DNA of 64,000 nucleotides from contig NIVC01001626.1 in NCBI GenBank assembly GCA_002269645.1, forward strand, positions 124,001 through 188,000. The letters are read 5' to 3'. Source of the DNA: Macrostomum lignano (Eukaryota). Shown here piece by piece: positions 1 to 64,000 of the stretch. The translations under genes were made by a program, and so were the position numbers. Numbering within the stretch: the first letter of the stretch is position 1; every line of letters begins with the position of its first letter. A model generated the notes under the pieces. The model was not told the DNA's origin. It saw nothing but the letters and a program-made list of their open reading frames with translations, and did not search any database.

Positions 1-532
1 CAGAGTAGTTCAAACCCGGGTTCGAATCCCACCGCCCGCCGGCAGTTTGCATAACGTCCTACTAAGTAGTTGGGTAGTTGGTTGGGCTTGAGTAGTAAGT
101 AGCTACTATGTAGAAATTTCTGTAATTTTGCGTACTCTTTACCTGTAATTGTAAATACGAGCAGACTGACTCGCAAAGCGAACTTAAAAGAAACGAATGA
201 TGAGCAGGCATTCTGAAGCGAATGTCGTTAATCGTCTTTATTCGCCTTTATTCTCTGACTGCTTTCACTGTGTTACAGAAGCGAATATTCTCTAGCTAGG
301 CTCGGTTCTGAAACCAGATATGCAGTATCAGTATTTGGTGCATCAATAGCAGCAAAATGTAAGAATAAAATCTGTTTGAGTCATAGAAAGGCTCAGGGAA
401 GCGCTGTTCGAGTTCATTCAGAATGGCGGTCGAGCTTTTTGTTTCTGTAGCAAAAATAAACAAATTTTCTACTGATAAATTTCAAACTGCACTTTCGAAG
501 AACTGGTTCGGGTTTTCTTGGGACTGACCAAA

Positions 533-1413
533 AACATTCCATCTATGAGTGATGACCAACAAGCATTCCACCTATGACTGATGACCAACAAGCATTCCAC
601 ATATGACTGATGACCAACAAGCATTCCACCTATGACTGATGACCAACAAGCATTCCACCTATGACTGATGACCAACAAGCATTCCACCTAATGACTGATG
701 ACCAACAAAGCATTCCACCTATGACTGATGACCAACAAGCATTCCACCTATGACTGATGACCAACAAGCATTCCACCTATGACTGATGACCAACAAGCAT
801 TCCACCTAATGACTGATGACCAACAAGCATTCCACCTAATGACTGATGACCAACAAGCATTCCACCTAATGACTGATAACCAACAAAGCATTCCACCTAT
901 GACTGATGACCAACAAAGCATTCCACCTATGACTGATGACCAACAAGCATTCCACCTATGACTGATGACCAACAAAGCATTCCACCTATGACTGATGACC
1001 AACAAGCATTCCACCTATGACTGATGACCAACAAGCATTCCATCTATGACTGATGACCAACAAGCATTCCACATATGACTGATGACCAACAAGCATTCCA
1101 CATATGACTGATGACCAACAAGCATTCCACATATGACTGATGACCAACAAGCATTCCACATATGACTGATGACCAACAAGCATTCCACATATGACTGATG
1201 ACCAACAAGCATTCCACACATGACTGATGACCAACAAAGCATTCCACCTATGACTGATGACCAACAAGCATTCCACCTATGACTGATGACCAACAAAGCA
1301 TTCCACCTATGACTGATGACCAACAAGCATTCCACCTATGACTGATGACCAACAAGCATTCCACCTATGACCGATGAACTGATGACCAATAAGCATTCCA
1401 GCTATGACCAACA
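533..1413. repeat. Minisatellite, ~29-30-bp unit (atgactgatgaccaacaagcattccacct)
   Basis: Head-to-tail copies read directly; explains the repetitive ORFs at 469-1335. Confidence 0.95.
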
Positions 1414-1625
1414 AGCACCCTACGCTCGATGACCAATAACATTGTCACCAGGGGTTCGCAGATGCATGCATTGCTCCTATAAGGGTGCCAGGCAGGTTAG
1501 ATGTGTACAGGAAAGGTCGAAGTGTGGCAAGACGTCTCTCCCATAATCCCATGAAGTTAGGACCTTGCCTGGTTGCCCAGGCTGTGCTTAAGAGTACACA
1601 GCATACAGTACAATACAGCTCGTCT

Positions 1626-3482
1626 TCAGATCGGCGGTTCGAGTCTGCACAGCAATCTTAAACCGTCTGCGGCTGACGAATTGACGGACTCAGTTGCTGC
1701 GACCGTCGGCTCGGCCAGCGTTTCATCGGCGGCGGGGGGAGGGCGACCGGCGGTCTGGTAGATTGGGCAGAAGGCGCCTTCGGGGCAGGCGCACAGCACA
1801 GCGCCACGCACCGCCCGGCCGGCCGGGCCCGCGGGCTCGAAGTAGCAGGGCGAACCCTGCTGGCAGACCGGCTGCAGGATGGTGGCTTTCTGGAGATCCA
1901 TGCTCTGGACTAACCAACTCACCACCCAGCATGCTCTGGACTAACCAACTCACCACCCAGCATGCTCTGGACTAACCAACTCACCACCCAGCATGCTCTG
2001 GACTAACCAACTCACCACCCAGCATTCTCTGGACTAACCAACTCACCACCCAGCATTCTCTGGACTAACCAACTCACCACCCAGCATGCTCTGGACAAAC
2101 CAACTCACCACCCAGCATGCTCTCAGTAAACGGCACCCAGCACGTCAACCATCAAGCTTCATGAGCGACGTTTTGTCAGCACTTATAGCACTCCAAACTT
2201 GTCTTCAAATGCAGCACACAACCAACCCACCTTGTGTTCGCACACAGCTCACTACCAACCCACCTTGTGTTCGCACACAGCTCACTACCAACCCACCTTG
2301 TGTTCGCACACAGCTCACTACCAACCCACCTTGTGTTCGCACACAGCTCACTACCAACCCACCTTGTGTTCGCACACAGCTCACTACCAACCCACCTTGT
2401 GTTCGCACACAGCTCACTACCAACCCACCTTGTGTTCGCACACAGCTCACTACCAACCCACCTTGTGTTCGCACACAGCTCACTACCAACCCACCTTGTG
2501 TTCGCACACAGCTCACTACCAACCCACCTTGTGTTCGCACACAGCTCACTACCAACCCACCTTGTGTTCGCACACAGCTCACTACCAACCCACCTTGTGT
2601 TCGCACACAGCTCACTACCAACCCACCTTGTGTTCGCACACAGCCCACTACCAACCCACCTTGTGTTCGCACACGAACTCCACAATCCGGCTGGCGGTGG
2701 CGACGCCCCGAGAGTCCGCCAGCTGCCTCTCGTAGACAAAGCTGTGAACTGAGTTGCTGGGAGCTTCGGTTGCATTTCGCGGCGGACAGCGGCAAAGCAC
2801 CGCCTGAAGGTCCAGCCACCAGCCGATCTGCCTCAGCTGGAAGGTCACCTGGTCCCGGCTGCAGGTTGGCAGCCCGACTGGGTAGACGGGGCTGCAGAAT
2901 TGCAGCTGCATCTCGCTGTCTCGAACGCCTGAGCAGTGATGTGTGGGGGAAGCTTCTCAACCTTTCCTCCCCATCGAAACCTACCATGCTGCTTTCAATG
3001 CTTAATTGCCTCTTCTGTCGACCAACAGTGCCCTTCAAGAGCGAAACCCTATGATTGACAGTGCCCTCCGAGAACATTACCCCATGACCAACAGTGCCCT
3101 TCATGATCAGCAAAGCTCTCCATGAACAACTCCTGGAGCCGCGCTCACCGCTAGCGCCGATCCACCTGACCGTGAGCGACGTGTCCGAGTGGCGCCAACT
3201 TCTCTTGCAGTTGTTGCCAGGGGGACACCGGCAGCGGGACTCGGCGAAGATTCCGTTCCTGACGCCCAAGGCCGCGGCCACTTTGCCGCTCCAGAAACCG
3301 CCACGCTCCAGGTGGGCACAGGGGCAGACGGCGCCGTTGCCCCGCGCCGCCGACGCGAGCAGCCGCTGTGGAGACTCGGGACTGTCGGCACCTCCTGCCT
3401 GCCGCAGCAGCGAAGCCACAAGCAGCAGCAGCAGCAGCTGACCGAGCGCCGGCTCTCCTCCGGAGGCTGCAAGCCGCATCAC
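1626..3482 (-). CDS. Argos/giant-lens-like secreted Cys-rich protein, 3 exons (3482-3149, 2928-2660, 1889-1626), ~288 aa
   Basis: Signal peptide (LGQLLLLLLVASLLRQAGG). GT-AG junctions join in phase (phase 1, phase 0; 867 nt total). There are 16 Cys in a 6/4/6 arrangement with CRCP, CRCP and CACP cores. FCSPVYPVGLPTC..LCRCPPRN..FVC and VCQQGSPC..LCACPEGAFCP resemble Drosophila Argos domains 2 and 3 as recalled. Confidence 0.75.
1899..2121. repeat. 31-bp minisatellite (~7 copies) in intron 2 of the Argos-like gene
   Basis: Unit catgctctggactaaccaactcaccacccag. Confidence 0.95.
2218..2674. repeat. 33-bp minisatellite (~14 copies) whose unit contains the exon 2 splice donor
   Basis: Unit accaacccaccttgtgttcgcacacagctcact; on the minus strand each unit reads ..CACAAG|GTGGGT... 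Confidence 0.95.
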
Positions 3483-4069
3483 CCCCTGCTTTCTGGCCGC
3501 ATCGAAGCCGGCAGAATCTCCGCTCAGAAAGTGCGCGAGGCGAAGCGGCGAGTTTTAAAATTAGAACTTCGAAACCGCCGGCAACCGAACCGCGACGCCA
3601 AGTCCCTTCCATCTTTATTTGCAGCTGCTGCACTTACGGCCGCAGCAGTTCTGGGGCAGGCGGCGGGGACAGACAGGAGCTGAAGGGTGCGGCGCGGATG
3701 GAGGCCTAATCAGGATTCCGAGAAACGGCCTTAGGGGGTTGCCAGAACCTCCGCCGTCCTGCAGTCCTGCCCCGACCCCTCCCTCGGCGTCCTGAAGTAG
3801 CCATGCAGGCTGGAGAGGGACAGAGGGCGAAGGGGCTGAGGAGTGAAGGGCGCTATTGAGGGAGGAGGAATCTTCAGCCTTCCCCACACGCCAAAGCTGC
3901 CTGCCGCAGCGGCAATCTGCTGCTTGGAGTCTTCTGCTTCTACTATTTCTCTCGCCTGCGCCTTCTGTGCCGCCGAATCTGCCGCTGCTGCCTTCCGGCT
4001 CTGATCTCGGATTATGGATTAACTTCGGGCTTATCTCGTTAGCTGTCTTTTCCGGACCGCCCCCTGTCC

Positions 4070-4465
4070 ATCTCTGACCGCCTGTCCCCCTTGTTTGGCC
4101 CTGCTTCACCTCCATCTCTGACCGCCTGTCCCCCTTGTTTGTCCTTGCTTCACCTCCATCTCTGACCGCCTGTCCCCCTTGTTTGTCCTTGCTTCACCTC
4201 CATCTCTGACCGCCTGTCCCCCTTGTTTGTCCCTGCTTCAACTCCATCTCTGACCGTCTGTCCCCCTTGTTTGTCCCTGCTTCACCTCCATCTCTGACCG
4301 CCTGTCCCCCTTGTTTGTCCCTGCTTTACCTCCATCTCTGACCGCCTGTCCCCCTTGTTTGTCCCTGCTTCAACTCCATCTCTGACCGCCTGTCCCCCTT
4401 GTTTGTCCCTGCTTCAACTCCATCTCTGACCACCTGTCCCCCTTGTTTGTCCCTGCTTCACCTCC
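4070..4465. repeat. 44-bp minisatellite (~9 copies)
   Basis: Unit ctccatctctgaccgcctgtcccccttgtttgtccctgcttcac. Confidence 0.95.
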
Positions 4466-4484
4466 AGCTATGAACGGCTGAGCG

Positions 4485-4494
4485 TCTGTCTGTA

Positions 4495-4583
<89 letters not shown>

Positions 4584-4590
4584 GCCTGTC
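4485..4590. repeat. (TCTG)n microsatellite
   Basis: Direct reading. Confidence 0.95.
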
Positions 4591-5403
4591 TGCCTGTCTC
4601 TCTGTCTGATCCGTGTATTCTATTTTTAATTTTCAGCCTTCCTCTCCCGTCAGGAGAGCCCTTAGTCAGTCCAGGCATCCCCAAGCAGTCCTGACGCCGA
4701 GGAAGGCCCGAGCTCTCTGCCGCTTAGCCTCGAAATGCCTGCCTTGTTTGGCCAGGAAAATCCTCTTAACGGATTATCGCGTCTTCCTCGCCCAAAAGAG
4801 GATTTTTATCCCTCCGAGCCACAGGGGCGGCTCCGGCGGAAAGAAATTGAAGACGCATTAGCGCAGCTTCTGCACATCTCAGCCAGTCGGACTTTCGTCT
4901 CCCATCTTATAAAATAATTTCTCCTGAATGAAGCTACTTTTTGGTGTATTAGGGAGGGAGCAATGATTGGGAGGCTGATTGAAGCTCAACATCAAATGGG
5001 AGCAGGCGGGAATCTCAAGAAGACAGCGGAGACTCAGCCGTAGGGGCAATTTTCTGCTCTTAGGCATGAGCATGCATGGCCGGGTTTGAGTTCGATTGCT
5101 CTGATTTAGAGATAGAGATAGAGGATGGAGATAGGGGGATACAGATAGGGAATAATGATAGGGGATAGAGATAGAGAGATAGAGATAGGGAGGGGGCAGA
5201 AATAGGGGGTAGAAATAGGGAGTAGAAATAGGGGGTGGAGATGCCTACATCTCTATGCAAGGACAAAGATGATGTCAGTGGGGAACCATTGAGAGATAGG
5301 AAATCAGGTAAATAAATAGAGGCCGCAGCGAACGAACACCCGGCCAGATCAGGTCGGCATTTCCTATTGTAAGGGCAAGAGGAACGAACCAGCTTTTCAT
5401 GTG

Positions 5404-5625
5404 CGGCCTGGCTTTGATCTGGCCATGGGACTGCACTGGGATTCGGTTGCCTGGCTTTGATCTGGCCATGGGACTGCACTGGGATTCGGCGGCCTGGCTT
5501 TGATCTGGCCATGGGACTGCACTGGGATTCGGCGGCCTGGCTTTGATCTGGCCATGGGACTGCACTGGGATTCGGCGGCCTGGCTTTGATCTGGCCATGG
5601 GACTGCACTGGGATTCGGCGGCCGA
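5404..5625. repeat. 43-bp minisatellite (~5 copies)
   Basis: Unit cctggctttgatctggccatgggactgcactgggattcggcgg. Confidence 0.9.
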
Positions 5626-5627
5626 AT

Positions 5628-6347
5628 CCAATGAGTCTATTAACTCTCCAATGAGTCTATTCACTCTCCGATGAGTCTATTCACTCTCCAATGAGTCTTT
5701 TCACTCTCCAATGAGTCTACTCACTCTCCAATGAGGCTATTCACTCTTCAATGAGTCTATTCACTCTCCATTGAGTCTATTCACTCTCAAATACGTCTGT
5801 TCACTCTCCATTGAGTCTATTCACTCTCCGGTGAGTTTATTCACTCTCCAATGAGTCTATTCACTCTCAAATACGTCTGTTCACTCTCCTATGAGTATAT
5901 TCACTCTCCATTGAGTCTATTCACTCTCCATTGAGTCTATTCACTCTCCAATAAGTGTATTCACTCTCCATTGAGTCTATTCACTCTCCAATGAGTCTAT
6001 TCACTCTCAAATACGTCTGTTCACTCTCCTATGAGTCTATTCACTCTCCGATGAGTCTATTCACTCTCCAATGAGTCTATTCACTCTCCATTGAGTCTTT
6101 TCACTGTCCAATGAGTCTATTCACTCTCCAATGAGTCTATTCACTCTCCATTGAGTCTATTCACTCTCCAATGAGTCTATTCACTCTCCAATGAGTCTAT
6201 TCACTCTCCGATGAGTCTATTCACTCTCCGATGAGTCTATTCACTCTCCAATGAGTCTATTCACTCTCCGATGAGTCTATTCACTCTCCGATGAGTCTAT
6301 TCACTCTCCCATGAGTCTTTTCACTCTCCAATGAGTCTAATCACTCA
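5628..6347. repeat. 20-bp minisatellite (~36 copies)
   Basis: Unit tcactctccaatgagtctat. Confidence 0.95.
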
Positions 6348-6723
6348 ATCGATGCACGTACCCTCTGAAAAATATTTTTACTTTCCAAACCAGCCTTTTT
6401 GCTTTTAACACCATTCATTCAGTATAAAATGATTTTATGCACTCGCAAGCAGTCCCTTCACTGCCGGAGTCGCTCCATTCACTGCATCAATCGATTCCAG
6501 CTCTCCAACCAGAGCCGCTGCATCCATTAGCAAATGCTGGCAAAGTCTCCCCAAGCCAGAATTCATAGAGGCGGGCCATTTGAGAAGTGCTCAGCCTCCA
6601 CCGCCTTCATCCTGGCAGGAGATAGAGGCCGCCTCGCGATTGGACCGCTCTCCATCAACCTCATACTCTGGCCTGATAGCTTGAGCCCCGAGTCTTGGGT
6701 CCCGGGGTTCGAGTCTCTGCACG

Positions 6724-6725
<2 letters not shown>

Positions 6726-6781
<56 letters not shown>
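6726..6781. repeat. (TC)n microsatellite
   Basis: Direct reading. Confidence 0.95.
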
Positions 6782-6786
<5 letters not shown>

Positions 6787-7987
6787 TTCCGCTTGGAAGC
6801 CGCACAGACCGGAGCTGCTGCGGAGCCGGCGGCCGCTTCCAGTTGATCGCCAACGGGCCGTTCTGGACCGCCGCAGGAGCCGCCCGCGGAGTGAGCGGCC
6901 TAATTGCATTAGCCAGGCGGGAGCAGCGATGGAGGGGGGGGGGGGAGCGGGCATTCGAATCCCCGAGTCAGCCCCACCTTGGCTGCTATGCTCCAACCGC
7001 CAGTCCGCAGGGAAAGCGCCTGCAGGAGATTTTGCTGTGCCGATCAGAGTTCAAAGTTTTCGTGCGTTATTTTTTTGTTTAAATAAGGCCCGAGTCGTGT
7101 GCAATTTACTTTGGCAGATCTCGCTGAGTCCGGCTTGGAGCCGGCGCAGCGCTCTGCACTTTTAATTCCTTCCAGCTCATTGGGATTAAGCACGCACGAA
7201 GTGCTTGAGCAACTTCACAGGACTGCCCGGTGTGATAGGAATTAATGCATGGATTTTATCAAACATTCAGGGAATTCGGTCTGCATTCGATAAGCCACTG
7301 GTGTTCGGGTTGTTAATCTTATTAACATGTAAGTGATCGGATCCACTGGGGTGATTAAATATATAGTGAAGTGATTCGATCCACTAACTGGAGTTGTGAG
7401 ATTTATTAGATGATGAGTGATTAGATCTACTGGAGTGATAAGATCTACTGGGTTGATTAGATCTACTGGAGTGATTAGATCTACTGGGGGTTGATTAAAT
7501 CCACTGGGTTGATTAGATCTACTGGGTTGATTAGATCTACTGGGTTGATTAGATCTACTGGGTTGATTAGATCTACTGGGTTGATTAGATCTACCGGGTT
7601 GATTAGATCTACTGGGTTTAGATCTACTGGGTGATTGGATCTACTGGGTGTTGATTAGATCTACTGGGTTGATTAGATCTACTGGGTTGATTAGATCTAC
7701 TGGGTTGATTAGATCTACTGGGTTTAGATCTACTGGATGATTGTGTAGGGTTGCGTTTGGTTTGGGCCGTCGGGGTGGGGGCTGCTCTATTGGTATATGT
7801 ACTTGCATCTCGCTTGCTTCTCTGTACATGCCCACCACCCCAGTTGGGTGAGTCACTTTAATCGATCTATCATCGCTGACTATTTAATCGCTCGTAAATT
7901 ATCGTGCATCAAAATATACTTCGTAAACTTACTCTAAATTCTCGGCTCTTACATTGGTGGCAGCGAAAACCCAGTGCAAGTGCACTC

Positions 7988-8806
7988 ATGGCCCAGAACA
8001 CCCTTCTACCGCCAAAGTTCAGTGGAACAGACGGCACTGACGTGAGAAAGTGGCTGCGCATCTTTGAGGAATTCGCCAACGATGCGAAATGGGACGACGC
8101 GACCTCAGCGTCGAAGGTGAAGCTGCTGCTCACGGGAGAAGCCCAACTGGTCGTCTGGGACCTGGCCGAGACAAGACAAAAGAGTTTTAAAAGTATAAAG
8201 GAGGACCTCACAAAGTTTTATGGAGGCGAAGCCGACAGCTTTAAGGCCATGAGCGACTTCTATGCGAGGATACGTGGAGATGCCGAGACACTGCGTGAGC
8301 TCTGCTTTAACCTGAAGCTGCTACACCAGAAAGCCAGACCGGAGGACTCAATTGCTCAACGAGACCGAGATGTGCGCTTCAAGCTTCTGCAGCTGCTCAA
8401 GGCCGACATTCGTGACAACCTGCTTAAGGCAGAGGACGCAGAGACCTGCAGCCTGGAGACTCTGCTGCAGCGGGCGGCTCGGCTGGAGGAGCTGGCTGGG
8501 CGACAGTCGGTGGCGGCAGTCGGAGCCGTCAGCGCTACATCATCGGCAGAACCAAGCGAGGACCGCCTGGACAGACTGGAGAAACGCATGGAGGAGCTCA
8601 TCGCGAGGGTCAGCGTACAGTCGGGTACCGACACTCGGCGTCGCCGTCAACAGCGAGGAAGCGGCTGCTTCAACTGCGGCCAGCTCGGACACCGTGCAGC
8701 GCAATGTCAGCAAGAGAAACAGCCGGGTCCGATCATCTGCCACAAGTGCTCTGGGCGGGGGCACAAGGCCTCTGTCTGCCCATCGAAGGCTCCGGGAAAC
8801 TTTTAA
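7988..8806 (+). CDS. gag: Gag with two CCHC zinc knuckles
   Basis: CFNCGQLGHRAAQC and CHKCSGRGHKASVC; retrotransposon capsid-like N-terminus (PPKFSGTDGTDVRKWL). Confidence 0.93.
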   Translation: MAQNTLLPPKFSGTDGTDVRKWLRIFEEFANDAKWDDATSASKVKLLLTGEAQLVVWDLAETRQKSFKSIKEDLTKFYGGEADSFKAMSDFYARIRGDAETLRELCFNLKLLHQKARPEDSIAQRDRDVRFKLLQLLKADIRDNLLKAEDAETCSLETLLQRAARLEELAGRQSVAAVGAVSATSSAEPSEDRLDRLEKRMEELIARVSVQSGTDTRRRRQQRGSGCFNCGQLGHRAAQCQQEKQPGPIICHKCSGRGHKASVCPSKAPGNF

Positions 8807-11800
8807 GGGTTGGTGCAACGGGTGCGGGACCCACACCAACCCCAAGGAGCAATCCCGTGCTTCATGCTATTTTTATACCTGGAGAGGCAAACGGCAAGCC
8901 GTGCCGCTGGCTGCTGCACACCGGAGCGCAGACCTCGCTGATCAGCGACGTTGCTTTGAGAGAGCTGGACGGTCGCTGCGAGCTGAAGCCGGCAGATGTC
9001 AGGCCTGTGTCCGTGGACGGCTCCGTTCTCGAGCTGTTAGGAAGCGTGAGCATTACGGTGCGACTCAGTCATCAGCTGCGCAGACAAATGGACGTGCTGG
9101 TGGTCAGAGGGATTCGCCCAAACTTCATCCTGGGGGTGGATTTCGTGAGCAAGGCGGCCAGATCGCAGTTCAGCATTGACCAGGGTGCCAAGACAGTCGC
9201 ATTCGATGGTGAGGCGGTTCCGTTCAGTGACTGCGATTCCAAGCAAGATGGCCCGCTGTCTTGTTGCTTGGTTCCCACAGTGATCATCGCCAAAGTTCAG
9301 GGCGCCGTCGTGGTACCGCCAAGGTCAGTTAAAGTGGTGGACGTGACGACCGAGACCAAGCAGGCACATGGCATCTTCGAGCCGTCACAGGAGTTCATCG
9401 ACAGAATCGGAGTGCTGCCCGGCCGCGTGTTCGCGGTGTCTTCAGAGAGCGGCAAGATTCCGGTTCAGGTGTGCAACCTCAGCTGCAGCCCGGTCACGCT
9501 GTTCTCCAGCCAGAGCATCGGCACCTTCGAGAGCGCGGAGGTTATCGACGAGGACGAGGACGTGCACGAGTGGCGAGGCCCCGCAGACCAGTTCAACATC
9601 AATCCGGAGCTGCCGGAGGAGGACAGCAACCGTTTAGCAATGCTGCTGAGGGCATTTGCCGACCTGGTCTCAGTCCATGAGTTCGACGTTGGTACGAGCA
9701 GCGCAGCGCAGCACAAGATTGAGCTGGACGACGGCGCTCGCCCGATTCGCCAACGGCCTCGGCGGGTGCCTCACGCCTTCAGGAGGCAAGTGGACGAGAA
9801 GCTGGAGCAGATGCGACAACACGGCGTCATCGAGCCCTCCACCAGCCCGTGGGCGAGCAACCTGATAATCGTCAGAAAGAAGAATAATGACATCCGAGTC
9901 TGTGTAGACTGGCGGGCGCTGAACAACCTCACAGTAAAGGACGCCCACCCGCTGCCGCATTTGCACCAAGCGCTCGACTCCTTGGCTGGCTGCTCATGGT
10001 TCTTTACGATCGACATGCGCCAAGGCTTCCTTCAGGTGGAGGTCAGAGAGGAGGATCGGCCGTTGACAGCGTTCTACACTCCGAGCGGCCTGATGCAATT
10101 CCGCAAAATGGGATTCGGCATGTGCAACGCGCCTGCGACGTACCAGCGAATGATGGAGCTCATCATGACCGGCCTGAGCTGGGAGGAGGTCATCGCGTAC
10201 ATTGATGACCTGATCATCTTCAACAGGGACTTTGAGAGCCACGTTCAGCCACTGTCCAAGGTGCTGCATCGACTGCGGTCTGTCAAGCTGAAGCTGAACC
10301 CAGGCAAGAGCTTCTTTGCCTACCGGAGCGTCACGTACCTGGGTCACCAAGTCTCTGAGAGCGGCATCGCACCTGCCGCGGAGAAGGTCGAGGCGATCAG
10401 GCGGATGCCGGAGCCGCAGTCTGAGGAGGATGTTCGACGCATCATCGGCATGCTCAGCTTCTACCGCAGGTTCGTGCCAAACTTCTCTGACATAGCCAAA
10501 CCGCTGCATCACCTGGCTCAGAAAGGCGCGGGCGGCGGCTTCGTGTGGACGTCAGAGCATGCTGCGGTGCTGAAAAAGTTGAAGGACGCGCTGACCCAGG
10601 CCCCGGTGCTCCAGCTGCCCGACTTCAGCCGGCCTATCGTCATCAGCTGTAACAGCAGTGCTGTGGCCTTGGGTGCGGTGCTCAGCCAGGAGCGCGACGG
10701 CCAGGAGCTGCCAGTGGCCTACGCTTCCCGGACGCTGAGCAAGGCAGAGCGCAACTACAGCACCACGGACCGGGAGCTGCTCGCGATTGTTTGGAGCCTC
10801 AAGCAGTTCCGCATGTACCTGAGCAACAGCTGCAAGATCCAGGTGTTCACCGACCACAAGCCGATCACTGGGCTGCTCAACGCGAAGGAGCCAACCGGTC
10901 GGCTGGCACGTTGGCTACAGCTCATTCAGGAGTTCCCCCTGGAAATCCTGTACCGGCCCGGCAAGGAGAACATCGTGCCAGACACCCTCAGCCGAGCAGC
11001 GGCGGTGCAGTTCCAGATCGCTAATCTGCCTGACGAGCAGGACCAGGACCAGGTTCTGCACGCGGTTCGGCACGCGGTGCTCCAGCCCAACTTTCAAGTT
11101 CCGGCGGCGGTGAGTGCATCGGTCCAGAAGCTGCTGCCCTGTCTGACGCTGTCGCTGTCTGGCGCACTGCTCCACAATGGGTTGCCGGTGATCCCCCAGC
11201 ACATGAGAGCGGAGCTGCTGCACCAGGCGCACGACCGGCCGAGCGCGGGTCACCTCGGACAGCGGCGGGTGCTGCGGGCTCTGCGCGAGCGTTCCTGGTG
11301 GCCGGACATGCGCGAGGACGTGCGGGACTGGGTGCGGAGCTGCCTGGTCTGCCAACGACGCAAGAGAGCGCCAAAGCGAGCGCGTGCTGAGCTGGTGCGG
11401 CAGCCGCTACCGGCCAAGCCGTGGGCTGTCATGCAACTCGACATCAAGGGCCCACTGCCAGTCACCGAGTCTGGCAAGCGCTACATCATCTGCTTTGTCG
11501 ACACATTTTCAAAGTGGGTGGAGGCGGCGGCCCTCAGCCAGATCGACGCCAAGACGGTAGCCGAGGCTCTGGTGACCTGTGTGGTGCTGCGGCACGGAGT
11601 TCCGGAGGTCGTGCACTCGGACCAAGGTCGCCAGTTTGAGGCCGAAGTTTTCAAGCAGACCTGCGCGCTGCTCGGAGCAGAAAAATCGAGGACCTCACCG
11701 TTTCACCCCAGCGGCAACGGGAACGTCGAGAGGTTCAATAGGACGCTGGGCAACATGCTCTCCGCATTCTGCTCAGAGAATCAGGCCAGCTGGGACGCCC

Positions 11801-12447
11801 TGCTGCCCTATGTCGTGTGGGCCTACAACAGCTCTGAGAACAGCTCCACGGGCGAGTCGCCGTTCAAAGTGCTACGCGGCATCGAGCCCAGACTGCCGGT
11901 CGACTTGGCACTCGGTGGGCAGCGCGACCAGCCGCAGGACTGCGCGGACCTGCAGGCGAGAATCAGGCGCGGCTTTCAGGTAGTGCGGGCGCACCTGCAC
12001 ACGGCCCAGAAATCGCAGCACGAGTTCTACAACCTAGGGGCAGAGACTACCGACTTCAAGACCGGTGACCGAGTGATGCTGACGCACCATGCGATGAAGC
12101 GCGGCCAGTGCAAGTCGCTGTCGAACCGGTGGTCCGGCCAGTTCATCGTCCTTAAGAAGGTCAGCCCTGTGAACTACCGGCTGCAGGCTGTGAACGGCAG
12201 GCGCCGCTTGCTGGTCCACCACGACCGCTTGAAGCGCTTTATCGACCGACCGAATCTGAGCGGCAGGCCGCCAGCCAAGCCGGCCACCGAGGACGACTGT
12301 CAGAGCGTCGAGGACGCCGCGGGCCAGCTGGCCGGCCCGGACGCCTGGGAGCCGCTGCGCAACCTGGACGCGGCTGAACCCGGCAACACGGTGCGCCGGT
12401 CGGGCAGGCAGCGCCGGCGGCCGGATTTTTACACGGCGACCTGTTGA
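8704..12447 (+). CDS. pol: Pol polyprotein (protease, RT, RNase H, integrase); protease and RNase H catalytic Asp appear substituted
   Basis: RT YIDD; integrase HHCC (AHDRPSAGHLG..CLVC) and D,D,E (LDIKGP, SDQG, VERFNRTL). Protease reads LLHTGA instead of LDTGA; RNase H reads CNSS instead of xDAS. Confidence 0.95.
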   Translation: MSARETAGSDHLPQVLWAGAQGLCLPIEGSGKLLRVGATGAGPTPTPRSNPVLHAIFIPGEANGKPCRWLLHTGAQTSLISDVALRELDGRCELKPADVRPVSVDGSVLELLGSVSITVRLSHQLRRQMDVLVVRGIRPNFILGVDFVSKAARSQFSIDQGAKTVAFDGEAVPFSDCDSKQDGPLSCCLVPTVIIAKVQGAVVVPPRSVKVVDVTTETKQAHGIFEPSQEFIDRIGVLPGRVFAVSSESGKIPVQVCNLSCSPVTLFSSQSIGTFESAEVIDEDEDVHEWRGPADQFNINPELPEEDSNRLAMLLRAFADLVSVHEFDVGTSSAAQHKIELDDGARPIRQRPRRVPHAFRRQVDEKLEQMRQHGVIEPSTSPWASNLIIVRKKNNDIRVCVDWRALNNLTVKDAHPLPHLHQALDSLAGCSWFFTIDMRQGFLQVEVREEDRPLTAFYTPSGLMQFRKMGFGMCNAPATYQRMMELIMTGLSWEEVIAYIDDLIIFNRDFESHVQPLSKVLHRLRSVKLKLNPGKSFFAYRSVTYLGHQVSESGIAPAAEKVEAIRRMPEPQSEEDVRRIIGMLSFYRRFVPNFSDIAKPLHHLAQKGAGGGFVWTSEHAAVLKKLKDALTQAPVLQLPDFSRPIVISCNSSAVALGAVLSQERDGQELPVAYASRTLSKAERNYSTTDRELLAIVWSLKQFRMYLSNSCKIQVFTDHKPITGLLNAKEPTGRLARWLQLIQEFPLEILYRPGKENIVPDTLSRAAAVQFQIANLPDEQDQDQVLHAVRHAVLQPNFQVPAAVSASVQKLLPCLTLSLSGALLHNGLPVIPQHMRAELLHQAHDRPSAGHLGQRRVLRALRERSWWPDMREDVRDWVRSCLVCQRRKRAPKRARAELVRQPLPAKPWAVMQLDIKGPLPVTESGKRYIICFVDTFSKWVEAAALSQIDAKTVAEALVTCVVLRHGVPEVVHSDQGRQFEAEVFKQTCALLGAEKSRTSPFHPSGNGNVERFNRTLGNMLSAFCSENQASWDALLPYVVWAYNSSENSSTGESPFKVLRGIEPRLPVDLALGGQRDQPQDCADLQARIRRGFQVVRAHLHTAQKSQHEFYNLGAETTDFKTGDRVMLTHHAMKRGQCKSLSNRWSGQFIVLKKVSPVNYRLQAVNGRRRLLVHHDRLKRFIDRPNLSGRPPAKPATEDDCQSVEDAAGQLAGPDAWEPLRNLDAAEPGNTVRRSGRQRRRPDFYTATC
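8794..8842 (+). other. -1 ribosomal frameshift signal joining gag and pol
   Basis: In-phase slippery heptamer G GGA AAC (8794-8800), 6-nt spacer, then a 9-bp stem GGGTTGGTG (8807-15)/CACCAACCC (8834-42). The pol ORF is in the -1 frame. Confidence 0.85.
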
Positions 12448-13732
12448 CGTGCTTTCTTTCTGATCGGGACTTTTTTCGCGTTGCATGAACTTTTTTTTTG
12501 TTTGCTTTTGTTTTATCCCGTTTTTTTATCCCATATTTTTCTTGGGGGAGAGTGATGTAGGGTTGCGTTTGGTTTGGGCCGTCGGGGTGGGGGCTGCTCT
12601 ATTAGTATATGTACTTGCATCTCGCTTTCTTCTCTGTACATGCCCACCACCCCAGTTGGGTGAGTCACTTTAATCGATCTATCATCGCTGACTATTTAAT
12701 CGCTAGTAAATTATCGTGCATCAAAATATACTTCGTAAACTTACTCTAAATTCTCGGCTCTTACAATTGGATCTACTGGGTGTTGATTAGATCTACTGGG
12801 TTGATTAGATCTACTGGGTTGATTAGATCTACTGGGTTTAGATCTACTGGATGATTGGATCTACTGGGTGTTGATTAGATCTACTGGGTTGATTAGATCT
12901 ACTGGGTTTAGATCTACTGGGTGATTGGATCTACTGGGTGTTGATTAGATCTACTGGGTTGATTAGATCTACTGGGTTGATTAGATCTACTGGGTTGATT
13001 AGATCTACTGGGTTGATTAGATCTACTGGGTTGATTAGATCTACTGGGTTGATTAGATCTACTGGGTTGATTAGATCTACTGGGTTGATTAGATCTACTG
13101 GGTTGATTAGATCTACTGGGTTGATTAGATCTACTGGGTTGATTAGATCTACTGGGTTGATTAGATCTACTGGGTTGATTAGATCTACTGGGTTGATTAG
13201 ATCTACTGGGTTTAGATCTACTGGGTGATTGGATCTACTGGGTGTTGATTAGATCTACTGGGTCGATTAGATCTACTGGGTGATTAGATCTACTGGGGGT
13301 TGATTAGATCTACTGGGGGTTGATTAGATCTACTGGGGTTGATTAGACCGACTGTAATTACCTTTGTGGTGGCTGGTTTAACTTCGCAAAAGTTACCCGG
13401 TTCCAGTTCATTTTATTGGGCATTTAATTAATCAACGACAGCAGTTAATTGAGGTGCGAACAGTTTCTGTCCCAGCGCAGCCTTGTGCCCTGGTTTCTGA
13501 CTGTCTCAGCTCTCAGTCTAGTTTATAGCTCAGAGCAAGCGGTTTATGCGGGCTAATTTACAGGCAGAGCGATCGAGCGAGACTTTAGCAAATTTAAGCA
13601 ATAGAAAAAATAATGAGTGCCAGTGTATGCTTATTCCATGCCTTATACATTCAGTGCAAAGCAGTTAAACTCGAAAGCGCTGAAGCTTGTGGCGCTTCGG
13701 CTCCAAACTTCCAGTCAGAAAATTCACCCAGC

Positions 13733-14162
13733 TCAAACACAGCCGTCTTCGAGATTTGCCGCTGCTTGATGAAGCTGATCAGCTGCTCCGGCGGCGGCTG
13801 CTGTTGAAGTCGCTGAAGCTGCCGTCGTTGCCGCAGCCTCGGCTTCAGGCGGCTCCTCCATGGTGGCCAGCTCGGCCTGCAGAATGGCGCGGGCCCGCTT
13901 GAAGCTGCCGGCCTGGCGGAGCAGGCTGGCGCCCTCCGCCGCCTCCTCCGGCGGCTCCTCGGCGGCGTCCTTCGGCAGCAGCGAGCGCGGCAGCTCTGCG
14001 TCGGTCTCCAGCGGCACGGAGGTCTGGCTGAGCACCACCCGGTTGGCGGCCGAGTCCGTGGAGATGAGCTCGGCCGAGTTGCAGAATGACACTTTGCGGC
14101 GGCAGTGCGAGGCCGCCTGCTGCTGCTCTTGCCGCTCCTGCCGGCTACCGCTTCTCATGCTC

Positions 14163-14164
<2 letters not shown>
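13733..14164 (-). CDS. Putative small uncharacterised protein (143 aa) with an RRKVSF motif
   Basis: Strong GC3 codon bias on the minus strand and a candidate upstream non-coding exon donor (GTGAGT near 14540). No recognised domain. Confidence 0.4.
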
Positions 14165-14199
<35 letters not shown>

Positions 14200-16985
14200 G
14201 GTTTCTCCTCTGCAGCGAATTCGCTCTGTCGAGTAGAATTGCTTTGGGCCGCGCCTGTCTCTGCTAATATCGACCAGCTCAGCCCGTGTGCCCAGCATTT
14301 CGGCCGTGCAAGGCTCATGTACGGAAGCCTCACCGGTTCATTATTGGTTCGAGCGAAGGCTGACCAATGTCGATTGGAGCACTTTGGATTTTTCTTACCT
14401 TATGCTTATAGTATTTGCTGGCTATTCCAGGGCATAATCTATATGCTATAGAGCCGGCTGCAGTTGGGTGTGACCGTGCAGGAAACCGATTGAGCTGAAT
14501 CCTCTAGATCTGCGAATGAACTTGGATTAATTTTACTCACTGTCGTCAGTGCACCATCGTCGACTCGATCGGAGAGGAAGTGAGAGTGATCGAGTGTAGT
14601 GTATGCGGCTCATTGTGTGAAATCCGGATTGGCCGCGTGCCGTGGTCAGCTTTAATACATATGTATATCTTAATGTTCGTACATGTACACTGCATAATTC
14701 TTTATTTACATTGATAGAATTCCACTTCTCCATATACATATACATCAAGAATCCAACTATACATGGCTCCCATGCGATGACGTTGCGAGGGTACAATACC
14801 ATGCAGATGCATGCAGTACCATGCATTAACTTATCTTCAGAAGTTCAGAACCGACGATCTTAACCGACGTAGAGGCGACAAACTATACACTTAGCATGTG
14901 AATGGTCGTGCGGTTTCATAGGCCAGTTATGCCCACATATATTGACAGCTAGGACATTGATTTCAACTTCAATATAAACTTTTTTCTTGAAACAGCATGA
15001 ATGTATGTATTGACATTAGAGCTTGAATACGCGTAGTATCAAAGCATGAAATGCGCTATTCAGAATTTTAATGGACATTATATTGACCCAAGAAGGCAAA
15101 TAATTATGTTTATGTACATGTATAGCACGACGAACACATCACATTTGCAGGTTTTATTTATAATATAATATCATGCTTCGTAGATCAAACTTGTCTAAAT
15201 CTTGTTATTAATATATATTTCCTGCGATAAAAAATAAAAGTGTATAAAGTACCTCACGAAATCTTCCTAAAATTTAGAAAAAATTAAATCATATTATATT
15301 TTAAAATTTAAAAAATCAATTATTATTATCCGAAAAATATCTGAATTGAAAAAATTAGGCAATAAGAGATCATTTTTTGTTTATTTTATGAATAGCACCA
15401 AAAATTTCAATTCTGTTATAAATTAGATTTTTAAAGCAGAAACAAAAAGTTGGACGACCGACGCTCCTCCTTCTCATACATCAAAGGCACGCTAGCACTA
15501 GCACAATTAGAAGCATCGGGCGATATCTTTGAAATACTACTAAATAAAGTGCTTTTTTCAATAATTAAACATGTCATCTCTACTGCATCTTCAAACGACA
15601 GGCCCACTTTTGTAAGTGTACCCTTTTTAGCATAATAGGCCTAGTTGGGCTGGGCCTACCCTGCCATTGACAATTGTCATTGGTATTACATCTTACATGT
15701 TATTAAAATTTTTTGGAAGATCAAACAAATATTTTGTGAAACCTTAATAGGTTTTGATTGCTTTTCTTTTAAAGCTTTGCATTTTTATACATATTTTAGT
15801 CTATTTTTTGCAAGTTAAGCTAGCCTATTGTCAATTGCAGTTTTTATTAATCTTTTTATCTTTTACCAACTTTTACCATAACTAATTTCTATGCTCATAA
15901 TATGTCTTTTTAGCTTTTTAATTCTTTATTTATAAAAATAAAAAATGCACTTTATTTAATATTTTACCCACAATACCTAAATTAAAATAGTTAAAACCTT
16001 TTGCTTTGGGGCTTTGCAGCAATGCCTAAAGAGTTGGTCTTATGGCTTAAATGCATGGGGTCCACAAAAAACTTTTTTTGCATTTTTACCAATACTTTTT
16101 ATGGTGACTTGACATTTTGTTGGCATGTATGAGCCATAAGAAAATGCTCATAAGTCTAGGAATAGGGATAGGCTAGGTCACCTAGTCGTGTCACCTGGTC
16201 AAGTCACCTGGCAAGGCTGGACGGCAACGAGAGGACCCAATGTGAGCCTGGAGCGAGGGGACCAAAGTTATGAAGTAGGCCCCAACGTTGCGGACGCTAG
16301 CCTTTGTCTAAGACACCCAATGTAGCTTGGCTCGCACCATCAGCAGCAGCAGCATCAACGATCTCAGCAGTACGCAACAATCAGCTGATCGGCTCAGGAC
16401 AGCAAGACCAGTTCAGCAGGAGTTCATTGTACTTCCCAACGCTCAATTGTTTGCACAAGTGAAAGTTAGAAAAGTTTAGCTGGCTGAAATTGGCTTGCAC
16501 TAAGAATGTCTGAATGTCTGGTTCTCACGAAAACTGCTGAGATCAGCGCCCAAGATCTGCAACATTGATACAGCTGCAACACTGGTGGAGCCGCCGAATG
16601 ACGCACAACAGCAGTGTCCAATTTCGCTGTTCACATGAAACTGGCACACAGGCATCCAAACTTTCGCACCAAAAAAATAATTCCCAGACTTTCTTGCAAT
16701 TGCGTTGATCTAGAACTCTTTTGCTACAATTGCTATTGGTTTGAAATAACGCTGACTGAGGCAAATTTTGTTGTATAAATATAAGTGCAGAAAAGTAGAA
16801 ATGGGCCAACTTGCAAGCGAGCAAACTGACGGCCTAACAACTATTGTTTGAACAAAAACTTGTGTTCTAAACTTTCGATTGAACAGTAAAGCCAGTAAAG
16901 TTGAAAGGCTAATTGAAATCAAAAGGAGGCGCAAGCAAACATATTTAGCCGCTTAACTCGACAGGCGCGCAACCTCCTATATTGT

Positions 16986-17037
16986 TTCCCTGACCGGGAG
17001 TCGAACCTGGGCTACCTGGGTGAAAACCAGGGATCCT
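16986..17037 (-). pseudogene. 5'-truncated tRNA-Glu(TTC) copy, inverted and 3 nt from the intact tRNA
   Basis: Minus strand reads AGGATCCCTGG-TT-TTC-AC-CCAGG..GGTTCGACTCCCGGTCAGGGAA. The 5' acceptor strand and most of the D-arm are missing. Confidence 0.8.
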
Positions 17038-17040
17038 CTT

Positions 17041-17112
17041 TCCCTGATGGTCTAGCGGTTAGGATTCCTGGCTCTCACCCAGGCGGCCCGGGTTCGACTC
17101 CTGGTCAGGGAA
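17041..17112 (+). tRNA. tRNA-Glu(CTC)
   Basis: Complete 72-nt cloverleaf: acceptor TCCCTGA/TCAGGGA, anticodon stem CCTGG/CCAGG with CTC, T-loop TTCGACT. A TTTT terminator lies at 17131-34, and CCA follows genomically at 17113-15. Confidence 0.93.
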
Positions 17113-18686
17113 CCATTGTAACAGGTAGGATTTTGTGTCCATCCTGCCTGCACCTTCTGCTCATGTCAGATAACAAAGAATTGAACTTGAAGCACGGTTT
17201 TCTAGGCCCAGGCTGCTGCGGCCTACAGCCCAGCCAAGGCAATAGCCATGCCTTTAGGCCCGCAGATGCGGGCAAGAGGAAAGTGAAGCGAGCGCCTCCA
17301 CTGTCTCTCCTTTTATTTAAAACACTACAGAACAGGCGCGTGGGAACGGAAACTCTTACAGGCTACATAGAACAAAATGCGAATTATGCGGCAAGTTTTA
17401 GGTGCAGCCGTCCTTTGCAAATATGACTGCATTCTATGCAGCTCATAGCATGCACTAAAATGTATTTAGAATTGACTATAAAAGTCAATGCAAAATGTTT
17501 GCTTAAATACAAAAGATCCCATTGGAGCAAATAAAGATTTTTGCAGATAGTGTCTGGCGCACTTGTGAAAAATTGCCTACACAGCTGCGTAGAAAGAAAC
17601 TATATCTGTAACATTAGTATAAGTATATAAATATATAACAAGCAGTACATCCTTGTGCCCCTGCACTAGCACCTTTTGTCTTGTATGCTTTATAAATTTA
17701 TGTTTTATAATACATTTACATGTATAATTTACCACCTGATTAGAATGATTGCATGTTTGCACTCTTTTTCTTAAAACCAATAGTGCATCTGCACCCCTAG
17801 CAAGAATGTCTGTAACTTTTTAAAATTCATTTTAATAAACCCTCTAAGGGGAAGAATATTTTCCTAAATTATACTTATAGAAGCAAATGCAGATATTAAT
17901 AATCTAAATTGTGCAAGTGGCTATCAGACAAGCTCACAAGCAATGATTTATGACCCTAAAAATAGCAAAAACATATCTATGTTATCATGACTATAAGTAT
18001 AGCAAAATCATATAGCTATAACTTTGATAATTGTAGCTTTTTAAAAATTAAGCCTGTTTATTTACTGTATTGCATATATTTATAGTTTGTAAATTTAAAA
18101 CTCAACTTAGCTAATAGTTATATTATATATACAAAGTGCAATAAATGGTTTGCCTACCTACCAAAACCTACCAAACCTACCTACCAAAATAGTTTTATGG
18201 TAGATAGATAGGTATATGTGCAATTGTAGGGATCTTATAATATTTTTTCAAGTTCCTAAATTTTACTTTGAAGTCCTACTAATAATAGATCAGTACTTAA
18301 TAAAACAATATTTTATTGTTAATCCTCTTTTTTATCTTTTTTTATTTTGACTTCTTTTATACTAAAAAATGTGATGTTTATATACATGTGATAGATTAGA
18401 AAAAATTTTTCTATTTTTTTAGAAAAACAAGACAAGACTCTACTAAAGCTTAGATTAATCTCAATGAATTGTTTGTCAAAATTTCCAGCTTTAGATAAAA
18501 CTGTCACTGCAAAAGTATTTTATACTGATATTGACTTTTGCCAAAGTGGGGTTGAAACCTTTATTATAGACTTTAATGAGGGACTCATGACTTGCCAATA
18601 TGTAGATAAAAGGCAAATTTCAGTAAAAAGTAAGTTTCTTGCCCCTATTGGAAAAAAGCTTCTAAATGGTGGATAGCCATCTGGTA

Positions 18687-19989
18687 TGAAGGGCACTAGA
18701 TAAGTTTCTAGCTGTGGTCAATTATAAAGATGAAACTTTCAGAGCTTTTCAAAGTACTCTTCATCAGCTTGGATGCACCGCCTCATCCGCTCAAACCAAG
18801 TTTCAAAGCAGTGGCGCCACTCTGAGTGGGATACCCCCTCAATGGCCGATCTATAGACATCAACAGCCTCTTTGGCGGAAGAAAATCGGCATCCTCGCAT
18901 GGAATTCTTGATAAATGGAAACAAAAAAAGTCACACGGTGCCAGGTCAGGTGAATATGGTGGATGATTGAGCTGTTGGAAGCCCACTGTCTGTAGAAACT
19001 CTCCAGTTTGATTTGCCGTGTGTGCACTAGTGTTGTCCTAGTGCAGCCAGAGACCTTGAATGCTGCACTTTGGCTGCGTCTCTTTAAGGCTGACTGATGA
19101 CACGCAGCAAGCAGATGGTGTAGTACCAATCTGCAGTCACTATGCGCTGGCTCTTGAGTGCTACAGTTGCAATGTGGCCAGTCTTTCAGAAGAAAGTTGC
19201 TACCATTTGCTTGCTAGTGCTCCGACCCCTGACAACCTTGGTCCAGCGGGGCTTCATCTTCAAAAGCCCACACATGCAACTGGCATTTCCACTCGGGTTC
19301 GTAGCAATACACCCACATTTCGTCACATGTGACAATGTCTGTGACAGACTTCGACGTCCCTCCGCCAAACCTATCTAGCATTTCCTGGCACTAGCTCATG
19401 CGGGCCTGCTTCTGCTCAGCAGTGAGCAAATGTGGCACCCAGCAACTGGTTAGCTTGCGGACAGCAAGGTGATCACAAAGGATAGAAGCAACTGTTGGCA
19501 ATGAGATACCAAGACATGCCTCAATCATTTGATATGTCACTGGCCAATCAGCCTCAATCATGCGCCGCACGTGGTCAATAGTTTTAGGTGTCATCACTGA
19601 AACAGGTTGGCCGGTTCAACCGTTCAACCTTCATCTTCCAAGCTGTCTCGGCCACACTTGAACTCCCAGAACCAGGCGGTGACAGTAGCGATGGATGGCG
19701 CAAGGTTAGGAAAGGCAGTAGACAGCCACTCATGGCACTGGTGAAATGTCAAGCCACTCTTAAAATCATAGAAAATCATGGCACAAAAGTGTTCAAAATT
19801 GAGCTCCATTACAGTGCTGAAAGAGTCACAGACCTTGTTGAGATAAAATGCAACAGTGAGAGAATGGTGACAATTAGGAGCATGAAACTTTGGGGATTAT
19901 GATAAAACTTCTTATTCAATATGCTCAGAAAATATGGCCTAATTTGAATATAGTTTGACCGCAGCTAAAAACTTATCTAGTGCCTTTCG
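18687..19989 (-). mobile_element. Decayed mariner (Tc1/mariner, DD34D-type) transposon, ~1.3 kb
   Basis: TA flanks both ends. Imperfect ~33-bp TIRs (tgaagggcactagataagtttctagctgtggtca / cgaaaggcactagataagtttttagctgcggtca). Confidence 0.93.
18739..19809 (-). pseudogene. Frameshifted mariner transposase
   Basis: Fragments in different frames carry mariner motifs: HTH N-terminus (MIFYDFKSG), WVPHLLT, HPPYSPDLAPCDF, C-terminal RCIQADEEYFE. Confidence 0.92.
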
Positions 19990-21127
19990 TATATTTTCAA
20001 AATGACCTTATGGTGTGGTGTGTTTTCTATGGTGTTTGGTACAGTGTGGTGCAGTGCAATATAACATTTGACATGGTGCTTACAATCTATATCAAAATGG
20101 CTATACATAAAATGGGCACATAAAAATGCCACACTGTAAAATATATTCTATAACAAATATATTCCAAAAAATCATAGAAACAACATGAAGAGCAAAAATT
20201 ACTATAAATGTATAGAAGAAAGTTTTTTCAGTACAATTAAGGTATGACTATTGTGACTGAGTAATCCCTTTGAAACATTTTTGCTAGACCCTTGATACAT
20301 GTTTGCACATTTTTATAATTTATTCTAAGAGGGTTTTTTGCAAACTATGCATAACTTTGCAATGCAATTATATATAATAAAAGTAAATTATATACAAAAA
20401 ATATATACTTGAAATTTTAAGAAAATTCTCATTGTTTTTATCAGGTTAGCTTCATTGCTCCCCAGTTAGGAAACAGCTTTAAATATGCTAAATCATGTTT
20501 ACTAAATTAAGAAGGAATTAAAGGCATAGGCTATATTAAAGATGGCAAAAAAGTTTTTATATAGTCTTCTTGTGTATTTTTTCTAAAAACAAACTTTAAA
20601 AATCTTTGTTGATTTTTTGGGGTATTTTGGCTGTATTGTATTTATTTTTATCAATGAGTAAAAGATAAAAATGCTAAGAATAATGTATTGGATATAGAAA
20701 TCAGTTAATGAGTTTTATAAATAAAAAAAAGTTTTTTTTGACAAAATGGTCATAGTGCTTAATAAGCAAATCCATTGCAAAAATGTTGCAAATAATACAA
20801 CCTATTAAAAAAGTACACAGGTCAACAATTTTTTTTTCATAAGGTACAGGTTGTTTTAGCTTATTCATAGTAATTTTGATATGCTAAATTCAAATATAAC
20901 CTTGTGTAGTTTAGCAAAAGACAGACAATATTTTTTAAACAGTCAGCCAATGAGGGAGTGTCTAGAGCCTTGCAGAGCATCTCATCCATGAGCCATTGGT
21001 CAATCGCAATAAGATATTGTTCCCACCACTGCATATCAAACTGGGCCTTATTAAGCAATCCACAAAGGTGCTCAACAAGCAGGGATAGTGCTTTGAGTAT
21101 GTTGTGTATTTCTATTACTCATTGAGA

Positions 21128-21366
21128 AGATAAATAAAGGTAAATATCAACATGAAGTATTATTTGAGTTGCCGATGCATTTCGTCCATTTGCATTAGGA
21201 CATCGTCAGGGTCTTTTTATTGAGAAACAATTTGAACGAGGCAGTGGTCAGTGGCAGTTCAAATTGTTTCTCAATAAAAAGACCCTGACGATGTCCTAAT
21301 GCAAATGGACGAAATGCATCGGCAACTCAAATAATACTTCATGTTGATATTTACCTTTATTTATCT
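21128..21366. repeat. Perfect palindrome (110-bp arms, 19-nt loop) with a minimal hammerhead-ribozyme-like motif in each arm
   Basis: Arms 21128-21237 and 21257-21366 are exact reverse complements. The motif CTGACGA-t-GTCC..GGAC-GAAA-TGCA-TC-GG is at 21285-21322, mirrored on the minus strand. A 13-bp direct repeat ctcattgagaaga lies at 21118-30 and 21393-405. Confidence 0.85.
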
Positions 21367-21925
21367 ACTCTTCATCAAGCGAGCCACTTTACCTCATTGA
21401 GAAGAAACTGAAGGCCAGCATATTTTGGTGGCTCCCAAGTCCAGCAACTAATGAGAGATGCTGATGACTAATCTAGAAAGAGCTGCATGATGCACTTTTA
21501 ATGAAGTTTTGAACAAAATTTTAGGCAACATGAGAGCTGAGAACTATCAGGGATTGGTAAACAATCTGATGGTTGCTTCTGAATGGTCAACATGATTTCA
21601 ATTTGACATCAAGCTGACCAGTAAATGTAAAATAATTTCACTAAAAAATCTATTTTGTGTAAAAACTTGACCTGGTGATTTAATCTTTTTTTTGCTGTAG
21701 ACCTGTGGTATGAAAAGTGAGAATTTTGTAAAAATTTCTAGCATATTTAATACAATTTTTTTTAAAATACAGAGGCACCTATTTTTGTCACAGTTTCAAG
21801 TTCTTTCTAATCGTGGAAAATAAAAGTTGTGAATGCATATGTATATATTTGCGACGCTTACTTACCTGATGTAAATTATTTGTGTGATGCTAATTCCTGG
21901 AACTAATTACCCATGCTTCTCACAG

Positions 21926-24775
21926 AGCCCAGGCTCGCGGTCTGGCCACGCTGAAAGACATTTCCATCCGTTTGAAGTCGGTGAAGAACATTCAGAAGAT
22001 CACAAAGTCCATGAAGCTCATCTCCGCCACCAAGTTCAACAGGGCTGAGAAGGTATTTTTACTAATACTATTAATATTTATCCGATCTTGTGATGTCTAC
22101 TCTACTCACAGTAGCACCTGATGATTTTTATACGCTTTTTTTTAATTTTCAAGGAGCTCCGAGCGGCCCGCGCCTACGGCCTTGGCACGAAGGAATTTTT
22201 CGACAAAGCGGACATCCCCAAGCCGGAGCAGCCGAAGGGCCACCTCCTGCTCGGCATCACCTCCGACCGCGGCCTGTGCGGCGCCGCCAACAGCAGCATC
22301 TCCAAGGCCATCAAGGTCTATCTGGAAGGCGAGGGCAAAGGCAAGGAAGTGAAGGTTGTTGCCATTGGCGACAAGGCGCGCGCCCAGCTGAAGCGCCTGT
22401 ACGGGAGCTACATCCTCATGCACTTCAAGGACATCGGCAAGAAGCCGCCTAGCTTCGCCGATGCCAGCTACATCGCCCAGGAGATCGCGAACAGCGGCTT
22501 CCAGTTCGACACCGCCGACATTTTCTACAACTCGTTTAAGAGCGTCGTGTCTTACAAGACCTCCGTGCAGCCGCTCTACTCGCAGGATCTCGTCAGCCAG
22601 GTGCGGCAAACCTGCTGGCCACCGAGCCTATCTGAAGCCCGACAATCCCGGCTTTCATTGGCCTTTCACCCTGGTAGAATCGCCTCCTCCCTGGTAGAAT
22701 CGCCTCCTCCCTGGTAGAATCGCCTCCTCCCTGGTAGAATCGCCTTTTCCCTGGTAGAATCGCCTTTTCCCTGGTAGAATCGCCTTTTCCCTGGTAGAAT
22801 CGCCTTTTACCTGGTAGAATCGCCTTTTCCCTGGTAGAATCGCCTTTTACCTGGTAGAATCGCCTTCTCCCTGGTAGAATCGCCTTTTACCTGGTAGAAT
22901 CGCCTTTTCCCTGGTAGAATCGCCTTTTACCTGGTAGAACATACATGCGCAACAGTCGGCCGAGTCGGCCGATCCGGCCGACCGTTTTGGCGGCCAATCA
23001 AGGAAGTCGCAAAAATGCCCACCCAAAAATAACCTAAAGAGTAGTACTAAGTAGCTGACGAGGCATTTTAGCTTAATAAAACAGTCATAGTTACTCCTGC
23101 CGTTTACCCAAAGTTGCGTTAATTTTGCTTTCGGGTTTTTTTAAATGTAAGTCGCATTTTTGGCCAAAAACTACGTCGCATTTTTGTTAAAACTAAGTCG
23201 CACGGCTGACCGAATTTTGGAGGTTGCACATGTATGTGGTAGAATCGCCTTCTCCCTGGTAGAATCGCCTTCTCCCTGCTAGAATCGCCTCCTCCCTGGT
23301 AGAATCGCCTTCTCCCTGGTAGAATCGCTTTCCACTCTTGTAAAATCACCTTCTCCCTAGTAGAATCGCCTTCTCCCTGATAGAATTGCCTTCTCCCTGT
23401 TAGAATAGCCTTTCAGTCTTGTAGAATCGCTTTCTCCCTTGTAGAATCGCCTCCACCCTTGTCGAATCGCATCCACCCTTGTATGTAATCATCCTGAATC
23501 GTGTTAATCACCCTCCATCCCGTAGAATCACCCTCTATCCAGTAGAATCGCCCTCCATTCCGTAGAATCGCCCTCCATCCCGTAAAATCTCCCTCTATCC
23601 CGTAGAATCGCTCCCATCCCGTAAATCTCCCTCTATCCCGTAGAATCGCTCCCATCCCGTAAATCTCCCTCTATCCCGTAGAATCACCCTCTATCCAGTA
23701 GAATCGCCCTCCATTCCGTAGAATCGCCCTCCATCCCGTAAAATCTCCCTCTATCCCGTAGAATCTCCCTCTATCCCGTAGAATCGCTCCCATCCCGTAA
23801 AATCTCCCTCTATCCCGTAGAATCGCCCTCCATCCTGTAGAATCGCCCTCCATCCCGTAAAATCTCCCTCTATCCCGTAGAATCGCCCTCCTCCCGTAGA
23901 ATCGCCCTCCATCCCAGAGAATCTCCCTCCATCCCGTAGAATCGCCCTCCTCCCGTAGAATCGCCCTCCATCCCGTAGAATCGCCCTCCATCCCATAGAA
24001 TCGCCCTCCTCCCGTAGAATCGCCCTCCTCCCGTAGAATCGCCCTCCTCCCGTAGAATTGCCCTCCTCCCGTAGAATCGCCCTCCTCCCGTAGAATTGCC
24101 CTCCATTCCGTAGAATCGCCCTCCATCCCATAGAATCGCCCTCCTCCCGTAGAATCGCCCTCCATCCCAGAGAATCTCCCTCCATCCCGTAGAATCGCCC
24201 TCCTCCCGTAGAATCGCCCTCCATCCCGTAGAATCGCCCTCCATCCCATAGAATCGCCCTCCTCCCGTAGAATCGCCCTCCTCCCGTAGAATTGCCCTCC
24301 TCCCGTAGAATCGCCCTCCTCCCGTAGAATTGCCCTCCATTCCGTAGAATCGCCCTCCATTCCGTAGAATCGCCCTCCATTCCGTAGAATCGCTCCCATC
24401 CCGTAGAATCGCCCTCCTCCCGTAGAACCGCCCCCATCCCGTAGCTGTAGCCTTCAACACTGCAGAGCTATCATTAATCTCATAACAATTGCCTGCCCGC
24501 CATCCGAACTGCAGGCCTCGAAGCTCAGCCTGTACGACAGCGTTGATCCGGACACCCTGACGGCCTACAACGAGTTCGCCTTGGCTTCGCTGATCTTCTT
24601 CTGTCTGAAGGAGGGCGCCGCCAGCGAGCAGTCAGCCCGCATGACCGCCATGGACTCCGCCAGCAAGAACGCCGGCGAGATGATCAACAAGCTGACGCTG
24701 ACGTACAACCGGACGCGACAGGCCGTCATCACCAGGGAGCTGATAGAGATCATCTCCGGTGCCGCCGCTGTCTGA
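21926..24775 (+). CDS. ATP5F1C: Mitochondrial ATP synthase F1 gamma subunit; exons 21926-22052, 22154-22600, 24515-24775; 5' exon (start codon/presequence) not located
   Basis: [78 protein letters not shown] junctions join in phase. Confidence 0.96.
22668..24445. repeat. ~20-bp minisatellite (gtagaatcgcc-pyrimidine tract) filling the last identified ATP5F1C intron
   Basis: Direct reading; the unit drifts from ggtagaatcgccttttccct to cccgtagaatcgccctcctc. Confidence 0.93.
22940..23236. mobile_element. hAT-like MITE (297 bp) inserted in the minisatellite
   Basis: 14-bp TIRs catacatgcgcaac / gttgcacatgtatg (1 mismatch) and 8-bp TSD TGGTAGAA (22932-39, 23237-44). No ORF. Confidence 0.85.
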
Positions 24776-26814
24776 GCATTGGAGTTAGGATGGGGCCTTC
24801 TATTGAGAAATACTGAAACTATTACCAATAACACCATCTGTTTAGCTATTTTACAATTACTTATAGTAATTGAGTAGTTATTACGGTAGTATGCTACTGT
24901 CAGTAGACATAAACTTAGCGAGAGAGTTTCTTTCTGTCTCCAAATGCCCAGCCCATTCTGCTCTTTCTACCCTTTCTAAATCCATTTTATTATTGCGTCT
25001 CGTTGGATTTAAATAAGAATTAGTTGGCTAAACTAATTTAGCTAATATTACACATTTTGAAAAGGCAGGTAGTGTTCAAAACATGAGCAGGAAATATAGT
25101 CTATTAAAAGATATTGTCTTGGGGTTGAACTGTTTATTTACTTATTAATATTAAGACCTACAAATAAATGTCCTGAACGCCCATGGAGCTGTGCTTGCTT
25201 GTTTCCAACCAGATTTGGGAAGTAATACAACAAAAAAAAAAGCGTGTTTTTCGTTTTAATTTAATACAAATATCTACATGTACGAGTAGAAATTACCTTC
25301 CTTGTTAGCTGGTGTTGCGCAAACAATATTATTATTCCCAAAGACTCCACTAGTAACAGAATTTAAAGGCATAGCCTTAAGCATCTTTTTCTATATACAT
25401 TGTGTACAATGTGGGCTGCACACATGCTCAGACTTCGTCACTGTAAGAGTACATTGGTTCCAATCAATGTGCATCCGACTCGTCACCAGGAAAATAGATT
25501 CTATTTTACAGCTAAATTTAATATGGCTGGGGTGCCGCAAATGCTATATGGATGATGCCGTACTCGTAAAATGTCAGCCAGTAACAGTAACTGCTTCTAC
25601 CATCACAGCAGCTGTACCGGAGACAATAAAAATAGGTTGGGTTGACCAGTGTGTAGTGTAGTGTAATTTGGCTCAGGCAAGCAGCCTGTTTAGCCAGTAT
25701 GGGCTTTGTATTCATTTAATTTTTAGTTGCTAGAAATAATTGTTAAATTAGTCTAGGTAAATTACGAAGTATTGCCTTGATTACGAGATACGATACGAAT
25801 GAAGTCAGATCGAAAAAAAGTATGAGAACAAGTTTTTAAATTACCGCGAGAGGGCGCAATGAAAGGTAACGAGGTTGTTAATAAAAATTGGTTGTTCATA
25901 AGGACATTAACCACTATAATAATAAAAATAAACAAATATCGATATTTAATACTTAGTATGTCTCGAATTTTAGAAATGGTGTCAAAAAACAATTAACAAA
26001 AATAACGCATTAGGTACACTTTTTAGGTAAGCATTTGTCTAGACAGAATCGATGCCGTATGTGCCTACGTTGTGCTACCGCATCGGGAGAGCGCATTGAG
26101 ATGTCTATTGAAAGGCATAAAGCTGGAGATGAAAAGCGGAAATAATATTACACTGCTGATGTATCTGTTTCAGTTTGCATAACTGTTTTAGCTATTCATG
26201 ACTTCATACATTTTAGCTACCCCCAGTAGCTATTTTCAGACTCTTTCATTTGTAGCATAATCCTATTTTGTGTATTTTGTTGTCATCTAAGAGAGGTATT
26301 GACAGAAGTATTTTTTCCTGATCTCTTGAGTTTGTGGACATTCGGTCAAGTAGTGTAGGATATCGGAACCATTTCTCGCTCCACACAGTCTACATGCTTC
26401 TAGAGAAAATATGTTGTGTGCAATCTCATTTCAGTTTTAGGAGCCCGTACTGTTAGGAATTCGATCAGAACAAGTTTATTTTAAAAGGAAGCAGACCACG
26501 TCTAATGCTATACGTAGATGGTTTAGCATGTTAAAAATTATAATTTTTTTGTGGTAACTAAAGTGAGTTAGAACTATAAATACTAAAATAGGACAATTGA
26601 ACTTGCCACAAACATTATTTTTTGTTTTTTTAGGTACAAGTTGCAAGGCAAATTCAAATCTTATACGCAATATCTTGAAAATTTTTAGTAATAATAATAC
26701 TGTGTATATTAAATTTAGAAATTGGTTGGCACCATCATTATCTATATAGAATGCACTGACCAGCTCTTACCAAGCAAGCCCTTGCTTGGTTCTATCAACC
26801 CCCTGATTTACACT

Positions 26815-27467
26815 GGCCATGCGACCTACTTTTTGACCAAAAATGCGACTTACCTATCAAAGAAAACCGCAAAGCAAAATAACTTTGGGTAAACGGCAAG
26901 AGGGCTATCCTGTAGTTTCGCACGTTAAATTAATTTTTTTTGGAAAATAATAACTTTTAAGTCACTTTAAGCTTAGTAAGTGACAGAGTAGATAATAGGG
27001 AACAAATGTAACATATTATCGAGTTACGTCAGAGGCCGCCAGAGGTACTCCTGTAAGTGTGACTCAAACAGTCCATCGGATGTACCGTGCATCTGGCGGA
27101 ATTTGGCCTTCACGTGAGCCCATGTGCCCTCGATGGTGTTAGTGTGGACAGTTTATATAACATCGTTTATATGCGTTTAAACAAAAGTAGCACTCGATAA
27201 TATGTTATATTTGTTCCCTATTATCTACTCTGTCACTTACTAAGCTTAAAGTGACTTAAAAGTTATTATTTTCCAAAAAAATAATTTAATGTGCGAAACT
27301 ACAGGATAGCTGGCAAGAGTAACTATAACTGTCTTATTAAGGCTAAATGCCTCATCAGCTAATTAATTAGTCTATTCTTTGGGGTCGGTATTTTGCGACT
27401 TGCCCTTGGTCCACCACAATTTACAGTGGCCAGATTGGTCAGGTCGGCCAGCAGTTGCGCATGTATA
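26815..27467 (-). mobile_element. Second, diverged and truncated copy of the 22940 MITE family, interrupted by a Merlin element
   Basis: The reverse complement matches 22940-23200 on both sides of the Merlin insertion; one end keeps gttgcgcatgtat. Confidence 0.7.
26903..27311 (-). mobile_element. Merlin-superfamily (IS1595/ISXO2-like) non-autonomous deletion derivative
   Basis: ~120-bp imperfect TIRs starting GGCTATCC and 8-bp TSD GGCAAGAG (26895-902, 27312-19). Internal 27149-27024 translates VHTNTIEGTWAHVKAKFRQMHGTSDGLFESHLQEYLWR, the typical C-terminal segment of this transposase family. Confidence 0.88.
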
Positions 27468-30063
27468 TTTAGCATTATTAACATTGTCATTATCCTAGTA
27501 TATATGACATAGTAGAAAGAAACATTGTGTTAGTGACACTTTTTAAGTTCTGCATACCAACAGAGTCTTGTAGTTTTTTGGCATTAGACCTAGCATATAC
27601 TAAAATAACTAAATAAACATAATCCTATGTCCCCAATAAGCTCTTGTCTGACTCTTTTTCATTTGTAGCATTATTTTGTGATCTGGTTGTCATCTTGTAT
27701 ATAAGATATAAGATAAAAATAATCCTATATGTTTTTTTAGTTATTTTAGTATATGCTAGGTCTATATATAGGCCTATATATCAATATTATTTGTTTTGTT
27801 TTTTTGTGACTACTAGGGGGCTATTTATACAAGCATATGTTGAAGTATCAATGTTTTAGGCAATTTAGCAACATTTGAATTTGTTGCAAAAATTAGTAGA
27901 GTAATGTAATAATGGTAATATTGCTATATGAGATAGGCCTTATTTAGCATTGCTCCTTTTCTTAGAAAGTATTGTATTTGAAACTAGGCTATTTTTGTTT
28001 ATATGAGTTATGAGTATAATATCAGTAATATTATAAATATTATAAATATTATAAAATTTTATTTGTTTAAAACTGAACGAAGAAAAAGGTATAAATACAC
28101 AAGCAGAACCAGAAAGAAACCAACTTGTCTGCTGCTTGTTTCAAGCTTGAAATTGTTCTAGTATCTTAAAATTGAAGCATTGTTCAATACTTACTGACTT
28201 AGTTATTTAGGTAAAAGCATTAAGAAGCCCCAAAATTGGGAGAGTTCAGACCATTCTCAGAAGAATGAGAAATCTAGATTAGAATCTGAGAAACCACTTT
28301 TAAAAGGCAGGAATTCTACCACGGGGTAGAGAAGTCCAGACTCAGAGTCTAAGAAACCCACCTTAGGGCAGAATACCCAGCAAGAAAGCTGTGACCCTCT
28401 GATCCTGGGAACGCCTAGGACTAAGAGAATAATATCTTTAGAAGGGTATAGGAATAGGATAGACAATTCCTAAAGATTGCTCAGGCCAAAAAGTACAATA
28501 TAAGTACATACACTACCAATAGAAGAACATGCGCTACCACTCCCTACTAGTAATAACCAGTAAGATCAGTAAGAAGAATTAACCCCTGTTATAACTTTGG
28601 TGACAGGATATTCAATAATAGGAAATAGAAGAATATCCCTGTGACAACTTTGGTAGCATTAGTAGGATTTCTAAAGAGAGCTAAAAGGCCTATAACAACT
28701 TTGGTGATTCAGTGGTGAGATTCCATATCGTACAAGAACACCGCAGTTATATATTACTTGGCATTATAGGCTAGGTTGTGGATCGTGTATAGTGTACACC
28801 AGAACAAGAATTGTAGCTCATCTAAATGTATGCCAGTAATTTTCCTTAAAATGTACACTAAAAATTCCTCTTAAAATGGTCATTCAGTTTGTATGAGTAG
28901 AGTTTTCTAAGAAAGGCTTTTGTACAAAAAGTTATGTTACTTGTGTATATTGATAGTGTATGCCAACAAAGTGTACCAAGGGTTGTGTATACCAAGGACT
29001 TAGGGTTGCCATTTTGTATGCCAGAAAGGTTCTGGCATATATGCATACCATCTACAACTTGGATTATAGGTAAAAAGCATATATATCCTATAAAAGCATT
29101 AGTGTACAATAGGGATCGACAACCTTTTTCTACTTGAAGGCCAGATAAGATTTTCAGTTCAAGACCATAGGCCACAGTAGGTTGCCCCCCCTCAATTACT
29201 CCACCCCCCTCAATTACTCCACCCCCCTCAATTACTCCATCTCCCTCATTGGGTCTTTACCCTCTAGAATCTGCCCCCTGGGTCTTTAATACATTACCAT
29301 ATGTGTACCCCCTATTGTTGGCCTGTCACCATCTCACTTTCCTTTGCCACCAGTTCCCCTATTTCCATTCTATTCAAAAGTTTTTTGAACTGATGTGTTA
29401 TCTAGTCTAGACTCTGTAAACAGCCCACTTACATTCTGTTTGTGTCTCAATACTAATTTGTTATTAAAGTTGGCAATTGAGGAAAGAAATTCCACATTTT
29501 TAGTACATTTTTAGTATTTTTTGTGAAAGAAACAATGCAGTTACAATAAAGGTGCAGGCTAGATTATAATAATGAAGATAAAAAAAGCTCGCAGGCTGCA
29601 TAATAAGTCTTTGTGGGCCAGGTTGCTGACCCCTAGTATATAAGTAGCAATAAGTTGAAAGATAAGGTATATTTGAATAAGATCAAGATTGATTCTAGAC
29701 AGATTAGCAAATTCTGTTTTATATAGTCTGACTTTTAGTTTAAAACTAAGCAATTAATCCTAGTTATAACCATGCTTAGGTGCAACCTAGAGATTCACCA
29801 ATCACCAAGCCATTTCTATTAGTAATATACATATATATATATGTATATATACTAATAGAATATCCAAGTTGTATCCAAGTTATATCCAAGTTGCTATTGG
29901 ATAGAATAGTAGTCATAGGAATGCTCTTAGCCAATAGAAACTTACATATATTGACATACGCTCATGCAATAGTCTATGGCTGCTGCGCCTAAATGCCACC
30001 TCTCTCATCCCTTCCTAATATATAAGTGTCCTAGCTTCATAATCTTGTTACAAGCCCCACTAT

Positions 30064-32131
30064 CATTAACAGTAGGAATACCAAGCCATTTTTCCGCCCG
30101 TTGAACTACCAAGAGGAGGGGAAAAATTCCCCCCCCCTGACAATTTTTTTTGCTGCGCCGGAATGGAGCAACGCAGACACACGAAATTCAAGAACATGTG
30201 CTAACTTTTTGTTGCGCACCTTCTCAAACAAGAATCAAGTCGCCAGCCCTCCGGACCGTCGAGATATTCGACGATTCTGCCAGAAGGTCGGATTTTTCCC
30301 ATAAGCGCTAGTGTATTCAGTACACCCCTGTGCGCCAATCAGCACTGCGTCTCAGTGCAGCCTTGCCAAGCCTCCAAATTTCATCAGCACGTCGACCACA
30401 TGTGTCTGCATCAGCTCTGACTTCGTTGGTCACTAGCCTTCACCCAGGCGGAGCTTCTGGACCTTCAACAGGTGGCACCAAGTAACTATGGACACTCTGA
30501 TACGAATTTCTCGAGTTTCGCTGATCAAGCCTCGACAGTGGGCATACCTCAACTGCTAGGTATCCTCAGCTAGTCTCTCGAGCCTTCCATCATCACCCCG
30601 ACGCCGTCGGCACCTTCAACGGATTACACCAGGTGACTATGAACACCCTGATGCAAATTTCTATGGACAGCCTGATAATAATTTCTCTAATTTCGCTGAT
30701 CAAGCCTCGATAGTGGGCAAAAATCAACTGCTGGACATCCTCAGCTAGTCAGTCAAGCATTCCGTCATCACCCCGACGCCGTCGGCACCTTCAACAGGTG
30801 GCACCAGGGGAGTAATGACACGTGAGCGTGATTTTTCATCATGCTCTTAACATTTCTGAATCATTAAAAAATGAAAAAACCGACTGAATTTACTGGCTTT
30901 TTAAAAGCATAACCCTTGCTGCATTGGGTTCAATATTATAGCTGAATAAACTAAACAGCTTTTCGAATAAAATATGTATGTAGCTCGTATGCATAAAAGT
31001 ATGTGTAATAATAATATAAATATACAGCAACATAAGTTCAAGCATAACTATAGCAATTTCCGTGCTTGAAAAATTTTGAGAGCTTCAGAAATGTTAAGAG
31101 CATGATTAAAAATCACGCTCAGGTGTCATTACTCCCCTGGTGCCACCGGTTGAAGGTGCCGACGGCGTCGGGGTGCTGGCTGAATGCTTGACTGACTAGC
31201 TGAGGATGTCCAGCAGTTGAGGTTTGCCCAATATTGAAGCTTGATCAGAAAAACCTGACATATTTGCAATAGGATGTTCATAGTCACCTGTTGTAATCTG
31301 TTGAAGGAGCCGACGGCGTCGGGATGATGACGGAATGCTTGAGAGACTAGCTGAGGGTGTCCGGCAGTTGAGGCTTGCTCACTGTCGAGGCTTGATCAGC
31401 GAAACTAGAGAAATTTGCATCAGGGTGTTCATAGTCGCCTGGTGTCATCTGTTGAAGGTGCCGACGGCGTCGGGGTGATGACTGAATGCTTGAGAGACTA
31501 GCTGAAGATGTTCCGCGGTTGAGGCTTGCCCATTGGCAAGGCTTGATCAGCGAAACTAGAGAAATTTGCATCAGGGTGTTCATAGTCACCTGGTGTAATC
31601 CGTTGAAGGTGCCGACGGCGTCGGGGTGATGATGGAAGGCTCGAGAGACTAGCTGAGGATACCTAGCAGTTGAGGTATGCCCACTGTCGAGGCTTGATCA
31701 GCGAAACTCGAGAAATTCGTATCAGAGTGTCCATAGTCACTTGGTGCCACCTGTTGAAGGTCCAGAAGCTCCGCCTGGGTGAAGGCTAGTGACCAACGAA
31801 GTCAGAGCTGATGTAGACACATGTGGTCGACGTGCTGATGAAATTTGGAGGCATTGCAAGGCTGCGCTGAGGCGCAGTGCTGATTGGCGCACAGGGGTGT
31901 ACTGAATACACTAGCGCTTATGGGAAAAATTCGACCTTCTGGCAGAATCGTCGAATATCTCGACGGTCCGGAGGGCTGGCGACTTGATTCTTGTTTGAGA
32001 AGGTGCGCAACAAAAAGTTAGCCCGTGTTCTTGAATTTTGTGTGTCTGCGTTGCTCTGTTCCGGCGCAGCAAAAAAATTGTCAGGGGGGGGAATTTCCCC
32101 CCCCCCCCTCTTGGTAGTTCTACTGTTAATG
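30064..32131. mobile_element. Foldback-like element: long inverted arms (~30064-30862 and ~31085-32131) built partly of ~151-bp subrepeats
   Basis: Left and right arms are near reverse complements. Termini read ttaa-cagtag / ctactg-ttaa. Subrepeat core gttgaaggtgccgacggcgtcggggtg. Spacer of ~220 bp is AT-rich; no coding capacity recognised. Confidence 0.8.
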
Positions 32132-33017
32132 TGGTCCTAAAGCCAAATAAACAAGCAAAGCAAGATACGAGCTTCGTTATTCATCAAGCACTAGAGTTGC
32201 CATCTGAGCATCATATATATGTTGCCAATAGAAATGGCTAGGTGATTCCTAGGGTTGCACATGTATAGTTATAATATAGATTAAGTGAAACTTTATTATA
32301 CCATCTATAGCATTATAGACCAATTCTTAAAAGACAGTTATTGCAAAATATACTAATACTTAAGCTATTGTTAAAGTGGATATTTTTTATTAAATGTTTA
32401 GTTAAATACTTTATTTGCTCAATGAAAATAAGTATGGCATAAATAGATTGTATATGAGAAAATAGTCTAATGGTTAAAATGTTAAAAGTATGACCAAAAG
32501 GTCAAGGGTTCAATTCTTAACCTGCTTAGTATAACTTATGTCCTTAAGCAAGACACCTAAGTCAACATTGCTTTAGTCCACCTAGCTATAAAATGGGTAT
32601 TAGCATTAGCTAGGGAAAGTATGGCAACAGGGCCAATAATAAAAGACCCTTTCTTGTACTACAAAATTTTAGTCTTCTGTATGCCAACAGCTACATTATA
32701 CACTGAGTCTGTGGCACAATTTTCTGGTAGATCATTCTGTATGCCAAATAATCTAGGTATATTTATGCTCGTAAAAAGATCATTAGAGCTGTTGTTTTTT
32801 GGGTGAGTGAAGCAGTAGAAGTGAATGATAGTTGCTAATTTTAAAGTTTTTGTGAAAGAAACTCTTGAGGGTTATGCACTCAAGCAATTGAGTTTTGATG
32901 CAATGTGCATGTAGTGTAGCTGGGATGGTAGTGATTTAAGTTCAGATTAATGTTTCTACTAGAAAAATGAAAAGGGGAACAAGCACATTGTGCCAAATTA
33001 CAGAACCACCCCCTGAG

Positions 33018-33960
33018 GTCTTTGCCTTCTAGAATCTTTCCCCCTTTAACAAATTTGTTTAACAATTTGTTGGCACACAATTTGCCTTTACTATTTAGCT
33101 TCAGAATTTTCGTTTATTAAAGTTAATATTATGTCACCTTAATGGTTACTAAAGCAGACCATATTTTATATTCCATATTTTGCATAATAGCTTGCACAGG
33201 TGGCATCTGAACTGAAATAGAAGCTTTTTATATAAAAAGCAAATCGGAATTTTTTACTAAAGTCTAGGAAAGTGCAATGATGATGACTCAGCAGTTGTGC
33301 AATTTAAATCCCTTTCAGCTTCCCTGTCTTCCCTGTCTTTGCCTTCTAGAATCTTTCCCCCTTTAACAAATTTGTTTAACAATTTGTTGGCACACAATTT
33401 GCCTTTACTATTTAGCTTCAGAATTTTCGTTTATTAAAGTTAATATTATGTCACCTTAATGGTTACTAAAGCAGACCATATTTTATATTCCATATTTTGC
33501 ATAATAGCTTGCACAGGTGGCATCTGAACTGAAATAGAAGCTTTTTATATAAAAAGCAAATCGGAATTTTTTACTAAAGTCTAGGAAAGTGCAATGATGA
33601 TGACTCAGCAGTTGTGCAATTTAAATCCCTTTCAGCTTCCCTGTCTTCCCTGTCTTTGCCTTCTAGAATCTTTCCCCCTTTAACAAATTTGTTTAACAAT
33701 TTGTTGGCACACAATTTGCCTTTACTATTTAGCTTCAGAATTTTCGTTTATTAAAGTTAATATTATGTCACCTTAATGGTTACTAAAGCAGACCATATTT
33801 TATATTCCATATTTTGCATAATAGCTTGCACAGGTGGCATCTGAACTGAAATAGAAGCTTTTTATATAAAAAGCAAATCGGAATTTTTTACTAAAGTCTA
33901 GGAAAGTGCAATGATGATGACTCAGCAGTTGTGCAATTTAAATCCCTTTATGCTTCCCTG
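33018..33960. repeat. 317-bp direct tandem triplication immediately upstream of EDEM1
   Basis: Units start at 33018, 33335 and 33652 and look identical on reading. Confidence 0.92.
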
Positions 33961-33988
33961 GCGCCAGTGGGCGCCTGCGGCAGCATCA

Positions 33989-36900
33989 ATGCTGCGCCTG
34001 GCAGCGCCGCCTTCAGGCCATGCATTTTTCTTCCGGCTTCAATTGCTGCTCCTTCTGCTTCTGCTAGCCGTCTGGGCCAGTTTTCCCCGGCCGTCTGGCA
34101 GCGTCTACGAGCAACTGCTGCGGGACAGCCTCGGCCGGACGGTCTATCCGGACAGTGGCGGCCGCTACCGGGCCTGGATGCCCGCCTCCGAGCGGCTGCG
34201 CTACCGCCGCCTCGTCCGGGACATGTTCGCCTTCGGCTACGACGGCTACATGCGCCACGCCTTCCCGGCCGACGAGCTGAACCCCATCCTGTGCCGCGGC
34301 CGGGGCCCCGACCGCGCCAACCCGGACAACATCAACATCAACGACGTGCTTGGCGACTACTCGCTGGGCCTGGTAGACAGCCTCACCACCTTGGCTGTGG
34401 TTGGCAATGTCAGCGAGTTCAGGCGGGCAGTCAGCCTGCTAGCTGACAGACTGAGCTTTGATACTAACAGTACTGTGCAGACATTCGAGGCTGGGATTCG
34501 AGTGCTCGGCGGACTGCTCAGCGCCCACCTGCTGGCCACGGACAGGTGAAGTTTGTTTTTTTAAAATGGGTCTTTCAACCATTGACAAATTTTAGTGACC
34601 CAAATATCACTGACCCAGCTGACCCAAATATCACTGACCCAAAAAGCTTACTGACCCAGCTGACCCAAAGCCCATTGACCCAAGCTTACTGATGACCCAA
34701 GCTTACTGACCCAGCTGACCTAAGCTTACTGACCCAGTTGACCCAAGCTTACTGACCCAGCTGACCCAAGCTTACTGACTTGGCTGACCCAATCGACCCA
34801 AGCATACTGACCCAGATGACTTAAGCTTACTGACCCAGATGACTCAAGCTTACTGACCCAGATGACTTAAGCTTACTGACCCAGATGACTCAAGCTTACT
34901 GACCCAGCTGACTCAAGCTTACTGACCCAGCTGACCAAGCTTACTGACCCAGTTGACTCAAGCTTACTGACCCAGTTGACCCAAGCATACTGACCCAGAT
35001 GACTCAAGCTTACTGACCCAGCTGACTCAAGCTTACTGACCCAGCTGACCAAGCTTACTGACCCAGTTGACTCAAGCTTACTGACCCAGTTGACCCAAGC
35101 ATACTGACCCCGTTGACCCAACCTTACTAACCTGGCTGACCTCAGATCCCATCCCGATGCACTGCAGCCGGCTGCCGGAGCTCCGCATCCCAGGCTACGG
35201 CGATCAGCTTCTGCTGCTCGCCCGCGACCTCGCCAACCGCCTGCTGGTCGCCTTCGACCGCTCGCCCACCGGCATCCCGCATCCCAGGGTGCACCTGCAG
35301 CGCGGAGTCCCCGAGGGCGGCCGGCTGGACACGAACCTGGCCGGCGCCGGCTCCCTGCTGCTGGAGTTCGCCACCGTCGGCCGGCTGGTCGGCGACCCCA
35401 CCTTCGAGGGCGCGGCCAGGCGCGCCGTCTCCGCTCTGTGGGACCTCCGGTCTCGCGTCACCGGCCTGCTGGGCAGCTCGTTGAACCTCACCGATGGCCG
35501 TTGGCTGCACGAAGGCCTCTCGGGCCTCGGCGCCGGGTCGGACAGCTTCTACGAGATCCTGTTGAAGTCGGCCGTCTATCTGGACGACCCGCAGCTTGGC
35601 GCCCTGTTCTCCCAGTCCATGGACAGCGTGGCCTGGCACCAGCGGGCTGGCCGGACTGACTGCCTGAACGGCCTCGGCCAGCACCCGATCTGGCTCAATA
35701 CGGAGGTGCGCACCGGGCACCTGGCAAACAGCTGGTGCGATGCGCTGCAGGTGCGCTGGGCGGCTTTTAAGCTATATTTCATTAGTTTGTTCCCATCTAA
35801 ACACCCCCAATCTCCATATAAAATCACCCTCCAATTCCCCATCTAGAATCGCCAAAGGCCCCATCTAGAATTAATCCAATCCCCATCAAGAATCACCCCA
35901 ATCCCCATCAAGAATTACTCCAATCCCCATCAAGAATCACCCCAATCCCCATCAAGAATTACTCCAATCCCCATCAAGAATTACTCCAATCCCCATCAAG
36001 AATAGCTCCAATCCCCATCAAGAATTACTCCAAACCCCATCAAGAATTACTCCAATCCCCATCAAGAATCGCCCCAAACCCCATCAAGAATTACTCCAAT
36101 CCCCATCAAGAATCGCCCCAATCCCCATCAAGAATCGCCCCAATCCCCATCAAGAATAGCTCCAATCCCCATCAAGAATCGCCCCAATTTCCAATAAGAA
36201 TTGCCCCAATCCCCATCAAGAATAGCTCCAATCCCCATTAAGAATCTCCCCAATCCTCATCAAGAATAGCTCCAATCCCCATCAAGAATAGCTCCAATCC
36301 CCATCAAGAATAGCTCCAATCCCCATCAAGAATCGCCCCAATCCCCATCTAGAATCGCCCCACCGCCCGCAGGCCAGCTGGGGGGCGGTTCTGCTGCTGG
36401 CGGGCCGCCTGGACGAGGCCATCTGTCTGCACGCGTACTTCGCCAACCTGATGCACCGCTACAAGCTGCTGCCGGAGCGGTTCAACTGGCGCCACCGGCA
36501 GCCGGAGGTTCTGTTCAGCCCTCTGCGGCCGGAGCTGGCCGAGACCAACTACTTCCTGTACCGAGCCACCGGCAATCATTTCTTCCTGCACGTGGGCGCC
36601 GCCATGGTGGACAATCTCAATAAGTTAGTGGCGGCTCGTTCATTCAGTGTTCGTAAAATCTGAGAGAGCAGTGACTAGACGTGTGAGTGAGCAGTGAATA
36701 GGTGCGTGAGAAAACAGTGAATAGGTGAGTAAGCAGTTAATAGGTGCGTGAGAAAACAGTGAATAAGGTGAGTGAGTGAAAAGTGAATAGGTGAGTGATT
36801 GAGAAGTGAATAGGTGAGTGATTGAGAAGTGAATAGGTGAGTGAGTGAGCAGTGAATAAGCGAGTGATTGAGAAGTGAATAGGTGAGTGATTGAGAAGTG

Positions 36901-37522
36901 AATAGGTGAGTGATTGAGAAGTGAATAGGTGAGTGATTGAGAAGTGAATAGGTGAGTGATTGAGAAGTGAATAGGTGAGTGATTGAGAAGTGAATAGGTG
37001 AGTGATTGAGAAGTGAATAGGTGAGTGAGTGTGAAGTGAATAGGTGAGTGAGTGAGCAGTGAATAGGTAAGTGAGTGTGAAGTGAATATGAGTTGGTGTC
37101 AATCGCTAACGCTACTAACAGTAGTTTACAATACCCGCCGCATCTGCAGATACGCCAAATCCACCTGCGGCTACGCCACCCTGCACAATGTGCACAACCT
37201 CACCGACCTGGAGGACAGGCAGGAGTCCTTCTTCTTAGCCGAGACCGTCAAGTATCTGTACCTGCTGTTTGACGAGACCAACTGGGCCAACCGCATGGAG
37301 ACCGACCTCATCTTTACCACCGAGGGCCACCCGCTGTCCATCGCCAGGTTTCGCAGTCTGGCGAGGCCGGCCGGCTTTGACTTCAACGTAACGCCTCCGG
37401 CTGCTGGCTGGTCTGGTGGCGCGTGCCACAATTTCAACTTGGACAGGCGGCTCAGACATCTGCTGCCGCTGAGCACTGCTCAGTGGGTTGAACTGGACAG
37501 GGCAACTGGGTTATCGGACTGA
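33989..37522 (+). CDS. EDEM1: ER degradation-enhancing alpha-mannosidase-like protein 1 (GH47); exons 33989-34545, 35168-35750, 36373-36623, 37150-37522
   Basis: [94 protein letters not shown]-terminal signal anchor and an EDEM1-type short C-terminus. All junctions are GT-AG and in phase. An in-frame ATG at 33911 lies inside the triplicated repeat. Confidence 0.93.
34590..35125. repeat. Minisatellite (ctgacccaagcttactgaccca-type) in EDEM1 intron 1
   Basis: Direct reading. Confidence 0.9.
35835..36360. repeat. 22-bp minisatellite (aatccccatcaagaatcgcccc) in EDEM1 intron 2
   Basis: Direct reading. Confidence 0.92.
36690..37090. repeat. 23-bp minisatellite (gtgaataggtgagtgattgagaa) in EDEM1 intron 3
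   Basis: Direct reading; each unit contains AG|GTGAGT on the sense strand. Confidence 0.92.
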
Positions 37523-37539
37523 GTCGCTGCCTTGGATCG

Positions 37540-38897
37540 CTGAGTGACGAGGCCACCTGACCGAGTGACTAGGCTACCTGACCGAGTGACTGGGCTACCT
37601 GACCGAGTGACTAGGCTACCTGACCGAGTGACTGGGCTGCCTGACAGAGTGACTGGGCTACCTGACCGAGTGACTGGGCTAACTGACAGAGTGACTAGGC
37701 TACCTGACAGAGTGACTAGGCTACCTGACCAAGTGACTAGGCTACCTGACAGAGTGACTGGGCTACCTGACAGAGTGACTAGGCTACCTGACAGAGTGAC
37801 TGGGATATCTGACAGAGTGACTAGGCTACCTGACAGAGTGACTGGGATACCTGACCGAGTGACTAGGCTACCTGACCGAGTGACTAGGCTACCTGACAGA
37901 GTGACTAGGCTACCTGACAGAGTGACTGGGATATCTGACAGAGTGACTAGGCTACCTGACAGAGTGACTAGGCTACCTGACAGAGTGACTGGGATATCTG
38001 ACAGAGTGACTAGGCTACCTGACAGAGTGACTGGGATATCTGACAGAGAGACTAGGCTATCTGACAGAGTGACTGGGATACCTGACAGAGTGACTAGGCT
38101 ACCTGACAGAGTGACTAGGCTACCTGACAGAGTGACTAGGCTACCTGACAGAGTGACTGGGCTATCTGACAGAGTGACTAGGCTACCTGACAGTGACTAG
38201 GCTACCTGACAGTGACTAGGCTACCTGACAGTGACTGGGCTACCTGACAGAGTGACTGGGATATCTGACAGAGTGACTAGGCTACCTGACAGAGTGACTG
38301 GGCTACCTGACAGAGTGACTGGGCTACCTGACAGAGTGCCTAGGCTACCTGACAGTGACTAGGCTATCTGACAGAGTGACTAGGCTACCTGACAGAGTGA
38401 CTGGGCTACCTGACAGAGTGACTGGGATATCTGACAGAGTGACTAGGCTACCTGACAGAGTGACTGGGATATCTGACAGAGAGACTAGGCTATCTGACAG
38501 AGTGACTGGGATACCTGACAGAGTGACTAGGCTACCTGACAGAGTGACTAGGCTACCTGACAGAGTGACTAGGCTACCTGACAGAGTGACTGGGCTATCT
38601 GACAGAGTGACTAGGCTACCTGACAGTGACTAGGCTACCTGACAGTGACTAGGCTACCTGACAGTGACTGGGCTACCTGACAGAGTGACTGGGATATCTG
38701 ACAGAGTGACTAGGCTACCTGACAGAGTGACTAGGCTACCTGACAGAGTGACTGGGCTACCTGACAGAGTGACTGGGCTACCTGACAGAGTGCCTAGGCT
38801 ACCTGACAGTGACTAGGCTATCTGACAGAGTGACTAGGCTACCTGACAGAGTGACTGGGCTACCTGACAGAGTGACTGGGCTACCTGACAGAGTGAC
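37540..38897. repeat. 21-bp minisatellite (gacagagtgactaggctacct) with internal higher-order duplication
   Basis: Direct reading; produces spurious (DRVTRLP)n ORFs. Confidence 0.95.
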
Positions 38898-39454
38898 AAT
38901 TTATTATTTAACAGACAAAGTGGCAGGTGCCTGATCGCCCAGCAACTGAGACGTGCCTGTTTACTTACAAAGCAAAATACGCTTGCCACTCATTGTGCGC
39001 TCCTCCCCGCTATATCGTGTGCCAAATCAGCCAATATCTGATCACTGCTGTGCTTACTCGCGCCTAAATAAGCTCTAATGCTCAAGTGTGATCGATTTTG
39101 CGCTGCAGATTCTGTCCGCCTGTCCATCCACCTGATCTCCCTGCCTTGGTGTTTCTTTTCCGTGTTGGATTTTGTTCCTAAAACTGTTCCACGTGCCAAG
39201 CAAGTTTGCCAGCCGGCCAAGTATTCTCCATGCTGACCGCTGAGTCTTCCCGGCCCCGGTCAGCATCTGCTGATACAATGACTGTTCAATCTGATGCTAG
39301 CCAACTATTTGATTTCAATCTATTCTTGTTATTATAATGCCTATGAAGAAGAGTTTGCACTATTATAGTCTATGCGAATTGCCTTGCTGAGTTGTTATTG
39401 ATCATAAGACTTTGTTTGTCTTTGAGTCACCTCTCAATTTCTGCATGATTATTC

Positions 39455-40335
39455 GTAGCAGTCTCATATTGGTCATAGATTAGTCATATCAGTCTCAAAT
39501 TGGTCATGGATTAGTCATAGCAGTCTCAAATTGGTCATAGATTAGTCATATCAGTCTCAAATTGGTCATGGATTAGTCATAGCAGTCTCAAATTGGTCAT
39601 GGATTAGTCATAGCAGTCTCATATTGGTCATAGATTAGTCATAGCAGTCTCATATTGGTCATAGATTAGTCATAGCAGTCTCAAATTGGTCATAGATTAG
39701 CCATAGCAGTCTGATATTAGTCATAGATTAGCCATAGCAGTTTGATATTAGTCATAGATTAGCCATAGCAGTCTCAAATTGGTCATAGATTAGTCATAGC
39801 AGTCTCATATTGGTCATAGATTAGTCATAGCAGTCTCAAATTGGTCATAGATTAGCCATAGCAGTCTCATATTGGTCATAGATTAGCCATAGCAGTCTCA
39901 TATTAGTCATAGATTAGTCATAGCAGTCTCAAATTGGTCATAGATTAGCCATAGCAGTCTCATATTAGTCATAGATTAGTCATAGCAGTCTCAAATTGGT
40001 CATAGATTAGCCATAGCATATCATATTAGTCATAGATTAGTCATAGCAGTCTCAAATTGGTCATGGATTAGTCATAGCAGTTTCATATTGGTCAAAGAAT
40101 AGTCATAGCAGTCTCATATTGGTCATAGATTAGTCATAGTCTCATATTGGTCATAAATTAGTCATAGCAGTCTCAAATTGGTCATAAATTAGCCATAGCA
40201 GTCTCAAATTGGTCATAGATTAGTCATAGCAGTCTCATATTGGTCATAGATTAGTCATAGCAGTCTCAAATTGGTCATAGATTAGTCATAGCAGTCTCAA
40301 ATTGGTCATAGATTAGCCATAGCATATCATATTGG
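39455..40335. repeat. 31-bp minisatellite (tagtcatagcagtctcaaattggtcatagat)
   Basis: Direct reading. Confidence 0.95.
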
Positions 40336-40423
40336 TCATATAATAGTCAGCACTTAAAATTTCGGTCATAAATCAGTCATGACAGCAGTAAGACCGGTCA
40401 TACTCCAACCCGCAGCTCCGGCC

Positions 40424-40708
40424 ATGACCAAGGGCACAACCTCATTTGGAAAGCGGCACAACAAGTCGCACACGCAGTGCCGCCGCTGCGGCCGCAAGTC
40501 CTACCACGTGCAGAAGAAGACCTGCTCCTCCTGCGCCTACCCGGCCGCCAGGATCCGGCACTTCAACTGGGCCAAGAAGGCGCAGCGCAGGCGCACCACC
40601 GGCACCGGGCGGATGCGCCACCTCAAGGTTGTGCAGCGCCGGTTCAACTACGGCTTCCGCACAGGGCAGGCCAAGCCGTGCGCGCCAAAGGCTGGCGCCA
40701 GCGCCTGA
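40424..40708 (+). CDS. RPL37: 60S ribosomal protein L37 (eL37), intronless CDS
   Basis: [47 protein letters not shown] splice-acceptor-like ccgcag lies 8 nt before the ATG. Confidence 0.97.
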
Positions 40709-40969
40709 GGCCTCGGGCGGGGGCGGGGGCGGAGTTGCCGAGGAGACTCCGGCGGTGACGAGATGGACTAGCGATGAGGGAGAATTGCTCGCTGTGTTTG
40801 CCAGCCTCCCTTGGTGCAGAGAAATACACTGATTGAATTTGGCCTGCTGCGCCACCTGGAGTAGCTTTGGAATATTTTTCTTGTCTTGCTATTTTTAACC
40901 TTGTAGTGTTGTGAGTGTGGCGGTTGTTATGGCTATCGGTGTTGTTAGGAGTGGTTGCTATGTGTACAC

Positions 40970-41565
40970 CGCTGTGGATATCAGTCTGTTTATCAATGTG
41001 TTCAGGTGCCGGCAGTGTGGATATCAGTGTGGGCAGGCGTGGATATCAGTGTGGGCAGGTGTGGATATCAGTGTGGGCAGGCGTGGATATCAGTGTGAGC
41101 AGGCGTGGATATCAGTGTGAGCAGGCGTGGATATCAGTGTGGGCAGGTGTGGATATCAGTGTGGGCAGGCGTGGATATCAGTGTTGGCAGGTGTGGATAT
41201 CAGTGTGGGCAGGCGTGGATATCAGTGCAGGCAGGTGTGCTTATCAGTGTGGGCAGGTGTGGATATCAGTGTGAGCAGGCGTGGATATCAGTGTGAGCAG
41301 GCGTGGATATCAGTGTGGGCAGGTGTGGATATCAGTGTGGGCAGGTGTGGATATCAGTGTGGGCAGGCGTGGATATCAGTGCAGGCAGGTGTGCTTATCA
41401 GTGTGGGCAGGTGTGGATATCAGTGTGAGCAGGCGTGGATATCAGTGTTGGCAGGTGTGGATATCAGTGTGGGCAGGCGTGGATATCAGTGCAGGCAGGT
41501 GTGGATATCAGTGTGGGCAGGCGTGGATATCAGTGCAGGCAGGTGTGCTTATCAGTGTGGACAGG
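40970..41565. repeat. 22-bp minisatellite (gtggatatcagtgtgggcaggc)
   Basis: Direct reading. Confidence 0.95.
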
Positions 41566-41676
41566 TGCTAATGCCTGTAGCTATAAATTCTAACAAACTG
41601 CAGCTCCTGATCCGCGGCCGCCACCCCATTCCTGCCAGCTACCCCCCGAATTTCCCCGCATGCCGTCTGAGCCCTG

Positions 41677-42612
41677 ATGATGCAGCCGCCCCAGCTGCTC
41701 AATGGCGGAGGCGGCCACGCCAAGAAGTTTCGCAAGCGCCGAGATTTGAACGCCCTGCTTCCGCCAGAGAAACAGCAGCCGCAACCGCCTCTGCAGCTCC
41801 AGCAGAGCGGCAGCCGGCGCAGCCTCCTGGCCAGGAGCTCCGCCTCGGCGCTGTCCTCCACTTCTTCCCTTGACGAAGCGGCGGCCGCAGCCGCGGCAGC
41901 GTCGGCAAACGATGCCGACTGGGACGGCGGCGAACGCGGCGAGCTGCTGCTCACCGACAGCGCCAGCTCCGACGAGGTCGGCGCCGACTGCCGCAAGCTG
42001 CTGCGGCCCCGCGACCTACTTGATCGCCGCCGGCGCCAACAGCGTGAGCGCCAGCAGCGCGCCTCGGCGCCAGGCTCGCTGACCCGTCACTGGCGCGGCG
42101 GCGGCGGGGGCGGCGGTGGCAGCGGAGGCGGTGGCGCGTCGGGCTGCGGCTGGTGGCCGGTGCAGGTGCTGGTCAGCGCCGTCTGCCTGTCCCTGTGCGC
42201 CCTGCTGCTGTGGCTGACCCTCGGCCTCAAGTCCGGCTCCGCCGACCTCGCCTACCGCCTGCAGTCGTTGGGCCGCGAGTCCCGCCGCCTTCAGGACGAG
42301 CTGCAGGCGCTGCGCGACTCGCGCCTGGCCGCCACCGGCAACCTGAGCAGCCTGGCCGAGCGAGCCGCCAGCGCTGAGGCGCGCTCAGCCCGGCTGGCCG
42401 GCGCGTTGTCCCACCTGAGCGCCCGCGTGGCCAAGCTGGTGCAGGACAGCGCCGACCGCGCAGCCAGCCTTTCCCGTCTCCGCCAGGATGTTGCCCGCAT
42501 GCAGGCGCAATCGGCAAAACAGCCGCCTGGACCGACGGCAACGTCGACGGCGTCATCGGCAACAACCGGCGCCCCTCTTGCCGGCAATGCCAGCGCCACG
42601 GCCGGAGCTTGA
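41677..42612 (+). CDS. Single-pass membrane coiled-coil protein resembling the N-terminal half of EFCAB14
   Basis: KKFRKRRDLNALL resembles EFCAB14 MKKRKELNALI as recalled. An acidic Ser-rich patch, a Cys-containing TM helix (VQVLVSAVCLSLCALLLWLTLGLK) and a heptad coiled coil follow; strong GC3 bias. No EF hand in this ORF. Confidence 0.65.
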   Translation: MMQPPQLLNGGGGHAKKFRKRRDLNALLPPEKQQPQPPLQLQQSGSRRSLLARSSASALSSTSSLDEAAAAAAAASANDADWDGGERGELLLTDSASSDEVGADCRKLLRPRDLLDRRRRQQRERQQRASAPGSLTRHWRGGGGGGGGSGGGGASGCGWWPVQVLVSAVCLSLCALLLWLTLGLKSGSADLAYRLQSLGRESRRLQDELQALRDSRLAATGNLSSLAERAASAEARSARLAGALSHLSARVAKLVQDSADRAASLSRLRQDVARMQAQSAKQPPGPTATSTASSATTGAPLAGNASATAGA

Positions 42613-42664
42613 ATTCCTCGCCACCTGTTGTACATTGATGTCGCCCGCGATGCTGCTGACTTTG

Positions 42665-43205
42665 AAATCAAAAGTACAACTTTGAAATATCAAAAGTGCA
42701 ACTTCGAAATATCAAAAGTGCAACTTCGAAATATCAAAAGCAACTTCGAAATATCAAAAGTGCAACTTCGAAATATCTAAAGTGCAACTTCGAAATATCA
42801 AAAGTACAACTTCGAAATATCAAAAGTACAACTTCGAAATATCAAAAGGGCAACTTCGAAATTAAAAGTACAACTTCGAAATATCAAAAGTGCAACTTCG
42901 AAATATCTAAAGTGCAACTTCGAAATATCAAAAGCAACTTCGAAATATCAAAAGTGCAACTTCGAAATATCAAAAGGGCAACTTCGAAATTGAAAGTACA
43001 ACTTCGAAATATCAAAAGGGCAACTTCGAAATTGAAAGTACAACTTCGAAATATCAAAAGGGCAACTTCGAAATATCAAAAGTGCAACTTCGAAATATCA
43101 AAAGTGCAACTTCAAAATATCAAAAGTGCAACTTCGAAATATCAAAAGTGCAACTTCGAAATATCAAAAGTGCAACTTCGAAATATCAAAAGTGCAACTT
43201 TAAAT
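42665..43205. repeat. 22-bp minisatellite (caacttcgaaatatcaaaagtg)
   Basis: Direct reading. Confidence 0.95.
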
Positions 43206-44029
43206 CAAGAGTACAGAATTTTAGGATAAAAAAGTGCATCAAAAACTCGGAGCGTAAACTTCGCAATTACGAGCTAAAAATAACATTTTCAAAATCAAAA
43301 GTGTGCACAACAGCAACAAATGTACTGACCTGAAAAGCTGAAGTACATACTTCACATCTGATGTTCACACTGCACAATCGCATATTTCTGAACACAGGCT
43401 CTCCGCACCCAGTGCGTGCCAGCCGTCGACAAGCGGACAGATTTAAAAATCTGCTATTTTTTTACTCTCGTGTCACACTCTGGTCAATTGTTACACTGTT
43501 AGATGATCCAACAGGCTTTCCGTTGTTTTTTGGTATTTTTTTAGTAGTCAGTTTGGGTTTTATTGCCATTTTTTGCACCAGCGTGTTGGTAACTTCAGCT
43601 CTCCTAGCCAAACAATACAGCAATTTTATTTAACCGAGAAGCACAGAGCCTACTTACAGTAGAAGCAATGCGCATTTTGTTATTATGATGATTACAAATT
43701 TCAGTTTTCTCATCCGGATTTTGCAATGTCAAACAATAGGCAGGATTCCGCAGCTCAGTGAGCAAACAGATTTACTTGGCATTCTGTGAGTTGAGCAGCC
43801 AGCGCCAGTCACTGCAATGCCGTGTGTTAGTATTCGCTTCTGCTTATATATTCATATTTTTATAATAAAATAATGCTACCGCTTCGCACTGCTACTTAGT
43901 TGGAGCTAGATGAGTAGTATCGCGGCATATGTGCACCGTGTTTTGTTGTTTCCTCTCTCGTATTGCCGCATCTTATCTGCTTGACTGGCTTTAGAAATTT
44001 TTTTCTTGCTCGCTTTAATCTGCTGCTTT

Positions 44030-44288
44030 TTGCAGAGCTGGCGGACTATTTTTGTGTCTGTTGGACAGCAGATAAACTTATCCGGAGCTGCCGGACTATT
44101 TTTGAGTCTGTTGGACAGCGAATAAACTTATCCGGAGCTGGCGGACTATTTTTGTGTCTGTTGGACAGCGGATAAACTTATCCGGAGCTGCCGGACTATT
44201 TTTGTGTCTGTTGGACAGCGGATAAACTTATCCGGAGCTGCCGGACTATTTTTGTGTCTGTTGGACAGCGGATAAACTTATCCGGAGT
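44030..44288. repeat. 50-bp minisatellite (~5 copies)
   Basis: Unit ggagctgccggactatttttgtgtctgttggacagcggataaacttatcc. Confidence 0.92.
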
Positions 44289-44904
44289 CGCGTGTTCCTA
44301 CAGTCTTATTTCTGCACATTTATCTGCTTTTATGTTTTCTATTTCCTCGGATTGATTTTGATTTTTTAAGCTTCGCATCCCCGTTGAGCTGTGCTGTCGA
44401 ATTCCCCTGCAGTCTGTTTTATCCCGCTGTACTTTTCTGTCTTTTTGATTGACGCCACATTTTGGAGGAAGCTGCTACCAGCACAAGCAGGAGGCAATAG
44501 AGGTGTTCCCAGCTTTTCTAATTATAGCCCAACAACTGCTGTTTGATTTGCTTCTTTCGCATATGCGCGTGTTTGAACTCCAGGTGTAGAGGATGCTTAG
44601 TGATTTAGAGCGGAACTTCCCCCTTCTGCCTCACTAATTGAGTTATTCGCCAGTGCAGCATTCAATTAGTTGATTGCTGAGCGGTTGGACAGACAGTTGG
44701 CCATTGCGACTGAGAGTTCTTTGCTTCATGATCTGCTTTTTCTAGTCCCTGATAATTGTTTGCACAATGCCTCCCAGACATTATTGATTGTGGCAGCTGC
44801 GGGGTTGTCGCCCAGCTAAATTGGTTGCTAAGTGACTCAAATTGGGAATGGGATATTGGGGTACTCATCTAGCAGTACTCTAGCGTTTTGGTGCACCAGC
44901 TCTA

Positions 44905-45466
44905 GGGGTAGTGGCTGGCACCAGTGCACTCGCTGAGATAGTGGCTGGCACCAGTGCACTCGCTGAGATAGTGGCTGGCATCAGTGCACTCGCTGAGATA
45001 GTGGCTGGCACCAGTGCACTCGCAGAGATAGTGGCTGGCATCAGTGCACTCGCAGAGGTAGTGGCTGGCATCAGTGCACTCGCAGAGGTAGTGGCTGGCA
45101 CCAGTGCACTCGCAGAGGTAGTGGCTGGCATCAGTGCACTCGCAGAGGTAGTGGCTGGCATCAGTGCACTCGCAGAGGTAGTGGCTGGCACCAGTGCACT
45201 CGCAGAGGTAGTGGCTGGCAGCAGTGCACTCGCAGAGGTAGTGGCTGGCATCAGTGCACTCGCCAGAGGTAGTGGCTGGCACCAGTGCACTCGCCAGAGG
45301 TAGTGGCTGGCACCAGTGCACTCGCAGAGATAGTGGCTGGCAGCAGTGCACTCGCAGAGGTAGTGGCTGGCATCAGTGCACTCGCCAGAGGTAGTGGCTG
45401 GCACCAGTGCACTCGCAGAGGTAGTGGCTGGCATCAGTGCACTCGCAGAGATAGTGGCTGGCACCA
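44905..45466. repeat. 30-bp minisatellite (gtagtggctggcaccagtgcactcgcagag)
   Basis: Direct reading; source of the 44880-45527 low-complexity ORFs. Confidence 0.95.
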
Positions 45467-46515
45467 AAGCCCCTGGAAGCGGTCTCAGTGAATCCTTAAA
45501 ATGACCTCTTAAGGTAGCAGCTCTCATTGGCTTGGGTTCGCCTAATCAAATACCAAAGCATTCTCAAGCATGCTTTTCTCAAAGGTCACCGGGGTTGGCA
45601 TTGTATTTTAAGAAATGTATTTCGCATGGGACCCGCGGGTCCCCTCCCAGCTTCCAGGCCACTCGAGGCTTTCATTATTGCGCCTGGCCAGCTATGCGAG
45701 TTATTGACGGGCCCGGCTTTTGCCTTTCCTGCCTGGAGTAGCCGCTGGGTTCCGCGAAACTGAGCTGCTCCTGAACTGCTCGCCCAGCCCAGAGTGCTTC
45801 CCCCCCGCCCAGCCTCTCCCGGCGATTCGTTTCCCTCTTTTGTTGATTCTGCGGCTCTCCATCTGGCCGCACTGTTTTTCGCTCTCCGCCTCTGCCGCCT
45901 TCCTCTCCGTCTCTTTTATTTCTTTCTGCATTTATGCAATCACCGCGTTGCCACGGGCAACCAGCGCGCTGTTTGGCCAGCAGAGCTGCCGCCGCTGCTC
46001 AGCCAGATTTGATGCTGGAGAAGTGCGGAGGAGGCTGGGCGGGATATTTTCCACTCGCCTCTCCCCAGCCAGCTCGGTGTTATTCCAGCGCGCCCGGCCG
46101 GAATGCCGCTGCTATATTGGCTTATTGTTAGGAAATTGACGCCTGCATTATTCAGTTTGCGGGACTGGCTGCCGTCCGAGCAACTTGCACTCAGTAAAAT
46201 CTGCTTCGGTGTATTTCACTTGCGCAGTGGTGTGCTGTGCGTAGCGGCGTTAAACGGGATAGATTAGCGTTTTAAAAGTATATTATTTTATTCATAGTGG
46301 CGCATGGTACATAAGGTCTATATGCAGTAGTACAGGGTAAAGAGGAGGAGAGCAAATCTAGTAGACTTTTAACCCTCTGTATTATCGTATGTCTGTGCTG
46401 TGAGTGCTCCAGCTTGCTCGAATCCCATATAGTTACTTGCATTCTCAGTGATCGTGAGTCAGCCTTGAGAGCTCGGCCCAACACTTCTCTTGTCTTGCCG
46501 TGTCCCGGTCTGGGC

Positions 46516-49022
46516 TCAGTGGTGCGACCTTCCGCCTTGCCGCTCGAAGAACATGAAGTCCTGCGTTTGTTGACGAGTGAGAGGAGGGCAAAGTTGCAGG
46601 ATTTCAAGAATGCATTTGGATTGCGGCGCTTTGGTTCACGGGCCCCCCCGCACTCACGATCAAGAAGCAGGCAGCCAGGATGACCGCTTTAATCTTAACG
46701 CTCAAATCCACCGGAAAGGTGATGCCGAAATTGTCGGCATCTGTGAAGTACTCCTGCAGCAGGTTGGTCCACTGCTTCGACACGCGCCCGATCTCCTCGC
46801 CGGAGTCCTTCGACATGAGCTGCGCGCGGCAACACGGAGTAGGCGAATGTGATGAAGTGCCGAGAGTTTAGAGATTTGAGCAGAAAATTTGTGTTTGACT
46901 CACCCTGAACGGAATGTCGTCTCCTGGGCAGTAGCATTTTAGGTAGGTCGGCCCGTCGATGACCAGCACGGTGCAGTCCGACTCGTCCTTGATGTGGTAC
47001 ATAGCCTGGCAGGCTCCGTACACCTGCACCACCTTGCCCACCTTGTTGCCGGGTGGCGACTCCACCGTGACCTCGTCAAAGCAGCACTTGCAGCAGGAAC
47101 ACATCTGGTGGTAGCACATGCACTTGTAGGGCCGGCTCACGTGGATCACCTCGTTGCCGAGGCTGTCTTCGATGGCCAGCTCGAACGGGCGCTGCGGCCC
47201 ACAGCACTGGCGCACGCAAGTGTCGGACGCTGCAGATAGAAAGAGTTATTGGCGCTAGAAATCAACTGGAGTTTGATAGATTAAAATGTTTCTATATAGC
47301 TAGAATGACCCGGGGTTGTTTCATGAGCTCGAAATTTCACATCCTCGAATAGTCTTGCCAGTCACCTACCTCCGCCAGCTCACAACTCAAACGGGTGGAC
47401 AAATGGGAAATTTTCGCTCTAGCCTAAGTTATTACAAGACAGACTTTTCGAATCCTTTGCTAGCAATCTGTAGAATTCTTCAGCCATGCGCATCGATGCC
47501 GATGGCGCAGTATTTTTATATTTCTGCAACCGTTGCATAACTGCCGCTCCGTCTCTCTTGCAGCAAGTCCGTGCCCGGCCAGGCAGGAACTCAGCCAGCG
47601 TCCCAACAGCAAAGCAGCAGCAGGTTCCACCGTTTCCGTCTGTAATTTGAGAATGCGCGCCCGCGGCATCCTGAAGGAGTACCGGGTGGTCGGCCGGCGT
47701 CTGCCGTCCACTGCCGTGCCGCAGCCGCCCCTGTATGAGATGCGCATCTTCGCCACGGACTCCGTGACCGCCAAGTCACGCTTCTGGTACTTCGTGCGCC
47801 ACCTCAAGAAGCTGAAGAAGATGCACGGCGAGGTTCTCCAGTGCAAGATTGTGCCGCCCAAGAAGGCTCTCCGTGTGAAGAACTACGGCGTGTGGCTGCG
47901 CTACAACTCCCGCAGCGGAACGCACAACATGTACAAGGAGTACCGGGACATGGCCCCTGCCGCCGCCATCACCCAGTGCTACCGGGAGATGGGCGCCAGG
48001 CACAGGGCCCGCGCCTCCTCCATCCACATTCTGAAGATCAAGGAGATCGCGTCCAAGGACTGCAAGCGCCCCTGCGTGACGCAGTTCCACGACAGCAAGC
48101 TGAAGTTCCCGCTGCCGCACCGCGTCCACCGCAGGCTGCACGCGCCAAGGTTCACCACCGTGCGGCCCAAGACCACCTTCTGAGAGCAGGCGAGAAGGCC
48201 TGGCTGGCAGTGCGCTGTGACAGTTGCGGATTCGCTGACAGAACTGAGAGAAGTCAAATCAGAAATAAACTCGGACAGGGCGGAATCGAAAGAGTGGCGT
48301 CAAATTTTTGATTGCTGACTTTTTTCAACTGCATTGTTATTTGTTCGATTGTGGAATCAAATTGTCCGTGGCTGGCTGGCTTTTGACTTTTATTTCTTAT
48401 TTGGTTAGCAATTTTTTTGTTTTTCTAATTAGTTTATGATTTAGTTTTAATATAGTGGATGGATATGAAATGTTTACTCTTACGGTTGGAAATATCGACT
48501 AAAATCAGGCTGAAACTCGCGGCAAGTATGCAGGGGAAACTAGAGGACAAGCGGAAACGATGGCTGCACTCACATTCCTTGGCAAAGTAGACCTTCTGGC
48601 CCATGGAGTTGTACACAACGTATTTGTTCTGCATCTCGAAACCGGACACCACTGAAATGAAGGGGCGAGAAATGCCTCTGTCAGTTCCAAAAAGCTTAGC
48701 AGGTTTCTTTGTATAAAAAGCCAAATTAATTGAGCCGGAGCTGGACTTTCTTATCCTGAGTTCGCTCACTTTCAAAGAACTCTTTCTTCTGCTTGATCAG
48801 CACCTGGTCCAGAGTGCTCAGGTACTCCAGTCCGGGCGGGCAGCTGCGCGAGTTTGATGACGCGCCGGGCTTCTCCATCCACGGCGCCTCGTGCCTGCCG
48901 CCGTGGTGGTGGTGATGGTGGTGGTGCTGGTGCTGCTGGTCCACTGGCTGCATGGCCATGGCTGTGGACTGCTGCTGCCCGTTGGGGTAGGCAGGTGCCG
49001 GCTGCACCTTGTTGCTCTCCAT
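46516..49022 (-). CDS. PLSCR: Phospholipid scramblase (PLSCR family); exons 49022-48770, 48651-48574, 47229-46904, 46819-46658, 46560-46516; 287 aa
   Basis: [92 protein letters not shown]. Exon lengths sum to 864 nt with in-phase GT-AG junctions. Confidence 0.95.
47653..48183 (+). CDS. RPL18A: 60S ribosomal protein L18a (eL20), intronless, nested antisense in scramblase intron 2
   Basis: [70 protein letters not shown]. Confidence 0.97.
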
Positions 49023-51516
49023 GGACACCGCTGTGTCTGCGGAATTGACGGGAAGAAAGGAAAGGAAGCTTTTTAGCTGCAGTTTCTCCTCGGGTTTTTG
49101 CGCCAATTCACCGCCACCGCGATGGCGCGACTCAAAGGGTTGGTCTTGTGCGGCAACAAAGGCCAGGTCACTAATTGGTGCGCGTCTGACATGTTTGTTG
49201 CTCGCAGCTCAAATGACTCAGAGGGAAGGCAAATGTTTTTTTGCTAAAGTCATTAATTGGCAAGCGCGGTGATTTGTTTGGTAAACGGCAGTGACTGCTC
49301 TGTTGTGATGGGCAAGGCCACTTGGCAGTTGCATGCGTCTAGAAATCCGCGAGCGAGTGAAAACACATGCAAGTTGTGCATCCGCTTGGAGCAGACAGAA
49401 ACTACGTGCAGCTCTCGGAATTCGGGAATTACGGACCTGTAGGCTGTAGCTACAGTTCTTTATTGAATTAAGGTTTTCAACTCTGCAAGCACAGCCACTG
49501 GCTGCACAACGATTCCCAGACGGTGTTTTGTAACGGCAAACAGTGCGGCAAGTGCCCCAGCAAATACAAAGAACAAGCTGTACTTTTTCTCTGCAGTCAA
49601 CATATCACATATGGAAATGTATTATATAGCAAAACAGACAAGGGGACAATTGACTTGAGTGATGCCCGTAGTGCACAACAACAGCCATTGCTTTACAGCA
49701 GCAGTTGAATGCTTTCAGTGAGATAAGCGAATCCACTCACCGTAATAAGTTGCGTTGTCCATCTCTGGTGCCGCTTCCAGGGCTCGTTTCGGTCTTTTTA
49801 ATAAACGAGATGAAAGAGCGAAAAGCGATAGGCAAAATGGGCGCATGAGGCGATGTGCGAGCTTGCACAGAGGGGAATGCGGTTGAGACTGGTTTCTTCA
49901 TCGAGCTGAGTGCACGCGACACTGGCGTGCAAGGTCAGTTGAGAAAATAGTTTTTGAGGTGATCCGGTATAAATGGGTGTGCTAGATTGCTATCTTAGTT
50001 TCAAGGTCCAAGCTCGATTCCATCGTTCGCTTGCGAAGACCAGCCCCCCCCCCCAAACAAGCAGTATTAGAGTGGGCATGTCCGACTTTGCCACACAGTC
50101 AGGACACGCGGGTACACCGTGTCATCAATCGAATTCTGCGAGTCTTTCGCAACATTTTTAGAAGGGTTAATCGGGGTCAAATCTACGTATTAAACAGAGC
50201 TTATTAATATCTAAGCATCTGCAGACACAGTGGAAGCCTATTAAAAAAGTACTGCTCACCAACCTCACCTGTCAGTCGGACTGCTCCCGTGACCCGGTTC
50301 AATTACTGTCTGTCAGCTGGTGCTGCTGCTGACGGACGGATCTGCTTTGTTCTCCGCTTTTGCCTGAAGCTGCACTCTGAGCCCCAGCGTGCGAGCAGCT
50401 GTCTATATAGAGCACCTGCCGTGTGGCAGCCGTGCCGCTGCAGCTCCCACTGGCTACAAGCGCGGGGAGCTCAGGGTAGGAGAAGCGGGGGCGAGGGCTG
50501 CAAAGACAAATACACCTTGTTTCCATGGCAACGCCATACAGCTCAGAGGGAAGGCATATAGACGGAAGGAACAGCCTGCATGTCTCGCCAGTTTTGCCCA
50601 CTCAGTGCGGAATGGCTGCGAAGTCCCTAATCTGCAACTGTGCCTATCCAGCACTTGTATAGTCGGTAACCGCTTTTAATAACGAAATTCTGTCGTCTCA
50701 AGTTGCCACAATTCCTGATTCAGGACAAAGAGGAACTTGCGTATTATAAATATTCCATCAAACTTATATAGCTCCAGCTTTCGGGTATCTTACTTTTTTA
50801 CGAGCGTATAAATATTCGATTTCCTTTACTTTGAAGCGAACATTGAAATTCGAACCTCCTGTCTACGACGATCGACTCACCCACAGGCTCGCAGTTCACT
50901 GTGATGAAGAAACATCGAGCTTCGGATTCAGTAAATTGTTTTTTATAGCTAGGAAACTGTCTGGAAAGCATCAATGTGCCTTGCAACCTACTGATTACTC
51001 ATAGTAGCATCGCAAATTTTCTTCAACCAAAATATTTAGATCTTTTTAGGAACAAAACCGACATTATACTGTCGGAGCTTAAGTTTAAATAATTTTCTAA
51101 GAGACCGACAAAACAGTCACAAAAACTTAACATCATCTTTCCATTGCGAAGGATGCGGCAGCGTGGCTGATCGGAGTATTGCAAGAAGGCAACTTGTGGG
51201 ACTTGACCCGCCTAATCAGGTCTAATCTGCCTAACCTGCTCACTTTTCTTGTAATAGGGGTGGGTTTTCCAATGATTCTGCAATCAAATTGCTCACACTA
51301 AAGGAATGACGTTAGCTTCCTTCTAGCGACCTCTTGGAGAAGGCATCTCATGTACATACCTACTGTAAGCATTTGACAGTGACGCCAAAAGTGACGCTCA
51401 CCAAGAGAGACAGTGACGCTTATACCGAGAGACAATGACGCTTATCAAGAGACAGTGACACTTACCAAAAGACAGTGACACTTACCAAGAGACAGTGACA
51501 CTTACCAAGAAACAGT

Positions 51517-52483
51517 TGTTGTGACCTGTGTCACAGTGCTCCCCTGGTGCAAGTGCACTTTGATAGTTGTTGACTTTGGTAGTTGATTATTGTTACCCCC
51601 CCCCCCCGGCTCAAGCCAGTCTGGAGCTATGAGCCCTTTGGCTGAGCCTCTGCTCTCTTTCTCTCTCTCTCTCGCCTTGGCTGTTTAGCCCTTTGGCTAG
51701 CCGTGCTGATTGGCTGGGCCTCTGCTCTCTCTCCCTCTCCCTGGCCGTGCGCGCTTCCACCCTCCCCTCGCCGCAGCCAATCAGCTGTCAATCAGCTCCA
51801 TTGTTTAAGCCCTTTCTCCCCCCCCCTTGTTTGCGCCCCTGCCCCTTTTTACTCGTTATTTAAGGCGACGCTCAGACCCCGCCCCTTTTCTCACCGTGCC
51901 TGCGCCCATTTGCGCCCACCGCGATAAATAAACGAACGTGACCAGCGATCAACCGTAGAGACGGTCTCTTACTGCGAAGACTCAATTTATTGCAATCGAT
52001 CGGCCTTCCCGTGTATGAGTGCTATAATCGACCCGGCCCGGTAAGCTGTCGAGACAATTGCCTGTGTTCCTCGGGGTCGCTCTCCTGATCTCTCTCTCTC
52101 TCACTCTCTCTTTTCCTTGACTCACCAGGCTGTCGAGTGGCCGACCGCCCGCAGCCCTCTCTCTCTTCCTTGACTCACCAGGCTGTCGAGTGGCCGCCCG
52201 CCCACAGCCCTCTCTCTTTTCCTTGACTCACCAGGCTGTCGAGTGGCCGACCGCCCGCAGCCCTCTCTCTCTTCCTTGACTCACCAGGCTGTCGAGTGGC
52301 CGCCCGCCCACAGCCGCCCCTCCCCTCTCTCTCGACTTCTCAACCTTGACCTCCCCCCGAAGTGTCCGTACGCCTCGGGGTCGCCGATCGAGCTCGTAAG
52401 CCCTGGGCAGTCTAGTACCCGAACCCCGACACCGCTACCCGTCGCCCAACCCGGCCGTGCCAGCGAGGAAGGGGGATACAACA
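51517..52483 (+). mobile_element. Solo LTR (967 bp) containing a spliced-leader-like sequence
   Basis: TGTTGT...ACAACA termini and 4-bp TSD CAGT (51513-16, 52484-87) within the host repeat. CCAAT-type boxes at ~51705 (inverted) and ~51777; TAAATAAA at 51925-32; four 53-bp internal repeats at 52116-52320. No ORF or PBS seen. Confidence 0.85.
51951..51994 (+). other. Flatworm spliced-leader (SL) exon-like sequence lacking the terminal ATG
   Basis: AACCGTAGAGACGGTCTCTTACTGCGAAGACTCAATTTATTGCA. Positions 51962-94 equal the first 33 nt of the Macrostomum lignano SL as I recall it (CGGTCTCTTACTGCGAAGACTCAATTTATTGCATG). The AACCGT start and ACCGT/ACGGT hairpin mirror the Schistosoma SL. Confidence 0.8.
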
Positions 52484-54332
52484 CAGTGACACGTACCAAG
52501 AGAGACAGTGACGCTCACCAAGAGACAGTGACGCTTATACCGAGAGACAATGATGCTTATCAAGAGACAGTGACGCTTACCAAGAGACAGTGACGCTCAC
52601 CAAGAGAGACAGTGACGCTCATAAGAGACAGTGACACTCACCAAGAGAGACAGTGACGTTCACAAGAGAGACAGTGACGCTCACAAGAGACAGTGACACT
52701 CACCAAGAGACAGTGACGCTTACCAACAGACAGTGACGCTCATCAAGAGACACTGACACTTACCAAGACAGACAGTGACGCTCATCAAGAGGCAGTGACA
52801 CTTACCAAGAGAGACAGTGACGCTCAACAAGAGACAGTGACGCTTATCAAGAGACAGTGACGCTTACCAAGAGACAGTGACGCTTACCAAGAGACAGTGA
52901 CGCTTACCGAGAGACAGTGACGCTTACCAAGAGACAGTGACGCTTACCAAGAGACAGTGACGCTTACCGAGAGACAGTGACGCTTACCAAGAGACAGTGA
53001 CGCTTACCAAGAGACAGTGACGCTTACCAAGAGACAGTGACGCTTACCAAGAGACAGTGACAGTTACCAAGAGACAGTGACGCTCACCAAGAGAGACAGT
53101 GACGCTCACCAGAGAGACAGTGACGCTCACAAGAGAGACAGTGGCGCTCACAAGAGAGACAGTGACGCTCACAAGAGACATTGACACTCACCAAAAGACT
53201 GACGCTTACCAAGAGACAGTGACGCTTACCAAGAGACAGTGACGCTTACCAACAGACAGTGACGCTTACCAAGAGACAGTGACGCTTACCAAGAGGCAGT
53301 GACACTTACCAAGAGAGACAGTGACGCTCATCAAGAGACGGTGACGCTTATCAAGAGAGACAGTGACGCTTATCAAGAGACGGTGACGCTTATCAAGAGA
53401 GACAGTGACGCTTATCAAGAGACAGTGACGCTTACCAAGTGACAGTGACGCTTACTAAGAAACTGACGTTGAACTAAGAGACGCTGTCGCTCACCAAGAG
53501 ACTGACACTCAACTAGACTGCCCCTACATGTAAGTGACGCACCTTCGTAGTAATTCATACGCACGACACAGATATGCACCTCTTCATTTCAGTTTGGATA
53601 CATTCAGTAACAGTGTAAGTTTAACCGACACGCTCAGCTTTCTTCGACAATGGGATGAAGCCATACCTTCTGATGACGGCTGTTTTCGCAGCCATCCGAG
53701 TGGAGGCTGTTCTCTGCACCCGCAAAAAGCTTTCACGGAAACAAGCAGCATTTCTAACAGAAAAGACGCATCTTTTGCCGATGCAAAAAACATAAAACCT
53801 GCCCCTTAAAAACCTGGTAGCATCACTTATTTCTACCTGCCCCAAGCTCGACAGCCCGCGGCTAATGGACGCTTCTGTGCCAGGACAGTTGCGGTATTCA
53901 AGACACCATTATGACGATCTTTCTCTCGAGCTGACAACAAAAAGCTGCCCGAAAAAGCAGGCCTGCAGAACCCTCCCCACGAAGGTGACTTCGAGCCATC
54001 TCTGCTCCTTCGATTGAGCAAACAAAAAGTGGCCTCCATCGGAATTGACGCTGATCCCGTTACAGGAAGCCCCGCCGGGGCTCGCAGTGTCAGCAAATCG
54101 ATGCGATTCTTGCGCACCGGAGGACAATCAGCTTGAGCAGTCCCATTTTCCTCAGCAACTGTTTGCCTGACGACTGCCATTAGGAGAAGCTTCGATTCAA
54201 AAAACTTCTCTCCTAGAAGTTTCTGTTGGCGGGCCTTTCAAGCAAATCCTGCGCTGACTGGCTGGGCGGCAGCCGATTTAAAGGCCTGCTGACTCGCCCC
54301 GACTCGCCGCTCCGCCCGCCCGCACTGCAGCC

Positions 54333-55840
54333 ATGAGTCCCGGCCGCGAGCTCCTCCTGTGCTGCGCCGTCATCCTGCAGCTGCTGCAGGGCTGCCCCGG
54401 CCTCTCCACCAGCCGGCAGTTCAAAGCGACCGCCCTGTGCCCGCGGCTCTCCGCGCTGCCCGCCCGAGCCGAGAAGTCGAAAATTCGCTGCGGCGCTGCG
54501 TGCAGCAGCAGGCCGGACTGCGACCTGTTCCACTTCAACCGGACAGCCGGTCTCTGTTACCATGGCAACTCCACGTGCGAGGGACTGGCGCTGTGGAGCG
54601 ACGGACCCTGCGACTCCTTCAGAGCAGGTAGCGTCCGTGAGCTGGAATTCTATTGCTGAATTTCCTTTGTTCCTTCCGAATGCTTTGCAAATCCCCCCTG
54701 ACCACCGCAGCCACTCCAGGGCGATCCTCTGCGGACCCGATCGTCGGCAAGCTCGGCCTCAAGCTGCTCTACAGGTTCGCCAGCCACGGCCTCGAGAACG
54801 TCGCCGACCCGTGCCAGCACCGGCTGAGGAGCGGCAACGCCACGGTGGTGAACGGTTCTGGTGCGCACTTTGTGCAGAGCCCGGACTCCTTCCTGATGGC
54901 GGAGACGCCCGGCTTCGAGACGGTGGTCAACAAGGGCAACAAGTTCTCCTTCTTCGTCCGGGCCAAGCACCCGCTGGACATCGAGTGAGTCGCCTCTGAG
55001 GCAATGAAAGTTCGAGCAGAGCTCGGGCTCTTGCTGAGTCATTGTGCACCGCAGTGAGACCTTTGTGCGAATGGGGCTGAGAGTCCCAGATCCTGTGCAC
55101 CGCAGTGAGACCTTTGTGCGAATGGGGCTGAGAGTCCCAGATCCTGTGCACCGCAGTGAGACCTTTGTGCGAATGGGGCTGAGAGTTCCAGATCCTGTGC
55201 ACCGCAGTGAGACCTTTGTGCGAATGGGGCTGAGAGTCCCAGATCCTGTGCACCGCAGTGAGACCTTTGTGCGAATGGGGCTGAGAGTTCCAGATCCTGT
55301 GCACCGCAGTGAGACCTTTGTGCGAATGGGGCTGAGAGTCCCAGATCCTGTGCACCGCAGTGAGACCTTTGTGCGAATGGGGCTGAGAGTCCCAAACCCT
55401 CTCCAAACTGCAGCGGCACCTACGCAGCATTCCGGCACTGCACCGGAACATCCTGGACATCCGTGGCTCACGACCTGTACACTCACAAAGGAGAAACCTG
55501 GCACCAGGTGTTCTGGCCCGCTGACGGAAAATCCTACCTCTACAATTCCGGCACCGTGTACAGCAAGAGCAGCTCAGCCGCCCTGGTCTCCACCGGGGTC
55601 TCCTACGACACGGACCGGGCTGTCAGCTTCTTCTTCAACGGGAGCAGCCGCGCTGCCAGTCTGGATGACACAAAATCGAAATCCGGCCTCAGCACTGCGA
55701 ATTTCCAATGCCTGCAGCTGGGAGGCTTCCCTGTCAGTGGATTCTCCATCCAGGGCAGCATCTCCTGCTTCGGTCTGAGCACTCGAGTGCTCAACCAGTC
55801 CGAGTTCGCGCTGCTGGACAGCTGGTGCCAGCGGGTTTGA
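54333..55840 (+). CDS. Secreted protein with N-terminal PAN/apple-like domain and C-terminal LamG/ConA-like beta domain; exons 54333-54627, 54711-54984, 55414-55840; 331 aa
   Basis: Signal peptide; CGAACSSRPDCDLFHFN....LC is a PAN-like motif. Three exons join in phase (996 nt). The C-terminal domain call rests only on pattern (LKLLYRF, FSFFVR, LQLGG, ISCFGL..RVLNQSE). Confidence 0.75.
55042..55395. repeat. 51-bp minisatellite (~7 copies) filling intron 2 of the PAN-domain gene
   Basis: Unit gtgcaccgcagtgagacctttgtgcgaatggggctgagagtcccagatcct. Confidence 0.95.
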
Positions 55841-56974
55841 AGCGGCGGCCCCATGGAAGCTAGCAGTACAGTTGAACTGAGAATCTGATCGATCGCACCT
55901 GAAGATTGAATAACAGCCCAAATCCTTCATTCAAGAGGTCTATCTGAGAGACTTGACAGACTGATCCCTGACGCAAGTCCCGGTCTGAGACAGACGCGAT
56001 TAAACAATGTCAGCTGGTCGCGAATCTCGCAGGCCATTTTTCCTCGAGCATCCCAAAAATTCAAATGGTAACCGCGACTCTGAATTTCAGCTTCTTTCAC
56101 TGGCGCTGCTCATCTAAATAACTCAGGTTCTGTAGATGTGTGTAGACTGAGTTCGAGCAGTTCAGCTGTGTACTGGTCTGCAGTTTAGCTGTGTACTGGT
56201 CTGCAGTTGAGGTGTGTCCTGGTCTGTAGTTTAGCTGTATATCAAGATGGTAAGTAGTTTAGCTGTGTACTGGTCTGTAGTTTAGCTGTGTACTGGTCTG
56301 CAGTCTGCCCCTGGCCATTATTAGCCTAGTTTTACCCTCGGATACTAGAATAACTATTAATTATTCTAACTATTCTAGCATCTGTGGCTTTACCCAGTCA
56401 AATAACAAAGCAGACCAAACAAGACCAAAAGCAGAGCGGGTTGCTTGGCTGCAACGCCAAGAGGGCATTTAAAACCTGCAGCGGCTGCGTCCTCCAGCGA
56501 CGCCCGCCCCGATCAGTTCCGGTGTTATTCCAGTTGAAACAAATATTTAGCATACAGCAGGCAACGGGGTGCTGTGGGAGATGCTCAGCACAAACCACTA
56601 AACTGGCAAGCGAGAAACAAACAGGTGTTCAATTCGAACTTCAGCCCCAACCAATCCGTGAGAATGCTTGAATTCGTGGCAATCAAAAGGGCTGGGAGAA
56701 CTTTAAAAAACCACCTGCCAGCGATGAACAGCGGACTGGGCGAATTGCGATACCCTGGGGCGAACTCGAATAATGAGCCAATGTGAAAGCCATGCGGTTG
56801 GTTAGCGGCAAAGCCATGCAGAATAGAGACAGAAAATCCTTCTGTAGGAAATCCTTTGAAGCTCTGGCGACCCGGGATGAGGCTGCTTGCATTGATGGAG
56901 GGCTGTAGGGGGAAGCAGGGTGAGGAGGTGGAGAGGAAGCCTGGGGGAGAAAATCAAAGGCTGAGTGAAAGAAG

Positions 56975-57242
56975 GAGAGTGAGAGAACGAGAGGGAGGGT
57001 GAGAGAACGAGAGGGAGGGTGAGAGAACGAGAGGGAGGGTGAGAGAACGAGAGGGAGGGTGAGAGAACGAGAGGGAGGGTGAGAGAACGAGAGGGAGGGT
57101 GAGAGAACGAGAGGGAGGGTGAGAGAACGAGGGAGGGTGAGAGAACGAGAGTGAGAGTGAGAGAACGAGAGGGAGGGTGAGAGAACGAGAGGGAGGGTGA
57201 GAGAACGAGAGGGAGGGTGAGAGAACGAGAGGGAGGGTGAGG
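56975..57242. repeat. 20-bp purine-rich minisatellite (gagggagggtgagagaacga)
   Basis: Direct reading. Confidence 0.92.
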
Positions 57243-57819
57243 AGGATGAGATGCAGAAAAGGAGAGGGGAGGAAGAGAGGGAGAGACTGACAAACTGGGA
57301 GAGATTGAGAGGTAGGGTGAGAGATGGGGTGAGACGGGGTGTGAGGGTGAAGATAATGAGACACCTGTGAGATGGCGAGAGTGCAGAGAGCTGAAGGGAA
57401 GAGATGAGCAACCGGTGAGATTCAAGCGGTCGCAAGGAAATGCAGGCAGACTGCGAAGCTCCCTCGGGGCTGAAGGTCGCGAGCTCGAATTCGAAGCGAG
57501 GGGGGGGGCGATTTGAAACAAAATAAAAGCGAAAATCTCTCACGGAGCGGAATAAAATTTATTAATCAAACATGAATAGGCAGATCAGTGATTGCTGGTG
57601 AATAATTAATAGCATAGTCCAAGGCTATACTAAATTAAACAAACTGGAATTTGCAGGAAGCTGGCAAGGCTGCGTAACAGAGAAACAAGAAGCTCTCCTA
57701 ATAACAGACATTACAGGCATTACAGGCATTACAGGGAATATGCGATTGCCAAGTGCACCAGAATTCAACTCTGAATTGGAATTTAAAGTAATGCAAACTG
57801 CGACAGTGATCTGCTAGTG

Positions 57820-58585
57820 CTGGGATTCGGGATCTGTGCGATGGGATTAGGGATCTGTGCGATGGGATTTGGGATCTGTGCGATGGGATTCGGGATCTGT
57901 GCGATGGGATTAGGGATCTGTGCGATGGGATTTGGGATCTGTGCGATGGGATTTGGGATCTGTGTGATGGGATTTGGGATCTGTGCGATGGGATTTGGGA
58001 TCTGTGCGATGGGATTTGGGATCTGTGTGAGGGGTTTTGGGATCTGTGTGATGGGATTTGGGATCTGTGTGATGGGATTTGGGATATGTGCGATGGGATT
58101 TGGGATCTGTGTGATAGGACTTGGGATCCGTGCGATGGGATTAGGGATCTGTGTGATGGGACTTGGGATCCGTGCGATGGGATTTGTGATCTGTGTGATT
58201 GGATTTAGGATCTGTGCGATGGGATTTGGGATCTGTGTGATTGGATTTGGGATCTGTGCGATGGGATTTGGGATCTGTGTGATTGGATTTGGGATCTGTG
58301 CGATGGGACTTGGGATCTGTGCGATGGGATTTGGGATCTGTGTGATGGGATTTGGGATCTGTGCGATGGGATTTGGCATCTGTGTGATGGGATTTGGGAT
58401 CTGTGCGATGGGATTTGGCATCTGTGCGATGGGATTTGGCATCTGTGTGATGGGATTTGGGATCTGTGCGATGGGACTTGGGATCTGTGTGAGGGGTTTT
58501 GGGATCTGTGCGATGGGATTTTGGATCTGTGCGTTATTTTTCGGGATCTGTGCGATGGGATTTGGGATCCGTGCGATGAGATTAG
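57820..58585. repeat. 21-bp minisatellite (gggatttgggatctgtgcgat)
   Basis: Direct reading; source of the (MGFGICA)n and (QIPNPIA)n ORFs. Confidence 0.95.
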
Positions 58586-58758
58586 GGATGGAAGGAAGAG
58601 ATTACCCAGGCCCAGGGTAATTGCTTTGTCACTGTGCAGCTTGAATTGGGAACAAACAGTGAAACAGATATTCATTAAAAAGGAGAAAAGATTCTAACAA
58701 TGCAGGCAAAGCCATCAGAATTGAGAATCCAGGCGGAGTCCGCGAGCAGAAAGACGCG

Positions 58759-61700
58759 TCAGAAAGAGTTGTGCTTCCGGTGGCCGTAGAACTGCTGCCA
58801 GCCGGCGCAGCTCGAGTTTCGCCGCTGCCGCCGCTTCCTCTCCTCCATGTAGCGGGAGATCCAGCAGCGGGAGGTCACGCTGGACTTTTGTTGCCCGCCG
58901 CCTCCCCGCCTGGCGCCTCCGCGACCTGCGGGCGCTTCGATTTTGGTGGTGGCGGCGGCTGCGGCGGCGGGGTCCTCGCCATCGCTGACGTAGTCCTCTG
59001 GGAACTCGGTGCACGGCGGCAGCTCCAGGACCCGGCCGGTGCGCTTGTCCCGGAGGCAGCGGCAGGGCCGGCGGCCACGGAATCGGCACTCGTAGCGAAT
59101 GTCCTCCTGGGTCACCGGCTCCAGCGGGTAGCCGAAGCGAACCTGAGTTGGCGGGTCAGGGAGGCAGTAGGTCAGCTGGATGGTGGGTCAGTGAGTCAGC
59201 TTGATGGTGGGGTTAGTCGATCATCTGGTTGGTGGGTCAGTGGGTCAGCTGGTTGGTGGGTCAGTTCGTCAGCTGGATGGTGGGTCAGCTGGATGGTGGG
59301 TCAGTGGGTCAGCTGGATGGTGGGTCAGCTGGATGGTAGGTCAGTAGGTCAGCTGGTTTGTAGGCCAGTGGGTCAGCTAGATGGTGGGGTTAGTGGGTCA
59401 GCTGGATGGTGGGTCAGTGTGTCAGCTGGATGGTGGGTCAGCTGGATGGTGGGTCAGTGGGTCAGCTGGATGTTGGGTCAGTGGGTCAGCCGGATGGTGG
59501 GTCAGTGGGTCAGCTGGATGGTGGGTCAGTGGGTTAGCTGGATGGTGGGATTAGTGGGTCAGCATGATGGTGGGTCAGTGGGTCAGCTGGATGTTGGGTC
59601 AGTGGGTCAGCCGGATGGTGGGTCAGTGGGTCAGCTGGATGGTGGGTCAGTGGGTCAGCTGGATGGTGGGTCAGTGGGTCAACTGGATGGTGGGATTAGT
59701 GGGTCAGCTGGATGGTGGGTCAGTGGGTCAGCTGGATGTTGGGTCAGTGGGTCAGCCGGATGGTGGGTCAGTGGGTCAGCTGGATGGTGGGTCAGTGGGT
59801 CAGCTGGATGGTGGGATTAGTGGGTCAGCTGGATGGTGGGTCAGTGGGTCAGCTGGATGTTGGGTCAGTGGGTCAGCCGGATGGTGGGTCAGTGGGTCAG
59901 CTGGATGGTGGGTCAGTGGGTCAGCTGGATGGTGGGATTAGTGGGTCAGCTGGATGGTGGGATTAGTGGGTCAGCCGGATGGTGGGTCAGTGGGTCAGCT
60001 GGATGTTGGGTCAGTGGGTCAGCCGGATGGTGGGTCAGTGGGTCAGCTGGATGGTGGGTCAGTGGGTCAGCTGGATGGTGGGATTAGTGGGTCAGCTGGA
60101 TGGTGGGTCAGTGGGTCAGCTGGATGTTGGGTCAGTGGGTCAGCCGGATGGTGGGTCAGTGGGTCAGCTGGATGGTGGGTCAGTGGGTCAGCTGGATGGT
60201 GGGATTAGTGGGTCAGCTGGATGGTGGGATTAGTGGGTCAGCTGGATGGTGGGTCAGTGGGTCAGCTAGATGTTTGGTCAGTGGGTCAGATGGATGGTGG
60301 GTCAGCTGAATGGTGGGTCAGCTGAATGGTGGGTCAGCTGGATGGTGGGTCAGCTGGATGTTGGGTCAGCTGGATGGTGGGTCAGTGGGTCAGCTAGATG
60401 TTTGGTCAGTGGGTCAGCTGAATGGTGGGTCAGTGGGTCAGATGGATGGTGGGTCAGCTGAATGGTGGGTCAGCTGGATGTTGGATCAGCTGGTTGTTGG
60501 ATCAGTGAGTGATCAGCTGGCTCAAACGACTTGTGGGTCAGCTGAAAAGGTCAGAGCAAACAAAGCCGAGCTCTAACCTGCAGGAAGTAGGGATAGGGCA
60601 CTCGGTTCTGCGAGTGCAGCCACCACAGGGTGAAGGCGTCAACGCCGGACTCCTTGGCCAGCTGCTCCCTGCAGTGGTAGCATCGGGCCGTCAGGTAGTT
60701 GGGCAGGTCAGACCTGCTCAGGTAGTCGCACCTGCGGCAGGCGATAGCGAATAGGGAGTTTCTATGATTCTGACCGCTTGTGCATTGATGACTTGAGAAT
60801 TTAGGATGGCAAAGATGTCAGGAGATGAAATGTAATAATGACAGTTATGGCATACTGACAACACCACAGGAATCGCAGACAAGATGCCTGATTACATGAC
60901 AAGAACCTCAGATTACATGACACGAATCTTGGAACGCATGTCAAGAATCTCAGATTACATGACAAGAATCTCAGATTAAATGACAAGAATGTCAGATTAT
61001 ATGACAAGAATGTCACATTACATGACAAGAATGTCACATTACATGACAAGAATGTCGGATTACATGACAAGAATGTCAGATTATATGACAAGAATGTCAC
61101 ATTACATGACAAGAATGTCACATTACATGACAAGAATGTCACAATACATGACAGGAACCTCAGATTACATGACAAAAATGTCACAATACATGACAAGAAC
61201 CTCAGATTACACTACACGGCAAGAATTTCCGGTCCCACTTCCGCAGCAACCAAGCCCCTCACTTGTCATGCCACCGGCACTCCTGTAGGACCGGCAGGTG
61301 GGGCCGCAGCCCCAGAACAGCTCGCTAGGCGGGGCCTCCACCGGCACCAGCACGCAGTCGACATCGTCGTGGTTCGGCTGCCTCGGCCCGGCGCAGATCC
61401 TCTCGTAGGTGCAGTCCCGCAGCCGCTGCCGCTCCTCCGCTTCCTGCCTCTGCTTGGCCAGCGCGTCCAGCTTCCTGCTGAGCAGGTCGCAGTCCAGCTG
61501 GTGCGAGAGCAGCGGATTCTGCGGCTGGCCTGGAGCTGCGGCGACGGTGGCAGGGGCGACGGTCGGGGCGGCAGCGGGGGCGGCAGCGGCGGTGGGAGGA
61601 GCGGCGGCAGTGGGCGCGGCGGACACGGGCGGCGAGCCCCGGTTGTTGCCGCCGCCAGAGCTGCCAGCGCCGCCGCCATTGCCGCCGCCGCCGGCCGGGT

Positions 61701-63808
61701 AGTCACGGCTGGCCTGGCGGGAGGTGCCCGTCCGCTCGCTGCTGCTCTGCGTGTCCAACTGCTGCTGAGGCTGCGGCTGCGGGCTGGGCGGCTGGGCCCA
61801 GCCGAGCTTGGTGCACAGCTCCTGGTAGTCGCGGACCCGCCCGTTTTGAGTCGGATGGCCCAGGAATGCGAATGCGATGCGCCTGGCCAGGGCCTCTTCG
61901 TCCTGAGTGCCGCACACCTGCGGGCGAGGGGAGGAGAGTCGGAAGTGCGGCTGGCTGCATCGGGATGCTGGATTTTGGGAGGCAGGGTTCGGAACACTTG
62001 GAATATTTGGGATCAGTGTCCCTGGGATATTTGGGATCAGAGTCCCTGGGATATTTGGGATCAGAGTCCCTGGGAATTTGGGATCAGAATCTTTGGGATA
62101 TTTGGGATCGGAGTCTCTGGGATATTTGGGATCAGAGTCCCTGGGATATTTGGGATCAGAATCTTTGGGATATTTGGGATCAGAATCCCTGGGATATTTG
62201 GGATCAGAATCTTTGGGATATTTGGGATCAGAATCCTTGGGATATTTGGGATCAGAATCTTTGGGATATTTGGGATCAGAATCCCTGGGATATTTGGGAT
62301 CAGAATCCTTGGGATATTTGGGATCAGAATCTTTGGGATATTTGGGATCAGAATCCCTGGGATATTTGGGATCAGAATCCCTGCGATTATTGGGATCAAA
62401 AGCCATGGGATACTTGGGATAAAACTCCTCTTGGATACTGAGGAACACCCCAGCCGAGTAGCGCAGGTTGCCACCCACCTGGTCTTCCACAAACTGCCTG
62501 GCGATGGCCCTGGGCTGGCAGTAGCGCTGCTCAGTCAGCTGCACATTCACGTTGCGCAGGATGTGCCGCTCGTCAAACCAGACCTTCAGATGGCAGTTCC
62601 AGCGGCCGAGTCCGATGTACTGCAGCTCGGTGTCCAGGAACTGCAGGCTCTCCTGCCTGTCCTGGGCCGGCGGGCCGTGCAGCCGCTCCAACTCGCGCAG
62701 GTCCAGCAGCGAACGCTTGCCGTCCTCAGCCTCTTCTTCATCCTCGTCTTCGACCTCGTCGTCGATCAGCTCGCCGGCGTTAGCAGCCGCGGCGGCCGAG
62801 GCGGAGGCGTCGACGGCTGGCGCTGCCGCGGCCGTCTCGATGACTTCGTTAGCGGAGGCGACAGCGGCCTGAGGCGCGGCCAATGAAGCTGCTGCTGCAG
62901 AGTCCGTGACATCGGCGCCGTTCGTTGCGGCACCAGGCATGGCGCCACCGGCAGCACCGCTGTCGACGGGGACGCAGCCAACGCCACCGCCGCCGGCGTG
63001 CTCTGCGACCGCGGCGCTGCCGCTGCCGAGACACGGCACGATGGCCACGGCGGCTGCGGACTTCTGCGGTGGTGGCGGGTGAATGAGACAACTGCTATCA
63101 GATGGCTGAGTCAATATCTCAGTTGCAGCGGATCTACATGTAGAGATCTCAGGAGAGATTCATTGAGATGGATTAATCTTAAATGAGACAGCTCAAGAGC
63201 TTTTGGTCTCCATGGAGATTAGCTGCGGCAAACAGAGGGATGTCACTGTCACTGAGGGTCAGATCTCAGGAGAGATATTTGGAGAGTCAAGTCTCAGGAG
63301 AGATATTCGCAGAGTCAAGCCTCAGGTGAGATATTTGGAGAGTCAAGTCTCAGGTCAGATATTCGGAGTCAAGTCTCAGGTGAGATATTTGGAGAGTCCA
63401 GTCTCAGGTGAGATATTTGGAGAGTCAAGTGTCAGGTGAGATATTCGGAGGAGAGTCAAGTCTCAGGTGAGATATTCGGAGGAGAGTCAAGTCTCAGGTG
63501 AGATATTCGGAGGAGAGTCAAGTGTCAGGTGAGATATTCGGAGGAGAGTCAAGTCTCAGGTGAGATATTCGGAGGAGAGTCAAGTCTCAGGTGAGATATT
63601 CGGAGGAGAGTCAAGTCTCAGGTGAGATATTCGGAGGAGAGTCAAGTCTCAGATGTCTCACCTGCGCAATGTCCTCCTCCGCAACGGAGCCGGGCCAGGT
63701 GGCGCAGCGGTTGCCCAGCATGCCCTGTCCGCCCGCCGTCGCGGGCGTCGCTGCTTCGTCAATGCCGCCGGCGCCCGCGCCGCCAGCAAGGGAGATGCCG
63801 CCGCTCAT
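58759..63808 (-). CDS. Uncharacterised multi-exon protein; probable exons 63808(or upstream)-63662, 63063-62479, 61917-~61292, 60731-60578, 59142-58759
   Basis: GC3-biased segments are bounded by GT-AG sites and separated by minisatellite introns. Cys-rich C-terminal part (ARCYHC, ECRF..PCRC). The donor at ~61292 is non-consensus, the start is uncertain and no family was recognised. Confidence 0.6.
59155..60545. repeat. GT-rich intronic minisatellite (ggtgggtcagtgggtcagctggat) with ~121-bp higher-order repeats
   Basis: Direct reading. Confidence 0.93.
60885..61210. repeat. 21-bp intronic minisatellite (gacaagaatgtcacattacat)
   Basis: Direct reading. Confidence 0.92.
61995..62430. repeat. 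24-bp minisatellite (ttgggatcagaatctttgggatat)
   Basis: Direct reading; stop-free on the minus strand as (DSDPKYPK)n. Confidence 0.93.
63255..63655. repeat. ~31-bp intronic minisatellite (gtcaagtctcaggtgagatattcggaggaga)
   Basis: Direct reading. Confidence 0.92.
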
Positions 63809-64000
63809 GATTGGCTGGCCGCTGCTGCTGACAAGGACGCAGCCGCCGGAGACCTCAAAGCCGCCGGCGACGCTGTCGACGCCCCCTGGCCGGAGGAAGC
63901 GGCGGTGGTGGCCGAGGCCAGGCTGGTGTAGTCCGAGGCCTCCGAGCAGCGGCAGTAGACAGCGTCAGACAGCGTCCTGGCCGGGTCCTTCGGCCGCTTC

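What the first reader, a model, noticed from the sequence alone, without database searches (positions are those of the whole stretch)
51517..52483. LTR with a built-in spliced leader: candidate SL-mimicking retrotransposon
Seen: a TSD-bounded 967-bp solo LTR contains AACCGTAGAGACGGTCTCTTACTGCGAAGACTCAATTTATTGCA (51951-94). Its first base lies 26 nt after the start of TAAATAAA (51925-32), with CCAAT boxes further upstream and a donor-like CG|GTAAGC at 52040/41. It is not an SL RNA gene: the ATG|GT exon end is replaced by ATCG and no Sm site follows. Established: flatworms add a capped SL exon beginning AACC and ending AUG to many mRNAs; 33 nt here match the M. lignano SL as I recall it, which needs verification. 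Inference: the LTR promoter initiates at the AACC, so element RNA starts with an SL mimic made in cis. This could borrow SL-linked translation or stability, or pass as host mRNA, and dropping the AUG would avoid an upstream ORF. Alternative: the SL was captured passively by reverse transcription of a trans-spliced element RNA and fixed in the R region. Solo copies could also give neighbouring sequence false SL-bearing 5' ends. I know of no description of this arrangement.
Basis: partly seen in the sequence, partly recalled or inferred. Interest (0 to 1): 0.9.

Follow-up and report, generated by a model that had tools for sequence, protein, structure and literature searches.

The report
Solo LTR carrying captured spliced-leader copy
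A recently inserted retrotransposon LTR in the flatworm Macrostomum lignano holds a near-perfect copy of the host's spliced-leader exon where its transcripts should start or end; this is most likely a fossil of a trans-spliced element RNA, and no function has been shown for it.

Summary
Window 51517-52483 is a 967-bp insertion with TGTTGT...ACAACA ends and a 4-bp duplication (CAGT). It sits in a 20-bp minisatellite. A syntenic M. lignano scaffold (NIVC01000639.1) has the exact empty site, so the insertion is real and young.

Bases 51953-51994 match the published 44-nt M. lignano spliced leader (SL) at 41 of 42 positions. Homology stops at the edges of the mature exon. Compared with a genuine SL RNA gene recovered from a metagenome, the flanks match only at chance level. 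There is no donor after the exon, no Sm site and no SL-RNA fold. The block therefore came from processed RNA, not from the gene.

It begins 18 nt after the LTR's only AATAAA and 26 nt after the start of TAAATAAA. By analogy with four other Macrostomum-type LTRs, that is the transcription-start and poly(A) zone.

The best reading is passive capture of the SL from a trans-spliced element RNA during reverse transcription. Cis-made SL-headed RNA is a plausible but unshown consequence. Adaptive "SL mimicry" has no support.

No second copy could be found with the tools available, so conservation is untested. A 2025 paper already reports SL fragments in flatworm LTR and LINE elements. Interest is moderate.

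The parts
51390..51516 (.). Host 20-bp minisatellite, left of the insertion
   Evidence: Tandem Repeats Finder. Continuous with the right part in the empty-site locus L006.
51513..51516 (.). Target-site duplication CAGT, left copy
   Evidence: L006 has a single CAGT at this site.
51517..52483 (+). 967-bp insertion, read as a solo LTR of an unidentified LTR retrotransposon family
   Evidence: TGTTGT...ACAACA termini, 4-bp duplication and a precise empty site. No internal region or second LTR is present in the window.
51517..51522 (+). 5' terminal inverted repeat TGTTGT (its partner ACAACA is at 52478-52483)
   Evidence: Direct reading.
51709..51781 (+). U3-like region holding ATTGG (51709-13) and CCAAT (51777-81)
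   Evidence: Motif scan. These are sequence matches only.
51857..51863 (+). TATTTAA, a second TATA-like motif and an alternative core promoter
   Evidence: If used, the RNA would start near 51885-51890 and the SL block would lie inside the RNA.
51925..51932 (+). AT-rich island TAAATAAA, TATA-like, containing the LTR's only AATAAA (51927-32)
   Evidence: Comparable single islands occur in the LTRs of L014, L015, L016 and L017.
51953..51994 (+). Processed copy of the host spliced-leader exon: 41/42 identity, final TG absent
   Evidence: Flank identity to the genuine SL RNA gene is 20-27%, which is chance level.
52015..52044 (+). The only ATG on the + strand after the SL block, opening a 9-codon ORF whose stop overlaps the donor-like site
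52041..52046 (+). Donor-like GTAAGC (a second GTAAG lies at 52396-52400)
   Evidence: About 0.5 GTAAG per 500 nt is expected by chance, so this is weak evidence.
52104..52315 (+). Four copies of a 53-bp tandem repeat in the U5-like part
52484..52487 (.). Target-site duplication CAGT, right copy
52484..53502 (.). Host 20-bp minisatellite, right of the insertion

Best explanation
The 967 bp are a young solo LTR of a Macrostomum lignano LTR retrotransposon. At the boundary between its promoter part (U3) and its transcribed part (R/U5) it carries a processed copy of the host spliced-leader exon.

Most likely origin (inferred): the genomic RNA of an ancestor was SL trans-spliced at an acceptor upstream of the primer-binding site. 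Minus-strand strong-stop cDNA then ended with the complement of the SL and had lost its R homology. It jumped to the poly(A) end of the RNA. The regenerated LTRs became U3, short R, SL, then the rest of U5. From then on the SL was copied as ordinary LTR sequence.

This model places the block just after the poly(A) site and in the start-site zone, as observed.

Consequence (inferred): RNAs made from this LTR family, solo copies included, would carry an SL-like sequence encoded in cis. It would lie at the 5' end or a few nucleotides inside it. Such RNAs would look trans-spliced in SL-based annotation. No selective function of the block is shown.
For: Shown:
- Integrase-type insertion with a 4-bp duplication and an exact empty site in NIVC01000639.1. 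It is also absent from NIVC01000386.1. The flanks are 98.5-99% identical, so the insertion is recent.
- SL identity is 41/42 and is confined to the mature exon. Identity to a genuine SL RNA gene falls to 20-27% on both sides.
- There is no donor, Sm site or SL-RNA fold. The fold z-score is +1.1, against -3.6 for the genuine gene.
- Four metatranscriptome contigs show what real trans-spliced ends look like...TTGCATG followed by unrelated mRNA.
- The block starts 18 nt after the LTR's only AATAAA. None of 13 poly(A)-signal hexamer variants lies downstream of the block.
- Four related LTRs (L014-L017) each have one AT-rich island combining TATA-like and AATAAA-like motifs. R must therefore be very short in these families.

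From papers:
- LTR-element RNAs can be SL trans-spliced, as in Cer1 (PMC3315495).
- Calvelo et al. 2025 found 597 SL-bearing loci in LTR and LINE elements and proposed the same origin (PMC12582326).
Against: - Only one copy was seen, so inheritance of the block within a family is assumed, not shown.
- No full-length two-LTR relative was recovered, so "solo LTR" rests on the ends, the duplication and the empty site alone.
- A trans-spliced origin predicts ...GCATG followed by exon sequence. The LTR reads ...GCAATCG, so one extra event is needed, for example loss of TG from ...GCATG|ATCG...
- The first nucleotide before CCGT is A, where the genuine SL has G.
- The non-homologous first-strand jump is a rare event and is inferred from the layout only.
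- The start site and poly(A) site are predictions from motifs.
Confidence: 0.55

Rival explanations
1. Adaptive SL mimicry. The LTR promoter starts transcription exactly at the block. The element RNA therefore carries an SL made in cis. Selection keeps it because it improves translation or stability, or makes the RNA pass as host mRNA. The AUG was removed to avoid an upstream ORF.
For: - The block starts 26 nt after the first T of TAAATAAA.
- Comparable single AT-rich islands are the only promoter candidates in four related LTRs.
- The block is almost intact (41/42) in a young insertion.
- The one substitution falls in a predicted loop.
Against: - There are no expression data and no second copy, so neither the start site nor conservation is known.
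- A promoter-driven RNA is expected to carry an m7G cap, not the trimethylguanosine cap of true SLs (PMC8629364). The known partner of the SL would therefore be missing (inference).
- An ATG with a short ORF remains at 52015, so upstream AUGs are not avoided.
- A near-intact block is equally expected from a recent passive capture.
- The position at the start site is also predicted by the capture model.
Confidence: 0.12
2. The SL block lies inside the transcript. Transcription starts near 51885-51890, driven by TATTTAA (51857-63). R runs to a poly(A) site about 18 nt after AATAAA. The SL block is then the first part of U5, roughly 65 nt from the cap. It would still be a capture fossil, but element RNA would not begin with it.
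For: - TATTTAA lies at 51857-63.
- AATAAA at 51927-32 is the only poly(A) signal in the LTR and sits just before the block.
- This layout gives an R of ordinary length and is exactly what a jump to the poly(A) end would produce (inference).
Against: - The related LTRs L014-L017 have only one AT-rich island, which must serve as the promoter. By analogy TAAATAAA would be the promoter here too.
- No start-site data exist.
Confidence: 0.2
3. Capture without trans-splicing of the element. Reverse transcriptase reached the 5' end of an ordinary element RNA, switched to a free SL exon, an SL RNA fragment or another SL-bearing mRNA, and then switched back to the element.
For: - The copy stops 2 nt short of the exon end and lacks the first G. 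That fits template switches at ragged ends as well as it fits trans-splicing plus a deletion.
Against: - It needs two non-homologous switches instead of one.
- No intron sequence is present, so an unspliced SL RNA was not the template.
Confidence: 0.1
4. Artefact or chance: an assembly chimera with cDNA, or a chance resemblance to the SL.
For: - The insertion is absent from the two syntenic scaffolds of assembly GCA_002269645.1 that I could fetch.
Against: - 41/42 identity, with 0 of 100 shuffles matching.
- Clean TG...CA ends, a 4-bp duplication and an exact empty site are marks of integration, not of mis-assembly.
Confidence: 0.03

Closest known systems
SL-bearing loci inside LTR and LINE elements of parasitic flatworms (Calvelo et al. 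2025, PMC12582326)
   Same: Leader sequence without any other SL RNA feature, embedded in retroelements. [quoted passage not shown]
   Different: Those loci were only counted (597) and discarded as a filter step. They were described as partial leaders, and their position within the LTR was not analysed. Here a free-living macrostomid carries a near-complete leader, placed at the predicted start-site and poly(A) zone of a demonstrably recent insertion.
Relict spliced leaders of dinoflagellate retrogenes (Slamovits and Keeling 2008, cited in PMC12582326; PMC12014239)
   Same: A DNA-encoded SL remnant produced by reverse transcription of trans-spliced RNA and its integration.
   Different: Those are at the 5' ends of retroposed host genes. 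They are not inside the terminal repeat of an autonomous-type retroelement, where the remnant would be re-copied at every cycle.
Cer1, a Ty3-type element of C. elegans (PMC3315495)
   Same: It shows that an LTR-element RNA can receive the host SL at an acceptor inside the element.
   Different: In Cer1 only the 2.4-kb spliced RNA is SL1 trans-spliced and the 8-kb genomic RNA is not. No SL is encoded in the Cer1 LTR.
ta-TRIM solo LTRs of Echinococcus (PMC4558846)
   Same: Solo LTRs that start transcripts. A donor in the LTR can splice in cis to a host trans-splice acceptor and compete with the SL. The GTAAGC at 52041 could in principle act in the same way.
   Different: No SL sequence lies in those LTRs. 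Transcription from the present LTR is not shown.
The mis-assigned 'SL RNA' of the first M. lignano genome paper (discussed in PMC8629364)
   Same: A genomic locus in the same species holds the SL sequence but is not an SL RNA gene. It maps to the 5' end of gene Mlig013257.g1.
   Different: I could not obtain that sequence, so any relation to this LTR is unknown.
SL-gene-specific retrotransposons (SLACS, CZAR, CRE of trypanosomatids; NeSL-1 of C. elegans; from my own knowledge)
   Same: An association between retroelements and spliced-leader sequence.
   Different: Those are non-LTR elements that insert into SL RNA genes. Here the target is a minisatellite and the SL lies inside the element.

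Membership tests
Solo LTR of an LTR retrotransposon | TG...CA termini forming a short inverted repeat | tested here: met
   TGTTGT at 51517-22 and ACAACA at 52478-83.
Solo LTR of an LTR retrotransposon | 4-6 bp target-site duplication, with the unoccupied site found elsewhere | tested here: met
   CAGT lies on both sides. L006 has the empty site with one CAGT and differs by 1 SNP.
Solo LTR of an LTR retrotransposon | The same sequence bounds full-length elements carrying PBS, gag-pol and PPT | tested here: inconclusive
   There is no other copy in the window or in 196 kb of fetched M. lignano scaffolds. LTR ORFs are absent from the protein collections. No tool here searches the whole flatworm genome by DNA.
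Solo LTR of an LTR retrotransposon | Promoter and poly(A) signal inside the repeat | not testable with these tools
   The motifs TAAATAAA/AATAAA, TATTTAA and CCAAT are present. Their use needs RNA data.
SL RNA gene | SL exon followed directly by a GT splice donor | tested here: not met
   The exon copy ends ...GCA and is followed by ATCGATCGG. The genuine gene has ...GCATG|GTAAGA.
SL RNA gene | Sm-like site between hairpins, and the three-hairpin fold | tested here: not met
   The genuine gene (L004) folds at -33.4 kcal/mol with z = -3.6. The LTR stretch gives z = +1.1 and has no Sm-like run.
SL RNA gene | Homology to SL RNA gene flanks (promoter, intron) | tested here: not met
   Identity over 10-40 nt on either side is 20-27%, against 41/42 within the exon.
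Retroposed (processed) SL relic | Homology limited to the mature leader and located in a retro-copied sequence | tested here: met
Retroposed (processed) SL relic | Complete 3' end of the leader (...ATG) joined to the acceptor exon | tested here: not met
   The last 2 nt (TG) are absent. Four true trans-spliced contigs all keep ...GCATG. A secondary 2-nt loss would reconcile this (inference).
SL-gene-specific retrotransposon (SLACS/NeSL type) | Insertion inside an SL RNA gene | tested here: not met
   The target is a 20-bp minisatellite.

The most novel reading that the evidence does not exclude
This would be an active LTR retrotransposon family of M. lignano whose promoter starts exactly at a genome-encoded spliced leader. 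Its RNAs would then imitate trans-spliced host mRNAs without trans-splicing. Selection would keep the block, for translation, stability or escape from surveillance. Its solo LTRs would scatter promoter-plus-leader-plus-donor cassettes that give neighbouring DNA false SL-bearing 5' ends, and that could be raw material for new SL-type donors.
Probability: 0.12. Interest if true: 0.8.

Novelty: new member of a known kind. Interest (0 to 1): 0.45.

Why it matters
1. Practical. M. lignano gene models are defined with SL-containing reads. An LTR that encodes the leader can produce reads that look trans-spliced, and so false "trans-spliced genes" and false SL RNA candidates. One such mis-assignment is already on record for this species (PMC8629364).

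2. Mechanistic. The layout is U3, AATAAA, 18 nt, then a full leader. It is a readable scar of how a trans-spliced retroelement RNA can survive reverse transcription. It also shows that trans-splicing reaches retroelement genomic RNAs in flatworms.

3. If the block proved to be conserved and to sit at the RNA 5' end, it would be a case of a mobile element imitating a host mRNA mark. That has not been described. My evidence does not reach this point.

Tried and rejected
**Searches for other copies, all negative**
- blastn of the LTR against the window found only itself and low-complexity matches.
- Exact look-up of nine LTR ORFs found nothing.
- A word-based protein search with the 74-aa U3 ORF found nothing.
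- A full HMMER search of 1.84 billion representatives with the 103-aa U5 ORF gave two unrelated repeat proteins.
- blastn against 196 kb of M. lignano scaffolds and against five environmental Ty3 contigs found nothing.
- The viral-contig scan with the SL core gave 0 hits.
- A full-text search for the LTR-specific junction strings found 0 papers.

**Other dead ends**
- Exact look-ups of the window's pol and of the 176-aa RPL18A failed because the annotated models differ.
- Rfam is uninformative. It does not detect even the genuine Macrostomum SL RNA gene.
- The 2015 M. lignano genome paper that holds the mis-assigned SL RNA is not in the library.
- The supplement of the 2025 M. lignano LTR paper is not held.
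- The 3' ends of the metatranscriptome contigs carry no poly(A) tails, so they do not establish poly(A)-signal usage.

**Readings rejected**
- SL RNA gene or pseudogene: the flanks and the fold argue against it.
- DNA transposon: only 6-bp inverted ends with TG/CA.
- LINE-mediated retrocopy: no poly(A) tail, and a 4-bp duplication.

I stopped when I noticed. The generic signal motifs (poly(A) hexamers, TATA, CCAAT, GTAAG) also come from general knowledge.

Full report
**1. The observation**

The element runs from 51517 to 52483, which is 967 bp. It begins TGTTGT and ends ACAACA, and CAGT flanks it on both sides (51513-16 and 52484-87). It interrupts a 20-bp minisatellite that runs from 51390 to 53502.

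The quoted 44-mer is at 51951-51994. It occurs once in the window and in none of 100 shuffles. TAAATAAA is at 51925-32, CCAAT at 51777, ATTGG at 51709 and G|GTAAGC at 52040/41. The element has no second copy in the window.

**2. The match to the real spliced leader**

I took the leader from papers, not from memory. PMC8629364 gives a 35-nt M. lignano SL, and 51962-51994 equals its first 33 nt. PMC5173321 gives a 44-nt consensus, and 51953-51994 equals 41 of its first 42 nt. The one change is A to G at position 6. The last two bases (TG of the ATG) are missing.

The leader is identical in M. cliftonense and M. hystrix. The M. cliftonense assembly shows G before CCGT.

**3. A genuine SL RNA gene for comparison**

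A metagenome scan with the leader core returned five contigs. Four are metatranscriptome contigs that start with the leader, end it with ...TTGCATG and continue into four unrelated mRNAs. That is what true trans-spliced ends look like.

The fifth, L004, is an animal genomic contig. It carries a Na/K-ATPase beta gene and a textbook SL RNA gene:
- an exon 44/44 identical to the published leader;
- the donor GTAAGA directly after ATG;
- a U-rich Sm-like run between hairpins;
- a fold of -33.4 kcal/mol with z = -3.6.

The same-length stretch of the LTR has no such fold (z = +1.1). Anchored on the exon, LTR-to-gene identity is 41/42 inside the exon. It is 20-27% over 10-40 nt on either side. The LTR therefore holds the processed exon only. 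It has no promoter, no intron and no Sm site, so the source was RNA and not the gene. Rfam cannot help, because it misses even the genuine gene.

**4. Organism, insertion and age**

The RPL18A ORF at 47653-48183 is 99% identical to M. lignano PAA79357.1. Through this protein cluster I fetched the syntenic regions of assembly GCA_002269645.1.

Both near-identical copies lack the 967 bp. These are L006 (NIVC01000639.1) and L010 (NIVC01000386.1). In L006 the site is exactly empty. The window's flanks, joined with one CAGT, reproduce L006 with a single SNP. This proves the insertion and the 4-bp duplication.

The unique flanks are 98.5-99% identical between the copies. The insertion is therefore younger than that small divergence.

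TG...CA ends with a 6-bp inverted repeat and a 4-bp duplication are the marks of an integrase. The simplest reading is a solo LTR left by LTR-LTR recombination. That last step is inferred, because I found no full-length relative.

**5. Where the block sits in the LTR**

The LTR is GC-rich. None of 13 common variants lies downstream of the block. A second TATA-like motif, TATTTAA, is at 51857-63. After the block the + strand has one ATG (52015), which opens a 9-codon ORF.

For comparison I read the LTRs of four other Ty3-type elements:
- two from M. lignano scaffolds (L014, L015);
- two from environmental contigs with the same primer-binding site (L016, L017).

These LTRs are about 180-200 bp. 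Each has a single AT-rich island, which in L014-L016 combines TATA-like and AATAAA-like motifs and in L017 is a weaker variant. The island ends about 60-70 nt before the LTR end. In such LTRs the start site and the poly(A) site must nearly coincide, and R must be very short.

By analogy, TAAATAAA is the core island of the present LTR. The leader copy then begins in the start-site and poly(A) zone. It is 26 nt after the island's first T and 18 nt after AATAAA.

**6. Most likely mechanism**

Shown: a processed leader lies at this boundary of a young LTR.

Inferred: an ancestor's genomic RNA was trans-spliced upstream of its primer-binding site. Cer1 of C. elegans shows that LTR-element RNAs can receive an SL. 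Strong-stop cDNA then ended with the leader's complement and had no R to pair with. It jumped to the poly(A) end of the RNA. Both regenerated LTRs became U3, R, leader, then the remaining U5.

This single aberrant step leaves R intact and fits several features:
- the distance from AATAAA;
- the complete 5' part of the leader;
- the absence of intron sequence;
- possibly the two A's at 51951-52, where the genuine leader has G.

The missing TG needs one further event, for example loss of TG from ...GCATG|ATCG...

Calvelo et al. 2025 proposed the same kind of origin for 597 leader-bearing loci in LTR and LINE elements of parasitic flatworms. They gave no anatomy.

**7. What it would do**

If the island is the promoter, RNAs from this family would carry the leader in cis at, or a few nucleotides inside, their 5' ends. 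So would read-through RNAs from solo copies. The present copy points into the minisatellite and away from the scramblase and RPL18A genes, so no host gene is obviously affected.

Such RNAs would be scored as trans-spliced by pipelines that trim the leader from reads (PMC8629364).

If TATTTAA is the promoter instead, the block lies about 65 nt inside the RNA.

Nothing here shows a benefit to the element:
- I have no second copy, so no conservation test.
- A promoter-made RNA would be expected to lack the trimethylguanosine cap of true leaders.
- An upstream ATG remains, which weakens the "AUG removed on purpose" argument.

**8. Limits**

No tool here searches a flatworm genome by DNA. I sampled 196 kb of M. 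lignano scaffolds through annotated proteins and found no further copy. That only excludes a very abundant family, roughly fewer than 10^4 copies per genome by my own estimate. Protein-level routes with LTR ORFs were empty.

**9. Novelty and verdict**

The class is known: a leader fossil inside a retroelement. It is known from flatworms (PMC12582326) and, for retrogenes, from dinoflagellates. This is a well-resolved new member in a free-living flatworm. Its placement is informative and it is demonstrably recent.

It has no support yet.

Noticed in passing
window 7334-13354: A Ty3/Mdg4 element with open gag (7904-8806, zinc knuckle) and pol (8704-12447, PR-RT-RNaseH-IN) frames. It is 98% identical to M. 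lignano PAA51672.1. Its LTR regions carry 18-bp tandem arrays of unequal length. It is unrelated to the SL-bearing LTR.
   Followed up: partly
L010 10994-14908 (corresponds to window 48558): An insertion of about 3.9 kb with 37-bp terminal inverted repeats and internal tandem repeats. It is present in NIVC01000386.1 and absent from the window and from L006. It is a polymorphic DNA-transposon-like insertion in the scramblase gene region.
   Followed up: partly
L018 1274-1288: Fifteen bases identical to the 3' end of the spliced leader, including ATG, are encoded in the genome 70 nt before the start codon of an EF-hand gene. The context is AT-rich. This may be a leader relic or chance.
   Followed up: no
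L004 585-725: A genuine Macrostomum-type SL RNA gene lies in an environmental contig, next to a Na/K-ATPase beta gene. A 9-nt partial duplicate of the exon start lies 14 nt upstream of the exon.
   Followed up: partly
L014 9088-9268 and 13868-14048; L015 8352-8548 and 12755-12951; L016 about 3730-3930; L017 ends: Short (about 180-200 bp) Ty3-type LTRs with a single AT-rich island, which in L014-L016 combines TATA-like and AATAAA-like motifs. They share a primer-binding site beginning TGGTGGCAGCG. R must be very short in these families.
   Followed up: partly
window 3979-6400, 55043-55394 and 56000-60000: A dense set of minisatellites: 44-bp, 43-bp, 20-bp and 51-bp units. A stretch at 56-60 kb has strong GC skew (0.34-0.44).
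   Followed up: no
window 17041-17112: A tRNA gene (Rfam RF00005, 57 bits).
   Followed up: no
window 51517-51545: The LTR's 5' end holds a small palindrome, GTGAC-CTGT-GTCAC, directly after the terminal TGTT.
   Followed up: no
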